Notes under the pieces: generated by a model
Databases searched by the model: none
Told to the model about the DNA's origin: nothing
What the model saw: the letters and a program-made list of their open reading frames with translations, nothing else
Part shown: positions 1-64,000 of the stretch, piece after piece
How positions within the stretch are numbered: position 1 is the first letter of the stretch
Layout of the letters: the number at the start of each line of letters is the position of its first letter
Position numbers and translations under genes: made by a program
UHGV virus genome: UHGV-0209617
Strand: one strand, 5' to 3'
Source: a virus
Length of the DNA: 64,000 bases

Positions 1-267
1 AAGGATATGAACCTGCCTACCAAGGAACTTATGAAGCTGACATTGGAAAAAAGAATAGCTCATGGAGGCCACCCGGTGCTTAGATGGATGATGGATAACA
101 TCTTCATAAAAACGGATCCGGCGGGAAATATAAAGCCGGACAAAGAAAAATCCACAGAGAAGATTGACGGTGTGGTAGCAACCATAATGGCACTGGACCG
201 AGCAATCCGCTGTGGATTGGATGATGATGAAAGCGTGTATGATGAACGTGGGATATTACTGTTGTAA
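1..267 (+). CDS. Phage terminase large subunit, C-terminal end (gene continues upstream of the window)
   Basis: Frame is open from nt 1; the last ~85 aa (KELMKLTLEK...DRAIRCGL...RGILL) closely match the C-terminus of the intact terL at 38563-40170. Confidence 0.7.
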   Translation, partial: KDMNLPTKELMKLTLEKRIAHGGHPVLRWMMDNIFIKTDPAGNIKPDKEKSTEKIDGVVATIMALDRAIRCGLDDDESVYDERGILLL

Positions 268-639
268 GGGTGGCATATCTGAAAGAGAAACCTTAGCATA
301 AGCACCATTCTTTTTATCTTCTGGATGTGGTTCAAGTCCAATCACTGTAATAGCTTTATGGTCAGGTCCATACACCCAATACATACGCATGGCGCGGCTT
401 GTTTTGTTTTCTAAATAAGATTGCCATACTTTCATTCCATATCTTTTTGTAAGATCAGATATTTCATGGGTGTTCAAACTAGGATAAAATTGGTTTTCCG
501 AGAGCAGCTTCATGGTTTTACCCCATTTTTTATAGAGTTGAACGTCTGACTTTGATATTGTGCCTTCAGCATTTGATTTTTTGAGTCTGGTCCATAAAGC
601 AAGTATTTCAGGAATACCCAAGTGAATAGAAAATTTCAT
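256..639 (-). CDS. Putative toxin of a two-gene toxin-antitoxin-like module (RelE/ParE-like C-terminal region; family uncertain)
   Basis: About 127 aa from ATG at 639; C-terminal MRMYWVYGPDHKAITVIGLEPHPE resembles the RelE/ParE-type core; 4-nt gap to the upstream small ORF. Confidence 0.35.
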   Translation of the reverse strand: MKFSIHLGIPEILALWTRLKKSNAEGTISKSDVQLYKKWGKTMKLLSENQFYPSLNTHEISDLTKRYGMKVWQSYLENKTSRAMRMYWVYGPDHKAITVIGLEPHPEDKKNGAYAKVSLSDMPPLQQ

Positions 640-643
640 AATA

Positions 644-889
644 TCAGAACTCCGATAAATCAATTGCTTCAGAAACATTTCCCACAGTTATATTTTTTAC
701 AGCATTATCCATCATTTTTAGGGTATTTGCGGATATTTCTGCAGGAACCACAAGCTCACGAGGTTCAAGAAGAATGAAGCCATTATCATATTCCTTAACA
801 TTGTAGTACTCATGAGAGGCACCTCTTAATGTAAGGCGTTTTTTGGCATCAAGATGTGCATTATAGTTTGTTCTTATAGCAGCTTCCAT
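644..889 (-). CDS. Putative antitoxin partner (small protein directly upstream of the toxin-like ORF)
   Basis: 81-aa ORF, same strand, immediately upstream of 256-639; classic antitoxin-toxin order. Confidence 0.35.
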   Translation of the reverse strand: MEAAIRTNYNAHLDAKKRLTLRGASHEYYNVKEYDNGFILLEPRELVVPAEISANTLKMMDNAVKNITVGNVSEAIDLSEF

Positions 890-985
890 AATTTTTACCT
901 CCGTTCATAATGGTGGGATTTCCCACTGTTGTATATATCTATTTTAAACTAAAAAGAAATTTTTTTCAAGAGTAAAATGTAGAGA

Positions 986-1203
986 AACGAATAGTTCATG
1001 GAGGCCACCCGGTGCTTAGATGGATGATGGATAATATTTTCATAAAAACGGATCCAGCGGGAAATATAAAACCGGACAAAGAAAAATCCACAGAGAAGAT
1101 TAACGGTGTGGTAGCAACCATAATGGCGCTAGACCGTGCAATCCGCTGTGGATTGGATAATAGTGAAAGTGTTTATGATGAGCGTGGAATATTACTTATC
1201 TGA
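986..1203 (+). pseudogene. Duplicated 3' fragment of the terminase large subunit gene (no 5' body)
   Basis: About 216 bp at roughly 90% identity to 52-267; translation MLRWMMDNIFIKTDPAGNIKPDKEKSTEKINGVVATIMALDRAIRCGL matches the terL C-terminus. Confidence 0.7.
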
Positions 1204-1587
1204 AAAAGAATGATGCTCAGATGGGTTCATATAAAGGGTAGCCGTTTTGACACCATATTTCTTTACGGTGCATCGTTCTTTCTGGGAAGTGTATCCAAGT
1301 ACATACTTGAACACATAGCCCATTAAAGCACCCATGCACTGGCTTTCACTAGGAGAAAATTTAAAGTCGGGTGCTGGATTCATGGTTCGTTCATATATCA
1401 GAAGAAGTGATTTTACCGGGGGAATCTCAAGGTCATTGGCAAATACAATGTTTCCCATATGTACTGGATTAGCAATTGTGTTAATACAGAAATTCCACAA
1501 AGCACCAGAATTAACAAAAGGGGTTGCAGTTTTATAGGTAGTAGAGAAATCGGAATTGATTGCTTTTATAATTTCGCTGGTATTCAT
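1192..1587 (-). CDS. Hypothetical protein (131 aa)
   Basis: ORF in the intergenic space between the terL fragment and the portal fragment; no recognisable motif. Confidence 0.4.
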   Translation of the reverse strand: MNTSEIIKAINSDFSTTYKTATPFVNSGALWNFCINTIANPVHMGNIVFANDLEIPPVKSLLLIYERTMNPAPDFKFSPSESQCMGALMGYVFKYVLGYTSQKERCTVKKYGVKTATLYMNPSEHHSFSDK

Positions 1588-1720
1588 ATTAAAACCTCAT
1601 AAAAATATAACAGACAAAATATTGATGGTTTTATTATAAGCGTTTACATTGCCATTGTCAATAGTGAACATACAAAAAAATAATGGTTTAATAAGATTGA
1701 TATAAAGGAGGCATCAGCCT

Positions 1721-2212
1721 ATGAATTTCTTTTCTAAACTGTTCCGTTCAGGGGACAAGCCGACAAATTTTTTATCTACCCATTGGCCGTTCCTTTGGGG
1801 GCAGACCATATCAGGGCGGTCGGTAAATGACAGAACCGCTATGCAGGTTACAGCTGTTTATGCCTGTGTCAGAATTCTGGCAGAAGCTATAGCTGGGTTG
1901 CCGCTTAATGTGTATCAGTACCGCCCAGATGGTAGCAAGGAAAAACTTTACAGCCATCCGCTTTACCATCTTCTGCATGATGAGCCAAATCCTGAAATGA
2001 CCAGCTTCATTTTTAGGGAAACCATGATGAGCCATCTTCTGCTCCATGGTAATGCCTATGCCCAGATTATTCGTAATGGCAGGGGAGAGGTTGTGGCTTT
2101 GTACCCATTGCTTCCAAACAAGATGGATGTGAGCCGGGATAACTCTGGAAGACTTTACTACACCTACACCAGAAATTCTGACGAGCCAAATGGCAGACAG
2201 AATTATGTTTGA
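1721..2212 (+). pseudogene. Truncated phage portal protein gene (N-terminal 163 codons only)
   Basis: MNFFSKLFRSGDKPTNF...MQVTAVYACVRILAEAIAGLPL...HDEPNPEMTSFIFRET aligns with the N-terminus of the 425-aa portal at 40890-42167 and ends prematurely. Confidence 0.75.
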
Positions 2213-2543
2213 ACCACATAATACCAGTGCTATCTTCTCTGAAGTTGTATTAGCACGTTTTGCTTTTGTTTTATGGGTAGCCCCAACAGCAATTAATAGA
2301 GAACTTTTTATACATCCAGTGAGTGAGGCGTTATGCATCTATTTCATATATAGCCAATATTCAAGATAAATATCTACTGCTTCAGCGGCAGATACTTTAG
2401 TTGGTTGTACGGCAATAGAACAGCCAATAAAACTGCAATAGTAAGAAGAAAAATAGTAAAAATTTTTTTCGATGTAATCATCTAAAAAAGTATATTATCT
2501 GTCATTTGGAATACTTATTCATTAGAAGAATGTTTTCAGAAAA

Positions 2544-3044
2544 TCAATCTAGATACTGGCTGAGGTCAGCATAATAAGCTGACTTCCAGAATAATCTTTT
2601 CAGAAATCCGTTGTCCCATTTCACCATGCTTTTGGTAATATTTTCTCCTGTTTTTTGAAGAACAACGCTGTCAAGCATTATTATCCTTGTATTATTCATG
2701 CTTAATGTGCGGAATTTGTAAATTGCAGGAGTTACCTTGGCGGGAGAACCATCAGGGTTGGCACCACCGCCAGTGTTATATACCAAGCAACCGACTATTG
2801 CATAATCGCCATCAATGTAGTAATTGCAACTGGATGGATCAATATAATATGCACTTGATTCGCTGGCTCCTACCATTGGGTACTTACCATAAAGCATACG
2901 ATCGGGGTGTTCTTCCTCATTCATAGGGATAATTCCCCAAGGCTTCAGTAAATCGTGGTTTGAATTGGTGATGTTGTAAGAAGCAAAGCATACATTTGCT
3001 ACAAGGGATAGCATTAACATAGTGATAAATAAGATTTTTTTCAT
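2544..3044 (-). CDS. Secreted hypothetical protein (N-terminal signal peptide)
   Basis: ATG at 3044 gives MKKILFITMLMLSLVANVCFA..., a signal-peptide-like N-terminus; SD-like GAGGAGA upstream on the minus strand. Confidence 0.6.
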   Translation of the reverse strand: MKKILFITMLMLSLVANVCFASYNITNSNHDLLKPWGIIPMNEEEHPDRMLYGKYPMVGASESSAYYIDPSSCNYYIDGDYAIVGCLVYNTGGGANPDGSPAKVTPAIYKFRTLSMNNTRIIMLDSVVLQKTGENITKSMVKWDNGFLKRLFWKSAYYADLSQYLD

Positions 3045-3780
3045 ATCAGTATTATCTCCTCTCATATAATGGTTATTTGTGGTTATAGTAACACAACATA
3101 TTACTGTTTTCACTTTATAGGAAAGTTCTAGATTCTTTATCGTGATAAAGGCTCTAGAATAATAAAATATGACACAGCAAACAGAAGAATTAGTCAAATA
3201 ATTCTTCAAAAGGATCATCTTCGTTTAAAAAGTAGTCCATGTCTAGAATATCTTCATCTGTCATTTGTTGAATTTCTTTTTTGCTGAAGCCCTCTGGTAG
3301 ACGTTTTAGGTATTTTTTCGTATTTCTGCTACATTTTTTGGATTCATTTTATCCCTCCTCACTATTATATATTAACAAGTGGGGAGGGATTTTTCCAGTT
3401 AGAATTAAATCCTCTCTTTTCTTTGAGATAAAATTCAACAAATGGAATATTGTGATGTTCGTGGTATAGGGCGATCATCTTCATTGATGTACGGCAGTGG
3501 GGACAAGATAGTGGATCATAGCCAAATGATACCATTATTCGACAACGCCATGATTCTAGAGATCGCATATAGTTTTGCTGTTCTGGAAAATTTAAAAGAG
3601 TAGTATATAAAGGTGGTATGTAATTATGAACAGGGAAGAAATAAAAAAGGCAGCTGGGAAAGATATTGGGTGCCTTATTTTTTTGCAGGAGATTTGGGAT
3701 TTATGTAGAATAATTAAGATAGGATAGTAGATACATAGGTAAATAAAACTAAGGCTATAGGTATGGGAGGAAATGAGAAT

Positions 3781-4326
3781 ATGTATAAAAGAATATTCAT
3801 AATGATTATCGTGTTGCAGGCACTTTTTATAGGGGTATGCTCTGCCAATTCGGGCAGATTAGCAGACATTGGAGCAGAAGTATTTAAAGAAAGAATAGCT
3901 GCAGTCTCATCTTGTCGAGTGACGGAATTTGTCATTAGTACCCCAACAGGTGTTATAGCAAATTCGCGTCCAGAAACAACGGAGTATGAGTTCCGCATTT
4001 TCAATACCTCAGACAATATGGTACTTTTTGATGTATATGTGAATCAAGAAGGGTATATTGACAGTATAGTAATAAGTGGCCCATTCGCTAATCAAACAAA
4101 TCGTAAATTTTTATCCGATCTTGTAGTTAAATCAATGCTTGTTATTGGCTTGAGTTATGATGAGATGAGGTGGTTAGTTAACAATGGTAGTAATCAAAGT
4201 AGGCTATACGAAGGTAGGGTATATTCTGAAAAATTACTTAGGGATGTTTATTACTCTTTATGCATAGAATCAAACGGTTTTTGTATAAATACCATAGACA
4301 AAGTGTCGTTTAAAGATAGGTTGTAA
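3781..4326 (+). CDS. Secreted protein, paralog family member 1 (unknown function)
   Basis: MYKRIFIMIIVLQALFIGVCSANSGRLADIGAEVF signal-peptide-like N-terminus; conserved VYVNQEGYIDSI and GRDVYY motifs shared with 7393-7959 and 8061-8633; GGGAGG upstream. Confidence 0.7.
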   Translation: MYKRIFIMIIVLQALFIGVCSANSGRLADIGAEVFKERIAAVSSCRVTEFVISTPTGVIANSRPETTEYEFRIFNTSDNMVLFDVYVNQEGYIDSIVISGPFANQTNRKFLSDLVVKSMLVIGLSYDEMRWLVNNGSNQSRLYEGRVYSEKLLRDVYYSLCIESNGFCINTIDKVSFKDRL

Positions 4327-4441
4327 TAAGGAGAGATGTTTTTAAGATAATAAGCTAGTAGGATGTGTAGAATACTATAAAATAGGTTAACGGATACATC
4401 GGTAAATAAAATTAAGGTTATATGTATGGTGGCCAGATGAT

Positions 4442-4740
4442 ATGATAAAAAGAGTATTTTTTACGTTTATCGTGCTGCAGATATTTTTATAGGTCCGTGC
4501 TATGCAAGTTCAGACAGATTAGCAGATATTGGAGCGGAGTTATTTAAAGAAAGAATTGTAGAAGATATACCTTTCAAGGTTGCAGATTTCAAAATAACAA
4601 ATGAAGCGACCGTTGCTAGAGAACAGCCACATATGGCTGGTGACTCTAAATACGAATTTATGGCAGTGCAGAATCAAAATGTAATGCTTATGATTGATGT
4701 TTATGTGAACCGAGAAGGTTACATAGATAGTATTATTAAC
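4442..4740 (+). pseudogene. Frameshifted and 3'-truncated copy of the secreted paralog family (closest to 8061-8633)
   Basis: Near-identical DNA to the 5' part of 8061-8633 but with one T missing in a T-run (5 T vs 6 T), giving a stop after 16 codons; homology ends near 4740 where the 536-aa ORF begins. Confidence 0.7.
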
Positions 4741-4754
4741 TGTGGGGAAAATAT

Positions 4755-6365
4755 ATGGATGAGAAGAATTTTATCAGATATGGGGAGAAAGCTATAGAAT
4801 ACCTACATATGGGAGATGAACAAGGTTTTTTTGAGGCCTTGGGGGTTATTAAACATGTTGGAAATAAAGACTACGCTAATATGCTAACATCACTCTATTT
4901 TTATAAGAAAAAGCAGTTTAGAAAATGTATGGACTGTTTAGAAAAAATAGCAGAATGCAAAAACGATAATTTGAAGGAGATGTTAACGGTATGGTATTGG
5001 GATTTTAAAATATGTTGTTTGGCAGAGCAAAAAAAGTTTTCTGAAATATCGAGTATTTTTTGTGAAGATAAAGGACTGTTTAGCGAAGATGATGAGATCA
5101 TAATGCAATATTCAAGCTACGTATATGCTAGATATCTTGCAATAAAAAGTGGATTTCAAAAAGATAAAAACACTGTATATTATCCTGGAATTTTGGGTAA
5201 GAATGTTATTCGTACAGAAGATCAGTTTATGTCTGTTATTTACAGAGAATTAGGTCGAGATTTACTAGATATACATTTAAATTATCATGCTCTTTTACAA
5301 TTGAAGAAGGCAAATGTTGAAAAGAACATTTGTAGGGAAATGAAGGAAAAATTGTTAGTCAAGGTACAATATATCTGTGATTTAGGTGACCAGAAATATT
5401 ATGCATTAACACCGCAAGTTGTTAAATACATGGAGTATATTACAAATATCATTACCAATGAAAAAAATTTAAATGAGGATAAACTTAATGATTTGATTAT
5501 TTCTTTATTTTCAGACGAAATTTTAATCCAAGATATAGACAATTGGTTATTTATGGTTGATTTATTTTCTGTAACGGCAGATAATGAAAAATTTATTAAT
5601 TTCTTTAGATGTTATGATCAATTTATACTTAAATGTCTAAGTAGAGATAATGAGATCGTAGCAAAAAAATTAATATGGATGTGTAATGACGAGAGATTTT
5701 CCTCATTAAAATATGAACATACAACCTTTAAAGATTATTGGGAACATAAGATTGAGCTGTATATGCCTGGGTTTATTGCAAATAGTAGAGTTTATTCATG
5801 TGATAAATATATTCTTGATAATTTATCAGAAAAGAGTAAATGGGCATATGAAGCAGCAATATGGCAGTATGAAAATGTTATGGAATATGGCAGTGAATAT
5901 ATGGATGCTGGTTTGTTGAGTCTAGCGTTTATGAGAGTGCTAGAAACAGAATTGAATGCTAGAGTAATAGCGCCTTTATCAAAAGCTATAAGTGAAGATA
6001 CAAAGGGAAAAGCTTTACTAGACAAATTATTAGTTGGGGCTAATAGTTACCATTATAAGTTTTTGAAAAAAACGAATAAGGGAGCTACATTAGGTCAAAT
6101 CGGGCATTTTCTTGAGGGAATTCGGAAAAAAAGTATCGCAGAATATTCCTGTTTTTATAATATTTTATGTAATAGCTTATTGAGTATTTCTGGAAAAGAG
6201 GCCATAGATGCAGGGATATTCGAAGAAATGACTAGCCAAAAACTAATTGATAAGTATAGAAATCCACCTGCACATTCTAAATATCTTCAAAAGTCAGAAG
6301 CAGTAAAGGGAAAACTATTTGTAGAAGATAGTTTGAGAAAACTATTTACATATATTAACCGATAA
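4755..6365 (+). CDS. Hypothetical protein, 536 aa, unknown function, no signal peptide
   Basis: Long uninterrupted AT-rich ORF beginning where the paralog pseudogene homology stops; no P-loop, nuclease or other recognisable motif. Confidence 0.65.
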   Translation: MDEKNFIRYGEKAIEYLHMGDEQGFFEALGVIKHVGNKDYANMLTSLYFYKKKQFRKCMDCLEKIAECKNDNLKEMLTVWYWDFKICCLAEQKKFSEISSIFCEDKGLFSEDDEIIMQYSSYVYARYLAIKSGFQKDKNTVYYPGILGKNVIRTEDQFMSVIYRELGRDLLDIHLNYHALLQLKKANVEKNICREMKEKLLVKVQYICDLGDQKYYALTPQVVKYMEYITNIITNEKNLNEDKLNDLIISLFSDEILIQDIDNWLFMVDLFSVTADNEKFINFFRCYDQFILKCLSRDNEIVAKKLIWMCNDERFSSLKYEHTTFKDYWEHKIELYMPGFIANSRVYSCDKYILDNLSEKSKWAYEAAIWQYENVMEYGSEYMDAGLLSLAFMRVLETELNARVIAPLSKAISEDTKGKALLDKLLVGANSYHYKFLKKTNKGATLGQIGHFLEGIRKKSIAEYSCFYNILCNSLLSISGKEAIDAGIFEEMTSQKLIDKYRNPPAHSKYLQKSEAVKGKLFVEDSLRKLFTYINR

Positions 6366-6519
6366 TGTATTTTTGTTATTCATATCAAAAATAAGAAAAC
6401 ATAGATAATATTTACAGAATATATAGTTTATTAAATGAACTATATAATACGACGCAATTAAAATATGTACTGGGTTGATTAACAATTTTATTTCAAAGTG
6501 ATGATAGGAGTGTTTAAAG

Positions 6520-7197
6520 TTGAGGAGAATATTTTCATATTTTTTAGCATTAATAATCATGTTATCGGCTACCACAGGAATGGCTGCTGATGACAGATGG
6601 GTATGTATAGAAGATGATGGTATAGGTCAATTCTATTTAGATTCCAAGACAACGTCATATGATTCAGCAGCAAATACAGTAAAGTTCTGGGTTAAATACG
6701 AAGAGAATTCCAAAATCGTAAATATGGATTACTATTTGGTGGATATCAGTAACACAAAATATGGTATTATGCGTTCAGCATTTTATCAAAATAAAACATA
6801 TCCGGAGATAAAGAATTATGAAAATGTGGTACCGCAAAATCCGATTTGGCCAGATGATATTATAGAGAAGGCAGCTAACATGGTATGTGATAATAACAAC
6901 GCTAAGCATATGTATCCTAGTGGTGTCGACAGGTGGCATTGGCTGTATTCCACTGAGCAGTGCACATACAATTATGCTCCTGGTATGGTAGTTGTAGATA
7001 AAGAAAAACGCACAGTGACAGTGTGGACGCAATCTGTATACCCGGAGCATGGAATTGGTGGTGTAACACGGTGGGTATGTTATTTTAATGAAAATATGGT
7101 GGAGCACACTAATAGCAGAGGTGTATATAAGCAGTATGTCTTGCCAGATACATTAGAGGAAGCTGTCTGGGAAAAAGCTGAGCCATATATGAAGTAA
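6520..7197 (+). CDS. Secreted hypothetical protein (TTG start, signal peptide)
   Basis: TTG preceded by AGGAG at 9-nt spacing; N-terminus RRIFSYFLALIIMLSATTGMAADD is signal-peptide-like. Confidence 0.55.
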   Translation: MRRIFSYFLALIIMLSATTGMAADDRWVCIEDDGIGQFYLDSKTTSYDSAANTVKFWVKYEENSKIVNMDYYLVDISNTKYGIMRSAFYQNKTYPEIKNYENVVPQNPIWPDDIIEKAANMVCDNNNAKHMYPSGVDRWHWLYSTEQCTYNYAPGMVVVDKEKRTVTVWTQSVYPEHGIGGVTRWVCYFNENMVEHTNSRGVYKQYVLPDTLEEAVWEKAEPYMK

Positions 7198-7392
7198 ATT
7201 ATTTATTTCATATATGGCCTATAGGTTAGAATTAAGGTCTAACTTTTTGAGGTTGGTACAACATAGGGGGAAATCTTTGCTGTCTTATTTTTTGTGCATG
7301 AAATTAGGAATTTATGTGGAATACTATAAAATATGTCAATAGATACATCAGTAAATAAGACTAAGGTTATAAGTATGGGAGGGGACCATAAT

Positions 7393-7959
7393 ATGCTTAA
7401 AAGAATATTCATAATGATTATCGTGTTGCAGGCATTTTTTATAGGGGTATGCTCTGCCAATTCGGGCAGATTAGCAGATATTGGAGCAGAAGTATTTAGA
7501 GGAAAAATGGTGGAGAGTACGAATTCTTTTGTGAGTGGATTAGAAATTAAAAAGCTATCAGGAGGAATGGCAAAGCTATATCCAGGAACAACATTATATA
7601 CATTTTTTATGTTTGATAATTTGAATACAGATAAAGTTGTCAGTGTTTCGGTATTTGTAAATCAAGAAGGTTATATTGATGCTATAGGCGTAGCTGGCTC
7701 AGGAGCAAGTGAAAGCAGTAGAGCGTTTTCGACAAATATTGTGGAAGAGTCTATGAGGGCTATTGGTTTAAGTAATGATGACATTAACTGCTTGACAACT
7801 AAAGGTATACAAGGGAAAAAATATCAAGGGGTAGTTTTTTCTGAAAATATGGGTAGAGACGTTTATTATACATTTTGGATGGGACCTAATGCTGTCCATT
7901 CAAGTATTATAGATAGAATGTCTTATACGAATAGGGGTAATTTGTTTAGAGCAAGTTAG
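7393..7959 (+). CDS. Secreted protein, paralog family member 2
   Basis: MLKRIFIMIIVLQAFFIGVCSANSGRLADIGAEVF...FVNQEGYIDAI...GRDVYY; conserved ~70-nt upstream leader shared with the copy at 3781. Confidence 0.7.
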   Translation: MLKRIFIMIIVLQAFFIGVCSANSGRLADIGAEVFRGKMVESTNSFVSGLEIKKLSGGMAKLYPGTTLYTFFMFDNLNTDKVVSVSVFVNQEGYIDAIGVAGSGASESSRAFSTNIVEESMRAIGLSNDDINCLTTKGIQGKKYQGVVFSENMGRDVYYTFWMGPNAVHSSIIDRMSYTNRGNLFRAS

Positions 7960-8060
7960 TAAAATATACACAAAATGTATGTCACGGCTATGTATAGCTT
8001 AAGGGAGATAGGTATAAAGAAATAAATTTTTGAGTATATTTATGTAAAGGGGAAGATGAT

Positions 8061-8633
8061 ATGATAAAAAGAATATTTTTTACGTTTATCGTGCTGCAGA
8101 TATTTTTTATAGGGCCATGCTATGCAAGTTCAGACAGATTAGCAGATATTGGAGCGGAGTTATTTAAAGAAAGAATTGTAGAAGATATACCTTTTGAGGT
8201 TACAGATTTCAAAATAGCAAATGAAGCGTCCGTTGCTAGAGAACAGCCACATATGGCTTGTGACTCTAAATACGAATTTATGGCAGTGCAGAATCAAAAT
8301 GTAATGCTTATGATTGATGTTTATGTAAACCGAGAAGGTTACATAGATAGTATTATTATATGTGGGCCATCCGTCGAAAAAAGAAATAGCAAGTTTTTAA
8401 CACTCGTATTAGCAGAGTCTATGAAGGCTATAGGATTAAATATGGATGAGATAATGTGGTTATGTTCTAAAGGTTCAATATCAGGAAATACATATGAGGG
8501 GAGTGTTTTTTCTACAGGAATGGGAAGAACTGTCTATTATAGTATGAGTTTAACATCGGATGGCTTTGGTATTAATAGAATCGATAGAATGTCTTTAACA
8601 GATAGGTTTACAAGATCAATGTTAGCTAACTAA
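8061..8633 (+). CDS. Secreted protein, paralog family member 3
   Basis: MIKRIFFTFIVLQIFFIGPCYASSDRLADIGAELF...VYVNREGYIDSI...GRTVYY; SD-like AAAGGGGAAG upstream. Confidence 0.7.
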   Translation: MIKRIFFTFIVLQIFFIGPCYASSDRLADIGAELFKERIVEDIPFEVTDFKIANEASVAREQPHMACDSKYEFMAVQNQNVMLMIDVYVNREGYIDSIIICGPSVEKRNSKFLTLVLAESMKAIGLNMDEIMWLCSKGSISGNTYEGSVFSTGMGRTVYYSMSLTSDGFGINRIDRMSLTDRFTRSMLAN

Positions 8634-8702
8634 GTTTAGATGATTGGCCTTTGGTTTGTGTTTTAGGTTGTTTACTAATAATTTTGCGTGTTAAATGGCA
8701 AT

Positions 8703-8736
8703 AAGGCAGCAGGGAAAATATCCTTGCTGCTTTATT
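8703..8736 (+). terminator. Rho-independent terminator candidate after paralog 3
   Basis: Imperfect hairpin GGCAGCAGGG / CCTTGCTGC followed by a T-rich run. Confidence 0.45.
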
Positions 8737-8988
8737 GTAGACAATTAAACAGAATGGCTAAGGAAAATAGATATTAATTCATTTTTACAGAACGTATGTA
8801 GATATGAGAGGTAGGCAGAAATGAACTTTCTTTTTTATGGGAAATTTGGGATAAATTTGTGTGATTTGCTCCAGTATTTTTCATTTTCATACTTTTTCAA
8901 AGCTTATTATGGTACAATATTATAAATAGATAATGCCTTAACTTATACTTTGAAGTGTTAATTGCTAGCTGAAATGGGTGTGATATAA

Positions 8989-9231
8989 ATGAGCGTTGTA
9001 GTAAAAAAAATAGGTGATATGTCTGTAAAAGTAATCAGTGCAGACGATATTGCTTCAATCCGCCGGGAAATAAGTAGTAGAGATATGGAAATGGATAAAA
9101 GAGCTGTTGTAGCCGTAAATTCAGCTATAAATAGGGCGCAGGTATGTAATAAGCCTATAGCTAAATATGATTTGGCAAGTGGAAGGGCATATTTAGAATA
9201 TGCTGATGGGAGTAGGGATTATGTCAACTAA
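8989..9231 (+). CDS. Hypothetical small protein (80 aa) overlapping the start of the zeta-like kinase pseudogene
   Basis: ORF with an extended -10-like TGgTACAAT upstream; its 3' end overlaps the ATG at 9221 by 11 nt. Confidence 0.5.
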   Translation: MSVVVKKIGDMSVKVISADDIASIRREISSRDMEMDKRAVVAVNSAINRAQVCNKPIAKYDLASGRAYLEYADGSRDYVN

Positions 9232-9773
9232 GAAGCAGATGATATTGGTGTTAGTTGGTTCCAATGGCTCTGGAAAAAGTACTATTACCAAATTCTTTGA
9301 TGTTGTTGGCGAATATACTAATGCTGATGATATTGTAGCAGCCACTGGAATGGATAATCTTGCTGCAGCACGAATGGCTGATGAAAAATGTATTCTGCTA
9401 TAAAAGAAAAACGGGATTTTACCTTTGAAACGGTACTATCTTCAGAGTATAAGTTTGATATATTAAATAAGGCTAAAGCAGAGGGTATTTTATTAAGTGT
9501 GTATTTGTATTGACCGTGAATCCCTACATAAATGTAGCTAGAGTGCAGATGCGTGTAGCTAATGGTGGTCATTTTGTGGAAAAAGATAAGATTTTATCAA
9601 GATACTATAAATCATTGACAAATATAAAGAAACTGTTAGAAATATGTGATATTATGCATGTTTATGATAATACCGTTACCCCAACGCGTATCATACGAAA
9701 GCATAAGGATGATATTTCTACTTTTGCTAGTGAAATATGGAGCGAAGAGCAGATTCTAAAACTTATGTATTAA
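9221..9773 (+). pseudogene. Zeta-toxin-like P-loop kinase gene disrupted by at least two frame changes
   Basis: Walker A LVGSNGSGKST in the first segment, ...RDFTFETVLSSEYKFDILNKAKAEGILLSVYLY in a second frame, ...RVQMRVANGGHFVEKDKILSRYY in a third; stops at 9403 and about 9511. Confidence 0.55.
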
Positions 9774-9815
9774 GATGGTTTATGTGTTTGTATTTGTGTA
9801 AAAATAAGTGAGGAT

Positions 9816-10085
9816 ATGATTTATCCATTTATGACATTGGAAGATGATACAGAAATTACTAATTCTGAAATGCAGGCAAATGGTGAGGTAAAGGTGTATG
9901 TTGAAACACCAGATGAAAAGGATTGTTTCCATAGTATGATATGTTATCTTCCTGATTATCGTGTTGAAAAGGTAGAGGGGTATTCAGAAGAAGTGGAAAA
10001 GTATCTTGATTTTATTCGCAAGGCTGCGAATCTTATCCTTGAATTTTCTCAGGAAGGTGGATTTAACCATGCCAAAGCTGTTTAA
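9816..10085 (+). CDS. Hypothetical protein (89 aa)
   Basis: ORF only; no recognisable motif. Confidence 0.4.
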   Translation: MIYPFMTLEDDTEITNSEMQANGEVKVYVETPDEKDCFHSMICYLPDYRVEKVEGYSEEVEKYLDFIRKAANLILEFSQEGGFNHAKAV

Positions 10086-10380
10086 GATTGGTTGCCTCAT
10101 ATTCCAGATACATTAAGAAACATTATGCGTATTTTTAGCAATGGGGCAGAATAGGGCATAACGGGGCATTTTAGAGCATTTCAGGAAAGGAAAATGGCAT
10201 GAATAAGATTTTGTTTATCTGCCACGGCAGCGTATAAGGATAGAGTCGATAAACCGCATGGCTACGGGACTTTTGCAACGGTTAAATGATATTCATATAC
10301 TGAAAGCATACCGTTTATGCTGGGTCTTGTATATTCTATTGTGAAACGGTTACATTGAATTATTAAACGATACATATACA

Positions 10381-10399
10381 TTAACGATTTAATCGTTAA
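10381..10399. promoter_or_regulatory. Perfect 9-1-9 palindrome TTAACGATT-T-AATCGTTAA (operator-like)
   Basis: Read directly; lies just upstream of a hairpin plus T-run. Confidence 0.4.
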
Positions 10400-10411
10400 A
10401 TAATACCTTTG

Positions 10412-10439
10412 AGACTCCCGGCTGTGCCTGGGAGTTTTT
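10412..10439 (+). terminator. Rho-independent terminator candidate
   Basis: ACTCCC...GGGAGT stem followed by TTTTT. Confidence 0.45.
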
Positions 10440-10488
10440 CAATATAGGAGAAGGCGAATTTACTTCATAGGAAATGTTCTTATAGCTG

Positions 10489-10517
10489 TTGCCGTTGTAC
10501 TATTGACTTGCTATAAT
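10489..10517 (+). promoter_or_regulatory. Sigma-A-type promoter candidate (TTGCCG, 17-bp spacer, extended -10 TGcTATAAT)
   Basis: Hexamer spacing and extended -10 read directly; 49 nt upstream of the ATG at 10566. Confidence 0.5.
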
Positions 10518-10565
10518 TTAATAAATGACAATATTAATTTAATGAAGATACGGAGATTTGAGCAT

Positions 10566-11384
10566 ATGGAAAAGAATCTTGATGAGGCTGTTAAATGGTT
10601 GCGTAAGGCAGCAGAGCTTGGGCATAAGGATGCAATGGTAAAGCTGGGCGAGCTACTCAGTGGTACAGAGGAGCCATTGACAAAACTATTGGAAAAATCA
10701 TATATGGAAGGCTATGCAGATGGCAAAAATGGCAAGGCTAATAAATATTTCAAGGAAGCATATATTAAATCTACTATGGATAGAGCAGGTTTTGTTAATG
10801 TTAAGGTTGGAGATATAATCACATTTGGCAATTATTGGCAGGATAAAGATAAGTCAGCTGGTAAGCAGCCAGTAGAGTGGCAGGTGCTTGATGTCAAGGA
10901 TGGCAAGGCATTAGTTATTAGTAAATATGGTTTAATAAATCATAAATATAATAAAGAATGGACGGATGTTACATGGGAAACATGTACCTTGAGAAAATGG
11001 CTGAATGATACCTTTATTAAGGATATTTTCTCCGCAGAGGAAATGAAGGCTGTTATGTTATCAGATGTTAGTGCAGATAAAAATCCTAATTATAACACAA
11101 ATCAGGGAAATGACACTAAGGATAAATTGTTCCTGCTGAGTATAAAGGAAGTGGAGCAATATTTTGTTAGTGATGAAAAAAGACTGTGTAAGCCAACAGA
11201 ATATGCAGTTAACAACGGAGCTTATGAGAATAACCGTGGGCATAGTTGGTGGTGGCTACGCTCTGCTGGTGGCTATAGTAGCGATGCGGCGTATGTGGTC
11301 AGTTATGGCTGCGTCTACTACAGTGGCCGTAGTGTGTTCAGCGACGATGGTTCTGTGCGCCCAGCTTTTTGGCTAAATCTTTAG
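10566..11384 (+). CDS. Sel1-like repeat plus DUF6273-like domain protein
   Basis: N-terminal DEAVKWLRKAAELGHKDAMVKLGELL is Sel1/TPR-like; C-terminal W-rich block (WQVLDV...WETCTLRKWLN...WWWLRSAGGYS...VRPAFWLNL) is typical of the DUF6273 pattern as I recall it; start chosen at the ATG with a GGAG upstream. Confidence 0.6.
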   Translation: MEKNLDEAVKWLRKAAELGHKDAMVKLGELLSGTEEPLTKLLEKSYMEGYADGKNGKANKYFKEAYIKSTMDRAGFVNVKVGDIITFGNYWQDKDKSAGKQPVEWQVLDVKDGKALVISKYGLINHKYNKEWTDVTWETCTLRKWLNDTFIKDIFSAEEMKAVMLSDVSADKNPNYNTNQGNDTKDKLFLLSIKEVEQYFVSDEKRLCKPTEYAVNNGAYENNRGHSWWWLRSAGGYSSDAAYVVSYGCVYYSGRSVFSDDGSVRPAFWLNL

Positions 11385-11680
11385 TCTAAAATCTTCAAAT
11401 CTATGAATACGATAAGTGAAAAGTAGAAAAATAAAACAGGTAATTTACCTGCGAAGCAGGGGTGAAATTTTTTAGGAGTATAGGCTGTGAAAAAAAGGTT
11501 AGCGAAACTTTTGTAAGCAGATTGCAGAATTTAAGTTTATCAGCCATAGAAAATCTGTATAGAGCCAATGATATATTTGTGCAGCGTGGCAATTTGAGTG
11601 CCTTGGAACTGACAGGCACTTTTAATGATAAATAGTAATGTTAAATAGCTGTATTATAAAGACAGCTAGAAACAATTTTT

Positions 11681-11735
11681 CAGCGGGGTAACATACTCAA
11701 TAGGAAGCAAGAGTATGTTGCTCCGCTGATTTTTT
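11681..11735 (+). terminator. Long hairpin plus T-run (terminator or small-RNA 3' end)
   Basis: CAGCGGGGTAACATACTC / GAGTATGTTGCTCCGCTG, about 15 of 18 bp paired, followed by TTTTTT. Confidence 0.45.
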
Positions 11736-12357
11736 AGTTTAGGTTGAGTATGTAGAACTGCTATTGGCAGGGGTGGGTATGTAGGGACAATGTGGTTCTG
11801 AAATAGTGAACATATCGAAGCTGAAAGGTACGTGGATATTGAGGTTAGGTAGATATGTTCAGTGCGAGCAGGTTGAATAGATATGAAAAGAAAATGCCCC
11901 AGACCGTGGTATTCCACTTCCTACAATAATTCAGTATGGCAGTGCCGTAACCGCTATTCAGCCGTGAAATGCAAGACCATGAATATCTATGACAAGCTGC
12001 TGTTTATGTCCTGCACGATGTGGCAAAGGACATACGGACAGCAATAGTGGAATTCGCAGCAGATGTGGTCAGTGCTGACAGGCTGGCAGCCATTGAACGC
12101 TACATAGAGAACTTTGAAAGCATGAGTGCCTGGAAGATGCTTTCCAATGCAGATGACCTGTAATTCGTGATGAACATGGTTCTGGTCAAAACGGATAGGC
12201 GCATTGAGGTGATATGGTTGGACGGTGGTGTGGATGGATATGAAATTCCGAGGTATACACCGAAGGGGGGATAGAATGATTAGGTGTCTTTTTAGCATTG
12301 TAAAAGTAATTACATTTACAATGCTAAAAAGATGTAGAAAATATTTTGTAATAGGGA

Positions 12358-12386
12358 TTGTAATTACAGCTTAAATATGCTAAAAT
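12358..12386 (+). promoter_or_regulatory. Promoter candidate for the R-M operon (TTGTAA, 17 bp, TAAAAT) overlapped by palindrome TGTAATTACA; second GTAATTAC palindrome at 12306-12313
   Basis: Hexamers and palindromes read directly; the palindrome overlaps the -35. Confidence 0.4.
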
Positions 12387-12631
12387 ATAAGATGAAAGAC
12401 TATATGGAAATGGAGGAACTACAGTTGAGCGAAATGAAAAGAAAAATGCCTATGGAACATTTGAATATTGGTGAGTTCAACCGTGGGCAATCTTCAAAAC
12501 TAATCCGTAACTTGGTGGAAAAAGATAATGCTGCATTTATACAAAAAAATGGGAAGCCAATAGCCGTTGTTATCTCCTATGAACGATACGAGAGACTGCT
12601 TGAGTCTGGCATTGATATCAATGAGTTCTGA
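12377..12631 (+). CDS. Phd/YefM-fold small protein, first gene of the R-M operon (candidate controller); true start may be the in-frame TTG at 12425 or ATG at 12434-12452
   Basis: NIGEFNRGQSSKLIRNLVEKDNAAFIQKNGKPIAVVISYERYERLLE matches the Phd/YefM N-terminal pattern; ends 11 nt before the methyltransferase ORF; no toxin partner follows. Confidence 0.55.
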   Translation: MLKYKMKDYMEMEELQLSEMKRKMPMEHLNIGEFNRGQSSKLIRNLVEKDNAAFIQKNGKPIAVVISYERYERLLESGIDINEF

Positions 12632-12642
12632 GTATTCAAAAC

Positions 12643-14298
12643 ATGATTAAGGAGGTAACGGAGATGGTTGCGAAAAATTATGGTGTTGTTTACACACCGA
12701 ATAGACTGGCTGAGTTCGCAGCAGAACTTTTATATAGAGAGGCAGCAGAAACTAATACAGAAATAAAGTCGGTATTGGATCCTGCGTGTGGCGAATGCGC
12801 ATTGCTATGTGCTGCAAAGAAATATTTGAATGGTAATGTGAAATATTTGGGAATTGATGTCGATAAAGAAGCAATAATGAATGTTGAGGATGATTTTGAA
12901 ATTCTTTATAATGATTCAATTCTTCCGCGAAATGTAAAAAAACAGACGGCAGAATATTGGAAGAGCAAGATGCCAGTAATATCTGCTATAATTGCAAATC
13001 CACCGTGGAGTTCCGAAAAAATATATGTGCGAGAAGAATTGCAGAGTGCCGGTTTCTCGTTGACCACAGGACAATATGATAGCTTTGTGCTATTTATTGA
13101 GTTGGCATATAATCTGCTTGATGATGGAGGATACTTTTCGTTTATTATCCCCGATTCGTTATTTGATGCACAAAACGAAAAACTAAGAAGATTTTTGACT
13201 GAAAAGATGCAAATCAAAGTGATTGCCAGACTTGGAGAGAAGATTTTTGAAGAAGTGAATAGAGCAACTACTGTTATTGTTTGCAGAAAAGAAAAGCCAG
13301 TCAAAGATTCTGTCACCCACTGTTTCAGACTTACTACGGAAGAAAGAAGAAAGTTTTTGAATTCGAATCAGAGTTTGTTAAACTTTTACAACGAAGATGT
13401 GCATGATGTGTTGCAGGGGCGATTTGCTGAAAACGCTGCCTGTAACTTTGACGTTGATACGCGCACTGATGAAGAGGCATTGTTGGCTAAAATTAAGAAG
13501 CAGTCTATAAGTTGGGAGGATATATTCATTTTTGGTCGAGGTGTTGAGATATCCAAAACAGGAAAGGTCGTATTTTGTCCTTCGTGTGGTTATGCCCAAG
13601 GGTATAAAAAATCACAAATGGCTGAAGGAAAAAAAGAATGTACGAACTGTGGCAGTGAGATATCGGTTACTACGGCAAGTGTTCAAAATGTTATTTCACA
13701 AAGTCAAACGCCACAGACTGTTCAGATATATGTTGGAGAGAATGTTCGGAGATATGGAATAACAGGAGAATGCTATATCAAACCCAACATTCCCGGAATC
13801 AATTATAAAAATCGTGCGATGTACAACCCACCAAAACTGTTGGTGAGAAAGACTGGACTTGGAATATATGCATCGATTGATTATACGGGAAGCATGACAA
13901 GTCAGGCTGTATATATTTTGAAATTTAAAAACAGTCAACATAAGGCTCCGTTGGAATATTATCTGGCATTGCTTAACTCACGAGTGGTCTACTATTTTTA
14001 TTTGAAAGTATATGGAGAAAATGAATGGAAGTCCCATCCGTACTTTACGAAACAGATTATTTATTCTCTGCCTATTAGAGAATATGAGGATAGTGAGTTA
14101 GATAAACAGATCATTAAAGTGGCATCGGAATTGGCGCATAAATATGAATATGTCAAGGATGTTCAGCTTGAGAAGTTGGTAATGAAAAAGTATGGTCTGT
14201 CAGAGACCGAAAGCAATATGGTTTATGGTGAGATGAATCGTCTGCCTGACTTGAGTGCGATTAACAATATGAAAGTTGAGGTGGAAGCGAATGTATAG
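12643..14298 (+). CDS. N6-adenine DNA methyltransferase, gamma-class order (motif I then NPPW), with zinc ribbon and C-terminal recognition domain; probable start ATG at 12664
   Basis: VLDPACGECALL (motif I-like), IIANPPWS (motif IV), CPSCG...CTNCG zinc ribbon; AAGGAGGT 8 nt before the ATG at 12664. Confidence 0.85.
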   Translation: MIKEVTEMVAKNYGVVYTPNRLAEFAAELLYREAAETNTEIKSVLDPACGECALLCAAKKYLNGNVKYLGIDVDKEAIMNVEDDFEILYNDSILPRNVKKQTAEYWKSKMPVISAIIANPPWSSEKIYVREELQSAGFSLTTGQYDSFVLFIELAYNLLDDGGYFSFIIPDSLFDAQNEKLRRFLTEKMQIKVIARLGEKIFEEVNRATTVIVCRKEKPVKDSVTHCFRLTTEERRKFLNSNQSLLNFYNEDVHDVLQGRFAENAACNFDVDTRTDEEALLAKIKKQSISWEDIFIFGRGVEISKTGKVVFCPSCGYAQGYKKSQMAEGKKECTNCGSEISVTTASVQNVISQSQTPQTVQIYVGENVRRYGITGECYIKPNIPGINYKNRAMYNPPKLLVRKTGLGIYASIDYTGSMTSQAVYILKFKNSQHKAPLEYYLALLNSRVVYYFYLKVYGENEWKSHPYFTKQIIYSLPIREYEDSELDKQIIKVASELAHKYEYVKDVQLEKLVMKKYGLSETESNMVYGEMNRLPDLSAINNMKVEVEANV

Positions 14299-15349
14299 AT
14301 ATATAGGAAACAAATCAAAGCTGACTCCATACATTCTTGATAGGGTGGAACAGCTTATTGGAAAAACAGGAATTGTTGCTGACATTATGGCTGGAACAGG
14401 AACTGTGGCATTAGAATTGAGAAAAGCAGGTTATTCGGTTATCGCATCTGATGTAATGACCTATTCGTACCATCATTTGATGGTTAATCTTTGCTTAGAT
14501 TCAGCTCCTTCTTTTTCTGGGCTTGTGAATCATGGAGCAATAGGCAAGAATGAGGTGGATGCATATGGTGCAATCCTGACTTATTTAAATTGCATTGAAC
14601 CCAAAGAAGGTTTTTTCTTCAAGGAATTTTCTCCGGGTGGAACACCGCAGAATGGTTGCGACCCGAGAAAATATTTCACTACGGAAAATGCAAAGAAAAT
14701 TGATGCGATTAGAGAAAAAATAAATGAGTGGATTGATAATGGATATGTGAGCAAAGCTGAAGAATCGCTTTTAAAACATACTCTTATTATGGCAGTAAAC
14801 GAGGTTGCCAATATATCTGGAACTTACGGATATTTTTTGGCTGATTTCAAAAAGAATGCCAATGCACAGATTGATTTAAAACCTGTGGAATTTTGTTCTG
14901 TGAATTCAACTGGTCACATGGTAAAATTGGGATTTGCTGAAAATTTAGCTGCAACAATTACAGTTGATTTGTGCTACATCGACCCTCCGTATATGAAGAG
15001 ACAGTATGCTGCGAATTATCATATTCTGGAAACCATTGCACGAGGAGATTTCCCTGATGCTGTTGGTAAAAGTGGCTTGCGTGACTGGTGGGAGCAGCAC
15101 TCTAAATTGTGTACCAAAACACGAGGATTACAATCGTTTGAAAAGATATTAGGTGATATGCATTGCCCGAAATTTCTGATTAGCTACAGTGAGGATGGTT
15201 TGTTTACGCTGGGGCAATTAGAAGAATGTTTTAGCAAGTTTGGAACTGTTGACGTTCAAGAAATTGATTACAATCGATTTAGAAGCAATGATAGCAAGTT
15301 GCCTAAAAAACTGAAGGAATATTTGATTTCTATAGAAAGGCAGGTATAA
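14291..15349 (+). CDS. D12-class (Dam-like, alpha-order) N6-adenine DNA methyltransferase
   Basis: RYIGNKSKL N-terminal motif, ADIMAGTGTV (motif I), CYIDPPYM (motif IV); ATG overlaps the upstream stop (ATGTATAG). Confidence 0.85.
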   Translation: MYRYIGNKSKLTPYILDRVEQLIGKTGIVADIMAGTGTVALELRKAGYSVIASDVMTYSYHHLMVNLCLDSAPSFSGLVNHGAIGKNEVDAYGAILTYLNCIEPKEGFFFKEFSPGGTPQNGCDPRKYFTTENAKKIDAIREKINEWIDNGYVSKAEESLLKHTLIMAVNEVANISGTYGYFLADFKKNANAQIDLKPVEFCSVNSTGHMVKLGFAENLAATITVDLCYIDPPYMKRQYAANYHILETIARGDFPDAVGKSGLRDWWEQHSKLCTKTRGLQSFEKILGDMHCPKFLISYSEDGLFTLGQLEECFSKFGTVDVQEIDYNRFRSNDSKLPKKLKEYLISIERQV

Positions 15350-15353
15350 GTGA

Positions 15354-17024
15354 ATGGAGTGCATTGAAAGAATATTTTACAGAAAGATTAATCCTTCTGA
15401 TTTCAAAAAGTTGTATGATATTGACAAACCAGAAGGTGGCGGTGGTCAGACATACTTGGAAGCCGCTGGTATTTCAAATGAAAAAATCGTTGATTTCCTT
15501 TCCTATGCGGAGGTTACAAACAGTCCTTTGCCAGATGAAACAAGGTCTGTTTATACATTCAATGCCTATGTTTTGGGCGATTCAAAGGGTAAATGTTCGT
15601 TTGTAGAATTTGCACCTCGCAAAGGAAGAAATAACTATCGTATAAGCCGTCAGAACATGAAATATAAACATCCGGCATGGAGTTTGGATAATGGATTTCC
15701 CGAACCATCAAAAGGTGATGATGGCGAATACACATCTGCAGGCGATTTTGTGGGAATCATTGATAATCTTGTTATTCTTATCATAAGAACTACAAATCGG
15801 CGTTATTATGCAGGTTTTGTAAATATAGCGACAATGCCAGAGAACTGGCCACACAATATTGGCTTAGAGGGCATTTTTAGTGGTGAACGCAGAGATGTAC
15901 TAAAAATGGATGCGTATAAACTACAGTTTGTTAATGATGCCTGTAATCCATTCGGTGATTATGTCCCAACAATCGAAGAATGTAATCGAGCGACTACTGG
16001 TTGCAATGTGCTTTTGTACGGAGTTCCCGGAGCAGGAAAGAGTTGGACAATTGAACACGAATATTGTGCCGATGAAGGGTGTATGGAGCGATTGGTTTTC
16101 CATCCGGATTATATGTATTCGGATTTCGTTGGACAAATTTTGCCTGTAGTAAGGGACGATGACAAGGTTCGTTATGAGTTTACGCCGGGTCCGTTTACCA
16201 AATTATTAAAAAAAGCATATTGGAATACAGAACAGTCTTTTTACCTTATAATAGAAGAAATAAATCGTGGTAATGCACCAGCGATATTCGGTGAAATATT
16301 TCAGCTTTTGGATAGAAAAGATGAAGACGAAATAGATGAAAATAGGGAGATTCTCTACAAAAAAGGCACAAGTGAGTATGGAATAACAAATGCCAATATT
16401 GCACGAATCGTTTATGGCGATGAAAACCATAAGGTTCGAATTCCTGCAAATATGTCTATTTTGGGTACAATGAATACTTCTGACCAAAATGTTTTTACAT
16501 TAGACACAGCATTTCAGAGAAGATGGATTATGAGAATGATTCCGAATTCATTTGATAACCATAAGTTCGCAGACAAGAAGATTTTGGATACTGATATTTC
16601 CTGGAGACAGTTCTGTGAAGCAATTAATGAGGAAATTTTGCGTAGAAACAACATCACATCTTCTGAGGATAAGCGACTTGGGGCATATTTTATCTCGGCT
16701 TCGGATTTGGAGATGAAACCAATCACAGACGGGATGAGCGAAAAAGAAAAAATCCAAGTGGAGCATAGCAACAGCAGATTTGCAGAAAAAGTATTGAAAT
16801 ATTTATGGGATGATGCTTTCAAATTTTCCCATCAAGATACATTTAACACAAGACAGTTTGGTAGTCTTGAAAAAGTTATCGAAGGCTTTATGAATCCTGC
16901 CAAGCCTAAAAATGAGCGTTTTCGTGTATTCAATGAGAACCTTCGTAAAATGATTTTGGATGGAGTAACAGCAGAATCAAACGAGGTTTCTGATGATGAC
17001 AGCGAAGGCTCACAGGAATCTTAA
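15354..17024 (+). CDS. McrB-like AAA+ GTPase restriction subunit with an N-terminal domain of about 200 aa that I cannot assign
   Basis: LLYGVPGAGKSW (Walker A), LIIEEINRGNAPAIFGEIFQLLDR (McrB-type IDEINRAN-like motif), ILGTMNTSDQN (NTxD-type motif). Confidence 0.85.
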   Translation: MECIERIFYRKINPSDFKKLYDIDKPEGGGGQTYLEAAGISNEKIVDFLSYAEVTNSPLPDETRSVYTFNAYVLGDSKGKCSFVEFAPRKGRNNYRISRQNMKYKHPAWSLDNGFPEPSKGDDGEYTSAGDFVGIIDNLVILIIRTTNRRYYAGFVNIATMPENWPHNIGLEGIFSGERRDVLKMDAYKLQFVNDACNPFGDYVPTIEECNRATTGCNVLLYGVPGAGKSWTIEHEYCADEGCMERLVFHPDYMYSDFVGQILPVVRDDDKVRYEFTPGPFTKLLKKAYWNTEQSFYLIIEEINRGNAPAIFGEIFQLLDRKDEDEIDENREILYKKGTSEYGITNANIARIVYGDENHKVRIPANMSILGTMNTSDQNVFTLDTAFQRRWIMRMIPNSFDNHKFADKKILDTDISWRQFCEAINEEILRRNNITSSEDKRLGAYFISASDLEMKPITDGMSEKEKIQVEHSNSRFAEKVLKYLWDDAFKFSHQDTFNTRQFGSLEKVIEGFMNPAKPKNERFRVFNENLRKMILDGVTAESNEVSDDDSEGSQES

Positions 17025-17040
17025 AGCGAGGTGAGCGACA

Positions 17041-18321
17041 TTGGATTTAGGCTTAAACTTAAAAGTTAAATGTCATGTGAATAAAAATGGTGATGGCGAT
17101 AGGTTTGTCGGGATTAAGGCTGATGCTAATCAAGCAATGGTCTATTTTCCAATGGGGTATCGCCTGCCAGACAATGAAGAAGATATTAGGGATGATATTC
17201 TAAAATTGATTTCTGTATTAGCTGAGTTTACGGATTCAAAAGACAAGGTATTGGCTATGCAGAAATTTGAAGCACCACAGTCTGTGAATTTTCCAATCAA
17301 TGCCTATATGAATATTATCCGATACTATTTGGAACAACGTTCATATTACACAGAAAAGGATCCTATTCTAAAGACGAGTGACAGAGGAAAAATCGACTTT
17401 GCAGCATCTTTGCGTAGAAATGTTAGCTTTTTTCAAGAAGATGGAACTCCGTTTTTTGATAAATATACAGTAAAAGGGTCAACTCCTAATGATAAAAATT
17501 TAATAACTATGATTCACAAATACTGTGTGCATGAAAGTTTTGCTCAGATGGGTTGGCTGTTTATGCCGGATGTCCCACAAGATCCACATATTGAACGAAA
17601 CATTCCGCTTTTCCTCAGTGTACTGAAGAAAAAATTGGCAGTCACGCATCTTGAAAAGGATATTCTGCTATTTGAAGCAATGATTTCTATGCTGGAATAT
17701 TTGGATGAGAAAAGTGACGATAAACAATACTATTTTGGAACAGATAGATTTGAATATGTGTGGGAAAAACTGATAGATGCAGTGTTTGGCATAAAAGAAA
17801 AGAATGATTATTTTCCACGAACCTCTTGGAAACTAAACTATGGTGACCAACGAAGAAATTATGCATTAGAGCCGGACACCATAATGCTTTGTAATGGAAA
17901 AATCTATGTCATTGATGCAAAGTATTATAGATACGGTGTAACCGGTACACCTTCGCATTTGCCGGAATCATCATCTATCAACAAGCAGATTACATATGGT
18001 GAGTACATATATAATCATAAGAAATTTAAGGATGTATATGGTGATGATGTTCCTGTGTATAACGCATTCCTTATGCCGTATAACAAACAGGATAATCCAT
18101 TTCATATCAATGAGTATTTCGCCAATATTGGTGAGGCTGATAGTGACTGGAAATATGGCAATCATAATTATGAACGGGTGCAAGGAATTGTAGTTGATAT
18201 TCGTTTCTTGATGAACAATTACTATGGTTCGCACAAGAGTAAAATTATTAAGATGGCGAAGCTCATCGAGGAAGCCCTGCAGGAAAATGCAGATACGCTT
18301 CCAGAAGAAAAGACTGAATAA
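17041..18321 (+). CDS. McrC-like PD-(D/E)xK nuclease subunit (TTG start)
   Basis: ALEPDTIMLCNGKIYVIDAKYY gives PD...D-x-K; position immediately after the McrB-like gene; GAGGTGA 7 nt before the TTG. Confidence 0.75.
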   Translation: MDLGLNLKVKCHVNKNGDGDRFVGIKADANQAMVYFPMGYRLPDNEEDIRDDILKLISVLAEFTDSKDKVLAMQKFEAPQSVNFPINAYMNIIRYYLEQRSYYTEKDPILKTSDRGKIDFAASLRRNVSFFQEDGTPFFDKYTVKGSTPNDKNLITMIHKYCVHESFAQMGWLFMPDVPQDPHIERNIPLFLSVLKKKLAVTHLEKDILLFEAMISMLEYLDEKSDDKQYYFGTDRFEYVWEKLIDAVFGIKEKNDYFPRTSWKLNYGDQRRNYALEPDTIMLCNGKIYVIDAKYYRYGVTGTPSHLPESSSINKQITYGEYIYNHKKFKDVYGDDVPVYNAFLMPYNKQDNPFHINEYFANIGEADSDWKYGNHNYERVQGIVVDIRFLMNNYYGSHKSKIIKMAKLIEEALQENADTLPEEKTE

Positions 18322-18362
18322 AAAATCCGCAAGCAGTGATTATGCTGTTTGCGGATTTTTTA
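18321..18362. terminator. Bidirectional rho-independent terminator between the R-M operon and the convergent CGNR gene
   Basis: A-run, ATCCGCAAGCAG / CTGTTTGCGGAT stem, then TTTTTT. Confidence 0.65.
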
Positions 18363-19544
18363 TTTGCCCTTTTGAACTTTGATGCGATGGGAACGTTGAT
18401 TATTTGCGTTTCTACAGTTACTGCAACAATATTTATTTCTACTATTGGATGTCTTTACTAAGAAATATTTATGGCAAGAAGGATTGGCACACTTTCTATA
18501 TATTTCAGATCCGGGTTTCATGTAGAAAATAGAAAAATATAATGCAGAAAGCAATGATGGTGCCTTCCACGACGGTTCCAGTGAATTGGGACTGTAGAAA
18601 GGTTTTATACTTCTGGTATTATGATTTATTTCCCCACTTAAAACGAGTCGTGCGATAAGAGTAGCAGCCTCTTTTAATGGACTGTTAAATTTGCTGAAAT
18701 CTGGACTACTATAGTATTCAATGCCGCCCTCGAAAGTTACAGCTTTTATTACACCAACAGAATGCATATAGTGAAACAGGAATTCAACCATTAGTCGGAG
18801 CTTCTTGGATTGAATATTGTTATTCTTGTAAGCAATAGTAACCTGGCGATACAGCGTATCATTAATTCCAGGATAATCGTATGTAAATGTTTCTCCGTTT
18901 GAAATATCATCATATTCATCAGCATTTAATTCATATGAAGGAGCATAAATCATGTCTTTTACGGTAATAGATTCTGTTTCAGAGGATTGCTGTAGTGAAT
19001 CGATAGAGGCTTGATTTCTGATGCTATCATGAAATGGATGCCGATAGGTTGAATAAGTAATTCGTGCAGTGCCATTAAGCGTAACTTGTGTCCCAAGAAG
19101 CAAATACAAAGTTAAATGTAGAATCTGTTCATAATCAAGTGATGGTTTTTCCACTGCGGCCATAAGGAGAACTGTAGCCTTTATTCGATTCAAGACTTCT
19201 ACAAGCGCTACTATATCAATTTCCGTTCCTTCGGGCGAAATAGGAAGTAGATAACCATGTTCCTCGAAAAAACCAAGGACCTTTTTTACATTGGTTGCCG
19301 GAAGCGATATCAGAGAACCGAGAACATTTTTATTTTGAAGTGAACCGTGTGGAGTCGTTAAACATAAACCTCGGCTTCCGCTAAAGGCATAATTTATAAT
19401 TTCATCATTCACGGGATAGACTGTTAATATTTTATGCGCCTGCCCGTCCGTCTTTAAGACTTCTTCTATTCTAAATGTACATTTTTTGCAACTCAAAGAA
19501 AAATAATCGTTGCTAAGATTGAAAAAATTGTCTAACTCAGTCAT
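18360..19544 (-). CDS. Protein with C-terminal CGNR-type zinc finger; N-terminal ~340 aa unassigned
   Basis: C-terminus CANPSCHKYFLVKTSNSRNKYCCSNCRNANNQRSHRIK fits the CGNR zinc-finger pattern (C-x2-C ... C-x2-C-R). Confidence 0.65.
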   Translation of the reverse strand: MTELDNFFNLSNDYFSLSCKKCTFRIEEVLKTDGQAHKILTVYPVNDEIINYAFSGSRGLCLTTPHGSLQNKNVLGSLISLPATNVKKVLGFFEEHGYLLPISPEGTEIDIVALVEVLNRIKATVLLMAAVEKPSLDYEQILHLTLYLLLGTQVTLNGTARITYSTYRHPFHDSIRNQASIDSLQQSSETESITVKDMIYAPSYELNADEYDDISNGETFTYDYPGINDTLYRQVTIAYKNNNIQSKKLRLMVEFLFHYMHSVGVIKAVTFEGGIEYYSSPDFSKFNSPLKEAATLIARLVLSGEINHNTRSIKPFYSPNSLEPSWKAPSLLSALYFSIFYMKPGSEIYRKCANPSCHKYFLVKTSNSRNKYCCSNCRNANNQRSHRIKVQKGK

Positions 19545-19978
19545 AAAAAACTACTCCATATTTCCTTGCCCCTCGTAGAAGGGTCTTTTTTTATGTCGAA
19601 AAGTAAGTGATTACATAAGTAATAATGTAATTATAACGCTTACTATTGCTTGTTTCAAGCTAGTATAGTAATGAAATACACAGAAAGTAAGTGATTATAT
19701 CAGAAATTTACTTACTATACTGAAATTCTTATACTTAAAGACAGTGAAGGACAACCAAACTTTATATACAGCGGAGGTGTTTTTCACATCCCTGTTTCAA
19801 TGTTCATCGCCTGATCAGCGATGCCCAGAGCGGAGAAACGGACACAAGTAAATATCAGTCAACCCACTGGGACGGTTGGCCAGCTAAGAAATGAGGATTT
19901 CATTCTTATGGCCAATTATTATGGGAAGTTCAGTGTGGGTCCTCATTTCGGTTTTCAGACCGAAGGAGGGTCTACACG

Positions 19979-20488
19979 ATGGACAAATTTGAAAATCTAC
20001 AGACAAGCAACGAGAAGCAGTATTACATTCCTTTGGAAGTAACCGCAGAAACTATCAGAGATTTTGGCATCAACCCTAAAGATGTGGTATGGACGAGAAT
20101 CGGGAACAAGCCTAAAAAGGTTGTTATGATTCCCGTAACCGAGGAGCAGTACAAAACATTTATGCGTCCTCTGTGGCGTGAGGACAAGCGTCAGCAAAGA
20201 CAGGAGCCGATGGCATCGCTGGATAAGATGTACGAAAAAACCGAGTACGAAGCGGCTGATACCGACTCTGACCTTGAAGCGAATATTATGAAGAAAATGC
20301 TGATTGATGAGCTTCACAAGGCACTGGATGAACTGGAAGAAATCGACCGCACCATTATGAAGATGTACAGCAATAACCATAGCGAAGCCGAAATCGGACA
20401 GACTATCGGTATGAGCCAGAAGGGTGTTAATAAACGTAAGCACAAGGTGCTGCTGAAACTTAACACCAGATTGAAAGACTTCAGATAA
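19979..20488 (+). CDS. Sigma-70 region-4-like HTH protein (putative phage transcription factor)
   Basis: C-terminal EIGQTIGMSQKGVNKRKHKVLLKL HTH; GAAGGAGGG SD. Confidence 0.65.
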   Translation: MDKFENLQTSNEKQYYIPLEVTAETIRDFGINPKDVVWTRIGNKPKKVVMIPVTEEQYKTFMRPLWREDKRQQRQEPMASLDKMYEKTEYEAADTDSDLEANIMKKMLIDELHKALDELEEIDRTIMKMYSNNHSEAEIGQTIGMSQKGVNKRKHKVLLKLNTRLKDFR

Positions 20489-20502
20489 GGGATAATACCC
20501 TG

Positions 20503-20541
20503 CCTGCTCTGCCACAGCATTATCCGGTGGAGCAGGTTTTT
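20503..20541 (+). terminator. Rho-independent terminator candidate
   Basis: CCTGCTC ... GAGCAGG stem then TTTTT, 15 nt after the stop. Confidence 0.5.
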
Positions 20542-20562
20542 ATATTGTTTTCAAAAAATAGT

Positions 20563-20629
20563 GGTTCTTAAAACAACCGTATATGTCCTTTCACTCTCAG
20601 AGGGGCAAACAAGGCACCTCGGAAAGGAC
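20563..20629 (+). promoter_or_regulatory. Conserved leader element copy 1 (GGTTCTTAAAAC ... GTCCTTTCACTCTCAGAGGGG ... GAAAGGAC)
   Basis: Same blocks recur at 25507-25571; TCCTTTC and GAAAGGA can pair as a stem. Confidence 0.45.
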
Positions 20630-20807
20630 GGTGTCAAACGATGACAACCAGATGTAGAACAGGCACGAGGGGCTGCGGCAGTCAGGAACTCGACCGAGAG
20701 TTATCTGATGCGCTTATCGCAATCAGTGTCGTGTCAAAAAGAATCGCTGACCGTATTACAGCAGTCAGCGGCAGAGAAAAAAAAGAATATGGAAGGAGGA
20801 AGCCTAA

Positions 20808-21170
20808 ATGGGAAAGATGAACGAGTTGTCTATGCTCACAGAGGAACTTCGCAAATGTGGTGAAACGCTTATCAGCATTTCAGAGGAATTGGCGGGTATG
20901 TTCAGCGGCTCTGCGGAAGAAAAGCAGCCTGTCAAAAAGAGTGCTGCTAAGAATAAAGCCGCCGAGGCGACGAAGCCAGAAGCGCCGAAGAAAAAGGCTC
21001 TCACGCTGGAAGATGTCCGTGCCGTGTGTGCAGACAAATCCCGCAGTGGTTTTACGGCAGAAGTCAAAGCAATCCTGAATAAGCACGGTGTGGAAAAGCT
21101 GTCGGAGGTTAATCCAGCAGAATATAAGGCACTGCTTGCTGAAGTGGAGGTGCTGGGAAATGCCGGATAA
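20808..21170 (+). CDS. Hypothetical phage protein (120 aa, lysine- and alanine-rich middle)
   Basis: ORF with GAAGGAGG SD. Confidence 0.55.
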   Translation: MGKMNELSMLTEELRKCGETLISISEELAGMFSGSAEEKQPVKKSAAKNKAAEATKPEAPKKKALTLEDVRAVCADKSRSGFTAEVKAILNKHGVEKLSEVNPAEYKALLAEVEVLGNAG

Positions 21171-22332
21171 ACAGAAGGTGAATTGCACCGCAGGTGCAAG
21201 AGAGGCTGGCCTGGGCCACGCAGTTTTATCAGCATCATCCAGTCACCGCTGGCTTGCCTGCCCTCCTTCGGCTTTGCTTTGTGCGAAAGTCGGAGATACC
21301 ATAAGCGAGTTTGCTATGCAGGGTACCGATGCCCACAGCCTTTGCGAACATAAGGTGAAAACAGCATTGGGGCAGCAGTCGAAAGACCCTACAGAGAATT
21401 TAACGTTCTTTGACGAGGAGATGGCAGACTGTTCCGATATGTATGCTCAGTATGTGATGGAGCAGCTTGGGGCGGCAAAGGAAAAGTGCAAAGACCCAAT
21501 CGTTCTGATTGAACAGCGTCTTGATTTTTCCAAGTGGGTACCGCAGGGGTTCGGCACCGGGGACTGTGTCATTGTAGCTGATGAAACGCTGACAATCATT
21601 GACATGAAATACGGAGTCGGGATTCTTGTTTACGCAGAGAAAAATCCGCAAATGATGTGTTACGCATTGGGAGCTTTGGCGCTGTTTGATGGGATTTACG
21701 ATATAACACAGGTATCAATGACAATCTTCCAGCCGCGAAGAGACAATGTCAGCACATACACCATTTCTAAAGTAGAACTTCTGAAATGGGCGGATGAGGT
21801 GCTTGCTCCGACCGCACAGCTTGCAGCCAAGGGAGAAGGAGAATACAAGGCCGGAGACCACTGCCAGTTCTGCAAGGTCAAAGCCAAGTGTCGCAAAAGA
21901 GCCGAATACAACCTGGAACTTGCCCGTTATGATTTTGAAATGCCTTCCACCCTTGAAGACGATGAGATTGAGGCCATTTTAGAAAAAGCAGACGCGCTGG
22001 TATCCTGGGCGGGCGATGTCAAGGAATATGCATTGCAGCAGGCAGTCAGCGGCAAGCAGTGGAAAGACTGGAAGATTGTCGAAGGACGCTCCAACAGGAA
22101 GTATGTAAATGAAACAGCCGTGGCAGATACGGTCAAGGATGCAGGTTATGACCCGTTTGAACATAAGGTTCTGGGGATTACCGCAATGACCAAACTACTC
22201 GGCAAGGCAAAATTTGAAGAATTGCTCTCCGGGTTTATTGAAAAAACACAGGGCAAGCCAACATTGGTACCTATGTCGGACAAACGTCCGGCAATGAATA
22301 CAGCAGCTAACGATTTTAAGGAGGACAACTAA
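21160..22332 (+). CDS. DUF2800-type PD-(D/E)xK nuclease (Cas4/RecB-like, with Cys cluster)
   Basis: SASSSHRWLACP N-terminal motif, IIDMKYG, C-terminal CQFCKVKAKC cysteine cluster. Confidence 0.75.
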   Translation: MPDKQKVNCTAGAREAGLGHAVLSASSSHRWLACPPSALLCAKVGDTISEFAMQGTDAHSLCEHKVKTALGQQSKDPTENLTFFDEEMADCSDMYAQYVMEQLGAAKEKCKDPIVLIEQRLDFSKWVPQGFGTGDCVIVADETLTIIDMKYGVGILVYAEKNPQMMCYALGALALFDGIYDITQVSMTIFQPRRDNVSTYTISKVELLKWADEVLAPTAQLAAKGEGEYKAGDHCQFCKVKAKCRKRAEYNLELARYDFEMPSTLEDDEIEAILEKADALVSWAGDVKEYALQQAVSGKQWKDWKIVEGRSNRKYVNETAVADTVKDAGYDPFEHKVLGITAMTKLLGKAKFEELLSGFIEKTQGKPTLVPMSDKRPAMNTAANDFKEDN

Positions 22333-22333
22333 T

Positions 22334-22900
22334 ATGTCAAAGAATTACACAAATCCTACCAAGGTAATCACAGGAGTCAATACTCGTTGGTCTTACGCAA
22401 ATGTGTGGGATCCGAAATCCATCAACGGCGGTGCACCGAAGTACAGCGTGAGCCTTATCATTCCGAAGTCTGATACCGCAACGGTAAACAAGATAAAGGC
22501 AGCTATCCAGTCTGCTTATGAAGAGGGCGAATCCAAGCTGAAGGGCAATGGCAAGAGTGTACCTGCTCTTTCCATTATTAAGACCCCTCTTCGTGATGGT
22601 GATTTGGAGCGTCCGGATGATGTAGCGTATGCAGGCTGTTACTTCGTCAATGCCAACTCTGCAACTGCTCCCGGTATTGTTGACGCAGAACGTCAGCCGA
22701 TTCTTGACCGCAGTGAGGTATACAGCGGTGTGTATGGCCGTGCATCCATCAACTTCTATGCCTTCAATTCCAATGGGAATAAGGGTATCGCCTGCGGTCT
22801 TAATAACCTGCAGAAGATCCGTGATGGTGAGCCTCTTGGTGGAAAGAGCCGTGCCGAGGACGATTTTGCTACCGATGCAGATGAAGATTTTCTCGCATAA
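22334..22900 (+). CDS. DUF2815-type phage protein (SSB-like, usually partnered with DUF2800 and DNA polymerase)
   Basis: Size, position and sequence character fit my recollection of this family; AAGGAGGA SD. Confidence 0.6.
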   Translation: MSKNYTNPTKVITGVNTRWSYANVWDPKSINGGAPKYSVSLIIPKSDTATVNKIKAAIQSAYEEGESKLKGNGKSVPALSIIKTPLRDGDLERPDDVAYAGCYFVNANSATAPGIVDAERQPILDRSEVYSGVYGRASINFYAFNSNGNKGIACGLNNLQKIRDGEPLGGKSRAEDDFATDADEDFLA

Positions 22901-23127
22901 GGAGGACGGCTTATTATGACAACCATTCAGAGTATGATGCTGTGTGTTTCGGTGCCGTGATGGGAACTTTCATTGCAGATGTGGGGTTTCTCATCAAGTG
23001 TGTCATTGACAAGCACAAGGAGAAAAAGAGTAAGAAAAAAGAAGAGTCTGCTGATAAGGCAGAGTAAATGACAGCGGGCGGCGTAGGTGTATTCTTCGCC
23101 GCCTTGCTTATATGAAGGAGTGACAAT

Positions 23128-25119
23128 ATGGGAAAAATACAAACATTGTCCTTGGACTTGGAGACTTATTCTGATGTGGATTTGCAGAAGTGCGGGGTCT
23201 ATAAATATGCCCAGTCTCCTAATTTTGAAATTCTGCTATTTGGTGTATCCGTAAATGGCGGTGCGGTTGTGGTCTATGACCTGGCACAGGGCGATACCGT
23301 GCCGATTGAAATTATCAAAGCACTGACCGATGAAACCGTAACCAAATGGGCATATAATGCGGCTTTCGAGAGAATCTGTTTGTCAGTGTGGCTGCAGAGA
23401 AACTACCCGGAATATTTTTGCAGTTACAGCATCAATGAGGATACTGTCGGGGATTATCTGGATCCTTCTGCCTGGAAATGCTCCATGATATGGGCGGCAT
23501 ACATGGGACTGCCGTTATCCCTTGCGGGAGCCGGCACGGTGTTGGGATTGGAGGAACAGAAACTCAAGGAGGGCAAAGACCTTATAAGGTATTTCTGTGT
23601 TCCCTGCAAGCCGACCAAAGTGAACGGCGGCAGGACACGCAATCTGCCGGAGCATGATATGGAGAAATGGAATACCTTCGTTTTATATAACAAGCGAGAT
23701 GTGGAAGTGGAGACGTCCATACAGGACAAACTAAAAAAATTCCCTGTGCCGGATTTTGTGTGGGATGAGTACCACCTCGACCAGGAAATCAACGACCGTG
23801 GGATTGCTCTTGATATGGCGGTAGTGGAGAATGCCATTGCTTTTGATGCAAAATCCAAGGCGGAACTGGCAGAGAAAATGCAGGAACTGACTGACCTTGA
23901 TAACCCAAACTCCGTGGTACAGATGAAGCAGTGGCTATTGGATAACGGTTTGGAGATGGACAGCCTTGGAAAAAAGAAAGTAGCACAGGCGATAAAAACT
24001 GCTCCGAAGGAACTGGCGGAGGTTCTGCAGCTGCGACAACAATTATCCAAGTCCTCCGTAAAAAAGTATCAGGCAATGCAGAATGCTGTCTGTGAGGATG
24101 GCAGAGCCAGAGGGATGTTTCAGTTTTACGGGGCAAACAGAAGCGGCAGATGGGCAGGCAGAATGATACAGCTGCAAAATCTGCCTCAGAACCATATGCC
24201 GGATTTGGAACAGGCACGAGGACTGGTGAAGTCTGGTAATTACGCAGCGATGGAACTCTTATATGATGATATCCCCGATACTCTATCGCAGCTTATCCGC
24301 ACTGCCTTTGTGCCGAGACCGGGTATGAAATTTGTCGTGGCGGACTTCTCGGCAATTGAAGCAAGGGTGCTGTCGCATCTTGCAAAAGAAAACTGGCGAA
24401 CAGAAGTCTTTGCAAATAACAGGGATATTTATTGTGCATCGGCATCAGCCATGTTCGGTGTTCCTGTGGAAAAACATGGTGTCAACGGAAACCTCCGTCA
24501 AAAGGGCAAAATTGCTGAATTGGCTCTGGGCTACGGCGGTTCAGTCGGTGCTTTGAAAGCAATGGGTGCCATTGATATGGGACTTTCCGAAGAGGAATTA
24601 CAGCCACTGGTGGATTCTTGGAGAGCCGCCAACCCTAACATTGTGAAGTTCTGGTGGGAGGTTGACCGATGTGTCAAGGAAACTGTGAAAAAGAGAGTGC
24701 CGACCGAAACGCATGGCATCCGTTTTATCTATCAGAGCGGGATGCTTTTTATCAAGCTCCCTTCCGGCAGACAGCTTTCCTATGTGAAGCCTCGCATGGG
24801 AGAAAACCGTTTTGGCGGTGAGTCCGTAACCTATGAAGGTGTCGGAGGTACAAAGAAATGGGAACGCATCGAAAGTTATGGTCCAAAGTTTGTGGAAAAT
24901 ATCGTGCAGGCAATCAGCAGGGACATTTTGGCGCATTCCATGAGAACCTTGTCGCACTGCTTTATCTGCGGTCATGTGCATGATGAATTGATTATTGAGT
25001 GTAGTATGGGAGTTTCCCTTGATGCCGTGTGTGAACAGATGGGCAGGACTCCGGCCTGGATACCGGGTCTGCTTCTCCGTGCAGATGGGTACGAATGCAG
25101 CTTCTATAAAAAAGATTAA
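23128..25119 (+). CDS. Family A DNA polymerase (phage type, with 3'-5' exonuclease domain)
   Basis: LSLDLETYS (exo I), DFSAIEARV (motif A), RQKGKIAELALGYGG (motif B), VHDELIIE (motif C). Confidence 0.9.
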   Translation: MGKIQTLSLDLETYSDVDLQKCGVYKYAQSPNFEILLFGVSVNGGAVVVYDLAQGDTVPIEIIKALTDETVTKWAYNAAFERICLSVWLQRNYPEYFCSYSINEDTVGDYLDPSAWKCSMIWAAYMGLPLSLAGAGTVLGLEEQKLKEGKDLIRYFCVPCKPTKVNGGRTRNLPEHDMEKWNTFVLYNKRDVEVETSIQDKLKKFPVPDFVWDEYHLDQEINDRGIALDMAVVENAIAFDAKSKAELAEKMQELTDLDNPNSVVQMKQWLLDNGLEMDSLGKKKVAQAIKTAPKELAEVLQLRQQLSKSSVKKYQAMQNAVCEDGRARGMFQFYGANRSGRWAGRMIQLQNLPQNHMPDLEQARGLVKSGNYAAMELLYDDIPDTLSQLIRTAFVPRPGMKFVVADFSAIEARVLSHLAKENWRTEVFANNRDIYCASASAMFGVPVEKHGVNGNLRQKGKIAELALGYGGSVGALKAMGAIDMGLSEEELQPLVDSWRAANPNIVKFWWEVDRCVKETVKKRVPTETHGIRFIYQSGMLFIKLPSGRQLSYVKPRMGENRFGGESVTYEGVGGTKKWERIESYGPKFVENIVQAISRDILAHSMRTLSHCFICGHVHDELIIECSMGVSLDAVCEQMGRTPAWIPGLLLRADGYECSFYKKD

Positions 25120-25131
25120 AGCATAAAAAAT

Positions 25132-25157
25132 GGAGAGACGAAATAAATCGTCTCTCC
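25132..25157. terminator. Perfect 9-bp hairpin GGAGAGACG-AAATAAAT-CGTCTCTCC with an A-run on its 5' side
   Basis: Read directly; no T-run on the plus strand, so it is oriented to stop leftward transcription or to act as a structured site. Confidence 0.4.
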
Positions 25158-25506
25158 TGAAAGTCCAATCGGTTTGAGCATCTGTGAGAGGCTTGATTGG
25201 TTCTGTCAAATCCCAAAATGCAAGGAGAGCCGGATTTCTCTGACTCTCTCAAGTATGTATCCTTGAATACATACCCCAATTAGTGTCCATATTATACAGC
25301 TTCCGTTCGAAATATGCAAGACCTAAATGAAATTTTTCAAGGCAGACATTCGTGCTGATAAATCCGGATGAATGACGATTGCTGCTACTGCGGGATTGAC
25401 GGATATTTTATAGTCATCTGTGATTTTCTCAAATTCTCGAATGAAGGCCTTTATTTCGGTTTTGGCATATGTAGCAATTTTAAGAGCAAAAAAAGATTAA
25501 AAATAC

Positions 25507-25571
25507 GGTTCTTAAAACGCAGGGTTTTGTCCTTTCACTATCAGAGGGCAAGACCCTACTTTTATGAAAGG
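25507..25571 (+). promoter_or_regulatory. Conserved leader element copy 2; 3' arm overlaps the SD of the Rha gene
   Basis: GGTTCTTAAAAC ... GTCCTTTCACTATCAGAGGG ... GAAAGG; CCTTTCA can pair with TGAAAGG, which includes the SD. Confidence 0.45.
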
Positions 25572-25581
25572 CGGTATTTTT

Positions 25582-26247
25582 ATGAAAGAATTGATACCCA
25601 AAGACGAATACGGCATCTTTGCCGATGCACATGACACCGCAAGAGTAGACAGCTTGTTTGTAGCGGAGTTTTTTGAGAAGAACCATAAAGAGGTGCTGCG
25701 AGATATCCGCAAAATCACTGACCCCACATCCGGGTTAAGTGAAGAATTCCGACAGCGCAATTTTGCGCCGTCCTCATACACCAACAACCAGAATAAAAAG
25801 CAGCCGTGCTACTGCATGACTCGTGATGGATTCACAATGTTGGCAATGGGATATACCGGGCAAAAGGCAATGAAGTTCAAAGAACTGTACATTCACAGAT
25901 TTAATGAGATGGATGCTTTTATTAAGAACCTGGTATCTGCAAGACAGGAGTTTCCTCTTCTGACTGAAAATATCAAACTGCTCCATGACAAGCCGAAGCC
26001 TTACCACTTCAGCAATGAGTGCGATATGTTAAACCGCATCGTGCTTGGTATGACGGCAAAGCAGTTCAGACTTGCCAATAACATCGAAAAAGGCAAAAGT
26101 ATCAGACCGTATCTGACCAAAGAACAAATTGAGATGCTGGAAATCCTGCAGAAAGTTGATGTGGGTCTGCTCGTAGCATTCCCTGCTTACGAAGACAGAA
26201 AACGCCATCTTGAATGGTACAAAACCAAATTAGAGGAGGACAAATAA
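25582..26247 (+). CDS. Rha family phage regulatory protein
   Basis: DTARVDSLFVAEFFEKNHKEVLRDIRKI matches the Rha N-terminal domain. Confidence 0.8.
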   Translation: MKELIPKDEYGIFADAHDTARVDSLFVAEFFEKNHKEVLRDIRKITDPTSGLSEEFRQRNFAPSSYTNNQNKKQPCYCMTRDGFTMLAMGYTGQKAMKFKELYIHRFNEMDAFIKNLVSARQEFPLLTENIKLLHDKPKPYHFSNECDMLNRIVLGMTAKQFRLANNIEKGKSIRPYLTKEQIEMLEILQKVDVGLLVAFPAYEDRKRHLEWYKTKLEEDK

Positions 26248-26249
26248 AG

Positions 26250-26474
26250 ATGTTTTATGTGAAAGAACAGCTGAATGATGCGATGGAGGTTTCCATTGAA
26301 ATTAACGATGAGAATGTATTCTGCCGCTGCCCGTCCTGCGGGTCTGAGGTACAGGTTGACCTGGCAAAGGTATTTTCCGATGGTGACGGTGATCTGTTTG
26401 GCACATCGGTACTTTGCGACAGCTGCAGCAGAAAAATGATGGGAGGAAAGCCTTGTGGGAGTGAACAGGTATAA
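26250..26474 (+). CDS. Small zinc-ribbon protein
   Basis: CRCPSCG...CDSC four-cysteine ribbon; GAGGAGGA SD. Confidence 0.55.
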   Translation: MFYVKEQLNDAMEVSIEINDENVFCRCPSCGSEVQVDLAKVFSDGDGDLFGTSVLCDSCSRKMMGGKPCGSEQV

Positions 26475-26886
26475 CAGCGAGGGTTATCCTGCTCCGACCA
26501 CCTATGTGGCACTCACTTCCATCGAAAAAGAAACGAAAGCGGCAAGAGCGTACAGACCGATTGTGTATGTATGCTCTCCGTTTTCCGGAGATATTGCCGG
26601 GAACATTGCAAATGCACGAAAGTACAGTCGATTTGCTGTAGAGCAGGGGTATATCCCCATTGCTCCGCATTTGCTGTTTCCGCAGTTTCTTAATGATAAC
26701 GATTTAAGGTCACGTGAGCTGGGGCTTCATTTTGGAAATGTGCTGATGAGCCATTGCAGCGAGGTTTGGGTGTTCGGAGAAATTGTATCAGCCGGAATGG
26801 ATGCTGAAATCAGGAGAGCCAAAAGAAAAAATTACAGGCTGCGCTACTTTGGCAGTGATTTGAAGGAGGTTACAGAAAATGCGTGA
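26455..26886 (+). CDS. DUF4406-like (nucleoside 2-deoxyribosyltransferase-like) phage protein, GTG start
   Basis: RPIVYVCSPFSGD...GYIPIAPHLLF...CSEVWVFGE pattern; family name recalled with moderate certainty. Confidence 0.5.
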   Translation: MGVNRYNSEGYPAPTTYVALTSIEKETKAARAYRPIVYVCSPFSGDIAGNIANARKYSRFAVEQGYIPIAPHLLFPQFLNDNDLRSRELGLHFGNVLMSHCSEVWVFGEIVSAGMDAEIRRAKRKNYRLRYFGSDLKEVTENA

Positions 26887-29209
26887 TTTGAGTATTGCCT
26901 ATGGGAACGGCAGGACGGCAAAATTCTGGTCGAATAAAACGATTCGATTTGATGAATTATGTGACCGCCTGCGCAGTCCTATTTATACTTCGGAAACGGC
27001 AGAGGAATATCCGAAACTGCCCAAAGGTCAGCGTGATGATATCAAGGACAAAGGCGGATTTGTTGCCGGACATTTGCGTGATAACCGCAGACAGGCAAAT
27101 AAAGTGGTGTGCCGTTCTATGTTGGTGTATGACCTTGACAGCATCGAAGCAGAGTTTTTGAAGGACATCGGCAGCAAAATTTCCAACAAGGGATGCTATT
27201 ACACTACCCACAGCCATACCCCGGAGCATCCGAGGGCGAGAATGATTATTCCGGTCAGCCGTGATATGTCTCCGGATGAGTTCAATGCGGCTGCAAGATA
27301 TTATGCCCAAGATAACGGCTTTATCAGTATGCTTGATCCGTGTTCGTTTTCTCCACATCAGCTGATGTATTGGCCGACCTGTTCGTCCAATGGAGAATAC
27401 CTCTTTGACACAATAGACGGTGGCTGGCTTGACCCAGATACGATTTTTGCGAAGCATCCTAATTGGAGAGATTGTTCGCTGCTTCCTACCACACCGAAGG
27501 AGAGTAAGGCATCCGACCATAATGTAAAACAGCAGAAAGACCCGCTTGAAAAAGAGGGGGTGGTCGGTCTGTTCAACCGTGTTTATTTCCCTATCAGCAC
27601 GGCAATTGATGAGTTCCTTCAAGGTGTATATGAGCCGACCGCAGATACCTCCGGCAGATATGATTTTATCCCCGGCGAGGGTTCTGCGGGTGTTGTAATT
27701 TATGATGATAAATTCTCCTACAGCCACCATGCAACTGACCCTGCAGGCGGTAAACTGTGCAATGCCTTTGACCTTGTCCGCCTTCATAAATTCAGTGAGG
27801 ACGATGAGAAAAAATCCTATAAGCAGATGTGCGAGTTTGCCATGACCCTTGATAAAGTCAAACTGCAGGATCTTGAGGAAAAGAAACAAAGGGCAGCAGA
27901 TGATTTTTCGGAGAATGCCAACTGGCAGACCAAACTTCGCTATATGCCAAGAAGCAAGTGCCTGGAAAACAGCGTGTGGAATCTGATGCTGATATTAAAC
28001 AATGACCCGGATTTTGCAAATATTGCCTTCAATGAACTGGTAGGCAGAGTGCAGATTACGGGTGCCATTCCGTGGACAAGACCCAGTGACAATAAGTTCT
28101 GGAGGGATGCGGATACAGCACAGCTGAAGGCACTCATTGACATTCGTTATGAAACTTTCTCAAGCAGAAACCATGATGTGGCTTTTACTAAGGTGGTTGA
28201 GGACAGACATTTCAATCCCCTTCGTGATTGGCTTGACGCATTGCCAGAATGGGATGGTGTGGTAAGGCTTGAAAATCTGTATATCGATTTTCTTGGTGCG
28301 AATAACACGGTATATGTTAAGGCTGCGACCAGAAAATCCTTTGTGGCGGCTGTAGCGAGAATTTACGAGCCGGGTACAAAGTTTGATTCGGTTGTTGTAT
28401 TGGTGGGTCCGCAGGGCTGTGGTAAGTCTACGATTTTTGCAAGGATGGGAAATGAGTATTATTCCGACAGCTTGAATCTGACGGATATGAAGGACAAGAG
28501 CGGTGCGGAGAAACTGCAGGGATACTGGATTTTGGAACTAGGCGAACTGGCAGGACTCAAAAAAGCGGATGTTGAGGTAGTGAAAGCCTTTGTCAGCCGT
28601 ACCGATGATATTTACCGCCCTTCCTATGGTAGAACGATTGAAAGCCACCCAAGGCAGTGCATTATTGTGGGGACAACAAACTCGGAGTCCGGCTTTCTGC
28701 GTGATATTACGGGAAACCGCAGATTCTGGCCTATTAAGGTCACAGGTGTCAGCAAAAGAAAATCATGGGATATGACTGATGAAGAAGTCCTGCAAATGTG
28801 GGCGGAGGCAAAGTACCTGTATGGGCAGGGCGAGCCTTTGTATCTGAATTCGCAGGAAAGCAGTGAAGCATTGAGCGAACAGATTGATGCAATGGAAAGC
28901 GATGAGCGCCAGGGCATAGTCGAGGAGTACTTAAATACACTTCTGCCGGATAACTGGAACAGCATGGATCTGTATGAGAGAAGGAATTTTCTGACAGACA
29001 GCGCTTCGGCAAAGGGTACGGTACAAAGAAAGACCGTAAGCAATGCGGAAATATGGAGCGAGTGTTTTTGCAGAAACTTGTCCGACCTCAAGCCCTCTGA
29101 CTCCTATGCGATAGCTGCCCTTATGACCAAAGTGGACGGTTGGCAGAGAACCGACAAAATCAGAAAGCTTGCCATCTATGGAAGGCAGAGGATTTACGAG
29201 AGGTTGTGA
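26879..29209 (+). CDS. VirE-family (virulence-associated protein E) phage primase/helicase-like P-loop NTPase
   Basis: VLVGPQGCGKST Walker A; 776 aa; position in the replication module. Confidence 0.8.
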   Translation: MRDLSIAYGNGRTAKFWSNKTIRFDELCDRLRSPIYTSETAEEYPKLPKGQRDDIKDKGGFVAGHLRDNRRQANKVVCRSMLVYDLDSIEAEFLKDIGSKISNKGCYYTTHSHTPEHPRARMIIPVSRDMSPDEFNAAARYYAQDNGFISMLDPCSFSPHQLMYWPTCSSNGEYLFDTIDGGWLDPDTIFAKHPNWRDCSLLPTTPKESKASDHNVKQQKDPLEKEGVVGLFNRVYFPISTAIDEFLQGVYEPTADTSGRYDFIPGEGSAGVVIYDDKFSYSHHATDPAGGKLCNAFDLVRLHKFSEDDEKKSYKQMCEFAMTLDKVKLQDLEEKKQRAADDFSENANWQTKLRYMPRSKCLENSVWNLMLILNNDPDFANIAFNELVGRVQITGAIPWTRPSDNKFWRDADTAQLKALIDIRYETFSSRNHDVAFTKVVEDRHFNPLRDWLDALPEWDGVVRLENLYIDFLGANNTVYVKAATRKSFVAAVARIYEPGTKFDSVVVLVGPQGCGKSTIFARMGNEYYSDSLNLTDMKDKSGAEKLQGYWILELGELAGLKKADVEVVKAFVSRTDDIYRPSYGRTIESHPRQCIIVGTTNSESGFLRDITGNRRFWPIKVTGVSKRKSWDMTDEEVLQMWAEAKYLYGQGEPLYLNSQESSEALSEQIDAMESDERQGIVEEYLNTLLPDNWNSMDLYERRNFLTDSASAKGTVQRKTVSNAEIWSECFCRNLSDLKPSDSYAIAALMTKVDGWQRTDKIRKLAIYGRQRIYERL

Positions 29210-29430
29210 TTCTATCCTCTTGTGTTTCCAGCAGAAGTTGTGAACCGTAAAAAAGCCATTAAAACAGGCACTTCCAAGCACCAACTGACACAAGTATCAC
29301 AAGAATTTCTATATTAAATGAAATCTATTATATAGAGAATATCGTAAGCGTGTATACGCACATACACACGTATAGGATTTTTCCGAAACTGTTGTGTCAG
29401 TTGTGTCTTGTGAATTTTAGGAGGAATGGA

Positions 29431-29715
29431 ATGCGAGAAAAAACGATTGAACAGAAACTTGTAACGGCAGTAAAAAAGCATGGCGGGATTTGTCCGAAGT
29501 TTGTATCTCCCGGCTTCGATGGAATGCCAGACCGTTTATTGCTTTTACCACATGGCAGGTTTGCCTTTGTGGAAGTCAAAGCACCGGGAGAAAAACCAAG
29601 ACCACTGCAATTGGCAAGACACCGACTCCTTCACCGTTTGGGACTTATGGTATATGTCCTGGACAGCGAAGGACAGATTGGGGGGATAATAGATGAAATT
29701 ATCAATTCAATGTGA
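29431..29715 (+). CDS. VRR-NUC domain nuclease
   Basis: GICPKFVSPGFDGMPDRLLLLPHGRFAFVEVKAPGEK has the PD...E-x-K core. Confidence 0.7.
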   Translation: MREKTIEQKLVTAVKKHGGICPKFVSPGFDGMPDRLLLLPHGRFAFVEVKAPGEKPRPLQLARHRLLHRLGLMVYVLDSEGQIGGIIDEIINSM

Positions 29716-30202
29716 TTGGTGCGGGAAAGAATTTGTAAGAGATTCTTCCAAATTGAAAGGTAAAAAGCATCACTTTTGTTGCAGACAGTGTCTTGCCGAT
29801 TTTAGCAATAAGGCAAAGAATCCTAGTGGGTATGCCTCCTTGAAGGACTTTACAAATATCAGCAAAAATATGACACAGATTAATGAGCGTATGAATCCAA
29901 GCAGGATGATGAAGAAAACGAGAAAAAAACTGAGAGAGGCTCATCTTGGAAAAGGAGAATGCACTGGGTATTCAAAAATCTACAGTAGGCTTGCACATCG
30001 TGTAATTGCAGAGAAAATGTTAGGCAGACCACTTAAACCAGAGGAAGTAGTGCATCACAGGGATGGAAACAGGTATAACAATATTCCAGAAAACTTGGTC
30101 GTGTTCCCTTCGGTTAGTGAGCATTCAAGATTTCATAACGAGTTTAGATGGTTTCTGCGAGAGTTGGAGAGATTGGAGATGGAGAATGTTGAAACGAAGT
30201 GA
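29693..30202 (+). CDS. HNH endonuclease
   Basis: CxxC pairs and VVHHRDGNRYNNIPENL. Confidence 0.75.
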   Translation: MKLSIQCDWCGKEFVRDSSKLKGKKHHFCCRQCLADFSNKAKNPSGYASLKDFTNISKNMTQINERMNPSRMMKKTRKKLREAHLGKGECTGYSKIYSRLAHRVIAEKMLGRPLKPEEVVHHRDGNRYNNIPENLVVFPSVSEHSRFHNEFRWFLRELERLEMENVETK

Positions 30203-31568
30203 CCTGCATTATTATCAATCATATTGTGTGGAATACATTAAGCAAAATCACACTGCTGCAGTTTTATTGGATTGTGGATTAGGAAAAACTTCAATAACTT
30301 TGACGGCTCTTGCCGATTTGCTGTTTGACAGCTTCGAGATTCATAAGGTTTTGGTTATCGCACCTCTTCGAGTGGCTTCTGTAACATGGAGCGCGGAGAT
30401 TGAAAAATGGGAGCATTTGAAAATTCTAAAGTATTCCGTGGCAGTGGGTACCGAAGCAGAAAGGCTGGCGGCACTGAATGCACAGGCAGATATTTATATC
30501 ATAAACCGAGAAAACGTGCAGTGGCTGATTGAGAAAAGTGGTATTCCCTTTGATTTTGATATGCTTGTTGTCGATGAACTGTCAAGTTTCAAGAACCACC
30601 AGTCCAAGCGATTCAAGGCACTGATGAAGGTAAGACCAAAAGTAAAAAGAGCCGTGGGTCTGACAGGTACTCCTTTCAGCAACGGTTTAATGGATTTATT
30701 CGCAGAATTTAAACTGCTGGATATGGGAGCAAGGCTTGGCAGATTTATCGGTCAATACCGAAATGCCTACTTCTCCCCGGATAAGCGAAACGGTCAGATT
30801 ATTTACAGTTATAAGCCACTGCCGGATGCTGAACAGCAGATTTATGAGAAAATCTCCGATATTACGATTTCCATGAAATCCACGGACCATTTGAAAATGC
30901 CGGAGCTGATCAACACGCAGTATGAAGTGGTGCTTTCCAACAAGGAGCAGGAAAAGTACGAGGAGCTTAAAAAGGATCTGGTGCTGCAGCTTCCAAACGG
31001 AGAAATCACAGCCGCCAATGCTGCAAGTCTTACCGGAAAACTGTCACAGATGGCAAATGGTGCGGTGTATGGGGATGATGAGAAAGTTCTGGAGATACAC
31101 GAAAAGAAGCTGGATGCTTTGGAGGATATCATTGAAGCCGCAAATGGGAAACCGATACTGGTGGCATATTGGTTTAAGCACGATTTGGAACGCATCTGCA
31201 GACGGCTGGAGGAACTGAAGGTGGAGTATGCCAGAATATCTTCTCCCGGCAGTATCGAAATGTGGAACAGAGGTGAGTTTGCAGTAGGTCTTATCCATCC
31301 CGCATCAGCTGGTCACGGCTTGAATTTGCAGGCTGGAGGAAGTACACTGATATGGTATGGCTTAACCTGGAGCCTTGAACTTTACCAGCAGACCAATGCG
31401 AGGCTCTATCGCCAGGGACAGAAGGATACGGTGGTCATTCAGCACATCGTGGCTGAAGGCACCATTGATGAAAGAGTCCTTGCTGCTCTTGAAGCAAAGG
31501 ATAAAACACAGTCAGCACTCATGGATGCCGTGAAAGCTGAACTTGGAGGTGATGGCTGTGTCGGATAA
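30186..31568 (+). CDS. SNF2-family helicase
   Basis: LDCGLGKTS (motif I), VVDELSSF (motif II), QTNARLYRQGQ (motif VI). Confidence 0.85.
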   Translation: MLKRSDLHYYQSYCVEYIKQNHTAAVLLDCGLGKTSITLTALADLLFDSFEIHKVLVIAPLRVASVTWSAEIEKWEHLKILKYSVAVGTEAERLAALNAQADIYIINRENVQWLIEKSGIPFDFDMLVVDELSSFKNHQSKRFKALMKVRPKVKRAVGLTGTPFSNGLMDLFAEFKLLDMGARLGRFIGQYRNAYFSPDKRNGQIIYSYKPLPDAEQQIYEKISDITISMKSTDHLKMPELINTQYEVVLSNKEQEKYEELKKDLVLQLPNGEITAANAASLTGKLSQMANGAVYGDDEKVLEIHEKKLDALEDIIEAANGKPILVAYWFKHDLERICRRLEELKVEYARISSPGSIEMWNRGEFAVGLIHPASAGHGLNLQAGGSTLIWYGLTWSLELYQQTNARLYRQGQKDTVVIQHIVAEGTIDERVLAALEAKDKTQSALMDAVKAELGGDGCVG

Positions 31569-31782
31569 AGGTATAGAAAATCTCCGTAATGCTATCATCC
31601 TTCAGGCAGTAAATGATTTGAAGAGAGCGTACAGAAACCTAAAGAGGAATCCAGACAGCGTACAGCTGAAGGCTGCTGCAGAATACGAGGAGAGGTTCTT
31701 CAGTTCCAAATGGTACAAGACCCTTACCACGATTGATGGCAGTATGGTGGTAGCCCATGTAAGAGAGGAGGCAGGCTTATGA
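31558..31782 (+). CDS. Hypothetical small phage protein (probable GTG start)
   Basis: ORF overlapping the SNF2 3' end; GGAGGTGA upstream. Confidence 0.45.
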   Translation: MSDKGIENLRNAIILQAVNDLKRAYRNLKRNPDSVQLKAAAEYEERFFSSKWYKTLTTIDGSMVVAHVREEAGL

Positions 31783-32222
31783 CAGCAAAAGAATACTTGA
31801 GTCAGGCATTCCTGCTGAACGAACAGATAAACACAAAGCTTGAGCAGGTCAGTGCCTTGAGGCATCTTGCCACAAAGACCTGCACACCTATAAACGATAT
31901 GCCGGGTTCTCCAACAAAGCGTGTTGATGGAATGGAGGAAACCATAATCAAGATGGTTACCTTAGAGAATGAAATCAATGCAGACATCGATAAGCTGGTG
32001 GATTTGAAGGTTGAAATAACACGGCTCATCAACAAGGTGAGCAAGGTTGAATGCAGACTGCTCCTGGAGAAAAGATATCTCTGCATGGAAGCATGGGAGG
32101 TTATAGCAGCGGGGCTTAATTACAACCTGAGGTATATCCACAAACTGCACAGCAAAGCATTATCTTCTTTTGATGAAGTCATGGCAGAATATAAAGTAGA
32201 CACCAAAGGGCACTATTTGTGA
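31779..32222 (+). CDS. Putative late-gene transcriptional activator (sigma-region-4-like HTH; ArpU/RinA-type position)
   Basis: Small protein just upstream of HNH, terS and terL with an HTH-like C-terminus. Confidence 0.5.
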   Translation: MTAKEYLSQAFLLNEQINTKLEQVSALRHLATKTCTPINDMPGSPTKRVDGMEETIIKMVTLENEINADIDKLVDLKVEITRLINKVSKVECRLLLEKRYLCMEAWEVIAAGLNYNLRYIHKLHSKALSSFDEVMAEYKVDTKGHYL

Positions 32223-32325
32223 CTGCCAAACTATAGTATAATGTAAACTGTGAAAAGAATATAATCATAGAGCCATTGGAGAGCAATCTTCGATGGCTTT
32301 TCTTATGCCCGAAAGAGGTGAAGCC

Positions 32326-32697
32326 ATGCCAAGGAAACCAAAGCGTCCCTGCAGATACAGCGGATGCCCGAAGCTGACAGAAGGATACTATTGCGATGAA
32401 CATCAGAAGCTAATGGACAGGCAGTACGATAAATACCGCCGCCCGGCTGAAGCCAAGAAAAGGTATGGCTATCAGTGGAGAAAGATAAGAGCTGCGGTAC
32501 TGGCAAGAGAGCCGTTCTGTCTGGAGTGCCGAAAGGCTGGAAGAATAACCAAGGCCACAGAGGTGCATCATGCTGTGCCATTAGACCACGGCGGTACCAA
32601 CGAGGATAGTAATTTGATACCGCTCTGCAAGCCGTGTCACTCCCGCATAACTGTGGAGATGGGGGATAGATGGCATAAGAAAAAGCTGCCCATATGA
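32326..32697 (+). CDS. HNH endonuclease (packaging-associated)
   Basis: CxxC...EVHHAVPLDHGG...CKPCH; AGGTGA SD. Confidence 0.8.
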   Translation: MPRKPKRPCRYSGCPKLTEGYYCDEHQKLMDRQYDKYRRPAEAKKRYGYQWRKIRAAVLAREPFCLECRKAGRITKATEVHHAVPLDHGGTNEDSNLIPLCKPCHSRITVEMGDRWHKKKLPI

Positions 32698-32778
32698 GCA
32701 GCTTAAAATAAATCGGAATGGCTTCCTGTGCGAGATAGAAAGAGCATTAAATCATTACCATCAATTCGATAGATGATA

Positions 32779-33060
32779 TTAAGCATCACCTAATACCTCG
32801 TTGCGTAATTCCTTGAATGAAGAATAACGTTTATACTTTTCCGGATTAGCTTTCATTGTATAGTATTCATTCATGGCATCGAGTGTTTCCGGATTAGGTA
32901 CTGAACGCTTGATGTCGAAGGGAATGCGCTGTTCACGAACAGCCTGCCGAAGGAATATTGTGACAGCTGTAGTCAAATCCATACCAAGGTCTGAAAAAAG
33001 ACTTTGTGCATTGAGCTTCAACTGAGGGTCTAATGCTATGTTTGTACTTACTTTAGCCAT
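32779..33060 (-). CDS. RelB/DinJ-family antitoxin-like protein with no adjacent toxin gene
   Basis: MAKVSTNIALDPQLKLNAQSLFSDLGMDLTTAVTIFLRQAVREQRIPFDI matches the RelB/DinJ fold; strong SD AGGAGGTG; opposite strand to all neighbours. Confidence 0.7.
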   Translation of the reverse strand: MAKVSTNIALDPQLKLNAQSLFSDLGMDLTTAVTIFLRQAVREQRIPFDIKRSVPNPETLDAMNEYYTMKANPEKYKRYSSFKELRNEVLGDA

Positions 33061-33119
33061 ATCTATGCACCTCCTATTAAGGTTAATTGTAGCATAATAT
33101 GTGCAAAAAGAAAGCATGA

Positions 33120-33129
33120 CATGCGCATG
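33120..33129. promoter_or_regulatory. Perfect palindrome CATGCGCATG upstream of the DinJ-like gene (operator candidate)
   Basis: Read directly, about 60 nt upstream of the minus-strand ATG. Confidence 0.35.
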
Positions 33130-33252
33130 ATAAGCATAAAAATAACGGGAGGGGGTGTCTGATTCTCTACAGATGTACAAATGTAGACCGGGGGGCTCCC
33201 TTCACGCGCAAAAAAGGCGATTTCAAAAGGGTAAAAGAAGGGAGGAGTTGGA

Positions 33253-33804
33253 TTGCCAACAAAATCCAACAACACCGGCGGCCGTGGAGGTAAAAGACTA
33301 GGTGCCGGACGCAAGAAAAAAGCACTGGCAGACAAGCTGGAAACAAATAATCCAGGTGGCCGCCCGCTGGTGGTTTTAGACATACCAGAATTTGAAGGAA
33401 TGGATATGCCACCGCCCAGGGAATTTCTATCCGCCCAGCAGCGTGATGGAAGTGACCTGCAAGCAAATGAGATATATGAGGAAACATGGGAGTGGCTGAA
33501 GAAAATCGGCATGGCAGGAAAGGTAAGCAAGCAGCTTCTTGAACGCTATGCAATGTGCGCTGCCCGCTGGGTGCAGTGCGAGGAAATGACCAGCCGAATG
33601 GGTATGCTTTCTAAGCACCCTACAACGGGAAAACCTATCCCAAGTCCATTCATAAACATCGGGATAAACTACATGAATCAGGCTAACAGGCTGTGGGGAG
33701 AAATCTTCCAGCTTGTTAAGGAGAACTGCTCGACAGGCTATGAGGGAGCCAATCCAACAGACGATGTGATGGAGCGGCTGCTCAGAGCAAGGAGCGGAAG
33801 GTAA
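33253..33804 (+). CDS. Phage terminase small subunit (P27-like), TTG start
   Basis: Basic glycine-rich N-terminus NTGGRGGKRLGAGRKKK and position before terL; GGAGGAG SD. Confidence 0.75.
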   Translation: MPTKSNNTGGRGGKRLGAGRKKKALADKLETNNPGGRPLVVLDIPEFEGMDMPPPREFLSAQQRDGSDLQANEIYEETWEWLKKIGMAGKVSKQLLERYAMCAARWVQCEEMTSRMGMLSKHPTTGKPIPSPFINIGINYMNQANRLWGEIFQLVKENCSTGYEGANPTDDVMERLLRARSGR

Positions 33805-33849
33805 TATGCTAGTGCAGAATTGTACTGGCTATTTTTTATGGAGGCAGCA

Positions 33850-35127
33850 ATGGCGAATACAGAACGATTTGAAAAAGTACATATAGACAAGCTGGTGCCC
33901 TATGCCAGAAATGCCAGGACACACAGCAAGGAGCAGGTCATGGAACTGAGAGCGTCCTTAAGGGAGTTCGGATTCGTTACTCCCGTCCTGGTAGATGAAA
34001 ACTATACAATCCTCGCGGGGCACGGACGTGTCAGGGCTGCAAAGGAAGAAGGCATTACCGAGGTGCCATGTGTATTTGCGAACCAGCTGACGGATGCACA
34101 GAAGAAAGCCTATATCCTAGCAGATAACCGTCTTGCGCTTAATGCGGGATGGGATAACGAGATGCTGGCAGTTGAACTGGCTGATCTGCAGGGCGAGGCT
34201 TTTGATATCGGCCTTTTGGGATTTGATGACAAGGAGCTGGAGAAGCTCCTTGGCAATAACGATGAGGCAGAGGATGATGATTTCGATGTTGATGCCGAAC
34301 TTCAAAAACCATGCTTCAGCCGCCCAGGAGATATCTGGAAACTCGGCAGGCACAAGGTTATCTGTGGTGACAGCACTGACCCGAATGTTTACACTTCTCT
34401 TCTTGGAGATGTGAAAGTAAACCTAGTCTGCACTGACCCGCCGTATTTTGTAGCCTTCGAGAATAAATCAGGGAAAATCCAGAATGACAATCTGGGTGAT
34501 GAGGAAGGATATAAATTCCTCAAATCCGCTATGGATAATTTCCATAATGCTATGGCAAAGGATGCCAGCATTTATGTGTTTTATGCTACATCCAAAGCCA
34601 GGGTATTCCATGATGCTTTTGAGGATGCAGGGTTTAAGGTTGGAGCAGGACTTGTCTGGAAGAAGGATCGCCTGGTGCTGACCCGCACGGATTGGAAGTA
34701 CATCCATGAGCCAATTATCTTCGGCTGGCGTAAGGACGGAAAGCATATCTGGTACGGAGATCAGAAGCAGACTACTGTATTTGAGTTTTCCCGTATCAAG
34801 GATTCTGGCAAGGATGGATACGGTCATCCTACCAGCAAGCCTGTACCTCTCATTGCTTATCTCATTAAGCAGTGCACCCAGACTAACGGTATTGTGCTGG
34901 ATGGCTTCTTGGGTTCTGCCAGCACCCTTATTGCCTGTGAGCAGCTTGAAAGAAACTGTTATGGCGTAGAGCTTGAGCCGAAGTTCGTGGATGTGGCTGT
35001 AAACAGATACATCGCAGCCCATGATGGCTCCGCCCAGGATGTTGTCCTTATCCGAGATGGAAAAGAATACAGCTACGAAGAGTCCCAAGCGATGATGGAG
35101 GATAGTGCTGAAAATGACGAACAATAA
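33850..35127 (+). CDS. ParB-like nuclease domain fused to a DNA methyltransferase (N6-adenine or N4-cytosine)
   Basis: N-terminal ParB-N pattern (VPYARNARTHSKEQV...GHGRVRAAKEEG); C-terminal LVCTDPPYF and HPTSKPVPL methyltransferase motifs. Confidence 0.85.
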   Translation: MANTERFEKVHIDKLVPYARNARTHSKEQVMELRASLREFGFVTPVLVDENYTILAGHGRVRAAKEEGITEVPCVFANQLTDAQKKAYILADNRLALNAGWDNEMLAVELADLQGEAFDIGLLGFDDKELEKLLGNNDEAEDDDFDVDAELQKPCFSRPGDIWKLGRHKVICGDSTDPNVYTSLLGDVKVNLVCTDPPYFVAFENKSGKIQNDNLGDEEGYKFLKSAMDNFHNAMAKDASIYVFYATSKARVFHDAFEDAGFKVGAGLVWKKDRLVLTRTDWKYIHEPIIFGWRKDGKHIWYGDQKQTTVFEFSRIKDSGKDGYGHPTSKPVPLIAYLIKQCTQTNGIVLDGFLGSASTLIACEQLERNCYGVELEPKFVDVAVNRYIAAHDGSAQDVVLIRDGKEYSYEESQAMMEDSAENDEQ

Positions 35128-35246
35128 CGGAGTCGATACTTTAATCGTTTAAAGTCGAGCCACTAGCTGGTGTGAAAGTCAAAGTATACAGTATCTTCTG
35201 CCCTAAGAGAGAAAAAGCCGCCCGCAGGCGGCAGGGAGAAGATGAG

Positions 35247-35420
35247 TTATTCTCCGTAGAGAATGAACTTCACATAAGCGGCACGGTCTTCCTCAATGAA
35301 GCATACCAGCTCGTAGTAGTGGCTTTCAAAGGCCAGCCGCTGTACATAATTGGTATCAAGCATATTGGTCTTGCCGGTGTCCCTGATTGCCAGAATCTGT
35401 TCCTTGATTTTCTCTGTCAT
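35247..35420 (-). CDS. DUF5049-like small protein
   Basis: MTEKIKEQILAIRDTGKTNMLDTNYVQRLAFESHYYELVCFIEEDRAAYVKFILYGE; SD AAAGGAGG on the minus strand. Confidence 0.65.
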   Translation of the reverse strand: MTEKIKEQILAIRDTGKTNMLDTNYVQRLAFESHYYELVCFIEEDRAAYVKFILYGE

Positions 35421-35596
35421 TGAAATGACCTCCTTTGTTTTTGGTATGTACATATATCACTCTAAAGAGGACAAATAGCAAGTCATTTCTTTGGAATATG
35501 TAATAAATATTTTTACAAAAAATATCTACAAAACCCTTGCTATTACTGGCGTTTAGAGTGATTAATGTAGTACCGAAATTAAAGGAGGCAAACAAA

Positions 35597-36298
35597 ATGA
35601 TTTACAAGCTGAAAATGGAAAACGGCACCCGCAAGGAGCTGGCAAAGGAAATCGGAAAGATTATCGCCCAGGAAGCAAAGTACATGGGAGTTCCAAGCTG
35701 CGGCTACAGGATCGGGGACATGGTCTTGGATAAGGATTGGAACCTTGAGGTTCCGGATGGCATGGATGCGCGGGAGCTTCTGATGGCACTAACAGACCTT
35801 GGCTTCTACGAGCCGAAGGAAGAAATACCCGCAAAGACAGAAGAAGAGCCAACACAGGCGGCCACAGCCCCTCTTACGGGTCTTGTGGTAAAGATTCCGC
35901 TGAGTGCCATGACCACGGAAGCAATCATAAACCTTACGGATTTGCTTATCGCAAAGGACAAGCTGCTCTGCCACGCATTTGGCATAGAAAGCCTTGACCT
36001 TATCCGAAACGAGGAGAACATAGAGTTCAGATGGTTTGAAGGGATGGATATCGGAGCGGAGGAAGCCAATGCTTACATGACCTTTATTTCCAAGCTCTGC
36101 GATTTGGCAAGAACCCTCAAGAGGGTAAACGGTAAGGAAAAAGAAGTGCCGAATGAGAAATACGCCTTCAGATGTTTCCTGCTGAGACTTGGCTTTGTCG
36201 GCAAGGAATACAAGGAGCAGAGAAAAATCCTTTTAAGTAAGCTCAGCGGTTCATCCGCATTCAGGGATGGGAGGAAAAAAGATGAAGTATCCGAATAA
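35597..36298 (+). CDS. Protein whose C-terminal ~100 aa are homologous to the C-terminal region of the adjacent amidoligase; lacks the amidoligase N-terminal catalytic part
   Basis: IEFRWFEGMDIGAEEANAYMTF...NEKYAFRCFLLRLGFVGKEYKEQRKILLSKLSGSSAFR versus VEFRLFNSTLHAGELKAYIQF...[38 protein letters not shown]. Confidence 0.7.
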   Translation: MIYKLKMENGTRKELAKEIGKIIAQEAKYMGVPSCGYRIGDMVLDKDWNLEVPDGMDARELLMALTDLGFYEPKEEIPAKTEEEPTQAATAPLTGLVVKIPLSAMTTEAIINLTDLLIAKDKLLCHAFGIESLDLIRNEENIEFRWFEGMDIGAEEANAYMTFISKLCDLARTLKRVNGKEKEVPNEKYAFRCFLLRLGFVGKEYKEQRKILLSKLSGSSAFRDGRKKDEVSE

Positions 36299-36500
36299 GG
36301 AATTGCTGGAAAGTCTCAGAAAGGAATACCCAAATGGGTGCAGGGTGGAGCTGGTGCAGATGGATGATGCACAGGCACCGCCGCCCGGCACGAAGGGAAC
36401 GGTAAAGCACGTGGATGATATCGGCACCATCCATATCAGCTGGGATACCGGCTCAGGACTTGGGGCGGTTTACGGTGAAGATATCATCAGAAAGGTCTAA
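36282..36500 (+). CDS. DUF4314-like small phage protein
   Basis: MKYPNKELLESLRKEYPNGCRVELVQMDD...GTKGTVKHVDDIGTIHISWDTGSGLGAVYGEDIIRKV. Confidence 0.6.
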   Translation: MKYPNKELLESLRKEYPNGCRVELVQMDDAQAPPPGTKGTVKHVDDIGTIHISWDTGSGLGAVYGEDIIRKV

Positions 36501-36575
36501 TGGAAAGGCGGGGATAAAACCCCGCCAGCCCAGTAAAATAGTGTAAAAATAATCCATAAATCTCGCATAAATGAC

Positions 36576-36604
36576 TTGATAATAATACAGATGTACGGTA
36601 ATAT
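36576..36604 (+). promoter_or_regulatory. Near-consensus sigma-A promoter (TTGATA, 17 bp, TAATAT) upstream of the amidoligase gene
   Basis: Hexamers and spacing read directly; the same architecture and flanking sequence recur at 38144-38172. Confidence 0.6.
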
Positions 36605-36653
36605 ACACACAACAAAAGGGAACACCCCACCAAGAGAAAGCGAGGAAAACAAA

Positions 36654-37541
36654 ATGGATTTAAGAGCACAGACCTTCGGAGTAGAGATTGAGATGACCGG
36701 CCTTACAAGAAACAGGGCCGCAAAGGTAATCGCCGCATACTTCGGAACGGAGGCAACCTACTTCGGAGGCGGATACGATGAGCACCACGCAAAGGACAGC
36801 AAGGGCAGAATCTGGAAGGCCATGAGCGATTCAAGCATCAGGGCAGAAAAGAAGGACGGCTCCTACGCAAGCGACCTTTACAAGACCGAGGTGGTAACCC
36901 CAATCCTCAGATACGAGGACATTGAAGACCTACAGGAAATCCTGAGAAAGCTCAGAAAGGCAGGGGCGATGGTAAACAGCAGCACAGGGATTCACATCCA
37001 CATCGGAGCGGAGAATTTCACCCCGGCTACCCTTTGCAACCTTCTGAAGAACATCCGAAGCAAGGAGGACATTCTTTACAGAGCCATTCAGGTCAAGGAA
37101 AACCGCGCAAGGTACTGCAGAAAAACAAACCAGAAGCTCATCGAGATGATTGAGGCACACCGCCCCAAGACAAAGGAGCAGCTTGCAGACCTTTGGTATG
37201 CAGAAGCACCATACGGAAGAAACAGGCATTACAACGACAGCAGATACCACGGACTTAACCTCCACGCATACTTCACTAAGGGAACGGTCGAGTTCAGGCT
37301 TTTCAACAGCACCCTCCACGCAGGCGAATTGAAAGCCTACATACAGTTCTGCATGGCGGTTACAGCAAAGGCCATAAACACCAAGAAGGCAAGCGCGAAG
37401 CCAAGCATCAGCGACAACGAAAAATACACTTTCAGATGCTGGCTCCTCCGCCTGGGCCTTAACGGAGAAGAATTCAAGACCTGCAGAACCCACCTTTTGA
37501 AGCACCTCGAAGGAAACAGCGCCTGGAGGCACCTTTCCTAA
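36654..37541 (+). CDS. Amidoligase-family enzyme (phage-associated amidoligase)
   Basis: N-terminal FGVEIEMTG and overall pattern consistent with the Amidoligase_2 family; GGCT-like gene follows. Confidence 0.7.
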   Translation: MDLRAQTFGVEIEMTGLTRNRAAKVIAAYFGTEATYFGGGYDEHHAKDSKGRIWKAMSDSSIRAEKKDGSYASDLYKTEVVTPILRYEDIEDLQEILRKLRKAGAMVNSSTGIHIHIGAENFTPATLCNLLKNIRSKEDILYRAIQVKENRARYCRKTNQKLIEMIEAHRPKTKEQLADLWYAEAPYGRNRHYNDSRYHGLNLHAYFTKGTVEFRLFNSTLHAGELKAYIQFCMAVTAKAINTKKASAKPSISDNEKYTFRCWLLRLGLNGEEFKTCRTHLLKHLEGNSAWRHLS

Positions 37542-37638
37542 AACAAACCGGCCTACCAGCCCCGAAAGGGGCCTTTCGGTGGTAGAAGCACCTAGCTTCT
37601 GAATAAACCGATTTGCTTTAGGAAGGGAGTCTTCAACA

Positions 37639-38097
37639 ATGAAAAGAAAAATCTATCTGGCCTACGGAAGCAACATGAGCCTTTTGCAGATGTACCACCG
37701 TTGCCCTGATGCAGAACCGATTGGCAAGGGCATCATCAAGGATTACCGCCTGATGTTTAAGGGAAGTAAGAGTGGCAACTATGCGACCATCGAATACGAG
37801 GAAGGACGGCAGGTGCCTGTGGTAGCCTGGGCAATCAGTGAAAGGGATGAAAAATGCCTTGACCGCTATGAAGGATTTCCGAGCTTTTATGTGAAGGACA
37901 CCATCGCATTTGAATATATCGGTGATCGCCCAGGAAGAAGGATGAAGGATGAGGGCATGGTTTATGTGATGCCGCCAGATGAGACTGTTCTGGGGCTTCC
38001 AAGTGGTCACTACATGGATGTCCTTCTTGAAGGCTACCATCGCTTCGGATTTAATTCCAGAATCCTTTGGGAAGCCTACGAATACAGCGATGAGTGA
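37639..38097 (+). CDS. Gamma-glutamylcyclotransferase-like (GGCT/AIG2-like) protein
   Basis: N-terminal YLAYGSNMS motif typical of the GGCT fold; GGAAGGGAG SD. Confidence 0.75.
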   Translation: MKRKIYLAYGSNMSLLQMYHRCPDAEPIGKGIIKDYRLMFKGSKSGNYATIEYEEGRQVPVVAWAISERDEKCLDRYEGFPSFYVKDTIAFEYIGDRPGRRMKDEGMVYVMPPDETVLGLPSGHYMDVLLEGYHRFGFNSRILWEAYEYSDE

Positions 38098-38143
38098 GCC
38101 GATAAAGTATACAAAAATATCCTCCGAATGTGTGAAGTATAAC

Positions 38144-38172
38144 TTGATATAAGTACGAATGTACGGTAATAT
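38144..38172 (+). promoter_or_regulatory. Second copy of the TTGATA-17-TAATAT promoter, upstream of an unlisted small ORF
   Basis: Identical -35 and -10 and near-identical spacer and downstream sequence (GTACGGTAATATACACACAAC) to the copy at 36576. Confidence 0.6.
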
Positions 38173-38220
38173 ACACACAACGAAAGGGGAACAGCCCTAA
38201 AGCAAAAGGAGGAAACCACA

Positions 38221-38400
38221 ATGACAAAGAAGGAAAGCGCAAGGATTTTAGAGATTGCAAAGAAGTACATTTACGCAATCGAAGTGAGAGGGAGCCTTGA
38301 GATGATGCAGTCCGACAGCGATGACTTCATCGAAACCTCGGTCGGCAGCATCGAGGCAGCCCTTGAAGCGGCCTACAGAGCAGGCAAGGCCGCAAGATAA
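38221..38400 (+). CDS. Small protein (59 aa), just below the ORF-track length cutoff
   Basis: ATG preceded by AAAGGAGGAAACCACA; MTKKESARILEIAKKYIYAIEVRGSLEMMQSDSDDFIETSVGSIEAALEAAYRAGKAAR; its own promoter upstream and hairpin downstream. Confidence 0.55.
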   Translation: MTKKESARILEIAKKYIYAIEVRGSLEMMQSDSDDFIETSVGSIEAALEAAYRAGKAAR

Positions 38401-38562
38401 CAAAGAAAAGCCGGAAGGACCTCGGAAGGGGGCCTTTTGGTCGTGGTAGCATAAATAGACTTTACAAGTTCCCAACTACACCATGTTAAAGTATCGGCTC
38501 CGATGGGAGCTTCATATCTAACCGCCTCTGGGCGGATTTTTTTATGTCTGGAAGTGAGAGAA

Positions 38563-40170
38563 ATGGCAATAAGGAAACTGAAAAAATACATACCGACAAA
38601 ATTCATGTCTGAAGACAGCCATTATGATAAGGGGGCGGCTGACTATGCCGTAGCATTTATTGAAGCCTTATGCCATACCAAGGGAACTTGGGCAGGTAAG
38701 CCTTTTGAGCTAATCGATTGGCAGGAACAGATTATTCGTGACCTTTTTGGTATCCTAAAGCCAAATGGATATAGGCAGTTTAATACAGCCTATGTTGAAA
38801 TACCCAAAAAGCAAGGAAAATCTGAGCTGGCAGCGGCCGTTGCAATCCTTTTAACCTGCGGTGATGGTGAGGAACGTGCGGAGGTTTATGGCTGTGCTGC
38901 AGACCGGCAACAGGCATCCATTGTTTTTGATGTTGCTGCGGATATGGTCAGTATGTGTCCTGCTTTAGCCAAGCGCGTAAAAATACAGAAATCTATGAAG
39001 CGCATGATATATCTTCCTACGAACAGCTTCTACCAGGTGCTTTCGGCAGAGGCCTATTCAAAGCATGGCTTCAATATCCATGGTGTTATCTTTGATGAGC
39101 TTCATACCCAGCCAGACCGCAAGCTGTATGATGTAATGACCAAAGGCTCCGGCGATGCAAGAATGCAGCCGATGTATTTTAATATAACTACAGCAGGGAC
39201 GGATACTCATTCCATATGCTACGAAATACATCAGAAGGCAAAGGATATTATTGCTGGGCGGAAGATTGATACAACCTTCTATCCTGTGATTTATGGTGCG
39301 GATGAAGGAGAGGATTGGACTTCTCCAGAAGTGTGGAAGAAGGCAAATCCGTCTCTTGGCATTACTGTTGGCATGGATAAGGTTGAAGTTGCTTGTGAGT
39401 CTGCAAGGCAGAATCCAGGGGAAGAAAATGCTTTTCGCCAACTTCGTCTTAACCAATGGGTAAAGCAGTCGGTTCGTTGGATGCCTATGGAAAAATGGGA
39501 TGAGTGCAGCTTCAAAGTTAACCCTGATGACCTAGAAGGACGCGTATGCTATGGAGGTCTTGACCTATCCAGCACCACAGATATAACAGCCTTTGTATTG
39601 GTGTTTCCTCCGGAGGATGAGGAGGATAAATATCATATACTGCCTTATTTCTGGATACCGGAGGAAACAATGGATCTTCGTGTAAAGCGTGACCATGTGC
39701 CCTATGATATCTGGCATAAGCAGGGATTCCTTGAAACCACCGAAGGCAATGTAGTCCACTATGGCTACATCGAGAAATTCATTGAATCCCTCGGTGAAAA
39801 ATATAATATCCGTGAGATTGCCTTTGATAGATGGGGTGCGACACAGATGGTGCAGAATCTTGAGGGCATGGGATTTACTGTTGTTCCCTTTGGACAAGGT
39901 TACAAGGATATGAGTCCGCCAACCAAGGAGCTGATGAAGCTGACCCTTGAAAAGAAACTGGCTCATGGCGGTCATCCAGTTCTGAGGTGGATGGCAGACA
40001 ATATCTTCATCCGAAGGGATCCCGCTGGGAACATCAAGGCAGACAAAGAAAAGTCCACAGAGAAGATTGACGGTGTCATAGCCACCATAATGGGGCTGGA
40101 CAGAGCAATTCGCTGTGGATTGAATTCTGGAGATTCCGTTTATGATGGGCGAGGAATTTTGTTAATATAA
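38563..40170 (+). CDS. Phage terminase large subunit (intact)
   Basis: 536-aa ORF; nuclease-domain C-terminus matches the fragments at 1-267 and 986-1203; preceded by CCGCC/GGCGG hairpin plus T-run at 38523-38543. Confidence 0.9.
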   Translation: MAIRKLKKYIPTKFMSEDSHYDKGAADYAVAFIEALCHTKGTWAGKPFELIDWQEQIIRDLFGILKPNGYRQFNTAYVEIPKKQGKSELAAAVAILLTCGDGEERAEVYGCAADRQQASIVFDVAADMVSMCPALAKRVKIQKSMKRMIYLPTNSFYQVLSAEAYSKHGFNIHGVIFDELHTQPDRKLYDVMTKGSGDARMQPMYFNITTAGTDTHSICYEIHQKAKDIIAGRKIDTTFYPVIYGADEGEDWTSPEVWKKANPSLGITVGMDKVEVACESARQNPGEENAFRQLRLNQWVKQSVRWMPMEKWDECSFKVNPDDLEGRVCYGGLDLSSTTDITAFVLVFPPEDEEDKYHILPYFWIPEETMDLRVKRDHVPYDIWHKQGFLETTEGNVVHYGYIEKFIESLGEKYNIREIAFDRWGATQMVQNLEGMGFTVVPFGQGYKDMSPPTKELMKLTLEKKLAHGGHPVLRWMADNIFIRRDPAGNIKADKEKSTEKIDGVIATIMGLDRAIRCGLNSGDSVYDGRGILLI

Positions 40171-40178
40171 ATTATAGG

Positions 40179-40207
40179 TTGAATATATCCTAGAGATGGT
40201 ATATAAT
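40179..40207 (+). promoter_or_regulatory. Promoter candidate for Phd-Doc (TTGAAT, 17 bp, TATAAT)
   Basis: Hexamers and spacing read directly. Confidence 0.5.
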
Positions 40208-40230
40208 AGCCATGAAAGGAGATGATACCT

Positions 40231-40473
40231 ATGATGGTTGATACTAATAATCTTGTTTCAATAACTGAGGCAAACCAGAATTTTTCAAAGGTCGCTCGTA
40301 TGGTAGATGAGTCAGGTTCTGTTGTAATCCTAAAAAATAATGTACCTAAATATTTAGTAGTTAATTTTGATGTGGCTGATAGCGTGGATTATACTTCAGA
40401 TGAAGAGCTGCTCATGGTATCAGATAAATTTATGAAGAAAAATAAAAAGGCGTATGAGGTATTGGCAAAATGA
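40231..40473 (+). CDS. phd: Phd/YefM-family antitoxin
   Basis: VSITEANQNFSKVARMVDESGSVVILKNNVPKYLVV; stop overlaps the Doc start (ATGA). Confidence 0.8.
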   Translation: MMVDTNNLVSITEANQNFSKVARMVDESGSVVILKNNVPKYLVVNFDVADSVDYTSDEELLMVSDKFMKKNKKAYEVLAK

Positions 40474-40844
40474 AGCGAATATCTAAACGTCAGGTATTAT
40501 TGCTGCATAATAAGCTGATAGAGGAAAGTGGCGGCTCTGATGGTATCAGGGAAGATGGACTCTTGGAATCAGCTTTGAATGCGCCTTACCATGAGTTTGC
40601 AGGTTTTTCAAACTATCCCACGATAGAAGAAAAAGCTGCCAGGCTCGGTTATGGTATAATCAAGAACCATCCATTTGTTGATGGGAATAAAAGAATTGGT
40701 ACCCATATTATGCTTCTGCTTTTGTATATCAATGGTGTTGAGTTGGTATATGAACAGGAGGAGCTGATAGACATAATTCTACAAGTTGCATCAGGACAAG
40801 CTGATTATGAAGAGTTATATGCTTGGGTTTTAGATCATGAATAA
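40470..40844 (+). CDS. doc: Doc (death-on-curing) Fic-family toxin
   Basis: Fic motif HPFVDGNKRIG. Confidence 0.85.
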   Translation: MKRISKRQVLLLHNKLIEESGGSDGIREDGLLESALNAPYHEFAGFSNYPTIEEKAARLGYGIIKNHPFVDGNKRIGTHIMLLLLYINGVELVYEQEELIDIILQVASGQADYEELYAWVLDHE

Positions 40845-40889
40845 CAAGGGTGTTGCCGTAATGGTAACGCCTATTTTTATGGAGGAAAA

Positions 40890-42167
40890 ATGAATATATT
40901 TACAAAACTTTTCAAGTCGAGGGATAAGCCGACCAACTATCTGGGCGGTTTATCCTTTTTATTTGGTCAGACTGCAGCCGGTAAGCCGGTTAATGAGAAG
41001 TCTGCCATGCAGGTAACAGCAGTTTATGCCTGTGTCAGAATTTTGGCAGAATCCATAGCAGGGCTGCCGCTTCATGTGTATAGGTACAATTCGGGTGGCG
41101 GCAAGGAAATGGTGACAGACCATAATCTGTACCGCATCCTGCATGATGAGCCTAATCCGGATATGACAAGCTTCATATTTAGGGAAACACTGATGAGCCA
41201 TCTTCTCTTGTGGGGTAATGCCTATGCACAGATTATTCGTGATCATGCTGGCAGGATGATAGGGCTGTATCCTTTACTTCCAGATAAGGTAGAGGTAGAT
41301 AGGGACAGCAGCACCGGTGAAATCTTCTATACCTATACCAAAAGCACAGACGAAAATCCGAACTTCAAGCAGGGCGGACAGATAAGGCTTAACAAGAATG
41401 CTGTACTTCATATTCCAGGTCTTGGCTTTGATGGACTTGTAGGATATAGTCCTATTGCCATGGCGAAAAATGCTGTAGGTATTGCTCTTGCCACCGAAGA
41501 ATATGGTGCTACCTTCTTTGCTAACGGTGCAACACCGGGCGGTATCTTAGAGCACCCTGGTGTGGTAAAAGACCCAGAACGTCTACGTCAGAGCTGGCAG
41601 AGTCAGTTTGGGCAGAAGAACAGCCACAGGGTAGCTGTGCTGGAAGAAGGCATGACCTTTCACCAGATGACCATACCGCCAGAAGAAGCACAGTTCCTGG
41701 AAACAAGGAAGTTTCAGATTGATGAGATTGCCCGTATTTTCAGGGTACCGCCACACATGGTAGGTGACCTTGAAAAATCCAGCTTCTCTAATATTGAGCA
41801 GCAGAGCCTTGAGTTTGTGAAATACACACTGAACCCTTGGGTTATCCGCTGGGAGCAGGCCCTTCAGAAAGCACTCCTTACAGATAAGGAAAAGGGCGAG
41901 TATTTCGTAAAGTTCAACGTGGATGGACTTCTCCGTGGTGACTACCAGAGCCGTATGAACGGCTACGCCATTGGGCGGCAGAATGGCTGGTTTTCAGCCA
42001 ATGACATCAGGGAAATGGAGAACCTAAATCCAATACCTGATGAAGAAGGTGGAAATCTCTATCTTATTAATGGCAATATGACAAAATTAAAGGATGCTGG
42101 CCTTTTTGCCGGTCAGCAGAAAGGAAAAGAAAATGAAGAGAAAGTTTTGGAACTGGGTGCGAAATGA
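40890..42167 (+). CDS. Phage portal protein (HK97-like)
   Basis: 425 aa; position after terL; homolog of the fragment at 1721-2212. Confidence 0.85.
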   Translation: MNIFTKLFKSRDKPTNYLGGLSFLFGQTAAGKPVNEKSAMQVTAVYACVRILAESIAGLPLHVYRYNSGGGKEMVTDHNLYRILHDEPNPDMTSFIFRETLMSHLLLWGNAYAQIIRDHAGRMIGLYPLLPDKVEVDRDSSTGEIFYTYTKSTDENPNFKQGGQIRLNKNAVLHIPGLGFDGLVGYSPIAMAKNAVGIALATEEYGATFFANGATPGGILEHPGVVKDPERLRQSWQSQFGQKNSHRVAVLEEGMTFHQMTIPPEEAQFLETRKFQIDEIARIFRVPPHMVGDLEKSSFSNIEQQSLEFVKYTLNPWVIRWEQALQKALLTDKEKGEYFVKFNVDGLLRGDYQSRMNGYAIGRQNGWFSANDIREMENLNPIPDEEGGNLYLINGNMTKLKDAGLFAGQQKGKENEEKVLELGAK

Positions 42168-42846
42168 TGAAACCCAGGAGCGTATTCTTATGTTAAACGG
42201 TCAGATTTCCGATGAGACCTGGTTTGGTGACGAGGTAACTCCGGGACTGTTTCGTGATGAGCTTAATGCTGGTGATGGTGATGTTACTGTATGGATTAAC
42301 AGTCCAGGTGGTGACTGCTTTGCAGCCGCCCAGATTTACAATATGCTTATGAATTACAAGGGCAATGTAAATGTAAAGATTGATGGTCTTGCAGCGTCAG
42401 CGGCTTCCGTCATTGCCATGGCAGGCACTACCGTAGAAATGAGTCCTGTGGCCATGATGATGATTCATAATCCTATGACAGCAGCTATCGGTGACAGCAG
42501 GGAAATGCAGAAAGCCATCGAGATGCTGAGTGAGGTTAAGGAAAGTATTATCAATGCCTATAACCTTAAATCTGGTATGTCCAGAAATAAGCTATCTAAA
42601 CTGATGGATGCCGAAACTTGGATGAATGCCAAAAAGGCAGTGGAGCTAGGCCTAGCAGATAGTATCATGTTTTCAGATAAAGAAGCAGATGAAGATGATG
42701 AAAGGATAGAAGCTATGCTGTTTAGTCGGGCGGCGGTAAATAACTCGCTGATGGATAAGCTCAGAAGCAAGTTTACAGAAAACAAAATTGAAAATAAAGT
42801 TGATGCAGGGCAGCTTCAAAAGAGGCTGTCTTTAATTATGCACTGA
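42133..42846 (+). CDS. ClpP-like prohead maturation protease
   Basis: WINSPGGDCFAAAQIYNML and GLAASAASVIAMAG fit the ClpP-type serine protease pattern. Confidence 0.8.
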   Translation: MKRKFWNWVRNDETQERILMLNGQISDETWFGDEVTPGLFRDELNAGDGDVTVWINSPGGDCFAAAQIYNMLMNYKGNVNVKIDGLAASAASVIAMAGTTVEMSPVAMMMIHNPMTAAIGDSREMQKAIEMLSEVKESIINAYNLKSGMSRNKLSKLMDAETWMNAKKAVELGLADSIMFSDKEADEDDERIEAMLFSRAAVNNSLMDKLRSKFTENKIENKVDAGQLQKRLSLIMH

Positions 42847-42859
42847 GGAGGAATTTACA

Positions 42860-44056
42860 ATGGATAAGATTACAGAACTTCGTGAAAAAAGAGTAAAGGC
42901 ATGGGAGGATGCCAAGGCATTTCTTGATTCCCATACCGATGCAGATGGCAAGATGTCTGTTGAAGATGCAGCCGCCTATGACAAGATGGAAGCAGATATG
43001 GTGGAGCTGGGTAAGTCCATCGAGCGCTTTGAAAAGCAGGCGGCTATGGATAAGGCCATGGCTCAGCCTGTGGCAAAGCCTATAATGAATCAACCTACTA
43101 AGGATACTGCCGTAAAGATTGGCAGAGCTAGTGATGAGTATCGGGAAGCTATGCTGGCAGCTCTCCGTTCCAACTTTCAGAAGGTAAGCAATGTGCTTAT
43201 GGAGGGAACTGACACAGCTGGCGGTTATCTTGTTCCTGTGGAATATGACCGCCGCCTGGTGGATGTGCTGACTGAGGAGAACATTATGCGTGGCCTTGCT
43301 ACCAAGATTACTACCTCTGGTGAGCACAAAATTAATATCGCAGCTACTAAGCCTGCTGCCTCCTGGATTGAGGAAGGGGCGGCTATCAGCTTTGGTGATG
43401 CAACCTTTGACCAGATCATGATGGATGCCTATAAGCTGCATATCGCCATCAAGATTACCGAGGAGCTTCTTTATGATAATGCTTTTAATCTTGAAAGCTA
43501 CATTATTGAGCAGTTTGGTAAGGCTATGGCAAATGCCGAGGAGGATGCCTTCTTAAATGGTGATGGTAAGGGTAAGCCTACCGGTCTTTTTCATGCTACC
43601 CTGGGCGGTCAGTATAACTGCACTACAGCAACTGCAAATATTTCAGCTGATGATGTGATTAACCTTATCTACACCTTGAAGCGACCATACCGCCGTAACG
43701 CTTCCTTCATTACTAATGACCAGACCATTGCGGCCCTTCGTAAGCTGAAGGACAATAATGGTGCGTATATCTGGCAGCCAGCACTTACAGCAGGTGAGCC
43801 TGACCGTATCTTTGGCTATGCCATTCATACCTCGCAGTTTGCACCGGTGGCAGCTGCTGGAAAGCCTGTCATGTCTTTCGGTGATTACAGCTACTACAAT
43901 ATCGGTGATCGCGGTCCTCGTTCCCTGCAGCAGCTCCGTGAGCTCTTTGCGGGCAACGGCATGGTGGGTTATCTCATGAAGGAGCGTGTGGATGGCCGTC
44001 TGATTCTGCCGGAGGCAGTTCAGATTCTGAAAATGAAGGGGACAGCCTCTTCTTGA
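42860..44056 (+). CDS. Major capsid protein (HK97-like)
   Basis: 398 aa immediately after the protease; typical module order. Confidence 0.8.
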   Translation: MDKITELREKRVKAWEDAKAFLDSHTDADGKMSVEDAAAYDKMEADMVELGKSIERFEKQAAMDKAMAQPVAKPIMNQPTKDTAVKIGRASDEYREAMLAALRSNFQKVSNVLMEGTDTAGGYLVPVEYDRRLVDVLTEENIMRGLATKITTSGEHKINIAATKPAASWIEEGAAISFGDATFDQIMMDAYKLHIAIKITEELLYDNAFNLESYIIEQFGKAMANAEEDAFLNGDGKGKPTGLFHATLGGQYNCTTATANISADDVINLIYTLKRPYRRNASFITNDQTIAALRKLKDNNGAYIWQPALTAGEPDRIFGYAIHTSQFAPVAAAGKPVMSFGDYSYYNIGDRGPRSLQQLRELFAGNGMVGYLMKERVDGRLILPEAVQILKMKGTASS

Positions 44057-44069
44057 TGGGGTGATGTAA

Positions 44070-44348
44070 ATGCTGGTAACACTTGAGGAAATGAAGAACT
44101 ACCTACGGGTAGATTCGGAGGAGGACGATGTGCTTATTACCAGCCTTCTCATGACAGCGGAAAGCCTGTGCAGGGATATACTGAGGATTCAGGATGTGGC
44201 AGTCTTGGCGGATTCAGCTGAAACGCTAAAGACTGCCATTTTATATGCTGTGAGCTATATGTATGAGCATAGGGAAGAGGCAGACCATAAGGAGCTGGTG
44301 CTTACCCTGCGCTCACTGCTGTTTGGTATAAGAGAGGAGCAGTTCTAA
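44070..44348 (+). CDS. Head-tail connector (gp6-like)
   Basis: LEEMKNYLRVDSEEDDVLITSLLMTAESL pattern. Confidence 0.7.
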   Translation: MLVTLEEMKNYLRVDSEEDDVLITSLLMTAESLCRDILRIQDVAVLADSAETLKTAILYAVSYMYEHREEADHKELVLTLRSLLFGIREEQF

Positions 44349-44662
44349 TGAGGGTTTCAAGGCTTGATAAAAGAGTCGGCATCTATAAGCCTGTGTCAGA
44401 AGCTGATGAGTATGGCGGCAGGAACGAGTCCTTTGAGCTGGAATGTTACCGCTGGGCGGAGTTCCTGCGGCCTAACTTCTCCAGCCGTACCCTTGAAGGT
44501 GACGGAAGGGCGGAGATTATTACTCAGGGTATAAGGCTTAGAAACACAGATGCTGAGACCGGATGGCAGGTTCATCACAAGGGTCACATCTATGAGGTGC
44601 TTCATGTTGATGAGTCAGCCAAGGGTGAAATAATCCTTACTACATCGGAGGTGAACCGCTGA
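44348..44662 (+). CDS. Head closure / head-tail adaptor protein
   Basis: Size and position; translational coupling. Confidence 0.6.
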   Translation: MRVSRLDKRVGIYKPVSEADEYGGRNESFELECYRWAEFLRPNFSSRTLEGDGRAEIITQGIRLRNTDAETGWQVHHKGHIYEVLHVDESAKGEIILTTSEVNR

Positions 44663-45108
44663 TGGCCAGAAGTTTCTGGGTAAATACCAATAAGAGCCAG
44701 GCTATAAGCTCTGCTATACGGGATATAGATAAGTTTCAGGATAAGACACAGCGGAATATAAAGGATGCCATAGCAGACAGCACTAGAGCTGTAAAGGATG
44801 CGGCTGTATCAAGGGTCAGGGTGCATAGCGGTAAGCTTAAGAAATCTATCGGTATGAAGCTGAGTGAAAAGGAAACCACAGGCTTTGTATCAGCCAATGC
44901 TCCCCATGCCCATCTGGTAGAGTTTGGGGTATCTGCTGCTCTCGTCATGCCGAAGAATAAGAAGGCCATAAAGATTGGTGACAGGCTAGTGCATCATGCC
45001 ATTGTGCCTGAGCGAAAGGCCAAGCCTTTCATGAGGCCTGCTGCTGACAGTGAAAAAGCAAACCTTGAGAAAAGGATTGTGGAGGCGATAAAGGATGAGC
45101 GTCATTAA
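44662..45108 (+). CDS. HK97 gp10-like tail component
   Basis: RVHSGKLKKSIGMKL...PHAHLVEFG pattern. Confidence 0.6.
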   Translation: MARSFWVNTNKSQAISSAIRDIDKFQDKTQRNIKDAIADSTRAVKDAAVSRVRVHSGKLKKSIGMKLSEKETTGFVSANAPHAHLVEFGVSAALVMPKNKKAIKIGDRLVHHAIVPERKAKPFMRPAADSEKANLEKRIVEAIKDERH

Positions 45109-45511
45109 GACCAGGGTTCCTATACTGGCTTTTCATAAGGCGGTATATAAGCTTTTGTCTGAAGGGCAGACCACATCCGTATATGATGATGTGCTGCCTA
45201 AATCAAAGCCGCCCTATGTGACAATAGGAGCCATAAACATAAAGCCCAACGGCAGCAAGGACAAAGCAATATATGATGCAAGCGTACAGCTTCATATATG
45301 GTCCAGCTACCAGGGCAAGCGTGAAATAAACAGTATCATGAATGACATTTCTACAGTGCTCTCTTATGCGAAACTGAGCCTGGAGGATGGATTCCAGCTT
45401 ATTTCACAGGATGTAGATTTCTATGAGGTCTATTCCGAGGAGGAATACGGCTATCATGGAGTAATAACAGTGATTGCAAGAATACAGGATATGGAGTGTG
45501 AAAGACTATGA
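45095..45511 (+). CDS. Tail completion/terminator-like protein
   Basis: Position between gp10-like and major tail genes. Confidence 0.5.
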   Translation: MSVIKTRVPILAFHKAVYKLLSEGQTTSVYDDVLPKSKPPYVTIGAINIKPNGSKDKAIYDASVQLHIWSSYQGKREINSIMNDISTVLSYAKLSLEDGFQLISQDVDFYEVYSEEEYGYHGVITVIARIQDMECERL

Positions 45512-45990
45512 GTACTACTTTAGATAACATTACCCTTCCGCAGAATCCAGATGTAAGTGCGGCAGAGGTAGGCAAGGATTTTCTTTTGTATATAAATACT
45601 GGGACTGAGGCAGTTCCTGAGTGGCAGATGATTGGCGGTCAGCGAAACAGCGGTCTTACCCGTCAGGCTGAAACTATTGATGTGTCCCACAAGACCAGTG
45701 GTGGCTGGAGTGCTACCAAGGCAGGTCTTCGCTCCTGGAGCATCTCTCTTGATGGGCTGGTGCTTCTGCAGGACATCGGTGTCCGAGCAGTATCCCTTGC
45801 TTTTGAGGATGGCAAGGATGTTCATATCAAGCTGGAATATCCGGATAGCTCCTACCGAACCGGTTGGGCATCTGTGACAGAATTCAGCCTGGATAATCCG
45901 CATGATGGTGCGGCCACTATTTCTGGCACTTTATCTGGTAATGGTGCGCTTTCTGCACTTACAAAAGATAGTATTGGAGGTGGCATCTGA
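45508..45990 (+). CDS. Major tail protein
   Basis: 160 aa; position immediately before the chaperone pair. Confidence 0.65.
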   Translation: MSTTLDNITLPQNPDVSAAEVGKDFLLYINTGTEAVPEWQMIGGQRNSGLTRQAETIDVSHKTSGGWSATKAGLRSWSISLDGLVLLQDIGVRAVSLAFEDGKDVHIKLEYPDSSYRTGWASVTEFSLDNPHDGAATISGTLSGNGALSALTKDSIGGGI

Positions 45991-46328
45991 TGATTAAGTC
46001 AGTGACTGTAACAATAAATGGAAAGCCTCAGAGCATGGCTTTCAACATCAAGCGTCTGGCAAGGTTTGAGCAGTATATCGGTAAGAGTCTGTTTTTTGTA
46101 ATGAGTAGTGGCGGTATCCTAAAATCCATGGATATCAACTTTACCGTAGCTGGCATTGCAACCGCCCTGGATAAGGAAATGACTATGGAGGAGGCAGCTG
46201 ATCTGGTGCAGGCTCACTGCGATGGCGGCGGTCTTTTGGATGACCTTAATGATGGCATCTACAGAGCTATCATTGCATCCGGTCTATTCGTGAAGAATGA
46301 GGATTCAGCCAGCCAGGGAAACGACTGA
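45990..46328 (+). CDS. Tail assembly chaperone (short form)
   Basis: Position before the tape measure gene; overlapping -1 frame open to 46648. Confidence 0.7.
   Translation: MIKSVTVTINGKPQSMAFNIKRLARFEQYIGKSLFFVMSSGGILKSMDINFTVAGIATALDKEMTMEEAADLVQAHCDGGGLLDDLNDGIYRAIIASGLFVKNEDSASQGND
46316..46322 (+). promoter_or_regulatory. Slippery heptamer G_GGA_AAC for a programmed -1 frameshift producing the long chaperone form (45990-46648)
   Basis: X_XXY_YYZ heptamer in the 0 frame, 4 nt before the stop; the -1 frame is open from 46301 to 46648. Confidence 0.6.
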
Positions 46329-46871
46329 ACTCCTTTGCTGAGTGGGTAGAGTATGCCGAAGGTTATGCTTACGGCATACTCGCACTTAAGCCAAGGGAGC
46401 TTGATGAAATAACGCCTGGAGAGTTTTATAAGATGCTGAAGGGCTACGAGGAACGGCAGGAAGTACACAATACTACCACAGCCTATTTCGTGACTAATCT
46501 TATGAACCTCTTTGGTAAATCACTTAAATCCAGTATGACAGTAGAGAAGCTCATGAAGCCGCTTCTCGGAACAAAGAAGAAATCCCCATCAGACAGGAAA
46601 GCTGATGAGGAATATCTACGGACATTATTCAACTTGGCGAAGAAGTAATATCTTCTTTTGGTGGTGCAGGTTGTACGGTGGTTTTACGGATACCTTCGAC
46701 AACCTGTTCTTTAGCATCCATAAGGGCTTCGTTTAACCCTTCGAGAATGGCTTCTGCAGGTGCAGATATTTTTTAACCCATAATTCTCGGCCTCCTTTAT
46801 GGTAAGCACTGCTGATATAGATATTATGCTTGGTTAATTGTAGTAAGTCAACAAATTATGGAGGGATTAGT

Positions 46872-49800
46872 GTGTCGGTAATTTCAAATTTAATGGTTAA
46901 GATCGGTGCAGATTCCTCCGGTCTTAAAAAAGGGCTGGCAGAAGCCGGCAATCAGATAAAAACATCATTCAATACGGCGCCCGTTGAAGCATTCAGCACC
47001 CAGGTGGATGCTTCAAGGAAAACTGTCGAGGGTCTTATCGGAAAGATGAAAGGCTTTGCCGTTCTTGCTGCCGGCGGTTTTGGTATGACTGCCATGATTA
47101 AGGGCATTGCTGAAGCAGGAGATAACTCCTATCGCCTCGCACAGCGTATGCACATAACTGCAGCAGAGGCAGGTGCCTTATCCAGAATCATGAGCATAAC
47201 GGGCGGTGATGTAAACTCCCTCTCCGGTGCCATGATGCGTCTAGATAAATCCTTTTCGTCTGCATCCACGGATGGAGAGCAGACAAGGGCAATCCTTGAT
47301 GCGGTTGGAGTAAGCCTTACCAATCAGAAGGGACAGCTTCTTCCGATAAACGAACAGCTGAAGAACTTGGCGGCTGGATATAAGAAAGCAACGGATGCTG
47401 GCTACGGTCAGGAGTTTATCATGAACACCCTGGGCGTAAAGGGTATGGCTCTTGTATCTACCCTGGAGCAGTACAATGAGGCTGCTGAAGCTGCAGGAAA
47501 GGTAAAGACTGTAGGCCTTGACCCGAAGGCTATGCATGAGCTTAATATGCAGCTGAAGATCATGCAGATGGAAAGCGGTCAGATACAGAATGCCCTTGTG
47601 ATGGGATTTGCACCCGTGGTGCAGGAGTTTCTGCCAGGAATTATGACAGGGCTTCAGACAACGGCCTTATTCCTTCGTGAAAATAAGACTGAGATTGCTG
47701 CCCTTACCAAGGCGGCAGTTGAGTTCTACCTTACCATGAAGGCAATAAGCCTTGTTACTACAGCTGGTGCCAATGTACTGAATTTCTGGAAATCCATAAG
47801 CATGGCTGCCAAGGAAAGTGCGGTCGTTCAGGAAGCAGTATCAGCAGAACTTACAGCAAAGCAGATATCCCAGATAAACAAGGTGGTGGCAAAGTCCAAT
47901 CAGGGCTATGCCAAGATGCAGGTTGATGCAATTAAGGCCGCCCAGAAGCAAGGGATGGCTTCTGAAGAAGCAAGGGCTAAGCTTGAAAAAGACCTGCTTG
48001 CAATTCAACTTGAGGCAGAAAAGACTGCAGCCTTCATAACAAGAAGCTTTACGGCACACTTTATGGAGGTAAATGCAGCGGCTAATGCCATGGCTGCGGG
48101 AACTGCTGAATCCATGACTGCTATGGGGGCGGCTGGGGTTAAGGCAACTACTGCCCAGACCATGGCAACAGCAGAGCTTACGGCAGCTCATGCAGCAGAA
48201 GGAGCTGCGGCATTAAGGGCTGGCGAGAGCAATGTGGCTGCCAGTGCTATGGCAACAAAGGCCACTGTATCACAGACTGTTGCAACAGGTGAGCTTACCG
48301 TTGCTACGGTAGCGTCTGGAAATGCTGCAGCCGTGGCAGGAGCAAAGACAGTTTCCTTTACAGCAGGGGCATTGAAGGGAATCAAGGCACTGCAGGCAGG
48401 AGTTCTTGCTCTGACTGGCGGCTGGCTTGGCCTTGCAGCTGCCATTGCCTATGCCGGATACTGCCTTTATGAGTATCAGAGCGAGAAGATCGCAGAGGAA
48501 AAAGCACATACCTATACTGTTGATGGCCAGCAGTATGAAGAAAAGAATGGCTATTTCTATACCAAGGACAGGGTGAATCCTGATTGGGAGCCAAGCCCTT
48601 ATGATGAGTTTGATGATACTGCCATCATCAAGGGCGGTGAGCTGGTAACAGACAATGACCTCAATGAAAAGCTACAGGCAGCATGGTGGGAACGCCATAA
48701 GGATGACCCGGATTATAAGGCACATCTTGAGCAGGAGGCTGCCGAGACAAAGATGCGTGAGGCAGACAGCAAGCTGGCCGAACTAATGCAGAACCTTAAT
48801 GTAGGAACAGAAAGCGGCTCTAAGGCTCCAGTAAAGGAGCCTGTTACTTATGAGGTGGCTGTGCCAGTAGGTGAGGATGTTGTTGCGGCCGCTATGTATC
48901 ATGTTGGAGAGTCCTGGGGTGAAAATACCTGCTCCATCTTTGCGTCCAAGATGCTGGAAGAGGCAGGTATAACAGGACTATCAGATCCAAACGGGGATAA
49001 TATGGCAGCAAAAGCAGGAGCAGCCTATCACGATGTGAATGATGGTTACCAGCCGAAAGCTGGTGATGTCATTGAGTGGGGCGGTCATGTCGGTATTTAT
49101 GATGGAAATGGCGGATATATTGCATCCAACACAAAGACAGGAGTTCATCATGGCTCCATGGATGAAGCTGAAAGCTGGTTCGGACCGGTGCAGGGTTATA
49201 TCAGCACAGCAGAGTACACTGGGAACAAGACGGTGCTCAAGAACATGGATAGTGAAGCCAAGGCTGTGGAAGATGCCACCGCCAAGCTGAATAAGGCTAA
49301 AGAGGATGCCAAGAAATTATTCTCATCCATGGAATCCGAGATTCAGCGTGAGACAGGCACAGAATACAGCTATGGCATGAACCAGATTGAAGCCAATATC
49401 CGCAAAAAGCAGGTGGAAATTAATCAGCTGAAGGAGTCTGGGGTAGATACCGGTATGCTTGAAAAGGAGCTTCAGGACTATGAGACAGTGCTTAAATCCA
49501 AGATTATAGATAACTGGGAAAAAGCAAACGAGGAAATAAAGGGTTCTACCGCTGTAACCCTGGCAGAGGTAAAGAAAAACTACATCCAGGCAGCAGACGA
49601 AGAGTACAAGGTTACTCTTCAGAAGCTTGCCAGGGAGAGGGAGGAAAAGGAAAAAGAGCTGCTTCGGGATAAGGAGGATGCAGAAAGCCGCCTTGCTATA
49701 GATGAGTGGTATGCAGCTGAATCCTTGAAAGCTATGGAAACAAGGAATAAGAACATACGGGCAAGCTACAGCAAACTGATTTCAGATCTGGAAGAGACTG

Positions 49801-50579
49801 GTGATATAGATGCCCTGCAGGATTTTCTAGGTTCTAATGATGCGCAGGATATGATGTATCTTGAAGGACAGCAGAATCTTGCCAGAGCCTATGTGGATAT
49901 TTGGAAGGAAGCCCATAAAACCACCGAGGATATGGTGGCTGACCTTGCTGTAAGCGTCAACAGCTCAATGGCTGACAGCCTTAAAAGCTTCATTACTGGC
50001 TCAAAGACTGCAATGGATGTGGTGCATGACCTTGGCAGAACCATCATGAACACAATAGCTGAAATCGTAGCCAAGAAAGCTGCCACCCAGATTGTTACCT
50101 CCATGTTTGGAGGATTCTTCAAGGATGGCGGTGAGCTGCCAGGATTTGCTTCGGGAGGCTCTATTGCCGGCGGATATATCAGCGGTGCGGGGACGGGTAA
50201 AAGCGACAGCATAGTTGCGTATCTTGAGAGAAGCGGTCAGTTCGTAAGGCTCTCTGATGGAGAGTTCGTCATGACTGCCGAGGCTACAAGGAAGAACCGC
50301 CCAATGCTTGAAGCCATGAACGCAGGTGCCTATGCTAATGGTGGCTTCATAACAGCTCCGGGAGTAAGACCAGCCTATGCCGGTTCATATTCTGTTGGAA
50401 GCAATCAGCCGGCTGGTGGTGTCATAGTAAACATTACAAATAACTCCGACAGCAGGGTTGAAGCAAGACAGGCAGGATTTGACTCGCAGGCCCAGCGTTA
50501 TATTTTGGATATTGTGATAGACGGAGCACAGAGAAATGTAAACGGTTTTGGAAATAATCTTAAAGCAGTGATGGGGTGA
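46872..50579 (+). CDS. Tape measure protein with embedded CHAP/NlpC-P60-like peptidoglycan hydrolase domain (GTG start)
   Basis: 1236 aa, Ala/Gln-rich coiled-coil-like segments; ENTCSIFASKML...GDVIEWGGHVGIYDG Cys/His hydrolase-like block. Confidence 0.8.
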   Translation: MSVISNLMVKIGADSSGLKKGLAEAGNQIKTSFNTAPVEAFSTQVDASRKTVEGLIGKMKGFAVLAAGGFGMTAMIKGIAEAGDNSYRLAQRMHITAAEAGALSRIMSITGGDVNSLSGAMMRLDKSFSSASTDGEQTRAILDAVGVSLTNQKGQLLPINEQLKNLAAGYKKATDAGYGQEFIMNTLGVKGMALVSTLEQYNEAAEAAGKVKTVGLDPKAMHELNMQLKIMQMESGQIQNALVMGFAPVVQEFLPGIMTGLQTTALFLRENKTEIAALTKAAVEFYLTMKAISLVTTAGANVLNFWKSISMAAKESAVVQEAVSAELTAKQISQINKVVAKSNQGYAKMQVDAIKAAQKQGMASEEARAKLEKDLLAIQLEAEKTAAFITRSFTAHFMEVNAAANAMAAGTAESMTAMGAAGVKATTAQTMATAELTAAHAAEGAAALRAGESNVAASAMATKATVSQTVATGELTVATVASGNAAAVAGAKTVSFTAGALKGIKALQAGVLALTGGWLGLAAAIAYAGYCLYEYQSEKIAEEKAHTYTVDGQQYEEKNGYFYTKDRVNPDWEPSPYDEFDDTAIIKGGELVTDNDLNEKLQAAWWERHKDDPDYKAHLEQEAAETKMREADSKLAELMQNLNVGTESGSKAPVKEPVTYEVAVPVGEDVVAAAMYHVGESWGENTCSIFASKMLEEAGITGLSDPNGDNMAAKAGAAYHDVNDGYQPKAGDVIEWGGHVGIYDGNGGYIASNTKTGVHHGSMDEAESWFGPVQGYISTAEYTGNKTVLKNMDSEAKAVEDATAKLNKAKEDAKKLFSSMESEIQRETGTEYSYGMNQIEANIRKKQVEINQLKESGVDTGMLEKELQDYETVLKSKIIDNWEKANEEIKGSTAVTLAEVKKNYIQAADEEYKVTLQKLAREREEKEKELLRDKEDAESRLAIDEWYAAESLKAMETRNKNIRASYSKLISDLEETGDIDALQDFLGSNDAQDMMYLEGQQNLARAYVDIWKEAHKTTEDMVADLAVSVNSSMADSLKSFITGSKTAMDVVHDLGRTIMNTIAEIVAKKAATQIVTSMFGGFFKDGGELPGFASGGSIAGGYISGAGTGKSDSIVAYLERSGQFVRLSDGEFVMTAEATRKNRPMLEAMNAGAYANGGFITAPGVRPAYAGSYSVGSNQPAGGVIVNITNNSDSRVEARQAGFDSQAQRYILDIVIDGAQRNVNGFGNNLKAVMG

Positions 50580-50583
50580 TTGT

Positions 50584-50943
50584 ATGCTTGTTTTTCCGGA
50601 TATTGAACCTAATATATCCTCTGCCAATGGCTGCGGAGACAGCTATAAGATGTCTATAAAAGACAGTACCGTTTCAACGGTGACAGATGGAAACTATAAA
50701 ATGACCAGACCACGCACGACCAGGATGCTGGCTGCGTGGTCTTTTTCCTGGGTGGCCTTATCTGAGGATGAGTTCAGGAAAATAGAGGACTTCTTCCGAA
50801 AGGTGGGTACCTTCCAGAAGTTCCTCTTTAATAATCCCATGGATGGCAAGGAATACACTGTGAGATTTTCCGAGCCACTTACAGATTGGCAGTATGTTCA
50901 TCCCTATGGCTGGCAGGGAAAGCTCAGTTTTGAGGAGGTGTAA
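50584..50943 (+). CDS. Minor tail protein (lambda gpM-like position)
   Basis: Position and size after the tape measure gene. Confidence 0.5.
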   Translation: MLVFPDIEPNISSANGCGDSYKMSIKDSTVSTVTDGNYKMTRPRTTRMLAAWSFSWVALSEDEFRKIEDFFRKVGTFQKFLFNNPMDGKEYTVRFSEPLTDWQYVHPYGWQGKLSFEEV

Positions 50944-50946
50944 GCC

Positions 50947-51531
50947 ATGCAGGTATGGTCACAGGCGGCAACCCTTGAAAAGAACAGCCTATCTTCGGAT
51001 ACACCGTTTCTTCTTCTGGTTGAGGTCATATCCAAGGAGATGTCAGAGCCGATATATCTGGTCAGAAATACAGAGAATATCGTATGGCGTGGAAAGGAAT
51101 GGACGGCCTTTCCCATAGAGGTGGAATCATCCTCCGAGGATGGAAAGACAATACCGTACATAAACATCAAGGTCAGCAACTGCGGAGGCATGATAGGTGC
51201 CTACCTTCAAAGGTATAACGGCCTTGTGGATTCCGAGATAAGGATTTATGTGGTACTTGCTAGCAATCTGCGATCTGAGTCAGCTGAGTTTGAGCTGGAC
51301 TTTCTTATAACCGAGGCAAAGTACACCGAGGACTGGATAACCTTTGTCCTGGGGGCAAGTGCAGAGCTGGTATCAAGATTTCCCACATTCCGCTATAACA
51401 AGAATTTCTGTCCTTTTATCTGCGGAGATGTGCGGTGCGGCTATGTGGGAAATGAAAGCTGTGTTAATACCCTGGATTCATGTAAGATTCCAGGAAGATT
51501 TGGCGGGGAGCCAGGGATGGTGAGTGCATGA
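50947..51531 (+). CDS. Minor tail protein L-like, with C-terminal cysteine cluster
   Basis: C-terminal FCPFICGDVRCGYVGNESC...C cluster, as in gpL-type tail tip proteins. Confidence 0.6.
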   Translation: MQVWSQAATLEKNSLSSDTPFLLLVEVISKEMSEPIYLVRNTENIVWRGKEWTAFPIEVESSSEDGKTIPYINIKVSNCGGMIGAYLQRYNGLVDSEIRIYVVLASNLRSESAEFELDFLITEAKYTEDWITFVLGASAELVSRFPTFRYNKNFCPFICGDVRCGYVGNESCVNTLDSCKIPGRFGGEPGMVSA

Positions 51532-51911
51532 TGTACAGTGATTTGATTGGTGTGCCATTTGAAGATGGCGGCAGGAACAAAAATGGTATGGACTGCTGGG
51601 GTCTTGTGATGGAGTGCTTTTTCCGTAAGGGAATAGTTCTGCCGGAATATGGTATATCTGCAGAGGAGCTTCTAAGAATTTCAGACAAAATGGCATCTGA
51701 AGAATCCAAATGGGAAAAGCTCACTGAACCGACAGACGGATGCCTTGTGCTTATCCGCACTGCTGAAGGTGCATGGGCAAACCATGTGGGAATCTATATC
51801 GGGGATGGCAGGTTCATCCATGCATATCCCGCAGCAGGGGTATGCATTTCTAAAATCTCTCGCTGGAAGAGTCACATTGTAGGTTTTTATTATCCGAAGG
51901 AGGGCGGCTGA
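51528..51911 (+). CDS. NlpC/P60-family tail-associated peptidase (gpK-like)
   Basis: DCWGLVMECF...H...GDGRFIHA Cys/His pattern. Confidence 0.7.
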   Translation: MMYSDLIGVPFEDGGRNKNGMDCWGLVMECFFRKGIVLPEYGISAEELLRISDKMASEESKWEKLTEPTDGCLVLIRTAEGAWANHVGIYIGDGRFIHAYPAAGVCISKISRWKSHIVGFYYPKEGG

Positions 51912-54900
51912 TGGTAAAGGTCATAATAATTGAAAATCCATTCGAGCCGCATATCCATGATGCATATGAGGTTCTATATACCGGTAAATCCTTGGAAAGC
52001 TACACATCCCTTGAAAGCAGGGATGTGTTCATCAACGGTCATAAGGCTGAAGATATAGCTATTCCAGCAGACGAGGACTGTATCATTTCCATTCCACACA
52101 TAGCAGGAGGCGGTGTAGGAAAGATTCTAGGCTTTGTGGCTATGGTAGCACTTACTGTGGTTACAGGTGGTATTGCTGCTAATGGTCTTACTGGCTTTCT
52201 TGGGCTTACCGTAAAGGGAGCGACCCTTGCCAGCTGTCTTATCTCAGGCGCTGTGATGTATCTGGGCGGCAGGCTCATAAATGCAGTGTTTCCGCAGGGG
52301 GCAGCTACCCAAAGTATTGGAGGATACAGCGAAGGACAGAAGACTCAGACCTATGGCTGGGATCTTCCGACAGTAGCAACAAGAGAAGGCGGCATCATAG
52401 GAGAAACCTATGGCACCTGCATTCCACAGCCCCAGCTCTTGGAGGAGCACGTTGAAACAATCGGTGGAAAGCAGTACCTTAATCTTCTATATTGCGGCGG
52501 TTATGGTGAAGTGGACAACATAACGGATATGCGGATTGATTCTACTCCCATTGACTGCTTTTCAAATGTACAGATAGAAAAGAGGTTTGGCACCAATGAC
52601 CAGAAGCCAATCTCCTTCTTTGACGATACTCCGACCGACCAGGGCGTGAGCCTTCTATTAGACCTCAATAAGCCAATCATCCGTACCACGGATTCCATCA
52701 AGGCATCAGCTCTTGAGGTAACTTTGGAGTGGCCTAATGGACTATACCATCTGAACAATGATGGCAACTATGAAAGTGCCAGCATCGTATGCAGGATAGA
52801 TTACAGGCTTCGCGGGGATGAAGCATGGATTTACCATAATTCCTATACGGTCAGCAACTCATCAGCGGATGCCTTCAGGCGTTCCTTCAAGTGGAAGGTA
52901 TCAAAGGCAGGGCAGTATGATGTAAAGCTGGTGCTTACAACAAAGCCATCTGGCTCAAGGTATATGACCTACACCAGCTGGTCTATCCTGACCTCATATA
53001 ATTCTGGCATTTACAGCAGGCCCAATAAGGTGCTTATTGGCCTTCGCATCCTGGCAACGAATCAGCTGTCGGGCGGAGTTCCTAACCTTACCTGGAAACA
53101 GACACGAAGCAGGGTGTATGTCTATAATCCGCATCTTAAATGCTATGAGATTAAGCCTGCCGACAATCCAATCTGGGCGGCATATGATATCCTTCATGGC
53201 TGCAGGTATCTGAAGAATATCAACACAGGAAGCTTTGAGTATGTGGTGGACGGATGTGCTCATGAGAGACTTGATGCCTATTACGATGAGTGGCTAAGTG
53301 CAGCAGCTTATGCTGATGAAGAAATAGTAAACCATGATGGCGAAAAGGAAAGACGCTTCAAGTTTGATGCGTTCTATGATACCGCCCAGAAACGCTATGA
53401 TGCAGCAGTCAAGGCTGCGGCAGTAGGACACAGTAACATAATAATCCATGGCTGTAACTACGGCATCACAGTGGATAGGCCGGGTATCATAACCCAGGTG
53501 TTCAGCGAAGGGAGAACCACAAAATCCTCTGTGATAGGCTCATTCTTAAGCAGGAGCGAAAGAGCCAGGTCTGTAGAGATTACCTATAATGATGAAAACA
53601 ATGACTACAAGAATACTCAGTTCACCCTGAGAAGTGCCTTGTATGACAGGGATATGGAGCAGGATAATACCGCTCAGCTTACTCTCTTTGGTGTGAGCCG
53701 AAGAAGCCAGGCATACCGTGAGGGTATCATGGCCCTGGCTGCATCAGAAAGACAGCTACAGACAATCGAGCTATCTACGGACATAAATGGCATTACGGCA
53801 GAATACGGGGATATCGTTGGTTACTCACACAGTATCAGCAGAATTGGCATCGCATCCGGCAGGATCGTAAGTGCCACTAAAAACACAGTGAAGCTGGATA
53901 AGAGCGTAACCATGGATGAGGGCAGAACCTATGAAATCTATCTTCAGACACGGAAGGATGAGCTTATACATAGGCTGGTCAAGACCGAGGAGGGCACAAC
54001 TGACCTTCTTACTGTGATGCTGCCGTTTGACACTGCTGTATCTGAATACGACTGCTATTCCTTTGGTGAGGCTGAAAGGGCAGTAAAGCCTTTCCGCATT
54101 GTGGGAGCAGAGCGTGACGGAGATTTTCTGGTGAAGCTGAAGCTCATAGAATATGACGAGGCAGTCTATGCTACCGAAATGGACTATAGTAAATATCCAA
54201 GGATTGACTACACATCATCCGATAGCTTTACCACAGATAACATAACCCTTACGGAAGATACCTATGTGCAAAAAGACGGTACTGTGGTATCTGCTATAGA
54301 TATCGAGTGGGAAAGCCAGTCGGTGTATCAGTCCTCCTTGGATGGCTACAGCGTTGAGATAACGGATATGGAGACTGATACCACAGAGGAGTTCATCGTA
54401 AGCGGTCTGTCTTACAGATACTCTGGGGTAAAGGCAGGAAATACCTATAAGGTAAGGGTGCGGCCTGTGGTTCATGGCAACCGCATCAACGGAAGGTCAG
54501 CATCCATAACCATCACGGGAAAGGTTACGCCACCAGGGGATGTGGCTTATATGTCACTTGTAGAGGTGGATGGCAAAATCCTCGTAACAATCCAGCAGGT
54601 GGCAGAGCCGGATATTGACCACTATGAGCTTAGGCTTGGCAGCAGCTGGGATAATTCCTTTAAGGTATGTGATTTTTCAGGAAGTCCTGTAACTGTCCAG
54701 CCAAGTATGAACGGCACCTGCACATACTTTGTAAAGGCAGTGGATACCTCTGGTAATAAGTCGGAAAATGCCTGCAGGCAGATCATAAACATCAGCAGCA
54801 TCACGGCAAACAATGTAATCCTTGAAAGAAACTTTGATATTCATGACTTTGCTGACTGGGACAATTTTTATGAGCATAGGGGAGCTTTGCTGATGGCAAG

Positions 54901-55603
54901 CAGAGAAAGAATCACTGACTTTGAGTATTTCTGGGAAATCTTCGACCAGCTTACCTATCTTGATGGTTCGGTGTATCTTCCGCTTATTGATTTAGGGGAA
55001 AACATCATAGATACTGACTGCTACTACATAGACAGCAAGGGAATCATCCATCAGCAGAATCTACGGCGCATAAGGGATTTTAAGTATTTTTCCGAGCTAT
55101 TCGAGAAGGATGACCGCCTTGCGGCTCCCGTATCCCTGGACAGTACATTCTTAAGGATTGCCATTGATGGTGATAACAGCAGTGATGTACTGAAGGCAGT
55201 GGAGTATCGGACAAGCATTGATGGATATACCTTCAGCAATTGGATAGCCGCATCCCAGACAGCCTTCAAGGGAAGGTTCGTGCAGATAAGGATTAATCTC
55301 AGCAGCATATCCGGTCATACCCAAGGATACATTAAATCAGTATGTGTCAGCATAGATGTGCCAGATACGGAGGTAATCCTTGAAAATGTACTCCTTAATG
55401 CGGGAGATAACTACATTCGGTATAATCACCGCTTCATGGAAAAGCCATCCTCGGTTGCCGTTTTTACGGCAGATGATAACGGCATGGCTGCAACATGGCA
55501 GATTACGGATTATGACAGGGATGGAGTACACCTTACCATATTCAATGCAAAAGGTGAAAGCTGTAGTGGTAAATTAATAAGAGCCATGGTTCGTGGCTAC
55601 TAA
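51911..55603 (+). CDS. Host-specificity (gpJ-like) tail tip protein
   Basis: 1230 aa immediately after the gpK-like gene. Confidence 0.7.
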   Translation: MVKVIIIENPFEPHIHDAYEVLYTGKSLESYTSLESRDVFINGHKAEDIAIPADEDCIISIPHIAGGGVGKILGFVAMVALTVVTGGIAANGLTGFLGLTVKGATLASCLISGAVMYLGGRLINAVFPQGAATQSIGGYSEGQKTQTYGWDLPTVATREGGIIGETYGTCIPQPQLLEEHVETIGGKQYLNLLYCGGYGEVDNITDMRIDSTPIDCFSNVQIEKRFGTNDQKPISFFDDTPTDQGVSLLLDLNKPIIRTTDSIKASALEVTLEWPNGLYHLNNDGNYESASIVCRIDYRLRGDEAWIYHNSYTVSNSSADAFRRSFKWKVSKAGQYDVKLVLTTKPSGSRYMTYTSWSILTSYNSGIYSRPNKVLIGLRILATNQLSGGVPNLTWKQTRSRVYVYNPHLKCYEIKPADNPIWAAYDILHGCRYLKNINTGSFEYVVDGCAHERLDAYYDEWLSAAAYADEEIVNHDGEKERRFKFDAFYDTAQKRYDAAVKAAAVGHSNIIIHGCNYGITVDRPGIITQVFSEGRTTKSSVIGSFLSRSERARSVEITYNDENNDYKNTQFTLRSALYDRDMEQDNTAQLTLFGVSRRSQAYREGIMALAASERQLQTIELSTDINGITAEYGDIVGYSHSISRIGIASGRIVSATKNTVKLDKSVTMDEGRTYEIYLQTRKDELIHRLVKTEEGTTDLLTVMLPFDTAVSEYDCYSFGEAERAVKPFRIVGAERDGDFLVKLKLIEYDEAVYATEMDYSKYPRIDYTSSDSFTTDNITLTEDTYVQKDGTVVSAIDIEWESQSVYQSSLDGYSVEITDMETDTTEEFIVSGLSYRYSGVKAGNTYKVRVRPVVHGNRINGRSASITITGKVTPPGDVAYMSLVEVDGKILVTIQQVAEPDIDHYELRLGSSWDNSFKVCDFSGSPVTVQPSMNGTCTYFVKAVDTSGNKSENACRQIINISSITANNVILERNFDIHDFADWDNFYEHRGALLMASRERITDFEYFWEIFDQLTYLDGSVYLPLIDLGENIIDTDCYYIDSKGIIHQQNLRRIRDFKYFSELFEKDDRLAAPVSLDSTFLRIAIDGDNSSDVLKAVEYRTSIDGYTFSNWIAASQTAFKGRFVQIRINLSSISGHTQGYIKSVCVSIDVPDTEVILENVLLNAGDNYIRYNHRFMEKPSSVAVFTADDNGMAATWQITDYDRDGVHLTIFNAKGESCSGKLIRAMVRGY

Positions 55604-55617
55604 GGAGGTAGAGATGA

Positions 55618-57972
55618 ATGATAAAGTTTTACGATAGCATGGGAGCCGCCCAGGGCATATCCGTCCTGTCGGACCTGGTGGATGCCTGTGACTTCTGGCA
55701 AAATGGCAAAGAGATTAAGTCGGGCAGTATTGCAAGAAGCTCAACGGACAGCCTTATTTATGCTGAGTGCATTGCAGGAGGCATAACAGGTGATGCAGAA
55801 CCCATCTGGGGGATAACAGATGGAACAGAGATAAACGATGGCAGCGTTAAATGGAAGGTGCATGATTTAAGAAAGGCACTTACTGCAGAAACGACTGACA
55901 GGTTCTCAGTTCCAAGGAAAATAAACGGCATAGAATTTGATGGCAGCAAGGATATAATCCTTCCGGCAGATTCCGTAGACGAGTCCACCTACATTGCAAA
56001 GGGACTGAAGGTTGGCGGTTTCTCTGGGAAGGATTTATTTATTTCCAGCGGTACGGCAAAGGTCAATGGCCGTACTGTAAACTTTGATGGTGGCAGCATT
56101 GAATTAGGGGAAAGGGAAACAGCCCTTGTTCATGTCACGGCAGAGGGGAAGCTGGGCAAGCGAAAGGCGGCATATCCAACGGAGTGGATTGATGACAATA
56201 CCATTGGCTTTTGGATTTTCAACAAGACAATAGCTGGTGATGCCGTGCCTAACATTGCTGTTGGAAAGTCAGCTGTAGCACAGAAAAATGACTTCATTCC
56301 ATACGGTGGCATTACATCGGTTGATGGTTGGGCGGATTATTCCCTGCAGACTGATGTGGCAACAGGTTATTTTGAGCTTCAGAATAACCTTGGCTTTATG
56401 ACGGGTGTTGTGCCATTTGAGTACAACATCCTTATAACACCAGATAAGATTGATGGCTCTACAGACTTCATTTTCAATTATGCAGGAAATGTTACGACCA
56501 TATACATCAACAGCAACGGCCTTCTTTACTGCGGTGGTCAGAACACTGGCTATATCTGCGAGACAGGGAGAACCTTCTTCCTGACCTATCAGTATGATGG
56601 CAGGATTGCCTATGTGTATATTGACGGAAGGCTTGTATTCCAGGTTACAGTAAATATCTCTCTTTCTCTGAATACCAGCCAGAACACAAGAATTGGCTGT
56701 GCCTATGATAAGTCGGATATGTTTCCGGCCACATTCCATTTCGTGGAGATCAGAAAAGCAATCCGTAAGCCGGAGGAGATTGCACATATATCAAATGAAC
56801 TGCTTTTGCCATGCTTCTATGAAAAGGGCAGTTCTACTTATCCTGTCATTCCATCTGAGTATACCAATTATGCCGAGTGGAAATTCGATGATGAGACACC
56901 GGATACTTTGAAGGAAACCAACGGTATCAATAGCGGTGTGGTCGGCAGTACTGTTACTCCCACACAGGAAGAAAGCCAGCTTGGACTTGGCAAGGCTATG
57001 CGTTTTACGGGAGCCAATACCTGCTATATGAGTATCGGCACCATTACAATCCCAGAGGAGTTTACCATCATAGCTGTAGCTAATCCATTCCAGCTCACTG
57101 GACTGAACCGAATCTTTGGCAACAAGATTGGTGCAAGCCAAACCTTCATGTTCTGCTCCTCACAGGATGGAACGCTTGGAGTGTCATTTTACACGGGAAA
57201 TCAGAACAGCAACTCATGGATTAACTCTGGCCTTAAGCCGAATGTGGGAATGGAAAACTTCATTGCTCTTAGGACTACCGCCAAGAATCACTATTTTAGA
57301 GTGAACAGGGAAACGGCAGTAAGGCAAAATGCTTATTGGAGAAAGCCGGTATCTACAGAATTTGCCATAGGTGCCTGCTATGACAATAACTATCCATTCA
57401 AGGGTACATTAGCCTATCTGCTCTTTGTGCCTAGAGCCTTGACTGATGCAGAAATAGAGGAAATGTATGACTGCCTTATGGTAAAGGGCAGGAAGAACAT
57501 CATTGATGATATGGTTCCCGCAGATGCCGCAGTTGTTGCCATGGCAAGGGCTGATGGGGAGTCTGTCATTGAGTATAACGATGCTGACTACAAGTTCGGC
57601 AGGCGAGAAGGCGCGGTTGGCGGCAATAGGAAGGTGTTCCTTGGCTATAAGTATTTCTCTGGCACATCGGTATTATCATGGGATAACCCATTCGGGACAA
57701 GCAGAGTGAAACGATACTTCACATGGGCATCTGATGCCAAGGGTACCAATGAGATTGAAGCCATGAAGATGGTCTATGTGTATAACACTGGCTGGGGAGG
57801 TCTGTGGCCATTCTCGGATTCTGACACAGGAAACGATGATATGAAGATTACCTGTTATGTTAGCACCGTCTATGGAGGTGTTGCTCTATACAACGGAGCA
57901 TGGAAATCCTCTGGCTATATTGGCTGCTATGTGGAGGTAATGGAAGATTATACGGGGGTTGATGGCAGATGA
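55618..57972 (+). CDS. Tail fiber / receptor-binding protein candidate
   Basis: 784 aa at the end of the tail module. Confidence 0.55.
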   Translation: MIKFYDSMGAAQGISVLSDLVDACDFWQNGKEIKSGSIARSSTDSLIYAECIAGGITGDAEPIWGITDGTEINDGSVKWKVHDLRKALTAETTDRFSVPRKINGIEFDGSKDIILPADSVDESTYIAKGLKVGGFSGKDLFISSGTAKVNGRTVNFDGGSIELGERETALVHVTAEGKLGKRKAAYPTEWIDDNTIGFWIFNKTIAGDAVPNIAVGKSAVAQKNDFIPYGGITSVDGWADYSLQTDVATGYFELQNNLGFMTGVVPFEYNILITPDKIDGSTDFIFNYAGNVTTIYINSNGLLYCGGQNTGYICETGRTFFLTYQYDGRIAYVYIDGRLVFQVTVNISLSLNTSQNTRIGCAYDKSDMFPATFHFVEIRKAIRKPEEIAHISNELLLPCFYEKGSSTYPVIPSEYTNYAEWKFDDETPDTLKETNGINSGVVGSTVTPTQEESQLGLGKAMRFTGANTCYMSIGTITIPEEFTIIAVANPFQLTGLNRIFGNKIGASQTFMFCSSQDGTLGVSFYTGNQNSNSWINSGLKPNVGMENFIALRTTAKNHYFRVNRETAVRQNAYWRKPVSTEFAIGACYDNNYPFKGTLAYLLFVPRALTDAEIEEMYDCLMVKGRKNIIDDMVPADAAVVAMARADGESVIEYNDADYKFGRREGAVGGNRKVFLGYKYFSGTSVLSWDNPFGTSRVKRYFTWASDAKGTNEIEAMKMVYVYNTGWGGLWPFSDSDTGNDDMKITCYVSTVYGGVALYNGAWKSSGYIGCYVEVMEDYTGVDGR

Positions 57973-58202
57973 TGTATTACAACAGAAAAACAGGAGACTT
58001 GAGCAGTGTTCCACCATGGGGCGCTGCTTTTTTACTGCCCAAAATCAGGAAGGCAAGATTTCCAGATTGGGAAGAAGTGGATGATGGCTTTGTTCCAAAG
58101 AATAAGAAGGTTGAGCTATCTGAGCCTGAAACCAGCAAGGCTGACATCGAGCTTGCTGAGGCTTTAATAGAAATCTACAGCATATTGGAGGAGAGAAAAT
58201 GA
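57969..58202 (+). CDS. Hypothetical small phage protein
   Basis: ORF translationally coupled to the fiber gene. Confidence 0.5.
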   Translation: MMYYNRKTGDLSSVPPWGAAFLLPKIRKARFPDWEEVDDGFVPKNKKVELSEPETSKADIELAEALIEIYSILEERK

Positions 58203-58357
58203 AGATTTACAAGTACAAGGCAAAGGCCTACGCAGTGCTGGTAAAGGCAGGAAGGTACATACTGTCTGAAGATCAGAGGGAGAACAAGAAGCAGGAGCTT
58301 GTACCAGAGGAGTATGCAGATCTTGTGGCAGAGATTCTTCTTGGAGGCGATAGCTGA
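58199..58357 (+). CDS. Small protein (52 aa), not in the ORF track
   Basis: ATG overlaps the upstream stop (ATGA), GGAGGAGAGAAA SD, and its stop overlaps the next ATG (ATGA). Confidence 0.5.
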   Translation: MKIYKYKAKAYAVLVKAGRYILSEDQRENKKQELVPEEYADLVAEILLGGDS

Positions 58358-58725
58358 TGGATGAGAGGGATGTAGTCATGCTTTACATCCAGGTTGGTGG
58401 TGCGTTACTTGTCAGTGCCATCACAGGCGTAATGGGTGCTCTGGTACGTGAGGTATGGGCGCTTAGAAAGGAACGACAGGAAAAAGCCATAGAGGAAGAA
58501 GCTGAACGGGGAAAACGCAGAAAGGCATTAAAGGCACTCTTGAAGTTTCAGCTTCATCGCTCCTGGCAGTATCACACCAGCAATGGCTTCATGCCAGCCA
58601 ACGAGATGAGCCTTCAGACAGAGCTGTATGAGGCTTATCACGATATGGGAGGTAACGGCACCGGGACAAAGCTCTATAACGAGATGATGGAGCTGCCACA
58701 TATCAAGCACACGGAGGTAAAGTAA
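58357..58725 (+). CDS. Membrane protein, holin-like (one N-terminal TM segment plus charged coiled region)
   Basis: VMLYIQVGGALLVSAITGVMGALV hydrophobic segment; GGAGG SD; in the lysis cassette. Confidence 0.5.
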   Translation: MDERDVVMLYIQVGGALLVSAITGVMGALVREVWALRKERQEKAIEEEAERGKRRKALKALLKFQLHRSWQYHTSNGFMPANEMSLQTELYEAYHDMGGNGTGTKLYNEMMELPHIKHTEVK

Positions 58726-59030
58726 TGAAGAACTTAATAGTACAGTTTTCTGCATGGGCGCAGGCCAACTGGCTTGCGCTTGTTATTTTTATGATTTTTT
58801 CCATGATGGCATTCCTGTGCATGGTCATGGGAAGCTGGCTTTATGGCTACTGGTCAAATGCTCTCTGCGGCACGAAGTTTGAACTTGGTAGCTGCTGGCA
58901 GGGAATCACTGTTGTTATCACGGGCCTTGGCGGTGTTGCAGCACTGGCCAAGGCTGCATGGACCAAGTATTCAACGGACAGCCAGTATAACAGCATGATG
59001 GGGAGTCATCCATACGAAAGGGGTAAGTGA
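58725..59030 (+). CDS. Holin (two predicted TM segments)
   Basis: Two hydrophobic stretches; immediately upstream of the endolysin. Confidence 0.6.
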   Translation: MKNLIVQFSAWAQANWLALVIFMIFSMMAFLCMVMGSWLYGYWSNALCGTKFELGSCWQGITVVITGLGGVAALAKAAWTKYSTDSQYNSMMGSHPYERGK

Positions 59031-59602
59031 TTATGATTAAGGGTATTGATGTATCGGAGAACAACGGCACTGTAGATTGGCAGGCAGTAAAGAATGCCGG
59101 GATTGAGTTTGCTATTGTAAGAAGCTCCTATGGTAAGACGGGAGTGGATGAGAAGTTCCTGGAAAATGTAAATGGTGCTCATGCAGTGGGGCTGAAGGTT
59201 GGTGCTTACCATTATGGCTATGGCCTGACTCCGGCTGATGCAGTGCTTGAAGCAAGGAACTGCCGTGAGGTAATTGATGAGGCAGGAGTGCTTCTGGAGC
59301 TTCCTGTTTTCTATGACATGGAAGATGCTGATGGCTATAAAGAAAGACACGGATTTTGGTTTGACCCAGAGAATGCCACAGGTATCTGCAGGGCATTCCT
59401 GGATAACATTGGCCTGAACTGTGGTGTATACGCATCATACAGCTGGCTTTGTGATTTGATTGACTGGCGCAGTCTCGGCTGCTCAGTCTGGAACGCAGAA
59501 TGGGGAGGTAGCGATGATATTGAAGGATATATGTGGCAGTTTACGGAAAAGCTTTATATCTCTGGTAAGCAGTTTGATGGAAACTATCTCTACAACTGGT
59601 AA
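59027..59602 (+). CDS. GH25-family lysozyme endolysin (muramidase)
   Basis: IKGIDVSENNGTVDWQAVKNAGIEFAIVR ... GAYHY pattern typical of GH25. Confidence 0.8.
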   Translation: MIMIKGIDVSENNGTVDWQAVKNAGIEFAIVRSSYGKTGVDEKFLENVNGAHAVGLKVGAYHYGYGLTPADAVLEARNCREVIDEAGVLLELPVFYDMEDADGYKERHGFWFDPENATGICRAFLDNIGLNCGVYASYSWLCDLIDWRSLGCSVWNAEWGGSDDIEGYMWQFTEKLYISGKQFDGNYLYNW

Positions 59603-59616
59603 GGCGGTGATGGGGC

Positions 59617-60036
59617 ATGAGAAAATCATTCTGGTTTGTGCTGCTGTTATTGCTCTTGTGTGTGCCGCAGCTTTCCTTTGCTGCAGAGAGGACATACCAA
59701 GTGACGGAGACAGAGCTGACGAGGTTAGAACAGAACTTGACGGAGCTATCCGAAATGAACAGCAAGCAATCAATGAACTTAGAACAGCAGAAGATACAGC
59801 TTCAGAACTCGGATTTGCAGTTGAAGCAGGCCGAAGAGAAGTACAGTCTGCTATCCAGTCAAATGAAGAACTTGGAGAAGGAAATGCTAGAGCAGCAGGA
59901 CTCATTAGAGAATGCCAGGAAATCCTTCGAACAGTTCGCCAAAGAGGAACAATTGAAGAGAGATAAGCTGAAGCGTGAAAAGAATATAGGATACTGGCTT
60001 GCAGGGATACTAGCTGTAGTATGTATTGCCAGATAA
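59617..60036 (+). CDS. Signal peptide + coiled-coil + C-terminal membrane anchor protein (unknown function)
   Basis: MRKSFWFVLLLLLLCVPQLSFAAE signal-like N-terminus; heptad-like Q/E/K/L-rich middle; hydrophobic C-terminus IGYWLAGILAVVCIAR. Confidence 0.6.
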   Translation: MRKSFWFVLLLLLLCVPQLSFAAERTYQVTETELTRLEQNLTELSEMNSKQSMNLEQQKIQLQNSDLQLKQAEEKYSLLSSQMKNLEKEMLEQQDSLENARKSFEQFAKEEQLKRDKLKREKNIGYWLAGILAVVCIAR

Positions 60037-60040
60037 GTGA

Positions 60041-60084
60041 AAAGCCCGATGTGGAGAAAAAATTTCTCTGCATCGGGCTTTTTC
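60041..60084 (+). terminator. Rho-independent terminator after the lysis cassette
   Basis: AGCCCGATG ... CATCGGGCT stem followed by TTTTT. Confidence 0.7.
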
Positions 60085-60174
60085 AGTTATTGGTCATATA
60101 CATAACGAGTAGCAAACGGCGCTAATAAACGTGCGTATATAAATTATAAAATAAGCACGAATGTTAAAATTATC

Positions 60175-60203
60175 TTTACAACTGTGCTTATTTAATTTAT
60201 AAT
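60175..60203 (+). promoter_or_regulatory. Consensus-like promoter for abiE (TTTACA, 17 bp, TATAAT) flanked by ATAAGCAC repeats
   Basis: Hexamers read directly; ATAAGCACG at 60151 and 60204 and its inverse GTGCTTAT at 60184 overlap the promoter. Confidence 0.6.
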
Positions 60204-60228
60204 ATAAGCACGGTTGGAGGTGATTGCC

Positions 60229-60810
60229 ATGAATGACATTGAAAAGCTTGTTGATGAGTCAGGAATGATTACAACTAGAGATATAGTGAAAAATAATCAG
60301 TCAAAAGTAGAATTTTACAATTACCTGAGAAAAAATGATTTTGAACAAGTATCGCGTGGTATATATGCTTCTAAGGATGCGTGGGTAGACCCATTATTGA
60401 TTGCGCATATGAGATGTCCTAAAGCGGTGATCTCTCATGATGTGGCACTTCATTATTATGGCTTGGTTGATAGAGAGCCTTCAGCTCCAACGCTTACTAT
60501 TTATTCTGGATACAACACAAGCAGGTTAAAAGAAGCAGGGTACAAGGTGTTTTTCGTGAAGAAGGAATACCTTGATGCTGGCAAAGAAGAGGTTGTAAAT
60601 TTTGATGGCAACATCATTCCTATGTATAACCTTGAAAGAACGATGTGTGACCTTGTCAGAAACAGAAGCAGCTTTGAGATTCAAGATTTCAATGCAGCTA
60701 TAAAAGCGTATGCCAGAAAAAAGGAAAAGAATCTTACAAGGCTATTTGAATATGCGAAAATGCTTAGGGTGGAAAAATTGATGCGGTCATATATGGAGGT
60801 GCTTTTGTAA
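60229..60810 (+). CDS. abiEi: AbiEi-family antitoxin / transcriptional regulator
   Basis: N-terminal DNA-binding-like region ending ...VSRGIYA; paired with a DUF1814-type nucleotidyltransferase; GGAGGTGA SD. Confidence 0.75.
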   Translation: MNDIEKLVDESGMITTRDIVKNNQSKVEFYNYLRKNDFEQVSRGIYASKDAWVDPLLIAHMRCPKAVISHDVALHYYGLVDREPSAPTLTIYSGYNTSRLKEAGYKVFFVKKEYLDAGKEEVVNFDGNIIPMYNLERTMCDLVRNRSSFEIQDFNAAIKAYARKKEKNLTRLFEYAKMLRVEKLMRSYMEVLL

Positions 60811-61664
60811 TGATCTTATCAGCTGCACAGGCAAGAGGCAGGATTAAGAATATTGTGGCAAAAAATGGTGCGGACCCAAGACTGCTTATGAGAATTTATA
60901 TGATGGAGAGATTTTTGGAACGAGTATCCCTTTCTGCATACAAGGATAATTTCATCATTAAGGGCGGAATGCTTATAACATCATTGGTTGGTATTTCCAT
61001 GCGGTCAACTATGGATATTGACACAACTGTAAAAGGCCAGGATGTAAGCATGGAAAATGCACAGCGTATTGTTAAAGAAATTGCTGACATTCAGATTGAT
61101 GATGGGGTTTCTTTTGTGATTAAAGATGTAGAAAACATAATGGATGAGATGGAATATCCAGGAATCAAATTTCACTTGGAAGTGTTATTAGACAAAATGG
61201 TTACGCCAATAAAGATTGATGTTTCTACGGGCGATGCAATTACACCCAGAGCGATTGAATATAATTACAAGCTTATGCTTGAAGATAGAGAAATCGGGCT
61301 GTGGAGCTATAATCTGGAAACAATCCTTGGGGAAAAATTACAGACGATACTTGTACGTGAACGTGCAAACACCAGAATGAGAGATTTCTATGATATATGT
61401 GTATTGGTAGAAATGTATGACAGTAAGATAAATACTGTCAATTTCAAAGCAGCATATGAGGCGACCTGTAGAAAAAGAGGGTCATTACACTTATTTGGTA
61501 ATGAAGGAAAAATACTGGATATAATAGCTGGTGAAAGTAAAATGATTGATAGATGGACAAATTATCAGAAGAAGTTTTCTTATGCATCTGATATCAGTTT
61601 TGAGAAAGCTATTCAGTGTGCAAAGGGGTTAATTTCATTCTTGAAAAATAGTACCGGAAAATAA
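60810..61664 (+). CDS. abiEii: AbiEii-family nucleotidyltransferase toxin (DUF1814-type)
   Basis: 284 aa directly coupled to the AbiEi gene; typical gene pair. Confidence 0.75.
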   Translation: MILSAAQARGRIKNIVAKNGADPRLLMRIYMMERFLERVSLSAYKDNFIIKGGMLITSLVGISMRSTMDIDTTVKGQDVSMENAQRIVKEIADIQIDDGVSFVIKDVENIMDEMEYPGIKFHLEVLLDKMVTPIKIDVSTGDAITPRAIEYNYKLMLEDREIGLWSYNLETILGEKLQTILVRERANTRMRDFYDICVLVEMYDSKINTVNFKAAYEATCRKRGSLHLFGNEGKILDIIAGESKMIDRWTNYQKKFSYASDISFEKAIQCAKGLISFLKNSTGK

Positions 61665-61697
61665 TATGTCAGCTTAATAGTATATGGAAATGTACGT

Positions 61698-61736
61698 CCC
61701 TATGTGGAACTTGAGGTTCTGCATAGGGTATTTTTT
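61698..61736 (+). terminator. Rho-independent terminator after abiEii
   Basis: CCCTATG ... CATAGGG stem followed by TTTTTT. Confidence 0.65.
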
Positions 61737-61892
61737 GTTATCGCTGGTTCTAAAAATGGTTCTTGTTGTCCTTGTACTGTTGAGGTGAAGAATCATGACG
61801 GATTTCCGTTCAAAGAGTGCATTTCTGTCATGGGACTGTTAAAGGGGTTCGATTTGCCCTGATTTGCCGCATATAAGTAGGAGGGATGCATC

Positions 61893-62270
61893 ATGACAGA
61901 AGTAGAGAAGAAAAGAATAAAGGAGCTTCATTATCAGGGGCTGGGATATCGGAAGATTGCTGCCGAACTTGGCATGTCCCCTAATACTGTGAAATATGTA
62001 ACCAAGAATCTGGTAGCTACGGATAATCATACCTGCAGGAACTGCGGCATCAAAGTTTTACAGACAGCAGGACGCAAGGAGAAGAAGTTCTGTTCAGATA
62101 AATGCCGTATGGATTGGTGGAACAGCCATCTCGATACTGTTAATCGCAAGGGATATAAGACCTTTACCTGTAAATGCTGCAGTAAGGAATTCATGGCTTA
62201 TGCCAGGACAGGCAGGAAATACTGCAGCCGGGAATGTTATTTCAAGGCTAGATATGGAGGTGCAAGATGA
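61893..62270 (+). CDS. HTH protein with C-terminal zinc-ribbon motifs (Tn916 orf7-like position)
   Basis: LHYQGLGYRKIAAELGMSPNTVKY HTH followed by several CxxC pairs. Confidence 0.6.
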   Translation: MTEVEKKRIKELHYQGLGYRKIAAELGMSPNTVKYVTKNLVATDNHTCRNCGIKVLQTAGRKEKKFCSDKCRMDWWNSHLDTVNRKGYKTFTCKCCSKEFMAYARTGRKYCSRECYFKARYGGAR

Positions 62271-62458
62271 GTACGCCGTTGAATGAAAAGTACACACTTA
62301 GTATAAAGGAATCCGCCAAGTATTTCGGTATTGGCATGAAAAGGCTGCGGCGGCTTGCAGAAGAACATATGGACACCTTTGCTATCCGCTGTGGCAACAA
62401 GTATCTCATCATCCGCACTGAGTTTGAAGCCTTTCTGAAGGATTCAGAAGAAATATAG
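62267..62458 (+). CDS. xis: Excisionase-family DNA-binding protein (Tn916 Xis-like)
   Basis: EKYTLSIKESAKYFGIGMKRLRRLAEEH resembles the Tn916 Xis N-terminus. Confidence 0.7.
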   Translation: MSTPLNEKYTLSIKESAKYFGIGMKRLRRLAEEHMDTFAIRCGNKYLIIRTEFEAFLKDSEEI

Positions 62459-62526
62459 CTTATATGCCAAATAGTAGTTGAATAATATCGCAAACAGAGT
62501 GATATATAGTGTCGGAGGTGATGAGC

Positions 62527-62751
62527 ATGCAGAAATCAGATCTTGGGGAACGGGAATACCTTAGCAAGAAGTATACTGCCGTCTTCTTCGGACTCAGTCC
62601 CAGGCGGCTTGAGCGATTCCTCAAAGCAGATGACTATGATTTTGTTGTGTATTATAAGAAAAGAACACTGATATTAAGGGAGGCCTTCAACAGATATCTC
62701 TGGAGGAATCCTGATGTAAGGGAGATGTTGAAACGTGGCAAGACGAGGTGA
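62527..62751 (+). CDS. Second excisionase-like HTH protein
   Basis: YLSKKYTAVFFGLSPRRLERFLK; start chosen at the ATG 8 nt after GGAGG. Confidence 0.55.
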   Translation: MQKSDLGEREYLSKKYTAVFFGLSPRRLERFLKADDYDFVVYYKKRTLILREAFNRYLWRNPDVREMLKRGKTR

Positions 62752-64000
62752 AGTAAGAAGGGATTCAAGGAACAGGCTGTTAAGGATAGGTGAATCCCAG
62801 CGTAAAGATGGCAAGTACATGTTCAAATACCATGTGGATGGCAGACCGTATTTCGTCACCAGCTGGAGACTGCTGCCTTCAGATAGGCAGCCAAAAGGTA
62901 CAAAGCCTACCCTTTCACTGAGGGAATTGGAAAAGAAGGTAGGAAGGGAAATCGACCTGCAGATGAGCCTTGAACTCAGGAACTGCACGGTTAAGGATTT
63001 GGTTGAGCGGTATTTGGCTACCAGGATTAATGCAAAGCCGAATACCAAGATGGGGTATAATACTGTAAAGAATGTACTGGAAAGTGAGCCCTTTTATCAT
63101 AGGAAGATAAAAACAATCAAGGTATCTGATGCAAAGATATTCCTCATCAAGTTGCAGGAAAATGGCAGGAAGGCCAGCACGGTGAAATGCATCAGAGGGG
63201 TTCTCCGCCCGGCTTTTCAGATGGCTGTAGATGATGATATGCTGGTCAAGAATCCTTTTGCTTTCGAGCTGGCAGGTGTCCTGGTAAATGACTCAGTCAC
63301 AAGGGAGGCTGTCAGCAGGAGGGAAATGAAAAAGTTCTTGCAGTTTGTCAGGAACGATGATTGCTACTGCAAATACTATGAGGCAGTACATATACTGTTC
63401 CATACGGGAATGCGAATATCTGAATTCTGCGGTCTGACGATAAATGACCTTGATATGGAGAACAGAATCATAGATATAAACCATCAGCTGGTGCGTGTGG
63501 GAATGAAGCTGATAATACAGACCACAAAGACCAACGCAGGCACCAGAAGGATTCCGATGTCTGAGGATGTATATGAAATGTTCAAGAGCATATTGGCTAA
63601 CAGGCCAACAGGCATAGATGAGAAAGCCGTTGATGGGTATAAGGGGTTCCTCTACCTTGATAATGCCGGACTGCCACTTGTGGCAATGCACTGGTCAAAC
63701 AGGTTCAGGCATATGGTCGGGCGCTACAATGACATTTACAAAGAACAGATGCCTAAAATCACTCCTCACGTCTGCCGCCATACCTACTGCAGCAACATGG
63801 CAAAATCGGGAATGCATCCAAAGATCCTGCAGTACCTTATGGGGCATTCGGACATTGGTGTGACGCTCAATACATATACCCACTTAGGGCTTGAGGACGC
63901 CCAGGGCGAGATGGACAGACTGAAGGATGCCCAACAGGAGATTGACAAGGGCAAGGTAAGGGAACTGCCACCAACCAAGGCTCAATTCAAAGTAGTATAA
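62735..64000 (+). CDS. int: Tyrosine site-specific integrase (Tn916 Int-like), GTG start, stop codon at the window end
   Basis: N-terminal RRDSRNRLLRIGESQRKDGKYMFKY resembles the Tn916 Int arm-binding domain; C-terminal ...HVCRHTYCSNMAKSG...LMGHSDIGVTLNTYTH carries the recombinase R...H-x-x-R...Y region. Confidence 0.85.
   Translation: MARRGEVRRDSRNRLLRIGESQRKDGKYMFKYHVDGRPYFVTSWRLLPSDRQPKGTKPTLSLRELEKKVGREIDLQMSLELRNCTVKDLVERYLATRINAKPNTKMGYNTVKNVLESEPFYHRKIKTIKVSDAKIFLIKLQENGRKASTVKCIRGVLRPAFQMAVDDDMLVKNPFAFELAGVLVNDSVTREAVSRREMKKFLQFVRNDDCYCKYYEAVHILFHTGMRISEFCGLTINDLDMENRIIDINHQLVRVGMKLIIQTTKTNAGTRRIPMSEDVYEMFKSILANRPTGIDEKAVDGYKGFLYLDNAGLPLVAMHWSNRFRHMVGRYNDIYKEQMPKITPHVCRHTYCSNMAKSGMHPKILQYLMGHSDIGVTLNTYTHLGLEDAQGEMDRLKDAQQEIDKGKVRELPPTKAQFKVV

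Follow-up and report, generated by a model that had tools for sequence, protein, structure and literature searches.

A terminator-like hairpin of a decayed diversity-generating retroelement beside the broken 3' end of a prophage serine integrase gene

Introduction

Large serine recombinases carry the domains Resolvase (PF00239), Recombinase (PF07508) and Zn_ribbon_recom (PF13408), and are exemplified by the integrases of phiC31, Bxb1, TP901-1 and A118 and by TnpX/TndX. Diversity-generating retroelements (DGRs) have as their prototype the mtd-avd-TR-brt cassette of Bordetella phage BPP-1. DUF6273 is a published DGR target domain, with the variable region at its C-terminus (PMC11792537; PMC10743442).

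The locus described here lies in a 64-kb stretch of viral DNA, referred to below as the window, and all of its parts belong to kinds that are already well known: a serine integrase pseudogene, an intrinsic-type terminator, a decayed DUF6273 DGR and a LlaJI-type operon. The integrase part has its homologues among 470–472-aa large serine recombinases, over the second half of their zinc ribbon and their C-terminal tail, and an intact gene of this type occupies the corresponding end of a prophage of the same kind in the related locus L029. The window copy is not a working member of the group; it is without codons 1–336, including those for the catalytic serine domain, and the rest is frameshifted, lacks 6 further codons and contains a premature stop. 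Likeness to the gut-prophage DGRs with DUF6273 targets (PMC11792537; PMC10743442) extends to the target domain, its C-terminal variable region and the avd gene that follows, whereas the window has only a broken avd, and a hairpin unit occupies the place of the missing template repeat and reverse transcriptase; this cassette is predicted to be no longer able to diversify. The hairpin itself shares with Rho-independent terminators a G+C-containing stem-loop, a T6 run, co-orientation with the upstream genes and greater stability on the + strand. It is unusual for an intrinsic terminator in its long 19-bp stem and 12-nt loop, both longer than is customary, and in having been missed by a terminator scan. 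The prophage to the right resembles defective (‘grounded’) prophages, from which it shows no unusual difference: it looks otherwise intact, with terminase, tail, lysin and replication genes, while its integrase is reduced to a fragment, and it is predicted to be unable to excise.

We read the interval as the terminator of a decayed DGR cassette beside the broken 3' end of a prophage serine integrase gene, and put the probability of this reading as a whole at about 85%.

Results

Table 1. Positions in the window of the features discussed in the text.
Feature	Position	Strand	Details
DUF6273-domain gene, former DGR target	10566–11384	+	Pfam DUF6273 E = 2.6e-30; ATG 10566 as in the L014 gene call
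DGR-style variable region of the DUF6273 gene	about 11237–11370	+	Template-repeat match and substitution pattern
avd remnant (DGR accessory gene)	11487–11641	+	GTG start 11487; AGGAG ribosome-binding site 11474–11478
Hairpin, intrinsic-terminator-like	11680–11735	+	19-bp stem, 12-nt loop, T6 run
Hairpin 5' arm	11680–11698	+	TCAGCGGGGTAACATACTC
Hairpin loop	11699–11710		12 nt
Hairpin 3' arm	11711–11729	+	GAGTATGTTGCTCCGCTGA
T6 run after the hairpin stem	11730–11735	+	
Non-coding G-rich spacer	11736–11896	+	Kept with L014 up to 11871; stops in all frames
Large serine recombinase (prophage integrase) pseudogene, 3' remnant	11898–12274	+	Residues 337–467 of 471 aa, and stop
Frameshift	12003–12005	+	TTT versus TTTT in all homologues, 1-nt deletion; tblastn frame switch at 12005
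18-nt in-frame deletion, 6 codons (ARKKIV)	12019–12027	+	Between short direct repeats TGTGGCAAG and TGTGGCAAAG; DNA alignment
Premature TAA stop	12161–12163	+	Homologues TCA or TTA (Ser or Leu); tblastn stop symbol versus Ser
Near-perfect 46-nt palindrome	12287–12332	either	Self-match 95.7%; fold −23.8 kcal/mol, z −7.9
Phd/YefM-like gene heading the restriction-modification operon	12377–12631		
N6 methyltransferase	12643–14298		
D12 methyltransferase	14276–15349		
AAA_5	15354–17024		
RE_LlaJI	17041–18321		

A stable, strand-specific hairpin on the left flank

A sequence-only reading of this DNA had pointed to a hairpin with a T-run near 11681–11735, some 300 bp past the nearest upstream gene. 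The hairpin was borne out and the distance, measured from the stop codon (11382–11384) of the DUF6273 gene to the start of the hairpin, is 296 nt. Its 19 stem pairs comprise nine G-C, eight A-U and two G.U pairs (Table 1). The + strand RNA has a folding energy of −32.8 kcal/mol, as compared with −12.3 ± 2.4 kcal/mol for 200 shuffled sequences, none of which folded as well (z −8.56). The − strand reaches only −24.2 kcal/mol, 8.6 kcal/mol less, because both G.U pairs turn into C/A mismatches, and it has no T-run behind the stem. By this strand asymmetry and the position of the T-run, the hairpin reads as an RNA signal of the + strand. It was absent from the output of a simple consensus terminator scan, whose loop limit of 8 nt it exceeds.

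The features of an intrinsic terminator are otherwise present: a stable stem-loop with a U-run immediately behind it on the + strand, lying downstream of a co-oriented unit, the DUF6273 gene and avd remnant, ahead of which there is a promoter-like site (10489–10517). We consider it likely that the hairpin is the predicted intrinsic terminator of the DUF6273–avd transcript. It would end the + strand transcript of the target gene and avd remnant in a Rho-independent manner, insulating the DNA downstream.

An exact-pattern scan of metagenome contigs recovered one further copy of the hairpin, in L014, which by blastn is 88.5% identical to the window over 11646–11871. Scans of the same kind for the hairpin or for conserved motifs of the unit found none in genome contigs and none in viral contigs, and blastn of 11400–12650 against phage and plasmid collections gave no match. 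Both arms of the L014 hairpin are identical to those of the window, with one change in the loop and a T5 run, so that this single independent copy offers no covariation. In L014, the 3' flank of a DUF6273 gene is followed directly by the hairpin unit and then by a second DUF6273 gene, and recombinase sequence occurs nowhere in the contig; the hairpin unit therefore belongs to the left (DGR) flank. The hairpin and the start-less coding fragments behind it, which had been presented together, are thus both real, but do not form one feature.

Other relatives (L023, L024–L028 and L032) share the target gene and the avd remnant with the window and then diverge, each having its own strong hairpin and T-run ∼80–100 nt 3' of the avd remnant. 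At the equivalent position, the hairpin of L023 folds at −27.1 kcal/mol (z −7.3) and that of L024 at −25.7 kcal/mol (z −5.3); the hairpins of L023, L024 and L032 differ in sequence from that of the window, with a similar stem base (TCCGAG...CTCGGA). Behind the relatives' hairpins come GGTTGAC-type repeats and then differing restriction-modification cargo (SinI-like, NgoBV-like or C5 methyltransferase). That differing hairpins of like architecture recur at this position is the strongest indication available that the locus needs a terminator at this point, although it is not covariation. The idea that the hairpin unit is a conserved part of intact DGRs found no support, there being no homologue in L015–L022.

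The sequence-only reading had allowed that the hairpin could be the 3' end of a small RNA. Either a discrete small RNA ending at the hairpin would start within the avd remnant, or the spacer behind the hairpin would constitute a non-coding RNA of its own. This proposal would accord with the great stability and + strand specificity of the hairpin, with the better-than-shuffled folding of the 361 nt that end with and contain it (z −4.9), with a weak promoter-like site at 11609–11636, and with the retention of the 11646–11871 unit in L014. However, the DNA 5' of the hairpin is demonstrably a broken avd gene, the fold of the downstream spacer is unremarkable and equal on the two strands (z −2.5 and −2.6), the two known copies are without compensatory changes, and the motif scans of genome and viral collections were empty. 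Rfam, run over the whole window at gathering scores, placed no family over 11300–12700; at E≤10 the same region gave chance-level hairpin matches only, to plant and plastid families, the best being Plastid-psbA-2 with 30.1 bits as compared with a gathering threshold of 55.8. The small-RNA proposal thus gained no positive support, and we regard it as improbable.

That the hairpin is instead a recombination or retrohoming signal, either an attachment-site inverted repeat of the serine integrase or a DGR cruciform near the variable region, would suit a long inverted repeat located at a mobile-element junction, but is very unlikely: L014 carries the hairpin without recombinase sequence, nothing similar lies 5' of the intact integrase in L029, the G.U pairs favour a one-strand RNA hairpin over a DNA cruciform, the hairpin is 296 nt past the end of the variable-region gene and beyond the avd remnant whereas a DGR hairpin adjoins the variable region, and no template repeat or reverse transcriptase is left in the window to use it.

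The left flank is the tail of a decayed DGR

Judged by homology, the left flank is the tail of a decayed DGR. Within the DUF6273 gene, 11237–11326 matches the template repeat of an intact relative (L019, 6417–6506) at 69%, and the substitutions seen among five related DUF6273 copies are concentrated in the final ∼150 nt, in between blocks that do not vary. An exact look-up of the 293-aa DUF6273 ORF returned no record, probably because the true start is ATG 10566.

The avd gene is broken. By alignment it has an internal 81-nt deletion with a frameshift after GTG 11487, and the 3' part of the gene is lost. NCBIfam DivGenRetAVD is matched by the L014 copy (E = 4e-6) and by that copy extended with window sequence (E = 2e-7), and Pfam bAvd is matched with E = 2e-5; the 499 homologues are typically 129 aa long and 70–86% identical. 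In tblastn with the Avd of L019, residues 35–66 (of 129) fall on 11507–11602, and this segment and the frame-shifted start region are all that is recognisable. Pipelines call the pseudogene as a 57-aa ORF (11462–11635), a small ORF that should be annotated as an avd pseudogene. A small hairpin (GTGCCT...AGGCAC, then TTTT) is present at 11599–11626, where the match of the avd remnant to the less-decayed L032 copy ends (11609).

In intact relatives DUF6273 is followed by bAvd, a template-repeat gap and RVT_1. A sensitive blastn of 11100–11400 against the whole 64-kb window found no second copy that would be the template repeat, and tblastn with the reverse transcriptases (RVT_1) of L019 and L015 gave no meaningful match in the window.

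At the left end of the window, positions 1–2338 hold fragments of terminase-large-subunit and portal genes with 65–82% protein identity to the intact genes at 38455–42164. A second prophage of this family, heavily decayed, probably lies to the left of the better-preserved one and has the DGR remnant as its end. At 9200–9773, a P-loop ATPase-like gene is split over three frames; it has weak Pfam matches to AAA_21/ABC_tran and ABC-3C CTD1, and is probably a pseudogene.

The start-less frames are the 3' end of a serine recombinase gene

The G+C content is 0.44–0.485 over 11900–12299 as compared with about 0.30–0.39 on either side. The rise in G+C that had been described behind the hairpin is thus borne out, but the first 160 nt there (11736–11896) are non-coding, the gene remnant beginning at 11897/11898. 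The open frames without start codons are there as described: the quoted one, ...AAVYVLHDVAKDIRTAIVEFAADVVSADRLAAIERYIENFESMSAWKMLSNADDL, ends at TAA 12161–12163, and the next stretch in the same frame, FVMNMVLVKTDRRIEVIWLDGGVDGYEIPRYTPKGG, ends at TAG 12272–12274. Searches of Pfam and PHROGs with the raw fragments gave no significant family, so that their identity came only via homologues and the context of these.

The 56-aa frame has six relatives in a large protein collection, all of them only close ones, which read past the window TAA into ...FVIDRVLVKPDR.IEVLWLDGSVD.YEIPRYTPKGG, the window's next open frame; P0002, P0003 and P0005 are among the proteins that continue through this position. 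The two window frames are therefore one gene split by a stop codon. Directly 5' of the matching fragment, contigs L003–L005 have a Recombinase-domain ORF, and L007 has a 390-aa ORF of N-terminal resolvase-type sequence that ends where the fragment begins. An exhaustive search with a C-terminal profile matched 37 proteins among 1.84 billion representatives; in full-length P0024 (472 aa; Resolvase, Recombinase and Zn_ribbon_recom) it is residues 390–468 that match. A query with the L007 N-terminal sequence led to the intact 470–471-aa proteins P0164, P0166 and P0167, the last a recombinase family protein of a Ruminococcus flavefaciens MAG; the nearest named homologues are from Ruminococcus MAGs.

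When P0164, P0166, P0167 and P0024 were used in tblastn, residues 337–372 fell on 11898–12005 in frame 3 with 94% identity (PRPWYSTSYNNSVWQCRNRYSAVKCKTMNIYDKLLF), and residues 373–467 on 12005–12271 in frame 2 with 73–80% identity, a 6-residue gap and a stop symbol. The protein similarity that had been proposed as a check of 11740–12290 is thus found, to residues 337–467 of serine recombinases, and the suggestion that the frames are the remains of a deleted gene is upheld by these homologues: the remnant is, by homology, what is left of a large serine recombinase gene, its final ∼28%, the catalytic part being lost. What is present corresponds to the zinc ribbon (PF13408), of which only the second half is kept (PRPWYSTSYNNSVWQCRNRYSAVKCKT..., residues 337–372), and to the C-terminal tail. 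Residues 1–336, with the resolvase catalytic domain (PF00239), are absent from the window by tblastn with the L007 ORF, P0164, P0166, P0167 and P0024, as is the Recombinase domain (PF07508) found in the homologues P0024 and P0166. An uninterrupted frame with a start codon is precluded by the 5' truncation, the 1-nt frameshift and the TAA. Relocation of the 5' part to another place within the 64-kb window was considered and rejected, tblastn having found no other part; it could lie outside the window, behind an insertion of >12 kb, rather than having been deleted.

Comparison of the remnant with its homologues gave dN/dS values of 0.19–0.30, as against 0.14–0.18 for pairs of intact genes. The changes private to the window are eight non-synonymous and four synonymous ones (small counts) and the nonsense codon. 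The only slightly raised dN/dS and the private changes fit recent inactivation, without proving neutrality.

It might be argued that the start-less frames are functional, as a stand-alone C-terminal domain or as mini-proteins of 47 aa (start GTG 12020) and 35 aa (start GTG 12167) kept under selection, for example as a regulator of restriction-modification. The dN/dS values could be taken in this sense, as could the shortness (≤200 aa) of 33 of the 37 proteins matching the C-terminal profile, the prediction of the 47-aa ORF by gene callers in five metagenome contigs, and the keeping of the 3' end in three lineages with different lesions, namely the window (cut at 11897), L001 (cut corresponding to L007:677) and L007. 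However, divergence that took place before the gene was inactivated accounts for the low dN/dS, and the private changes, eight non-synonymous to four synonymous with a nonsense codon, lean the other way, although the counts are small. Many of the short matches probably come from short contigs; the called starts vary from contig to contig (MAKDIR, MEFAAD, MAIVEF, MVSADR), leaving no conserved start codon; the TAA and the frameshift are private to the window lineage; and intact 471-aa genes carry this tail at 80–94% identity. We give the idea of functional frames very little credence, and regard the serine recombinase remnant as ordinary pseudogene decay rather than a new feature. The short integrase-tail proteins (33 of the 37 proteins P0007–P0043) may be contig-end fragments or widespread remnants of the family.

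The spacer and the seam

Between the hairpin and the recombinase remnant, the spacer contains diverged GGTTGRGTATGTAG-like copies at about 11742, 11775, 11843 and 11872. It may be the leftover promoter/operator region of a lost downstream gene. As a candidate DGR template repeat it was rejected, since it has no similarity to the variable region. Motifs of the GGTTGRGTATGTAG or GGTTGACAGG type are found in 2–4 copies 3' of terminator hairpins in the window (11742–11893), L014, L023 and L032, and these repeats may be promoter −35 elements or operator repeats.

The seam between the left flank and the recombinase remnant falls within 11872–11897, and DNA homology to L007, L001 and L029 begins abruptly at 11896–11898. 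The region has no repeats within the window above chance except the palindrome at 12287–12332. The interval lies across the join of two decayed mobile-element modules that are unrelated to each other.

The prophage that owned the integrase

In L029, the intact recombinase gene is followed by HTH_17, two methyltransferases, AAA_5, RE_LlaJI, a 395-aa minus-strand gene, a sigma-like gene, DUF2800 and an Enc34-type ssDNA-binding gene. The order after the remnant in the window is the same: 3' of RE_LlaJI lie a 394-aa minus-strand gene, a sigma-like gene, DUF2800, the ssDNA-binding gene and DNA polymerase A. L029 matches the window at 11896–12271, 15993–18005 and 19730–22926 (88% over the last of these), and has ahead of the intact gene an hsdM fragment and a small SHOCT-like ORF, neither of them present in the window. 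This collinearity indicates that the recombinase was the integrase at the left end of a DUF2800-type prophage, which here extends to about 62 kb and includes, further right, terminase, tail genes, a GH25 lysin and AbiEi/AbiEii. The LlaJI-type restriction-modification operon is, on the same comparison, cargo just inside the integrase. The minus-strand gene at 18360–19544 was tried as a tyrosine integrase and rejected, having no Pfam match.

The palindrome separates the remnant from the Phd/YefM-like gene. It is conserved in L007 and shares bases with the −35 hexamer of a promoter-like site at 12315–12342. Its 5' side adjoins a T-run and its 3' side an A-run, so that neither strand forms a terminator; it may be an operator.

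Just past the right end of the prophage, a Tn916-type tyrosine integrase gene (Integrase_DNA and Phage_integrase; 62735–64000) runs off the window. It possibly belongs to a neighbouring element. The AbiEi/AbiEii toxin-antitoxin pair occupies 60214–61664, at the right end of the prophage.

Discussion

We infer that a single deletion joined the terminal part of a decayed prophage directly to the interior of its neighbour's integrase gene. This deletion would have taken away the first 336 codons, which specify the resolvase catalytic domain, the recombinase domain and one half of the zinc ribbon, and presumably the attachment-site junction as well. The 1-nt frameshift, the 18-nt deletion and the nonsense codon would then have been acquired afterwards. 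On this gene content, the prophage's own serine integrase should no longer be able to excise it. The statement is confined to that enzyme, as the Tn916-type integrase might mobilise something here.

Apart from correct annotation, little depends on this locus. The ORFs of 47 and 35 aa called by pipelines should be annotated as a single serine-integrase pseudogene, and the predicted non-excision of the prophage (about 11.9 to 62 kb) by its own serine integrase bears on attempts at induction. The locus also illustrates how a DGR and an integrase decay at a prophage border while the adjoining restriction-modification cargo is exchanged.

Differing restriction-modification cargo is found just inside the integrase or just past the avd remnant in the window (12377–18321), L001, L023, L024, L029 and L032, examples being LlaJI-type operons, in which the methyltransferases come in three different sets, and SinI-like, NgoBV-like and IceA-like systems. 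This position looks like an exchange hotspot. The 3' end of the integrase gene is kept beside interchangeable restriction-modification cargo in the window, the L001 group and L007, and in several relatives a module of a strong terminator and GGTTG-type repeats lies 5' of the cargo. It is a doubtful conjecture that these parts are kept non-randomly, either because the integrase 3' end and the terminator-repeat module form a portable expression or insulation unit for defence cargo, or because deletions into the methyltransferase promoter are lethal through restriction-modification addiction.

Two RNAs elsewhere in the window exceed their Rfam gathering scores: a DUF2800 RNA (81.8 bits) at 19792–19945 on the + strand, 5' of the sigma-like/DUF2800 module, and an abiF RNA (43.3 bits) at 25164–25200 on the − strand.

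Follow-up and report, generated by a model that had tools for sequence, protein, structure and literature searches.

A probable LlaJI-family restriction-modification operon in a gut phage, with two predicted adenine methyltransferases and an antitoxin-like putative regulator

We propose, with a probability of roughly 0.8, that a five-gene operon in the virus genome UHGV-0209617 encodes a classical, methylation-blocked restriction-modification (R-M) system of the LlaJI family and is cargo of a temperate phage of gut Firmicutes, placed at its lysogeny end. The system is largely ordinary, and its family is already named by NCBI and PADLOC models; it departs from the type system in three ways: both its predicted methylases act on adenine, it has a small, antitoxin-like putative regulator, and a zinc-finger gene next to it always accompanies it. 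The features discussed here, within the 64,000-nucleotide stretch analysed (the window), are collected in Table 1.

Table 1. Features of the operon and its surroundings (positions in the window)
Feature	Position	Strand	Remarks
Promoter/operator region	12287..12386	+	Consensus scan, repeat search, pattern search
Gene 1, ORF as listed	12377-12631 (84 aa)	+	Corrected start: TTG 12425
Gene 1, Phd/YefM-type 68-aa protein	12425..12631	+	N-terminal DNA-binding/dimerisation part only
M1	12643..14298	+	Gamma-class N6-adenine DNA methyltransferase; likely true start ATG 12664 (544 aa)
M2	14291..15349	+	D12-class (alpha) N6-adenine DNA methyltransferase; 8-nt overlap with M1
R1	15354..17024	+	B3-like pseudobarrel N-domain plus McrB-type AAA+ GTPase
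R1 N-domain	aa 1-~205; nt 15354-15968	+	B3-like DNA-binding pseudobarrel, predicted
R2	17041..18321	+	McrC-like PD-(D/E)xK nuclease subunit, LlaJI family
Bidirectional intrinsic terminator	18316..18365	both	Common to R2 and the convergent zinc-finger gene
Putative CGNR zinc-finger / ABATE-like protein, 394 aa	18360..19544	-	Convergent to R2; conserved neighbour of LlaJI-type R2

In the ORF listing of the window the genes follow one another on the plus strand in the order gene 1, M1, M2, R1, R2, with gaps of 11, -8, 4 and 16 nt between successive ORFs when the starts of M1, M2, R1 and R2 are taken as in Table 1. The original prediction had described this packing; all five genes are present, and two of their starts were revised, that of gene 1 to TTG 12425 and that of M1 probably to ATG 12664, which follows a GGAGG (12651-12655) and is the start chosen by gene callers on an identical contig, so that the first gap may be 32 nt rather than 11. 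The ATG of M2 (14291) sits within a listed TTG ORF (14276-15349). The single bidirectional terminator postulated at the operon end was borne out by folding: the hairpin has an energy of -29.6 kcal/mol on the plus strand (z -9.2) and -22.2 kcal/mol on the minus strand (z -8.0), with a U-run 3' of the stem on either strand, and was not picked up by a simple consensus scan. At least five diverged lineages share this gene order, so that a chance arrangement of ORFs is ruled out. Left outside the unit as it was originally drawn is a conserved sixth neighbour, the convergent zinc-finger gene. The cassette lies between the integrase/recombinase and the phage early/replication genes, its GC content is 0.36-0.39 against 0.46-0.50 in the phage body, and the whole of it is prophage cargo.

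Profile searches recovered every enzyme family that had been read from the bare sequence. R2, predicted to be a McrC-like nuclease, is a member of PF09563 RE_LlaJI (2.1e-28, 100 bits against a gathering threshold (GA) of 23.6), matches PADLOC PDLC03549 (1.6e-138) and PHROG 16589 restriction endonuclease (1.6e-72), is 50% identical to LlaJI.R2 of pNP40 in a full-length alignment covering 412 aa, and has a predicted catalytic centre PD278...D292-A-K294. R1, predicted to be a McrB-like GTPase, matches AAA_5 and the McrB equivalog as well as McrB proteins of solved structure; its AAA+ part (aa ~212-534) carries the motifs GVPGAGKS (223), IIEEINR (301) and NTSD (374) and shares 57% identity (aa 212-534) with authentic LlaJI.R1 of pNP40. 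M1 is a gamma-type enzyme, as proposed, with profile matches to N6_Mtase (PF02384, 2.6e-20), Eco57I (PF07669, 1.1e-16) and TaqI_C (PF12950, 5.1e-14) and to PADLOC MTase_II, relatives in the PDB (M.BseCI, BsaXI, M.TaqI), a TaqI_C target-recognition domain, and the motifs DPACG (aa 46), NPPW (119) and a zinc ribbon CPSC...CTNC (312/333). M2 is equally the D12-type enzyme expected (MethyltransfD12, PF02086, 3.3e-27; PADLOC MTase_II PDLC03257, 5e-67), with GTG at residue 35 and DPPY at 231. We infer that M1 and M2 share a single asymmetric site, each N6-methylating an adenine on its own strand.

The likeness to LlaJI of Lactococcus lactis plasmid pNP40 (O'Driscoll et al. 2004-2006), a system characterised genetically, that had been proposed for the whole operon holds for the nuclease pair but not for the methyltransferases. 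Both operons run methyltransferase, methyltransferase, R1, R2 (PMC1459862), LlaJI.R1 likewise joins a McrB-like GTPase to a divergent N-terminal specificity domain, and LlaJI.R2 is a PF09563-positive McrC-like subunit with a PD...(D/E)xK centre. The LlaJI methyltransferases, however, are two 5mC enzymes of 465 and 379 aa (PMC1459862), not homologous to the gamma and alpha (D12) m6A pair that takes the same upstream place here, so the remark that M1 was larger than expected for such a system compared unrelated proteins. The N-domains of the two R1 proteins have no sequence similarity, LlaJI has no small regulator gene, and it is borne on a plasmid without a zinc-finger neighbour, whereas the present cassette is prophage-borne. 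Reportedly, from work by O'Driscoll in 2005, LlaJI is regulated by promoter methylation. The LlaI operon is headed by a small regulator gene, llaIC, and one FokI-like fused enzyme serves as its methyltransferase. LlaI of pTR2030 (O'Sullivan et al. 1995, cited in PMC1459862, PMC7680126) resembles our operon in that it, too, brings adenine methylation together with a McrB-like ATPase and a nuclease of the LlaJI family, but its restriction cassette comprises three genes and encodes a short McrB (337 aa) apart from the specificity protein, and its AAA+ part is only ~33% identical to that of R1. In a related locus (L028), an AAA ATPase and a LlaJI-family endonuclease accompany fragments of DNA adenine methylase.

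The convergent gene, whose product is a putative CGNR zinc-finger protein, may serve the system in an accessory or regulatory capacity. The product would belong with the ABATE/CGNR zinc-finger proteins (DUF1470, PF11706), a group marked by a C-terminal CGNR zinc finger and an ABATE-like helical domain. In every context checked, on phages and plasmids alike, homologues stand beside a LlaJI-type R2. In a census of 72,556 plasmids the gene occurred on four L. plantarum conjugative plasmids only, each time adjacent to a LlaJI R2; among 50,697 phage records it adjoined R2 in seven of eight occurrences, the eighth lying at a record end, and no instance without R2 was found in either set. Streptococcus phage phi1207.3 and its relatives (AY657002; spyIM, Orf13-15) also carry R1 and R2 of LlaJI type and, after them, a homologue in convergent orientation, Orf15, annotated as a 'DNA binding zinc finger domain protein' and 28% identical to the protein described here (E 1e-29); that module differs in having a single, divergently transcribed 5mC methyltransferase, no YefM-like gene and an R1 with another N-domain, the match between the R1 proteins covering aa 204-532 only. 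We give somewhat less than even odds to the alternative that the zinc-finger gene is unconnected with restriction and belongs to the backbone of one phage lineage, as a lysogeny or regulatory gene, LlaJI-type systems just happening to fill the cargo slot there. Its contexts are nearly all prophages with PolA-type replication modules, its product diverges faster than the R-M genes (40-81% against 52-90% identity), it is transcribed apart, from a strong promoter-like site of its own (19658-19630, 11/12 matches in the consensus scan), and the type LlaJI on pNP40 lacks it. Yet its convergent adjacency to R2 is kept despite varied integrases (tyrosine or serine), and across replication modules (DUF2800/Enc34 or SNF2/primase) and different methyltransferase sets and regulators, and the two censuses likewise tie the gene to R2.

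Gene 1 is probably the transcriptional controller of the operon, because it stands behind conserved GTAATTAC palindromes, one of which overlaps the -35 element. Box 1 (12306-12313) is the centre of a 46-bp palindrome (12287-12332), while box 2, TGTAATTACA (12359-12368), overlaps the -35 TTGTAA (12358-12363), which is followed after a 17-nt spacer by a TG-extended -10 TAAAAT (12381-12386); the two GTAATTAC boxes are 54 bp apart, centre to centre. Five lineages, with R1 proteins 64-87% identical, keep both boxes together with the -10, RBS and TTG start, box 2 being degenerate in C. botulinum, and similarity to an Enterococcus locus starts at about 12303. The TGTAATTACA pattern is not enriched across the window (6 matches against 3.2 expected), so it is conservation between lineages that argues, as the one line of support, for these boxes as operators. 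Since the -10 lies inside the 84-aa ORF, and a conserved GGAGG (12412-12416) precedes TTG 12425, which aligns with annotated starts in three other lineages, the product is taken to be 68 aa long.

The YefM fold first proposed for this protein survives as a weak assignment by sequence similarity. Its score against Pfam PF02604 (1.7e-6, 28.1 bits) is under the GA of 29.8, that against TIGR01552 (24.5 bits) exceeds the cut-off of 20.8, and PHROG 2268 antitoxin is matched at 1.9e-6; hhalign aligned aa 26-59 with residues 16-49 of E. coli YefM (E 0.002, probability 13%), and a sequence search of the PDB gave no match. Type II C proteins are likewise small and encoded first, with palindromic boxes overlapping the promoter (PMC3874152), but they are Xre-type helix-turn-helix (HTH) proteins, whereas profile searches with gene 1 returned Phd/YefM-type families only and no HTH family. 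These matches to antitoxin families alone, the behaviour of R-M systems as addiction modules (PMC3874152) and the predicted nature of DNA binding by the protein would suit another reading, in which gene 1 is either a decaying orphan antitoxin, the remnant of a toxin-antitoxin pair since lost, or an antidote acting at the protein level by direct inhibition of the R1/R2 nuclease. We regard this as improbable. Decay is disfavoured by the conservation of the gene 1 product, the highest in the cassette (77-82% identity in four lineages, the enzymes 52-90%), and by the retained RBS and TTG start. The C-terminal segment by which Phd/YefM antitoxins bind toxins is absent, the PF02604 match covering profile positions 10-50 of 74 and being followed by 8 residues, and no toxin gene (Doc, YoeB or similar) adjoins gene 1 in any of the five lineages, in all of which M1 follows it. 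The slot at the head of the operon is moreover held in sister systems by small HTH_3, HTH_17 or HTH_26 proteins, and gene 1 occupies a controller-type position, with palindromic boxes, the predicted operators, overlapping its own promoter.

A further proposal, which we hold to be rather unlikely, joins the two small players: phage and plasmid LlaJI-type systems would be three-layer machines in which the CGNR/ABATE protein is an obligate partner of the R1(AAA+)-R2 pair, and may for example be a switch or inhibitor licensing restriction in lysogeny versus induction, while the truncated Phd/YefM-fold protein replaces the HTH C protein as establishment timer.

The N-domain of R1 had been left unassigned at about 200 aa. 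Structure prediction (pLDDT 95.6) now identifies it as a B3-like pseudobarrel and hence a predicted site reader, whose nearest structures are BfiI-C, UbaLAI-B3 and the H. pylori LlaJI.R1 N-domain; it forms a sequence family of its own without a Pfam model, and is larger than one known counterpart domain (~205 aa against ~120 aa), to which it is only 10% identical. B3-like domains of BfiI, UbaLAI, NgoAVII, EcoRII-N and H. pylori LlaJI.R1-N read unmodified specific sites (PMC7680126, PMC12707154, PMC3973309, PMC4267654, PMC5766183), which argues against a type IV system. BfiI, UbaLAI, NgoAVII/CglI and EcoRII differ from our operon in their partner nucleases, PLD or PD-(D/E)xK (PMC3973309, PMC5766183, PMC4267654, PMC5737866), and lack the gamma and D12 adenine methyltransferase pair. 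The family of the R1 N-domain comprises 118 representatives; among 61 members scanned the domain is fused to McrB AAA+ in 36, NOV_C in 17 and HNH in 8, and one member also bears an SRA domain. In all three architectures examined it follows M1 and M2 homologues: identities to M1, M2 and the N-domain are 47/58/41% in the NOV_C version and 43/60/51% in the HNH version, and another McrB version (L017) has M1 and M2 at 32/48% and R1 at 36% over its full length. In our reading the specificity module (regulator, methyltransferases and R1 N-domain) and the cleavage engine can each be swapped independently. That the nuclease pair should instead be a type IV, modification-dependent McrBC-like enzyme, with the methyltransferases as unrelated orphans or a separate system upstream, is very improbable: R1 does match McrB models and structures, its N-domain family is also found on HNH and NOV_C nucleases made of a single chain, a layout that type IV enzymes commonly have, and one member has the SRA domain, but the B3-like N-domain is not a modified-base reader (no Pfam match to DUF3578, YTH, EVE or SRA in aa 1-210), the methyltransferase homologues directly precede the domain in each version examined and are co-inherited with it, the methyltransferase and nuclease genes are tightly spaced or overlapping before a single terminator, and R1 and R2 are closely related to the subunits of LlaJI, a system that restricts unmethylated DNA (PMC1459862).

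As a LlaJI-family R-M system, the operon would be transcribed from a conserved sigma-70-type promoter (-35 at 12358, -10 at 12381) to the terminator hairpin, an anatomy that is seen and an activity that is presumed. The 68-aa Phd/YefM-type protein would bind the two GTAATTAC palindromes and autoregulate the operon, the part played by HTH C proteins in other R-M systems. M1 and M2 would between them protect the asymmetric site by one N6-methylated adenine per strand; the unmethylated site would be read by R1 through its predicted B3-like N-domain, and R1, by analogy with McrBC and LlaJI, would form a GTP-driven AAA+ ring and recruit R2, whose PD...DAK centre would cut the DNA. The zinc-finger gene, co-inherited with this R1(AAA+)-R2 engine, would probably modulate it.

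If confirmed, a Phd/YefM-type protein in the controller slot would widen the known repertoire of R-M regulators. The zinc-finger neighbour, for its part, is a candidate for an accessory factor of McrBC-like enzymes and open to testing. Were the three-layer proposal true, gene 1 would be the first R-M controller taken from an antitoxin fold, and McrBC-like restriction would gain a third, previously unrecognised component. One specificity module, composed of a gamma methyltransferase, a D12 methyltransferase and a predicted B3-like reader, joins McrB/McrC, HNH or NOV_C nucleases, while one McrB/McrC engine takes at least five different methyltransferase sets; this two-way modularity offers a compact natural experiment on the recombination of R-M specificity and cleavage modules. 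Prophages of human-gut Firmicutes, including Ruminococcus callidus, Enterococcus and Clostridium, commonly carry the system, which is therefore likely to bear on the transfer of phages and plasmids in these bacteria and on how tractable they are genetically.

The open reading frames (ORFs) found in the window bear out the original prediction of a five-gene, LlaJI-like restriction-modification (R-M) operon: a small Phd/YefM-type first gene is followed by the gamma-class methyltransferase M1, the D12-class methyltransferase M2, the McrB-type R1 and the LlaJI-family nuclease subunit R2, with gaps of 11, -8, 4 and 16 nt if the listed starts are used. The single bidirectional terminator proposed for the operon end was likewise recovered. 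It is a 22-bp hairpin that folds at -29.6 kcal/mol (z -9.2) as the plus strand and at -22.2 kcal/mol (z -8.0) as the minus strand. In either direction the stem is followed by a run of U, and together these features identify it as a terminator common to R2 and the convergent ORF; a simple consensus scan missed it. The left boundary had also been placed correctly, since homology to the Enterococcus locus begins at about 12303. A megablast search of the 6-kb region against plasmid and phage collections returned no match. On sequence grounds, the start of the first gene is best placed at TTG 12425 (68 aa) and not at ATG 12377: a -10 element lies inside the longer ORF, and a conserved GGAGG followed by TTG matches the annotated first-gene starts in other lineages. 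M1 probably starts at ATG 12664, behind a second GGAGG, as chosen by gene callers on the identical contig L001.

Coordinates of features in the window
Feature	Position	Strand	Remark
Truncated portal ORF	1721-2212	+	163 aa
ORFs of the low-GC island	3763-4326, 4755-6365, 6520-7197, 7333-7959, 8061-8633
P-loop ORF pair	9200-9403, 9510-9773
DUF6273 protein	10503-11384
ORF-poor stretch	11385-12290		about 900 bp
Rejected ORF	11987-12298	-	103 aa
Short ORFs	12020-12163, 12167-12274
Box 1	12306-12313
Box 2	12360-12367
First gene, ORF	12377-12631	+
-10 element	12381-12386
GGAGG, first gene	12412-12416
M1, ORF	12643-14298	+
GGAGG, M1	12651-12655
M2	14291-15349	+
R1	15354-17024	+
R2	17041-18321	+
Terminator hairpin	18316-18365	+ and -
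Convergent zinc-finger ORF	18360-19544	-	394 aa
One-mismatch TGTAATTACA copy	19626-19635
Zinc-finger gene promoter	19630-19658	-	TTGAAA-17-TATAAT
DUF2800 RNA	19792-19945	+
PolA-like ORF	23128-25119
abiF RNA	25164-25200	-

Profile searches assigned all four enzymes to the families proposed for them, and every motif named in the prediction was found. M1 carries DPACG, NPPW and CPSC...CTNC and matches N6_Mtase (2.6e-20), Eco57I (1.1e-16) and TaqI_C (5.1e-14), with M.BseCI, BsaXI and M.TaqI as the closest solved structures. M2 (GTG, DPPY) matches MethyltransfD12 (3.3e-27) and PADLOC MTase_II (5e-67). R1 (GVPGAGKS, IIEEINR, NTSD) matches AAA_5, the NCBIfam McrB equivalog, solved McrB structures and, over aa 211-542 only, PADLOC REase_II PDLC03547 (1e-117), while R2 (PD278...DAK292) scores 100 bits with PF09563 RE_LlaJI, whose gathering cut-off is 23.6, and reaches 1.6e-138 with PADLOC PDLC03549. 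Sequence searches of the PDB found no relative of R2 or M2. The LlaJI-like character of the nuclease pair is upheld by direct comparison with plasmid pNP40 of Lactococcus lactis (NC_010901.1), where two 'DNA cytosine methyltransferase' genes precede a 585-aa AAA ATPase and a 414-aa 'LlaJI family restriction endonuclease': identity reaches 57% for R1 aa 212-534 and 50% over the full length of R2. In their N-terminal halves, LlaJI.R1 and the R1 of the window show no similarity, in agreement with the original description of the R1.LlaJI N-half as unique and specificity-setting (PMC1459862). R1 homologues with 94% identity in Ruminococcus callidus and 87% in Enterococcus sp. PF1-24 are named 'McrB family protein' by their sources, and the CoCoNuT census of McrBC systems makes no mention of LlaJI.

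The assignment of the first gene to the YefM fold is tentative. Its matches to Phd/YefM models are weak but consistent (Pfam 28.1 bits, just below the gathering score; TIGR01552 above cut-off; PHROG antitoxin 1.9e-6), and hhalign placed aa 26-59 in register with residues 16-49 of E. coli YefM; a sequence search of the PDB gave no relative of the profile. Besides the moved start, the protein departs from a YefM antitoxin in that the Pfam match covers profile positions 10-50 of 74 and only eight residues follow, so that the toxin-binding tail is absent. In none of five lineages does a toxin gene adjoin it. Of all the cassette's proteins it is the best conserved (77-82% identity, against 52-90% for the enzymes). 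Upstream lie two boxes with the palindrome GTAATTAC, 54 bp apart; a 46-bp palindrome surrounds box 1 symmetrically, and box 2 overlaps a -35 element (TTGTAA) whose promoter has a -10 extended by TG. Boxes, -10, ribosome-binding site and TTG start are kept in five lineages, except that box 2 is degenerate in C. botulinum. As TGTAATTACA is not enriched across the window (6 matches, 3.2 expected), it is conservation between lineages that speaks for an operator. The same slot is filled in sister systems by an HTH_3, HTH_17 or HTH_26 protein, and the first gene probably encodes an autoregulator akin to C proteins but on a different fold; a literature search found no paper describing a Phd/YefM-type controller in R-M.

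Directly upstream of the cassette, the ORF-poor stretch is shared with the identical contig L001 only, and its two short, protein-like ORFs may be gene remnants. The 103-aa ORF abutting the palindrome was taken as spurious, being Cys/His-rich and of non-protein-like composition. The cassette (GC 0.36-0.39) belongs to a low-GC island, 3000-20000 (0.29-0.39, compared with 0.46-0.50 in the phage body), which also holds the DUF6273 protein, an apparently frameshifted P-loop ORF pair and five sizeable ORFs that matched no Pfam model. To its left, the portal ORF covers only positions 2-107 of 321 of Phage_portal (1.6e-40), which suggests a second, decayed phage remnant. Phage genes run from 20 kb on, encoding a sigma-like protein, a DUF2800 nuclease, an Enc34 SSB and PolA, then large structural ORFs; an abiF RNA match (RF03085; 43.3 bits, gathering score 37) lies just downstream of the PolA-like ORF. 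In relatives, the cassette has an integrase or serine recombinase on one side and the early genes on the other. In L007-L009, whose R1 is 69% identical to that of the window, the serine recombinase gene adjoins (at about 2000-4550) a type I hsdM truncated to 196-203 aa (HsdM_N + N6_Mtase), with hsdR upstream in L007, suggesting that this prophage inserts within a type I R-M gene of its host and so disrupts it.

In every context checked, the convergent, putative CGNR zinc-finger gene sits next to a LlaJI-type R2: the window with its identical contigs L001-L004, Enterococcus, the serine recombinase-associated group (R1 identity 69%), C. botulinum, C. beijerinckii, Bacillus, two more metagenomic lineages, and Streptococcus phage phi1207.3 and its relatives, where it corresponds to Orf15 (28% identity, E 1e-29). 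It occurs eight times among 50,697 phage records, seven times beside R2 and once at a record end, and four times among 72,556 plasmids, always beside a LlaJI-type R2, on L. plantarum conjugative plasmids that carry a truncated, 189-aa version. Across these loci the regulators differ, as do the methyltransferases (gamma + D12 m6A; gamma m6A + m5C; fused m5C; two beta-class N6_N4; single m5C), the constant part being R1(AAA+)-R2-zinc finger. Thus in C. beijerinckii (L025, 9289-15430), two beta-class N6_N4 methyltransferases and an HTH_17 protein precede a restriction module split, like that of LlaI and BsuMI, into a 248-aa unknown protein, a 406-aa short AAA_5 protein and R2, after which comes the same convergent gene. 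LlaJI on pNP40, in contrast, has no such neighbour, so the zinc-finger protein is not essential to the family. That it is an unrelated phage backbone gene, merely co-inherited, rather than an accessory factor, is a reading to which we give somewhat less than even odds. A full-length DUF2800 RNA (RF02960, 81.8 bits), a cis-regulatory motif, sits between this gene and the prophage's first early gene, which is sigma-like; the idea that the zinc-finger gene tracks this motif rather than R2 was rejected because the motif is found only in the window and in its closest relative, Enterococcus locus L005 (12441-12593), and is absent from six other loci with the zinc finger. The promoter of the gene is near-consensus (11/12 matches), and the one-mismatch TGTAATTACA copy overlapping its -10 is possibly a coincidence.

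The N-terminal domain of R1, previously left unassigned, matched no Pfam model, and its profile found no relative in a PDB sequence search. From 51 family members, AlphaFold2 gave a model of very high confidence (pLDDT 95.6, pTM 0.91), and fold comparison places it nearest to B3-like domains: the BfiI C-terminal recognition domain (7.5), UbaLAI B3 (7.1), FUS3 B3 (6.9), the H. pylori LlaJI.R1 N-domain (6c5d; 6.9), NgoAVII B3 (5.9) and EcoRII-N (5.6). At about 205 aa the domain is larger, and its family is small: with aa 1-209 as query, a full HMMER scan recovered 118 cluster representatives. On the predicted structure, the fold is a known one and the sequence family is new. The compared enzymes use this fold to recognise specific sequences in unmodified form (PMC3973309, PMC5766183, PMC4267654), and LlaJI has been reviewed as reading an unmodified asymmetric site via its B3 domain (PMC7680126, PMC12707154). 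Among 61 family members scanned, the N-domain is joined to McrB-type AAA+ (36), NOV_C PD-(D/E)xK (17) or HNH (8) modules, a pattern that by itself could suggest type IV, modification-dependent enzymes. Yet in the NOV_C (L010-12), HNH (L013-16) and distant McrB (L017-20) versions alike, homologues of the same M1 + M2 pair directly precede the domain, a context that speaks against such a reading. Compared with the window, M1/M2/N-domain are 47/58/41% identical in the NOV_C version and 43/60/51% in the HNH version; in the McrB version of L017, M1/M2 reach 32/48% and full-length R1 36%. A reader domain co-inherited with two methyltransferases, whatever the nuclease, looks like a classical R-M specificity module. 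Together with the predicted B3 fold and the homology of R1 and R2 to LlaJI, this co-inheritance makes a type IV identity very improbable.

Taken overall, the original prediction holds in both observation and interpretation. What the analysis shows is which genes and motifs are present, how promoter and terminator are laid out, the homology to LlaJI, the predicted B3 fold and the joint inheritance of modules. The proposed mechanism goes further: the 68-aa protein would autoregulate the operon, the two methyltransferases would place m6A on one strand each of a single asymmetric site, and R1 would bind that site in a methylation-sensitive manner and assemble with R2, driven by GTP, for cleavage. 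The family has already been characterised genetically, in LlaJI and in LlaI, which uses m6A, and is named by NCBI and PADLOC models; the finding is therefore not categorically new. It represents a variant with adenine rather than the cytosine methyltransferases of LlaJI, a predicted B3-like reader of a new sequence family and a putative Phd/YefM-type protein in the controller slot, and it is further marked by a conserved zinc-finger neighbour and by carriage on a prophage.

Follow-up and report, generated by a model that had tools for sequence, protein, structure and literature searches.

The window analysed here, a 64-kb stretch of the virus genome UHGV-0209617, carries a restriction-modification (R-M) operon, a convergent gene of the CGNR family and a phage early operon. 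Its features in this region are listed below; those of the DNA upstream of the CGNR gene are given where that DNA is described.

12377..12631, plus strand: Phd/YefM-like small gene at the head of the R-M operon, a candidate operon controller, with a palindrome ahead of it at 12290-12331.
12643..15349, plus strand: adenine methyltransferases M1 (N6_Mtase/TaqI_C) and M2 (D12-class), from Pfam/PADLOC.
15354..17024, plus strand: R1, McrB-like AAA_5 GTPase subunit, from Pfam/PADLOC.
17041..18321, plus strand: R2, LlaJI-family (McrC-like) endonuclease, RE_LlaJI, convergent on the CGNR gene, from Pfam/PADLOC.
18316..18365, no strand: bidirectional intrinsic terminator common to the CGNR gene and R2, its hairpin overlapping both stop codons.
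18360..19544, minus strand: CGNR-family gene, 394 aa, with an N-terminal ~345 aa of unrecognised fold and a basic C-terminal Cys4 finger.
18363..18497, minus strand: CGNR-type treble-clef finger and basic tail, codons 350-394, with C352, C357, C373 and C377; net charge +11, pI 10.
19785..19790, no strand: junction of accessory cassette and phage backbone, where sister phages without the cassette lose homology leftward and GC content shifts.
19979..20488, plus strand: sigma-70 region-4-like protein, heading the phage early/replication operon; conserved as the gene divergent from the CGNR gene.

The operon at 12643-18321 has the composition of a LlaJI-type R-M system, with a pair of methyltransferases followed by R1 of the AAA_5/McrB-like kind and R2 of the RE_LlaJI family (Pfam, PADLOC). 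The CGNR gene is an intact open reading frame of 394 aa on the minus strand (18360-19544), convergent with R2 across 38 nt. The hairpin in this gap is flanked by A and T runs, and its folding energies are −29.6 kcal/mol on one strand (z −11) and −22.2 kcal/mol on the other (z −9.6). The first-pass annotation, which had described a 394-aa gene convergent on the R-M operon and sharing a bidirectional terminator with its McrC-like gene, was thus right on both points. A second plus-strand terminator at 19562-19602 was considered and rejected, as its hairpin was no better than shuffled sequence in the window; the stem is stronger in relatives. On its other side the CGNR gene is divergent from the sigma-like gene, with 435 nt between them, and a replication module of DUF2800, Enc34-type SSB and PolA genes follows the latter. 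Near 20 kb the GC content rises sharply, from ~0.36 to ~0.47. At its right end the prophage encodes a GH25 lysin, AbiEi/AbiEii and a Tn916-type tyrosine integrase.

The C-terminal part of the protein had previously been called a clear CGNR-type zinc finger, a description that holds for the family. C352, N354, C357, C373, C377 and R387 were invariant in alignments of 40-48 homologs, forming a Cys4 finger followed by a basic helix, and the treble-clef Cys4 spacing and basic helix of zf-CGNR are both present in the window protein. Many of its homologs have a precomputed match to zf-CGNR (PF11706) or pass the Pfam CGNR model. The window protein itself scored 18.8 bits against PF11706 (E = 0.0014, residues 350-387), below the Pfam gathering threshold of 24 bits, and the alignment of its finger to residues 148-186 of PDB 3h0n was not significant (E = 0.58). 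At the last Cys, the position of the eponymous C-G-N-R motif, the window protein reads C-R-N-A, as does the family consensus; the motif appears to be shifted or degenerate. We class the finger as CGNR-type at the family level and sub-threshold in the window protein. The computed net charge of the finger segment was +9 to +11, with a pI of 10.

Residues 1-345 gave a confident structure prediction, and no match to this fold was found in Pfam, PDB or BFVD, in agreement with the earlier observation that the N-terminal ~340 aa resemble nothing recognised. The ABATE domain (PF07336) was not detected in the N-terminal ~345-aa region, and no nuclease, toxin or NTPase motif was recognised in the protein, its invariant residues being mostly aromatic or structural. 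The gene product had no NCBIfam or PADLOC match. It did match PHROG 30403 (phrog_30403), a family of function-unassigned phage proteins in PHROGs, over its full length (E = 1.5e-43; residues 32-389 against profile positions 29-392 of 397). The N-terminal region is mildly acidic (pI 5.1-5.6, net charge −8 to −11 over 345 residues). An anti-restriction DNA mimic of the Ocr/ArdA type (pI about 4) was rejected, as this charge is too weak and the fold has no match. In an exhaustive profile search for domain fusions, the sole architecture was a uniform one of ~400 aa; longer variants (P0267, P0258 and others) held no informative additional Pfam domain. The totals of hits, 2051 for R2 and 220 for the CGNR family, say little about relative family size because the word pre-filter favours the better-conserved R2.

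Two members of the family have been listed in print. Orf15 of Phi1207.3, the Streptococcus pyogenes mef(A)/msr(D) phage, is 28% identical to the window protein and ~384-398 aa long, and Orf6 of Tn6164 (Clostridioides difficile M120) matches the family by its published description. Both occupy the same position as the window gene, convergent on a LlaJI-like R gene and adjoining a sigma-like gene that heads a phage module. They appear in annotation tables as CGNR zinc-finger proteins of unknown function (PMC4260502 and PMC3485107, respectively), and Tn6164 Orf6 was grouped by its authors with the methylase/AAA/LlaJI module (PMC3485107); neither paper notes a systematic association with LlaJI or proposes a function. 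Canonical ABATE+CGNR proteins (PF07336/PF11706) are ~190 aa long and include an ABATE domain, unlike the window protein with its ~345-aa N-terminal region; for one of them (Jann_2411, PDB 3h0n) the structure paper proposes DNA binding (PMC2954205). Our literature search found no functional study of the CGNR family and no description of its association with LlaJI. The CGNR gene is not mentioned in the Heliusvirales paper, and the CoCoNuT census of McrBC systems explicitly defers methyltransferase-associated systems.

We counted co-occurrence of the CGNR gene and LlaJI genes from three independent anchors. A CGNR-family peptide pattern scanned over one genome per species gave 76 loci, mostly in Bacillota, 69 of which had at least 1.5 kb of downstream sequence. 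An R2 homolog was present in 63 of these 69, and in 56 of the 63 it was directly convergent on the CGNR gene (median gap ~100 nt) and followed by R1. The genes adjoining the six loci without R2 were Hachiman HamA and helicase, GmrSD_N and Mrr, or methylases. From the opposite direction, an R2 scan of IMG/VR gave 80 loci, and all 78 viral contigs with enough downstream sequence had a CGNR-family gene. Among 50,697 phage records in INPHARED, R2 occurred in seven and the CGNR gene accompanied it in 7/7. These include Phi1207.3, phiD12 and two Ca. Heliusvirales genomes, with both genes inside a complete phage genome. In the set anchored on the window's DUF2800 protein (80 sister loci at 67-91% identity, 52 with at least 4 kb upstream), the CGNR gene and R2 occurred together in 10 phages, neither was present in 42, and none had one alone. 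The CGNR gene was fragmented beside apparently intact R1/R2 in two loci, L127 and L134. No homolog was found in a context free of defence genes, since even the six R2-less loci adjoin defence or DNA-modification genes. The first-pass annotation had left the role of the gene open (regulator, defence component or unrelated); the last of these is excluded because the co-occurrence strongly supports linkage to a LlaJI/McrBC-like operon.

The same comparisons changed the picture of where the prophage begins. The CGNR gene had been placed between the R-M operon and the left end of the prophage. Cassette-less sister phages align with the window at the nucleotide level only from ~19785-19790 rightward, a point inside the CGNR/sigma intergenic region. 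What was taken for the prophage end near 19785 is a junction between cassette and backbone, and the R-M operon and CGNR gene are accessory cargo within complete phage genomes, not host DNA outside the prophage. In the cassette-less sisters the slot holds type I R-M genes, an AAA_13 protein or ABC-3C components. Three phages with 96-98% identical backbones share one breakpoint, one carrying type I R-M and the other two different LlaJI/CGNR cassettes. Because cargo swaps at a common breakpoint, we regard the slot as a hotspot for defence cargo and the CGNR gene as part of one kind of cargo. LlaJI/CGNR cassettes occupy this hotspot directly upstream of the early operon in temperate phages resembling Phi1207.3 and Ca. 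Heliusvirales.

Rates of divergence also separated cassette from backbone. In distance-matrix (mirror-tree) comparisons the CGNR protein correlated with R2 at 0.89-0.92 and with R1 at 0.85-0.90, as tightly as R1 with R2 (0.88-0.89). DUF2800, SSB and PolA correlated among themselves at 0.79-0.87. In contrast, correlations of the CGNR protein with the sigma-like protein, DUF2800, SSB and PolA were 0.36-0.50, and correlations across the two blocks, together with those against the sigma-like gene, were 0.29-0.57. Much of the CGNR-R2 co-divergence could come from physical adjacency alone. An intact CGNR gene with R1/R2 was found on three kinds of phage backbone (DUF2800/PolA, SNF2/PolA-exo and Mu-like), and methyltransferase families were swapped while the R1(AAA)-R2-CGNR core persisted. 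The comparisons show a gene that, as judged from its distribution and divergence, was acquired, lost and diversified in step with R1 and R2 and lies outside the phage core. By the same comparative evidence it is an accessory fifth component of phage-borne M1-M2-R1-R2 cassettes of the LlaJI type.

The gene sits where the core lysogeny repressor of a prophage, an analogue of CI with no relation to R-M, would classically be found: it diverges from the first early gene, and operator-like repeats separate the two. We consider this reading exceedingly unlikely, since 42 of the 52 close relatives have other defence cargo in the slot and no CGNR gene, and within that set the gene never occurs without R2. 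Because of these co-occurrence counts and the co-divergence with R1/R2 rather than with phage genes, the CGNR gene is better seen as cassette cargo, and a CI-like repressor was rejected. An anti-sigma partner of the sigma-like neighbour was also rejected, as phages that have no CGNR gene still have the sigma-like one.

Outside phages the gene fares differently. LlaJI of the Lactococcus plasmid pNP40 is by experiment a four-gene R-M system of M1, M2, R1 and R2 (O'Driscoll et al., PMC1459862). Like the window operon it has two methyltransferases, an AAA_5/McrB-like R1 and an RE_LlaJI R2, the two R2s being 50% identical, whereas its methylases are C5 enzymes and those of the window are both adenine methylases. 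This working system has no CGNR gene, while the phage-borne form adds a convergent one with its own promoter/operator-like region. The pNP40 R2 nests among CGNR-linked R2s and is 70% identical to that of the viral locus L104. On Lactiplantibacillus plantarum plasmids, where the adjoining R2 is 97% identical to that of L104, the CGNR gene is reduced to codons ~225-394. In an IS-flanked chromosomal island with an R2 95% identical to that of viral loci L092/L093, it is a 22-codon 3' remnant. It is absent beside a second chromosomal LlaJI copy and on a Treponema megaplasmid. Because pNP40 LlaJI works without it and non-phage copies are truncated remnants, the gene is dispensable for restriction and its product is not a required LlaJI subunit. 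These comparisons likewise show that the gene degenerates where the cassette sits outside a phage, on a plasmid or chromosome.

This pattern bears on the idea that the CGNR protein is an independent defence component, a sensor, guard or abortive-infection effector that backs up R-M as PrrC guards EcoprrI. The gene always lies in a defence hotspot, the R2-less loci adjoin Hachiman, GmrSD_N-Mrr or methylase genes, and an N-terminal domain of unrecognised fold leaves room for an effector activity. However, a guard should serve a plasmid or a chromosome just as well, yet it is in these settings that the gene decays, and the protein has neither a PADLOC match nor a recognisable nuclease, toxin or NTPase motif among its mostly aromatic or structural invariant residues. 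We regard this explanation as quite improbable.

The DNA between the CGNR gene and the sigma-like gene contains the following features.

19600..19647, no strand: proximal operator-like pair, AGTAAG (19602-19607) and CTTACT (19639-19644), bracketing the −10 and predicted start.
19630..19658, minus strand: promoter-like site of the CGNR gene, TTGAAA, 17-nt spacer, TATAAT; near-consensus, 11/12 matches.
19686..19716, no strand: distal dyad AGTAAGT-N17-ACTTACT, containing the 15-nt block AGTAAGTAAATTTCT (minus strand).
19707..19735, plus strand: rightward promoter-like site TTTACT, 17 nt, TATACT, directed toward the phage early operon.

The direct repeat AAAGTAAGTGATTA of the proximal pair has a second copy 84 nt away. 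The distal dyad occurs once in the 64-kb window. The block AGTAAGTAAATTTCT was conserved with at most one mismatch among loci whose proteins were only ~47-50% identical, and DNA upstream of the CGNR gene was more conserved than its coding sequence. Allowing two mismatches, we found AGTAAGTAAATTTCT in 55 of 153 upstream regions, at a fixed position (median −213), and those 55 made up most of the 65 matches in 4.5 Mb. The opposite strand of the 15-nt block provides the −35 TTTACT of the rightward promoter-like site, which falls within the cassette, some 50 nt short of the backbone junction. Divergent promoters were kept in all 40 distinct regions with the 15-mer, where the rightward −10 was TANNNT at exactly 17 nt, in seven sequence variants. 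TTTACT-17-TANNNT has the signature of a conserved rightward promoter toward the sigma-like gene and early operon. The same layout, with variant half-sites such as CCATTAYTT, was seen in a clade at 31-35% identity in protein sequence and on another backbone. Only 22 of 127 distinct upstream regions had two or more copies of the exact half-site hexamer, which means that clades further away must rely on variants.

The conservation of this DNA also weighs on the view that the gene is a passive hitch-hiker, kept by tight linkage and shared descent within one cassette lineage and with no functional tie to R-M or the phage. Co-divergence is expected of adjacent genes, and the evidence throughout is comparative. 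Yet the upstream DNA is more conserved than the coding sequence it precedes, the protein has stayed intact at identities as low as ~25%, across three or more phage backbones and despite several rearrangements, and equally adjacent methylases and the sigma-like gene were exchanged meanwhile. Its loss outside phages is repeated and specific. We think hitch-hiking most unlikely as an explanation.

As a putative DNA-binding protein within an R-M cassette, the CGNR protein might instead resemble C proteins and time transcription of the R-M operon itself, and at some loci the gene does lie directly upstream of, and co-directional with, HTH-M-M-R1-R2. Against this, no copy of the operator, including the distal dyad, was found upstream of the R-M operon in the window, and the operon has a small leader gene of its own (Phd-like here, HTH_3 or HTH_26 elsewhere). 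The usual orientation is convergent at the 3' end of the operon, and a 394-aa protein without an HTH is unlike C proteins in size and fold. Control of the R-M operon in this manner is highly unlikely, and we rejected membership of the C-protein class.

The AGTAAG/CTTACT half-sites around back-to-back promoters suggest an autoregulated regulator that gates transcription to the early operon. We put about even confidence in a model in which the CGNR protein is that regulator, acting at the interface of cassette and early genes in phage-borne LlaJI cassettes; we infer that the protein, rather than a host factor, binds the half-sites. It would be a one-component DNA-binding regulator whose large N-terminal domain presents the strongly basic treble-clef finger as an oligomer, a proposal consistent with the unusually wide half-site spacing of 19-31 bp. 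The fingers would bind the AGTAAG/CTTACT half-sites as two pairs around the back-to-back promoters at the right edge of the cassette. At the proximal pair, placed over the −10 and start of the CGNR promoter, binding would make the gene autoregulated; at the distal dyad, placed over the rightward −35, it would gate transcription that runs out of the cassette toward the sigma-like gene and early operon. Acting alongside the strong bidirectional terminator, the regulator could allow an R-M operon expressed in the lysogen to be wired to silent lytic genes without spill-over.

The arrangement is analogous in function only to the lambda-type CI/OR switch and to C proteins, with a regulator divergent from possibly gated genes, operators over back-to-back promoters and an autoregulatory site. 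Unlike lambda CI and C proteins, the window protein has no HTH and no homology to them, and its half-sites are 19-31 bp rather than about 10 bp apart. The CGNR gene also differs in being accessory cargo rather than core, and in not lying upstream of the restriction gene as C genes do.

Several observations count against the regulator model. The scarcity of the exact hexamer, repeated in only 22 of 127 regions, is one, and the possible contribution of adjacency to CGNR-R2 co-divergence is another. A conserved 345-residue N-terminal domain exceeds the needs of a simple repressor. The Mu-like locus L251 has neither a sigma-like neighbour nor the upstream motif. Four loci (L253, L020, L024 and L047) keep the gene despite an R-M operon flipped away from the early operon, an arrangement that hhalign confirmed at 100% in L253. 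In L205, co-directional cargo occupies the same hotspot without a CGNR gene. Since flipping of the R-M operon has not cost these loci the gene, a pure insulator role is disfavoured and a closer tie to R1/R2 is favoured; a role purely as a transcriptional insulator, weakened by these loci and by L205, was set aside. The sigma-CGNR pair was itself inverted in three further loci (L037, L062 and L136), with the CGNR gene kept.

These loci lead to the main rival of the regulator model, in which the N-terminal domain binds R1-R2 and keeps restriction in check as unmethylated phage DNA builds up in lytic replication or establishment of a lysogen, the finger serving only for autoregulation or tethering to DNA. 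Such a safety catch would account for co-divergence with R1 and R2 as tight as that between them, for retention of the gene whatever the orientation of the R-M operon and for an R1(AAA)-R2-CGNR core that outlasts methyltransferase swaps. A phage-specific need would fit decay outside phages, and in the Mu-like element the gene comes after MuA/MuB-like early genes on the same strand. However, L127 and L134 have a broken CGNR gene with apparently intact R1/R2 and non-phage copies survive without the gene, so the protein is not an essential antidote. Its mildly acidic N-terminal domain (pI ~5.1) does not make it an Ocr/ArdA-like DNA mimic, and the conserved layout of divergent promoters and operators is left unexplained. 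We consider this rival unlikely. Of the roles left open earlier, regulator appears the best supported, on the basis of the conserved operator-like DNA.

The window gene is a phage-specific fifth gene of LlaJI-type cassettes and probably encodes an autoregulated DNA-binding regulator. LlaJI-type systems are the methyltransferase-associated branch of McrBC and are still poorly understood; when carried by phages they include a fifth gene, strictly inherited with the rest and unrecognised in fold, that is missing from PADLOC defence models. The gene marks a hotspot of fast defence turnover in Ca. Heliusvirales-like prophages, some of the commonest phages of the human gut. Phi1207.3, a phage that spreads mef(A)/msr(D) in S. 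pyogenes, a genetically tractable host, carries it as well. Its retention only in phages poses the question of what a restriction cassette needs solely when riding a temperate phage. On a bolder and rather doubtful reading, the CGNR proteins would form a new, phage-specific class of controllers of McrBC-like restriction, in which the N-terminal domain, with its novel fold, would read the state of R1-R2 or of phage DNA and the finger would convert that reading into transcription from the cassette's rightward promoter into the early operon. If true, the state of a restriction system would be mechanistically coupled to the lysis-lysogeny programme of a very widespread gut phage lineage.

The slot directly 5' of the sigma-like early gene, which heads the phage replication operon, is a defence hotspot with fast turnover (window 19785-19790; loci L175, L176, L177, L184, L205 and L230). 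Among phages whose backbones are 96-98% identical, this single breakpoint holds a type I R-M system (HsdM/HsdS), AAA_13, ABC-3C (CTD11, CTD6 and DUF2326) or one of two distinct LlaJI/CGNR cassettes. Near the prophage's right end, a low-GC patch forms a second defence cargo site, in which an AbiEi/AbiEii pair lies between a lysin gene on one side and an integrase gene on the other.

59027-59602: GH25 lysin
60214-61664: AbiEi/AbiEii pair (PADLOC 4e-63 and 2.5e-93)
62735 to window end: Tn916-type tyrosine integrase

Further features lie on the left side of the R-M region and at the head of the R-M operon itself.

1721-2212: ORF of 163 aa matching the Phage_portal profile over its first third only (E 1.6e-40)
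2500-11400, plus strand: run of ORFs of 187, 536, 225, 208 and 190 aa with very low GC (0.29-0.35)
10503-11384: DUF6273/Sel1 protein, after the low-GC run
12290-12631: small Phd/YefM-like ORF of 84 aa, first in the R-M operon, including its upstream palindrome

Judged by its profile match, the 163-aa ORF is a truncated portal gene, presumably the leftover of another prophage. The five ORFs of the low-GC run had no Pfam or PADLOC matches, and the run may represent additional uncharacterised cargo. The Phd/YefM-like ORF, whose match of 28.1 bits was slightly below the Pfam cut-off, follows a palindrome, TTTTAGCATTGTAAA...TTTACAATGCTAAAA. Since an HTH_3/HTH_26 gene occupies the equivalent position in other LlaJI operons, this ORF may serve as a dedicated controller of its operon.

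The operon's McrB-like gene, R1, is split in one clade (L245-L247 and L255-L256), where a protein of ~232-253 aa without a Pfam match precedes a short AAA_5 protein (360-367 aa). The split probably places the DNA-recognition domain and the GTPase on separate proteins, an arrangement reported for BsuMI.

The arrangement of the CGNR zinc-finger gene varied among relatives. In L037, L040, L062, L077 and L136, the divergent sigma-like/CGNR pair and its intergenic region were inverted as one unit, relative both to R1-R2 and to the replication module. In distant family members without LlaJI, the CGNR gene was followed by a Hachiman-like pair (HamA and a DEAD helicase) or by GmrSD_N and an Mrr-type nuclease (L066, 11710-15773; L069, 11535-16253). 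In three viral contigs (L127, L133 and L134), the CGNR gene was broken into three to four ORF fragments next to apparently intact R1 and R2. The fragmentation, which may reflect either true decay or an error of assembly, matters for the question of whether the CGNR gene is essential.
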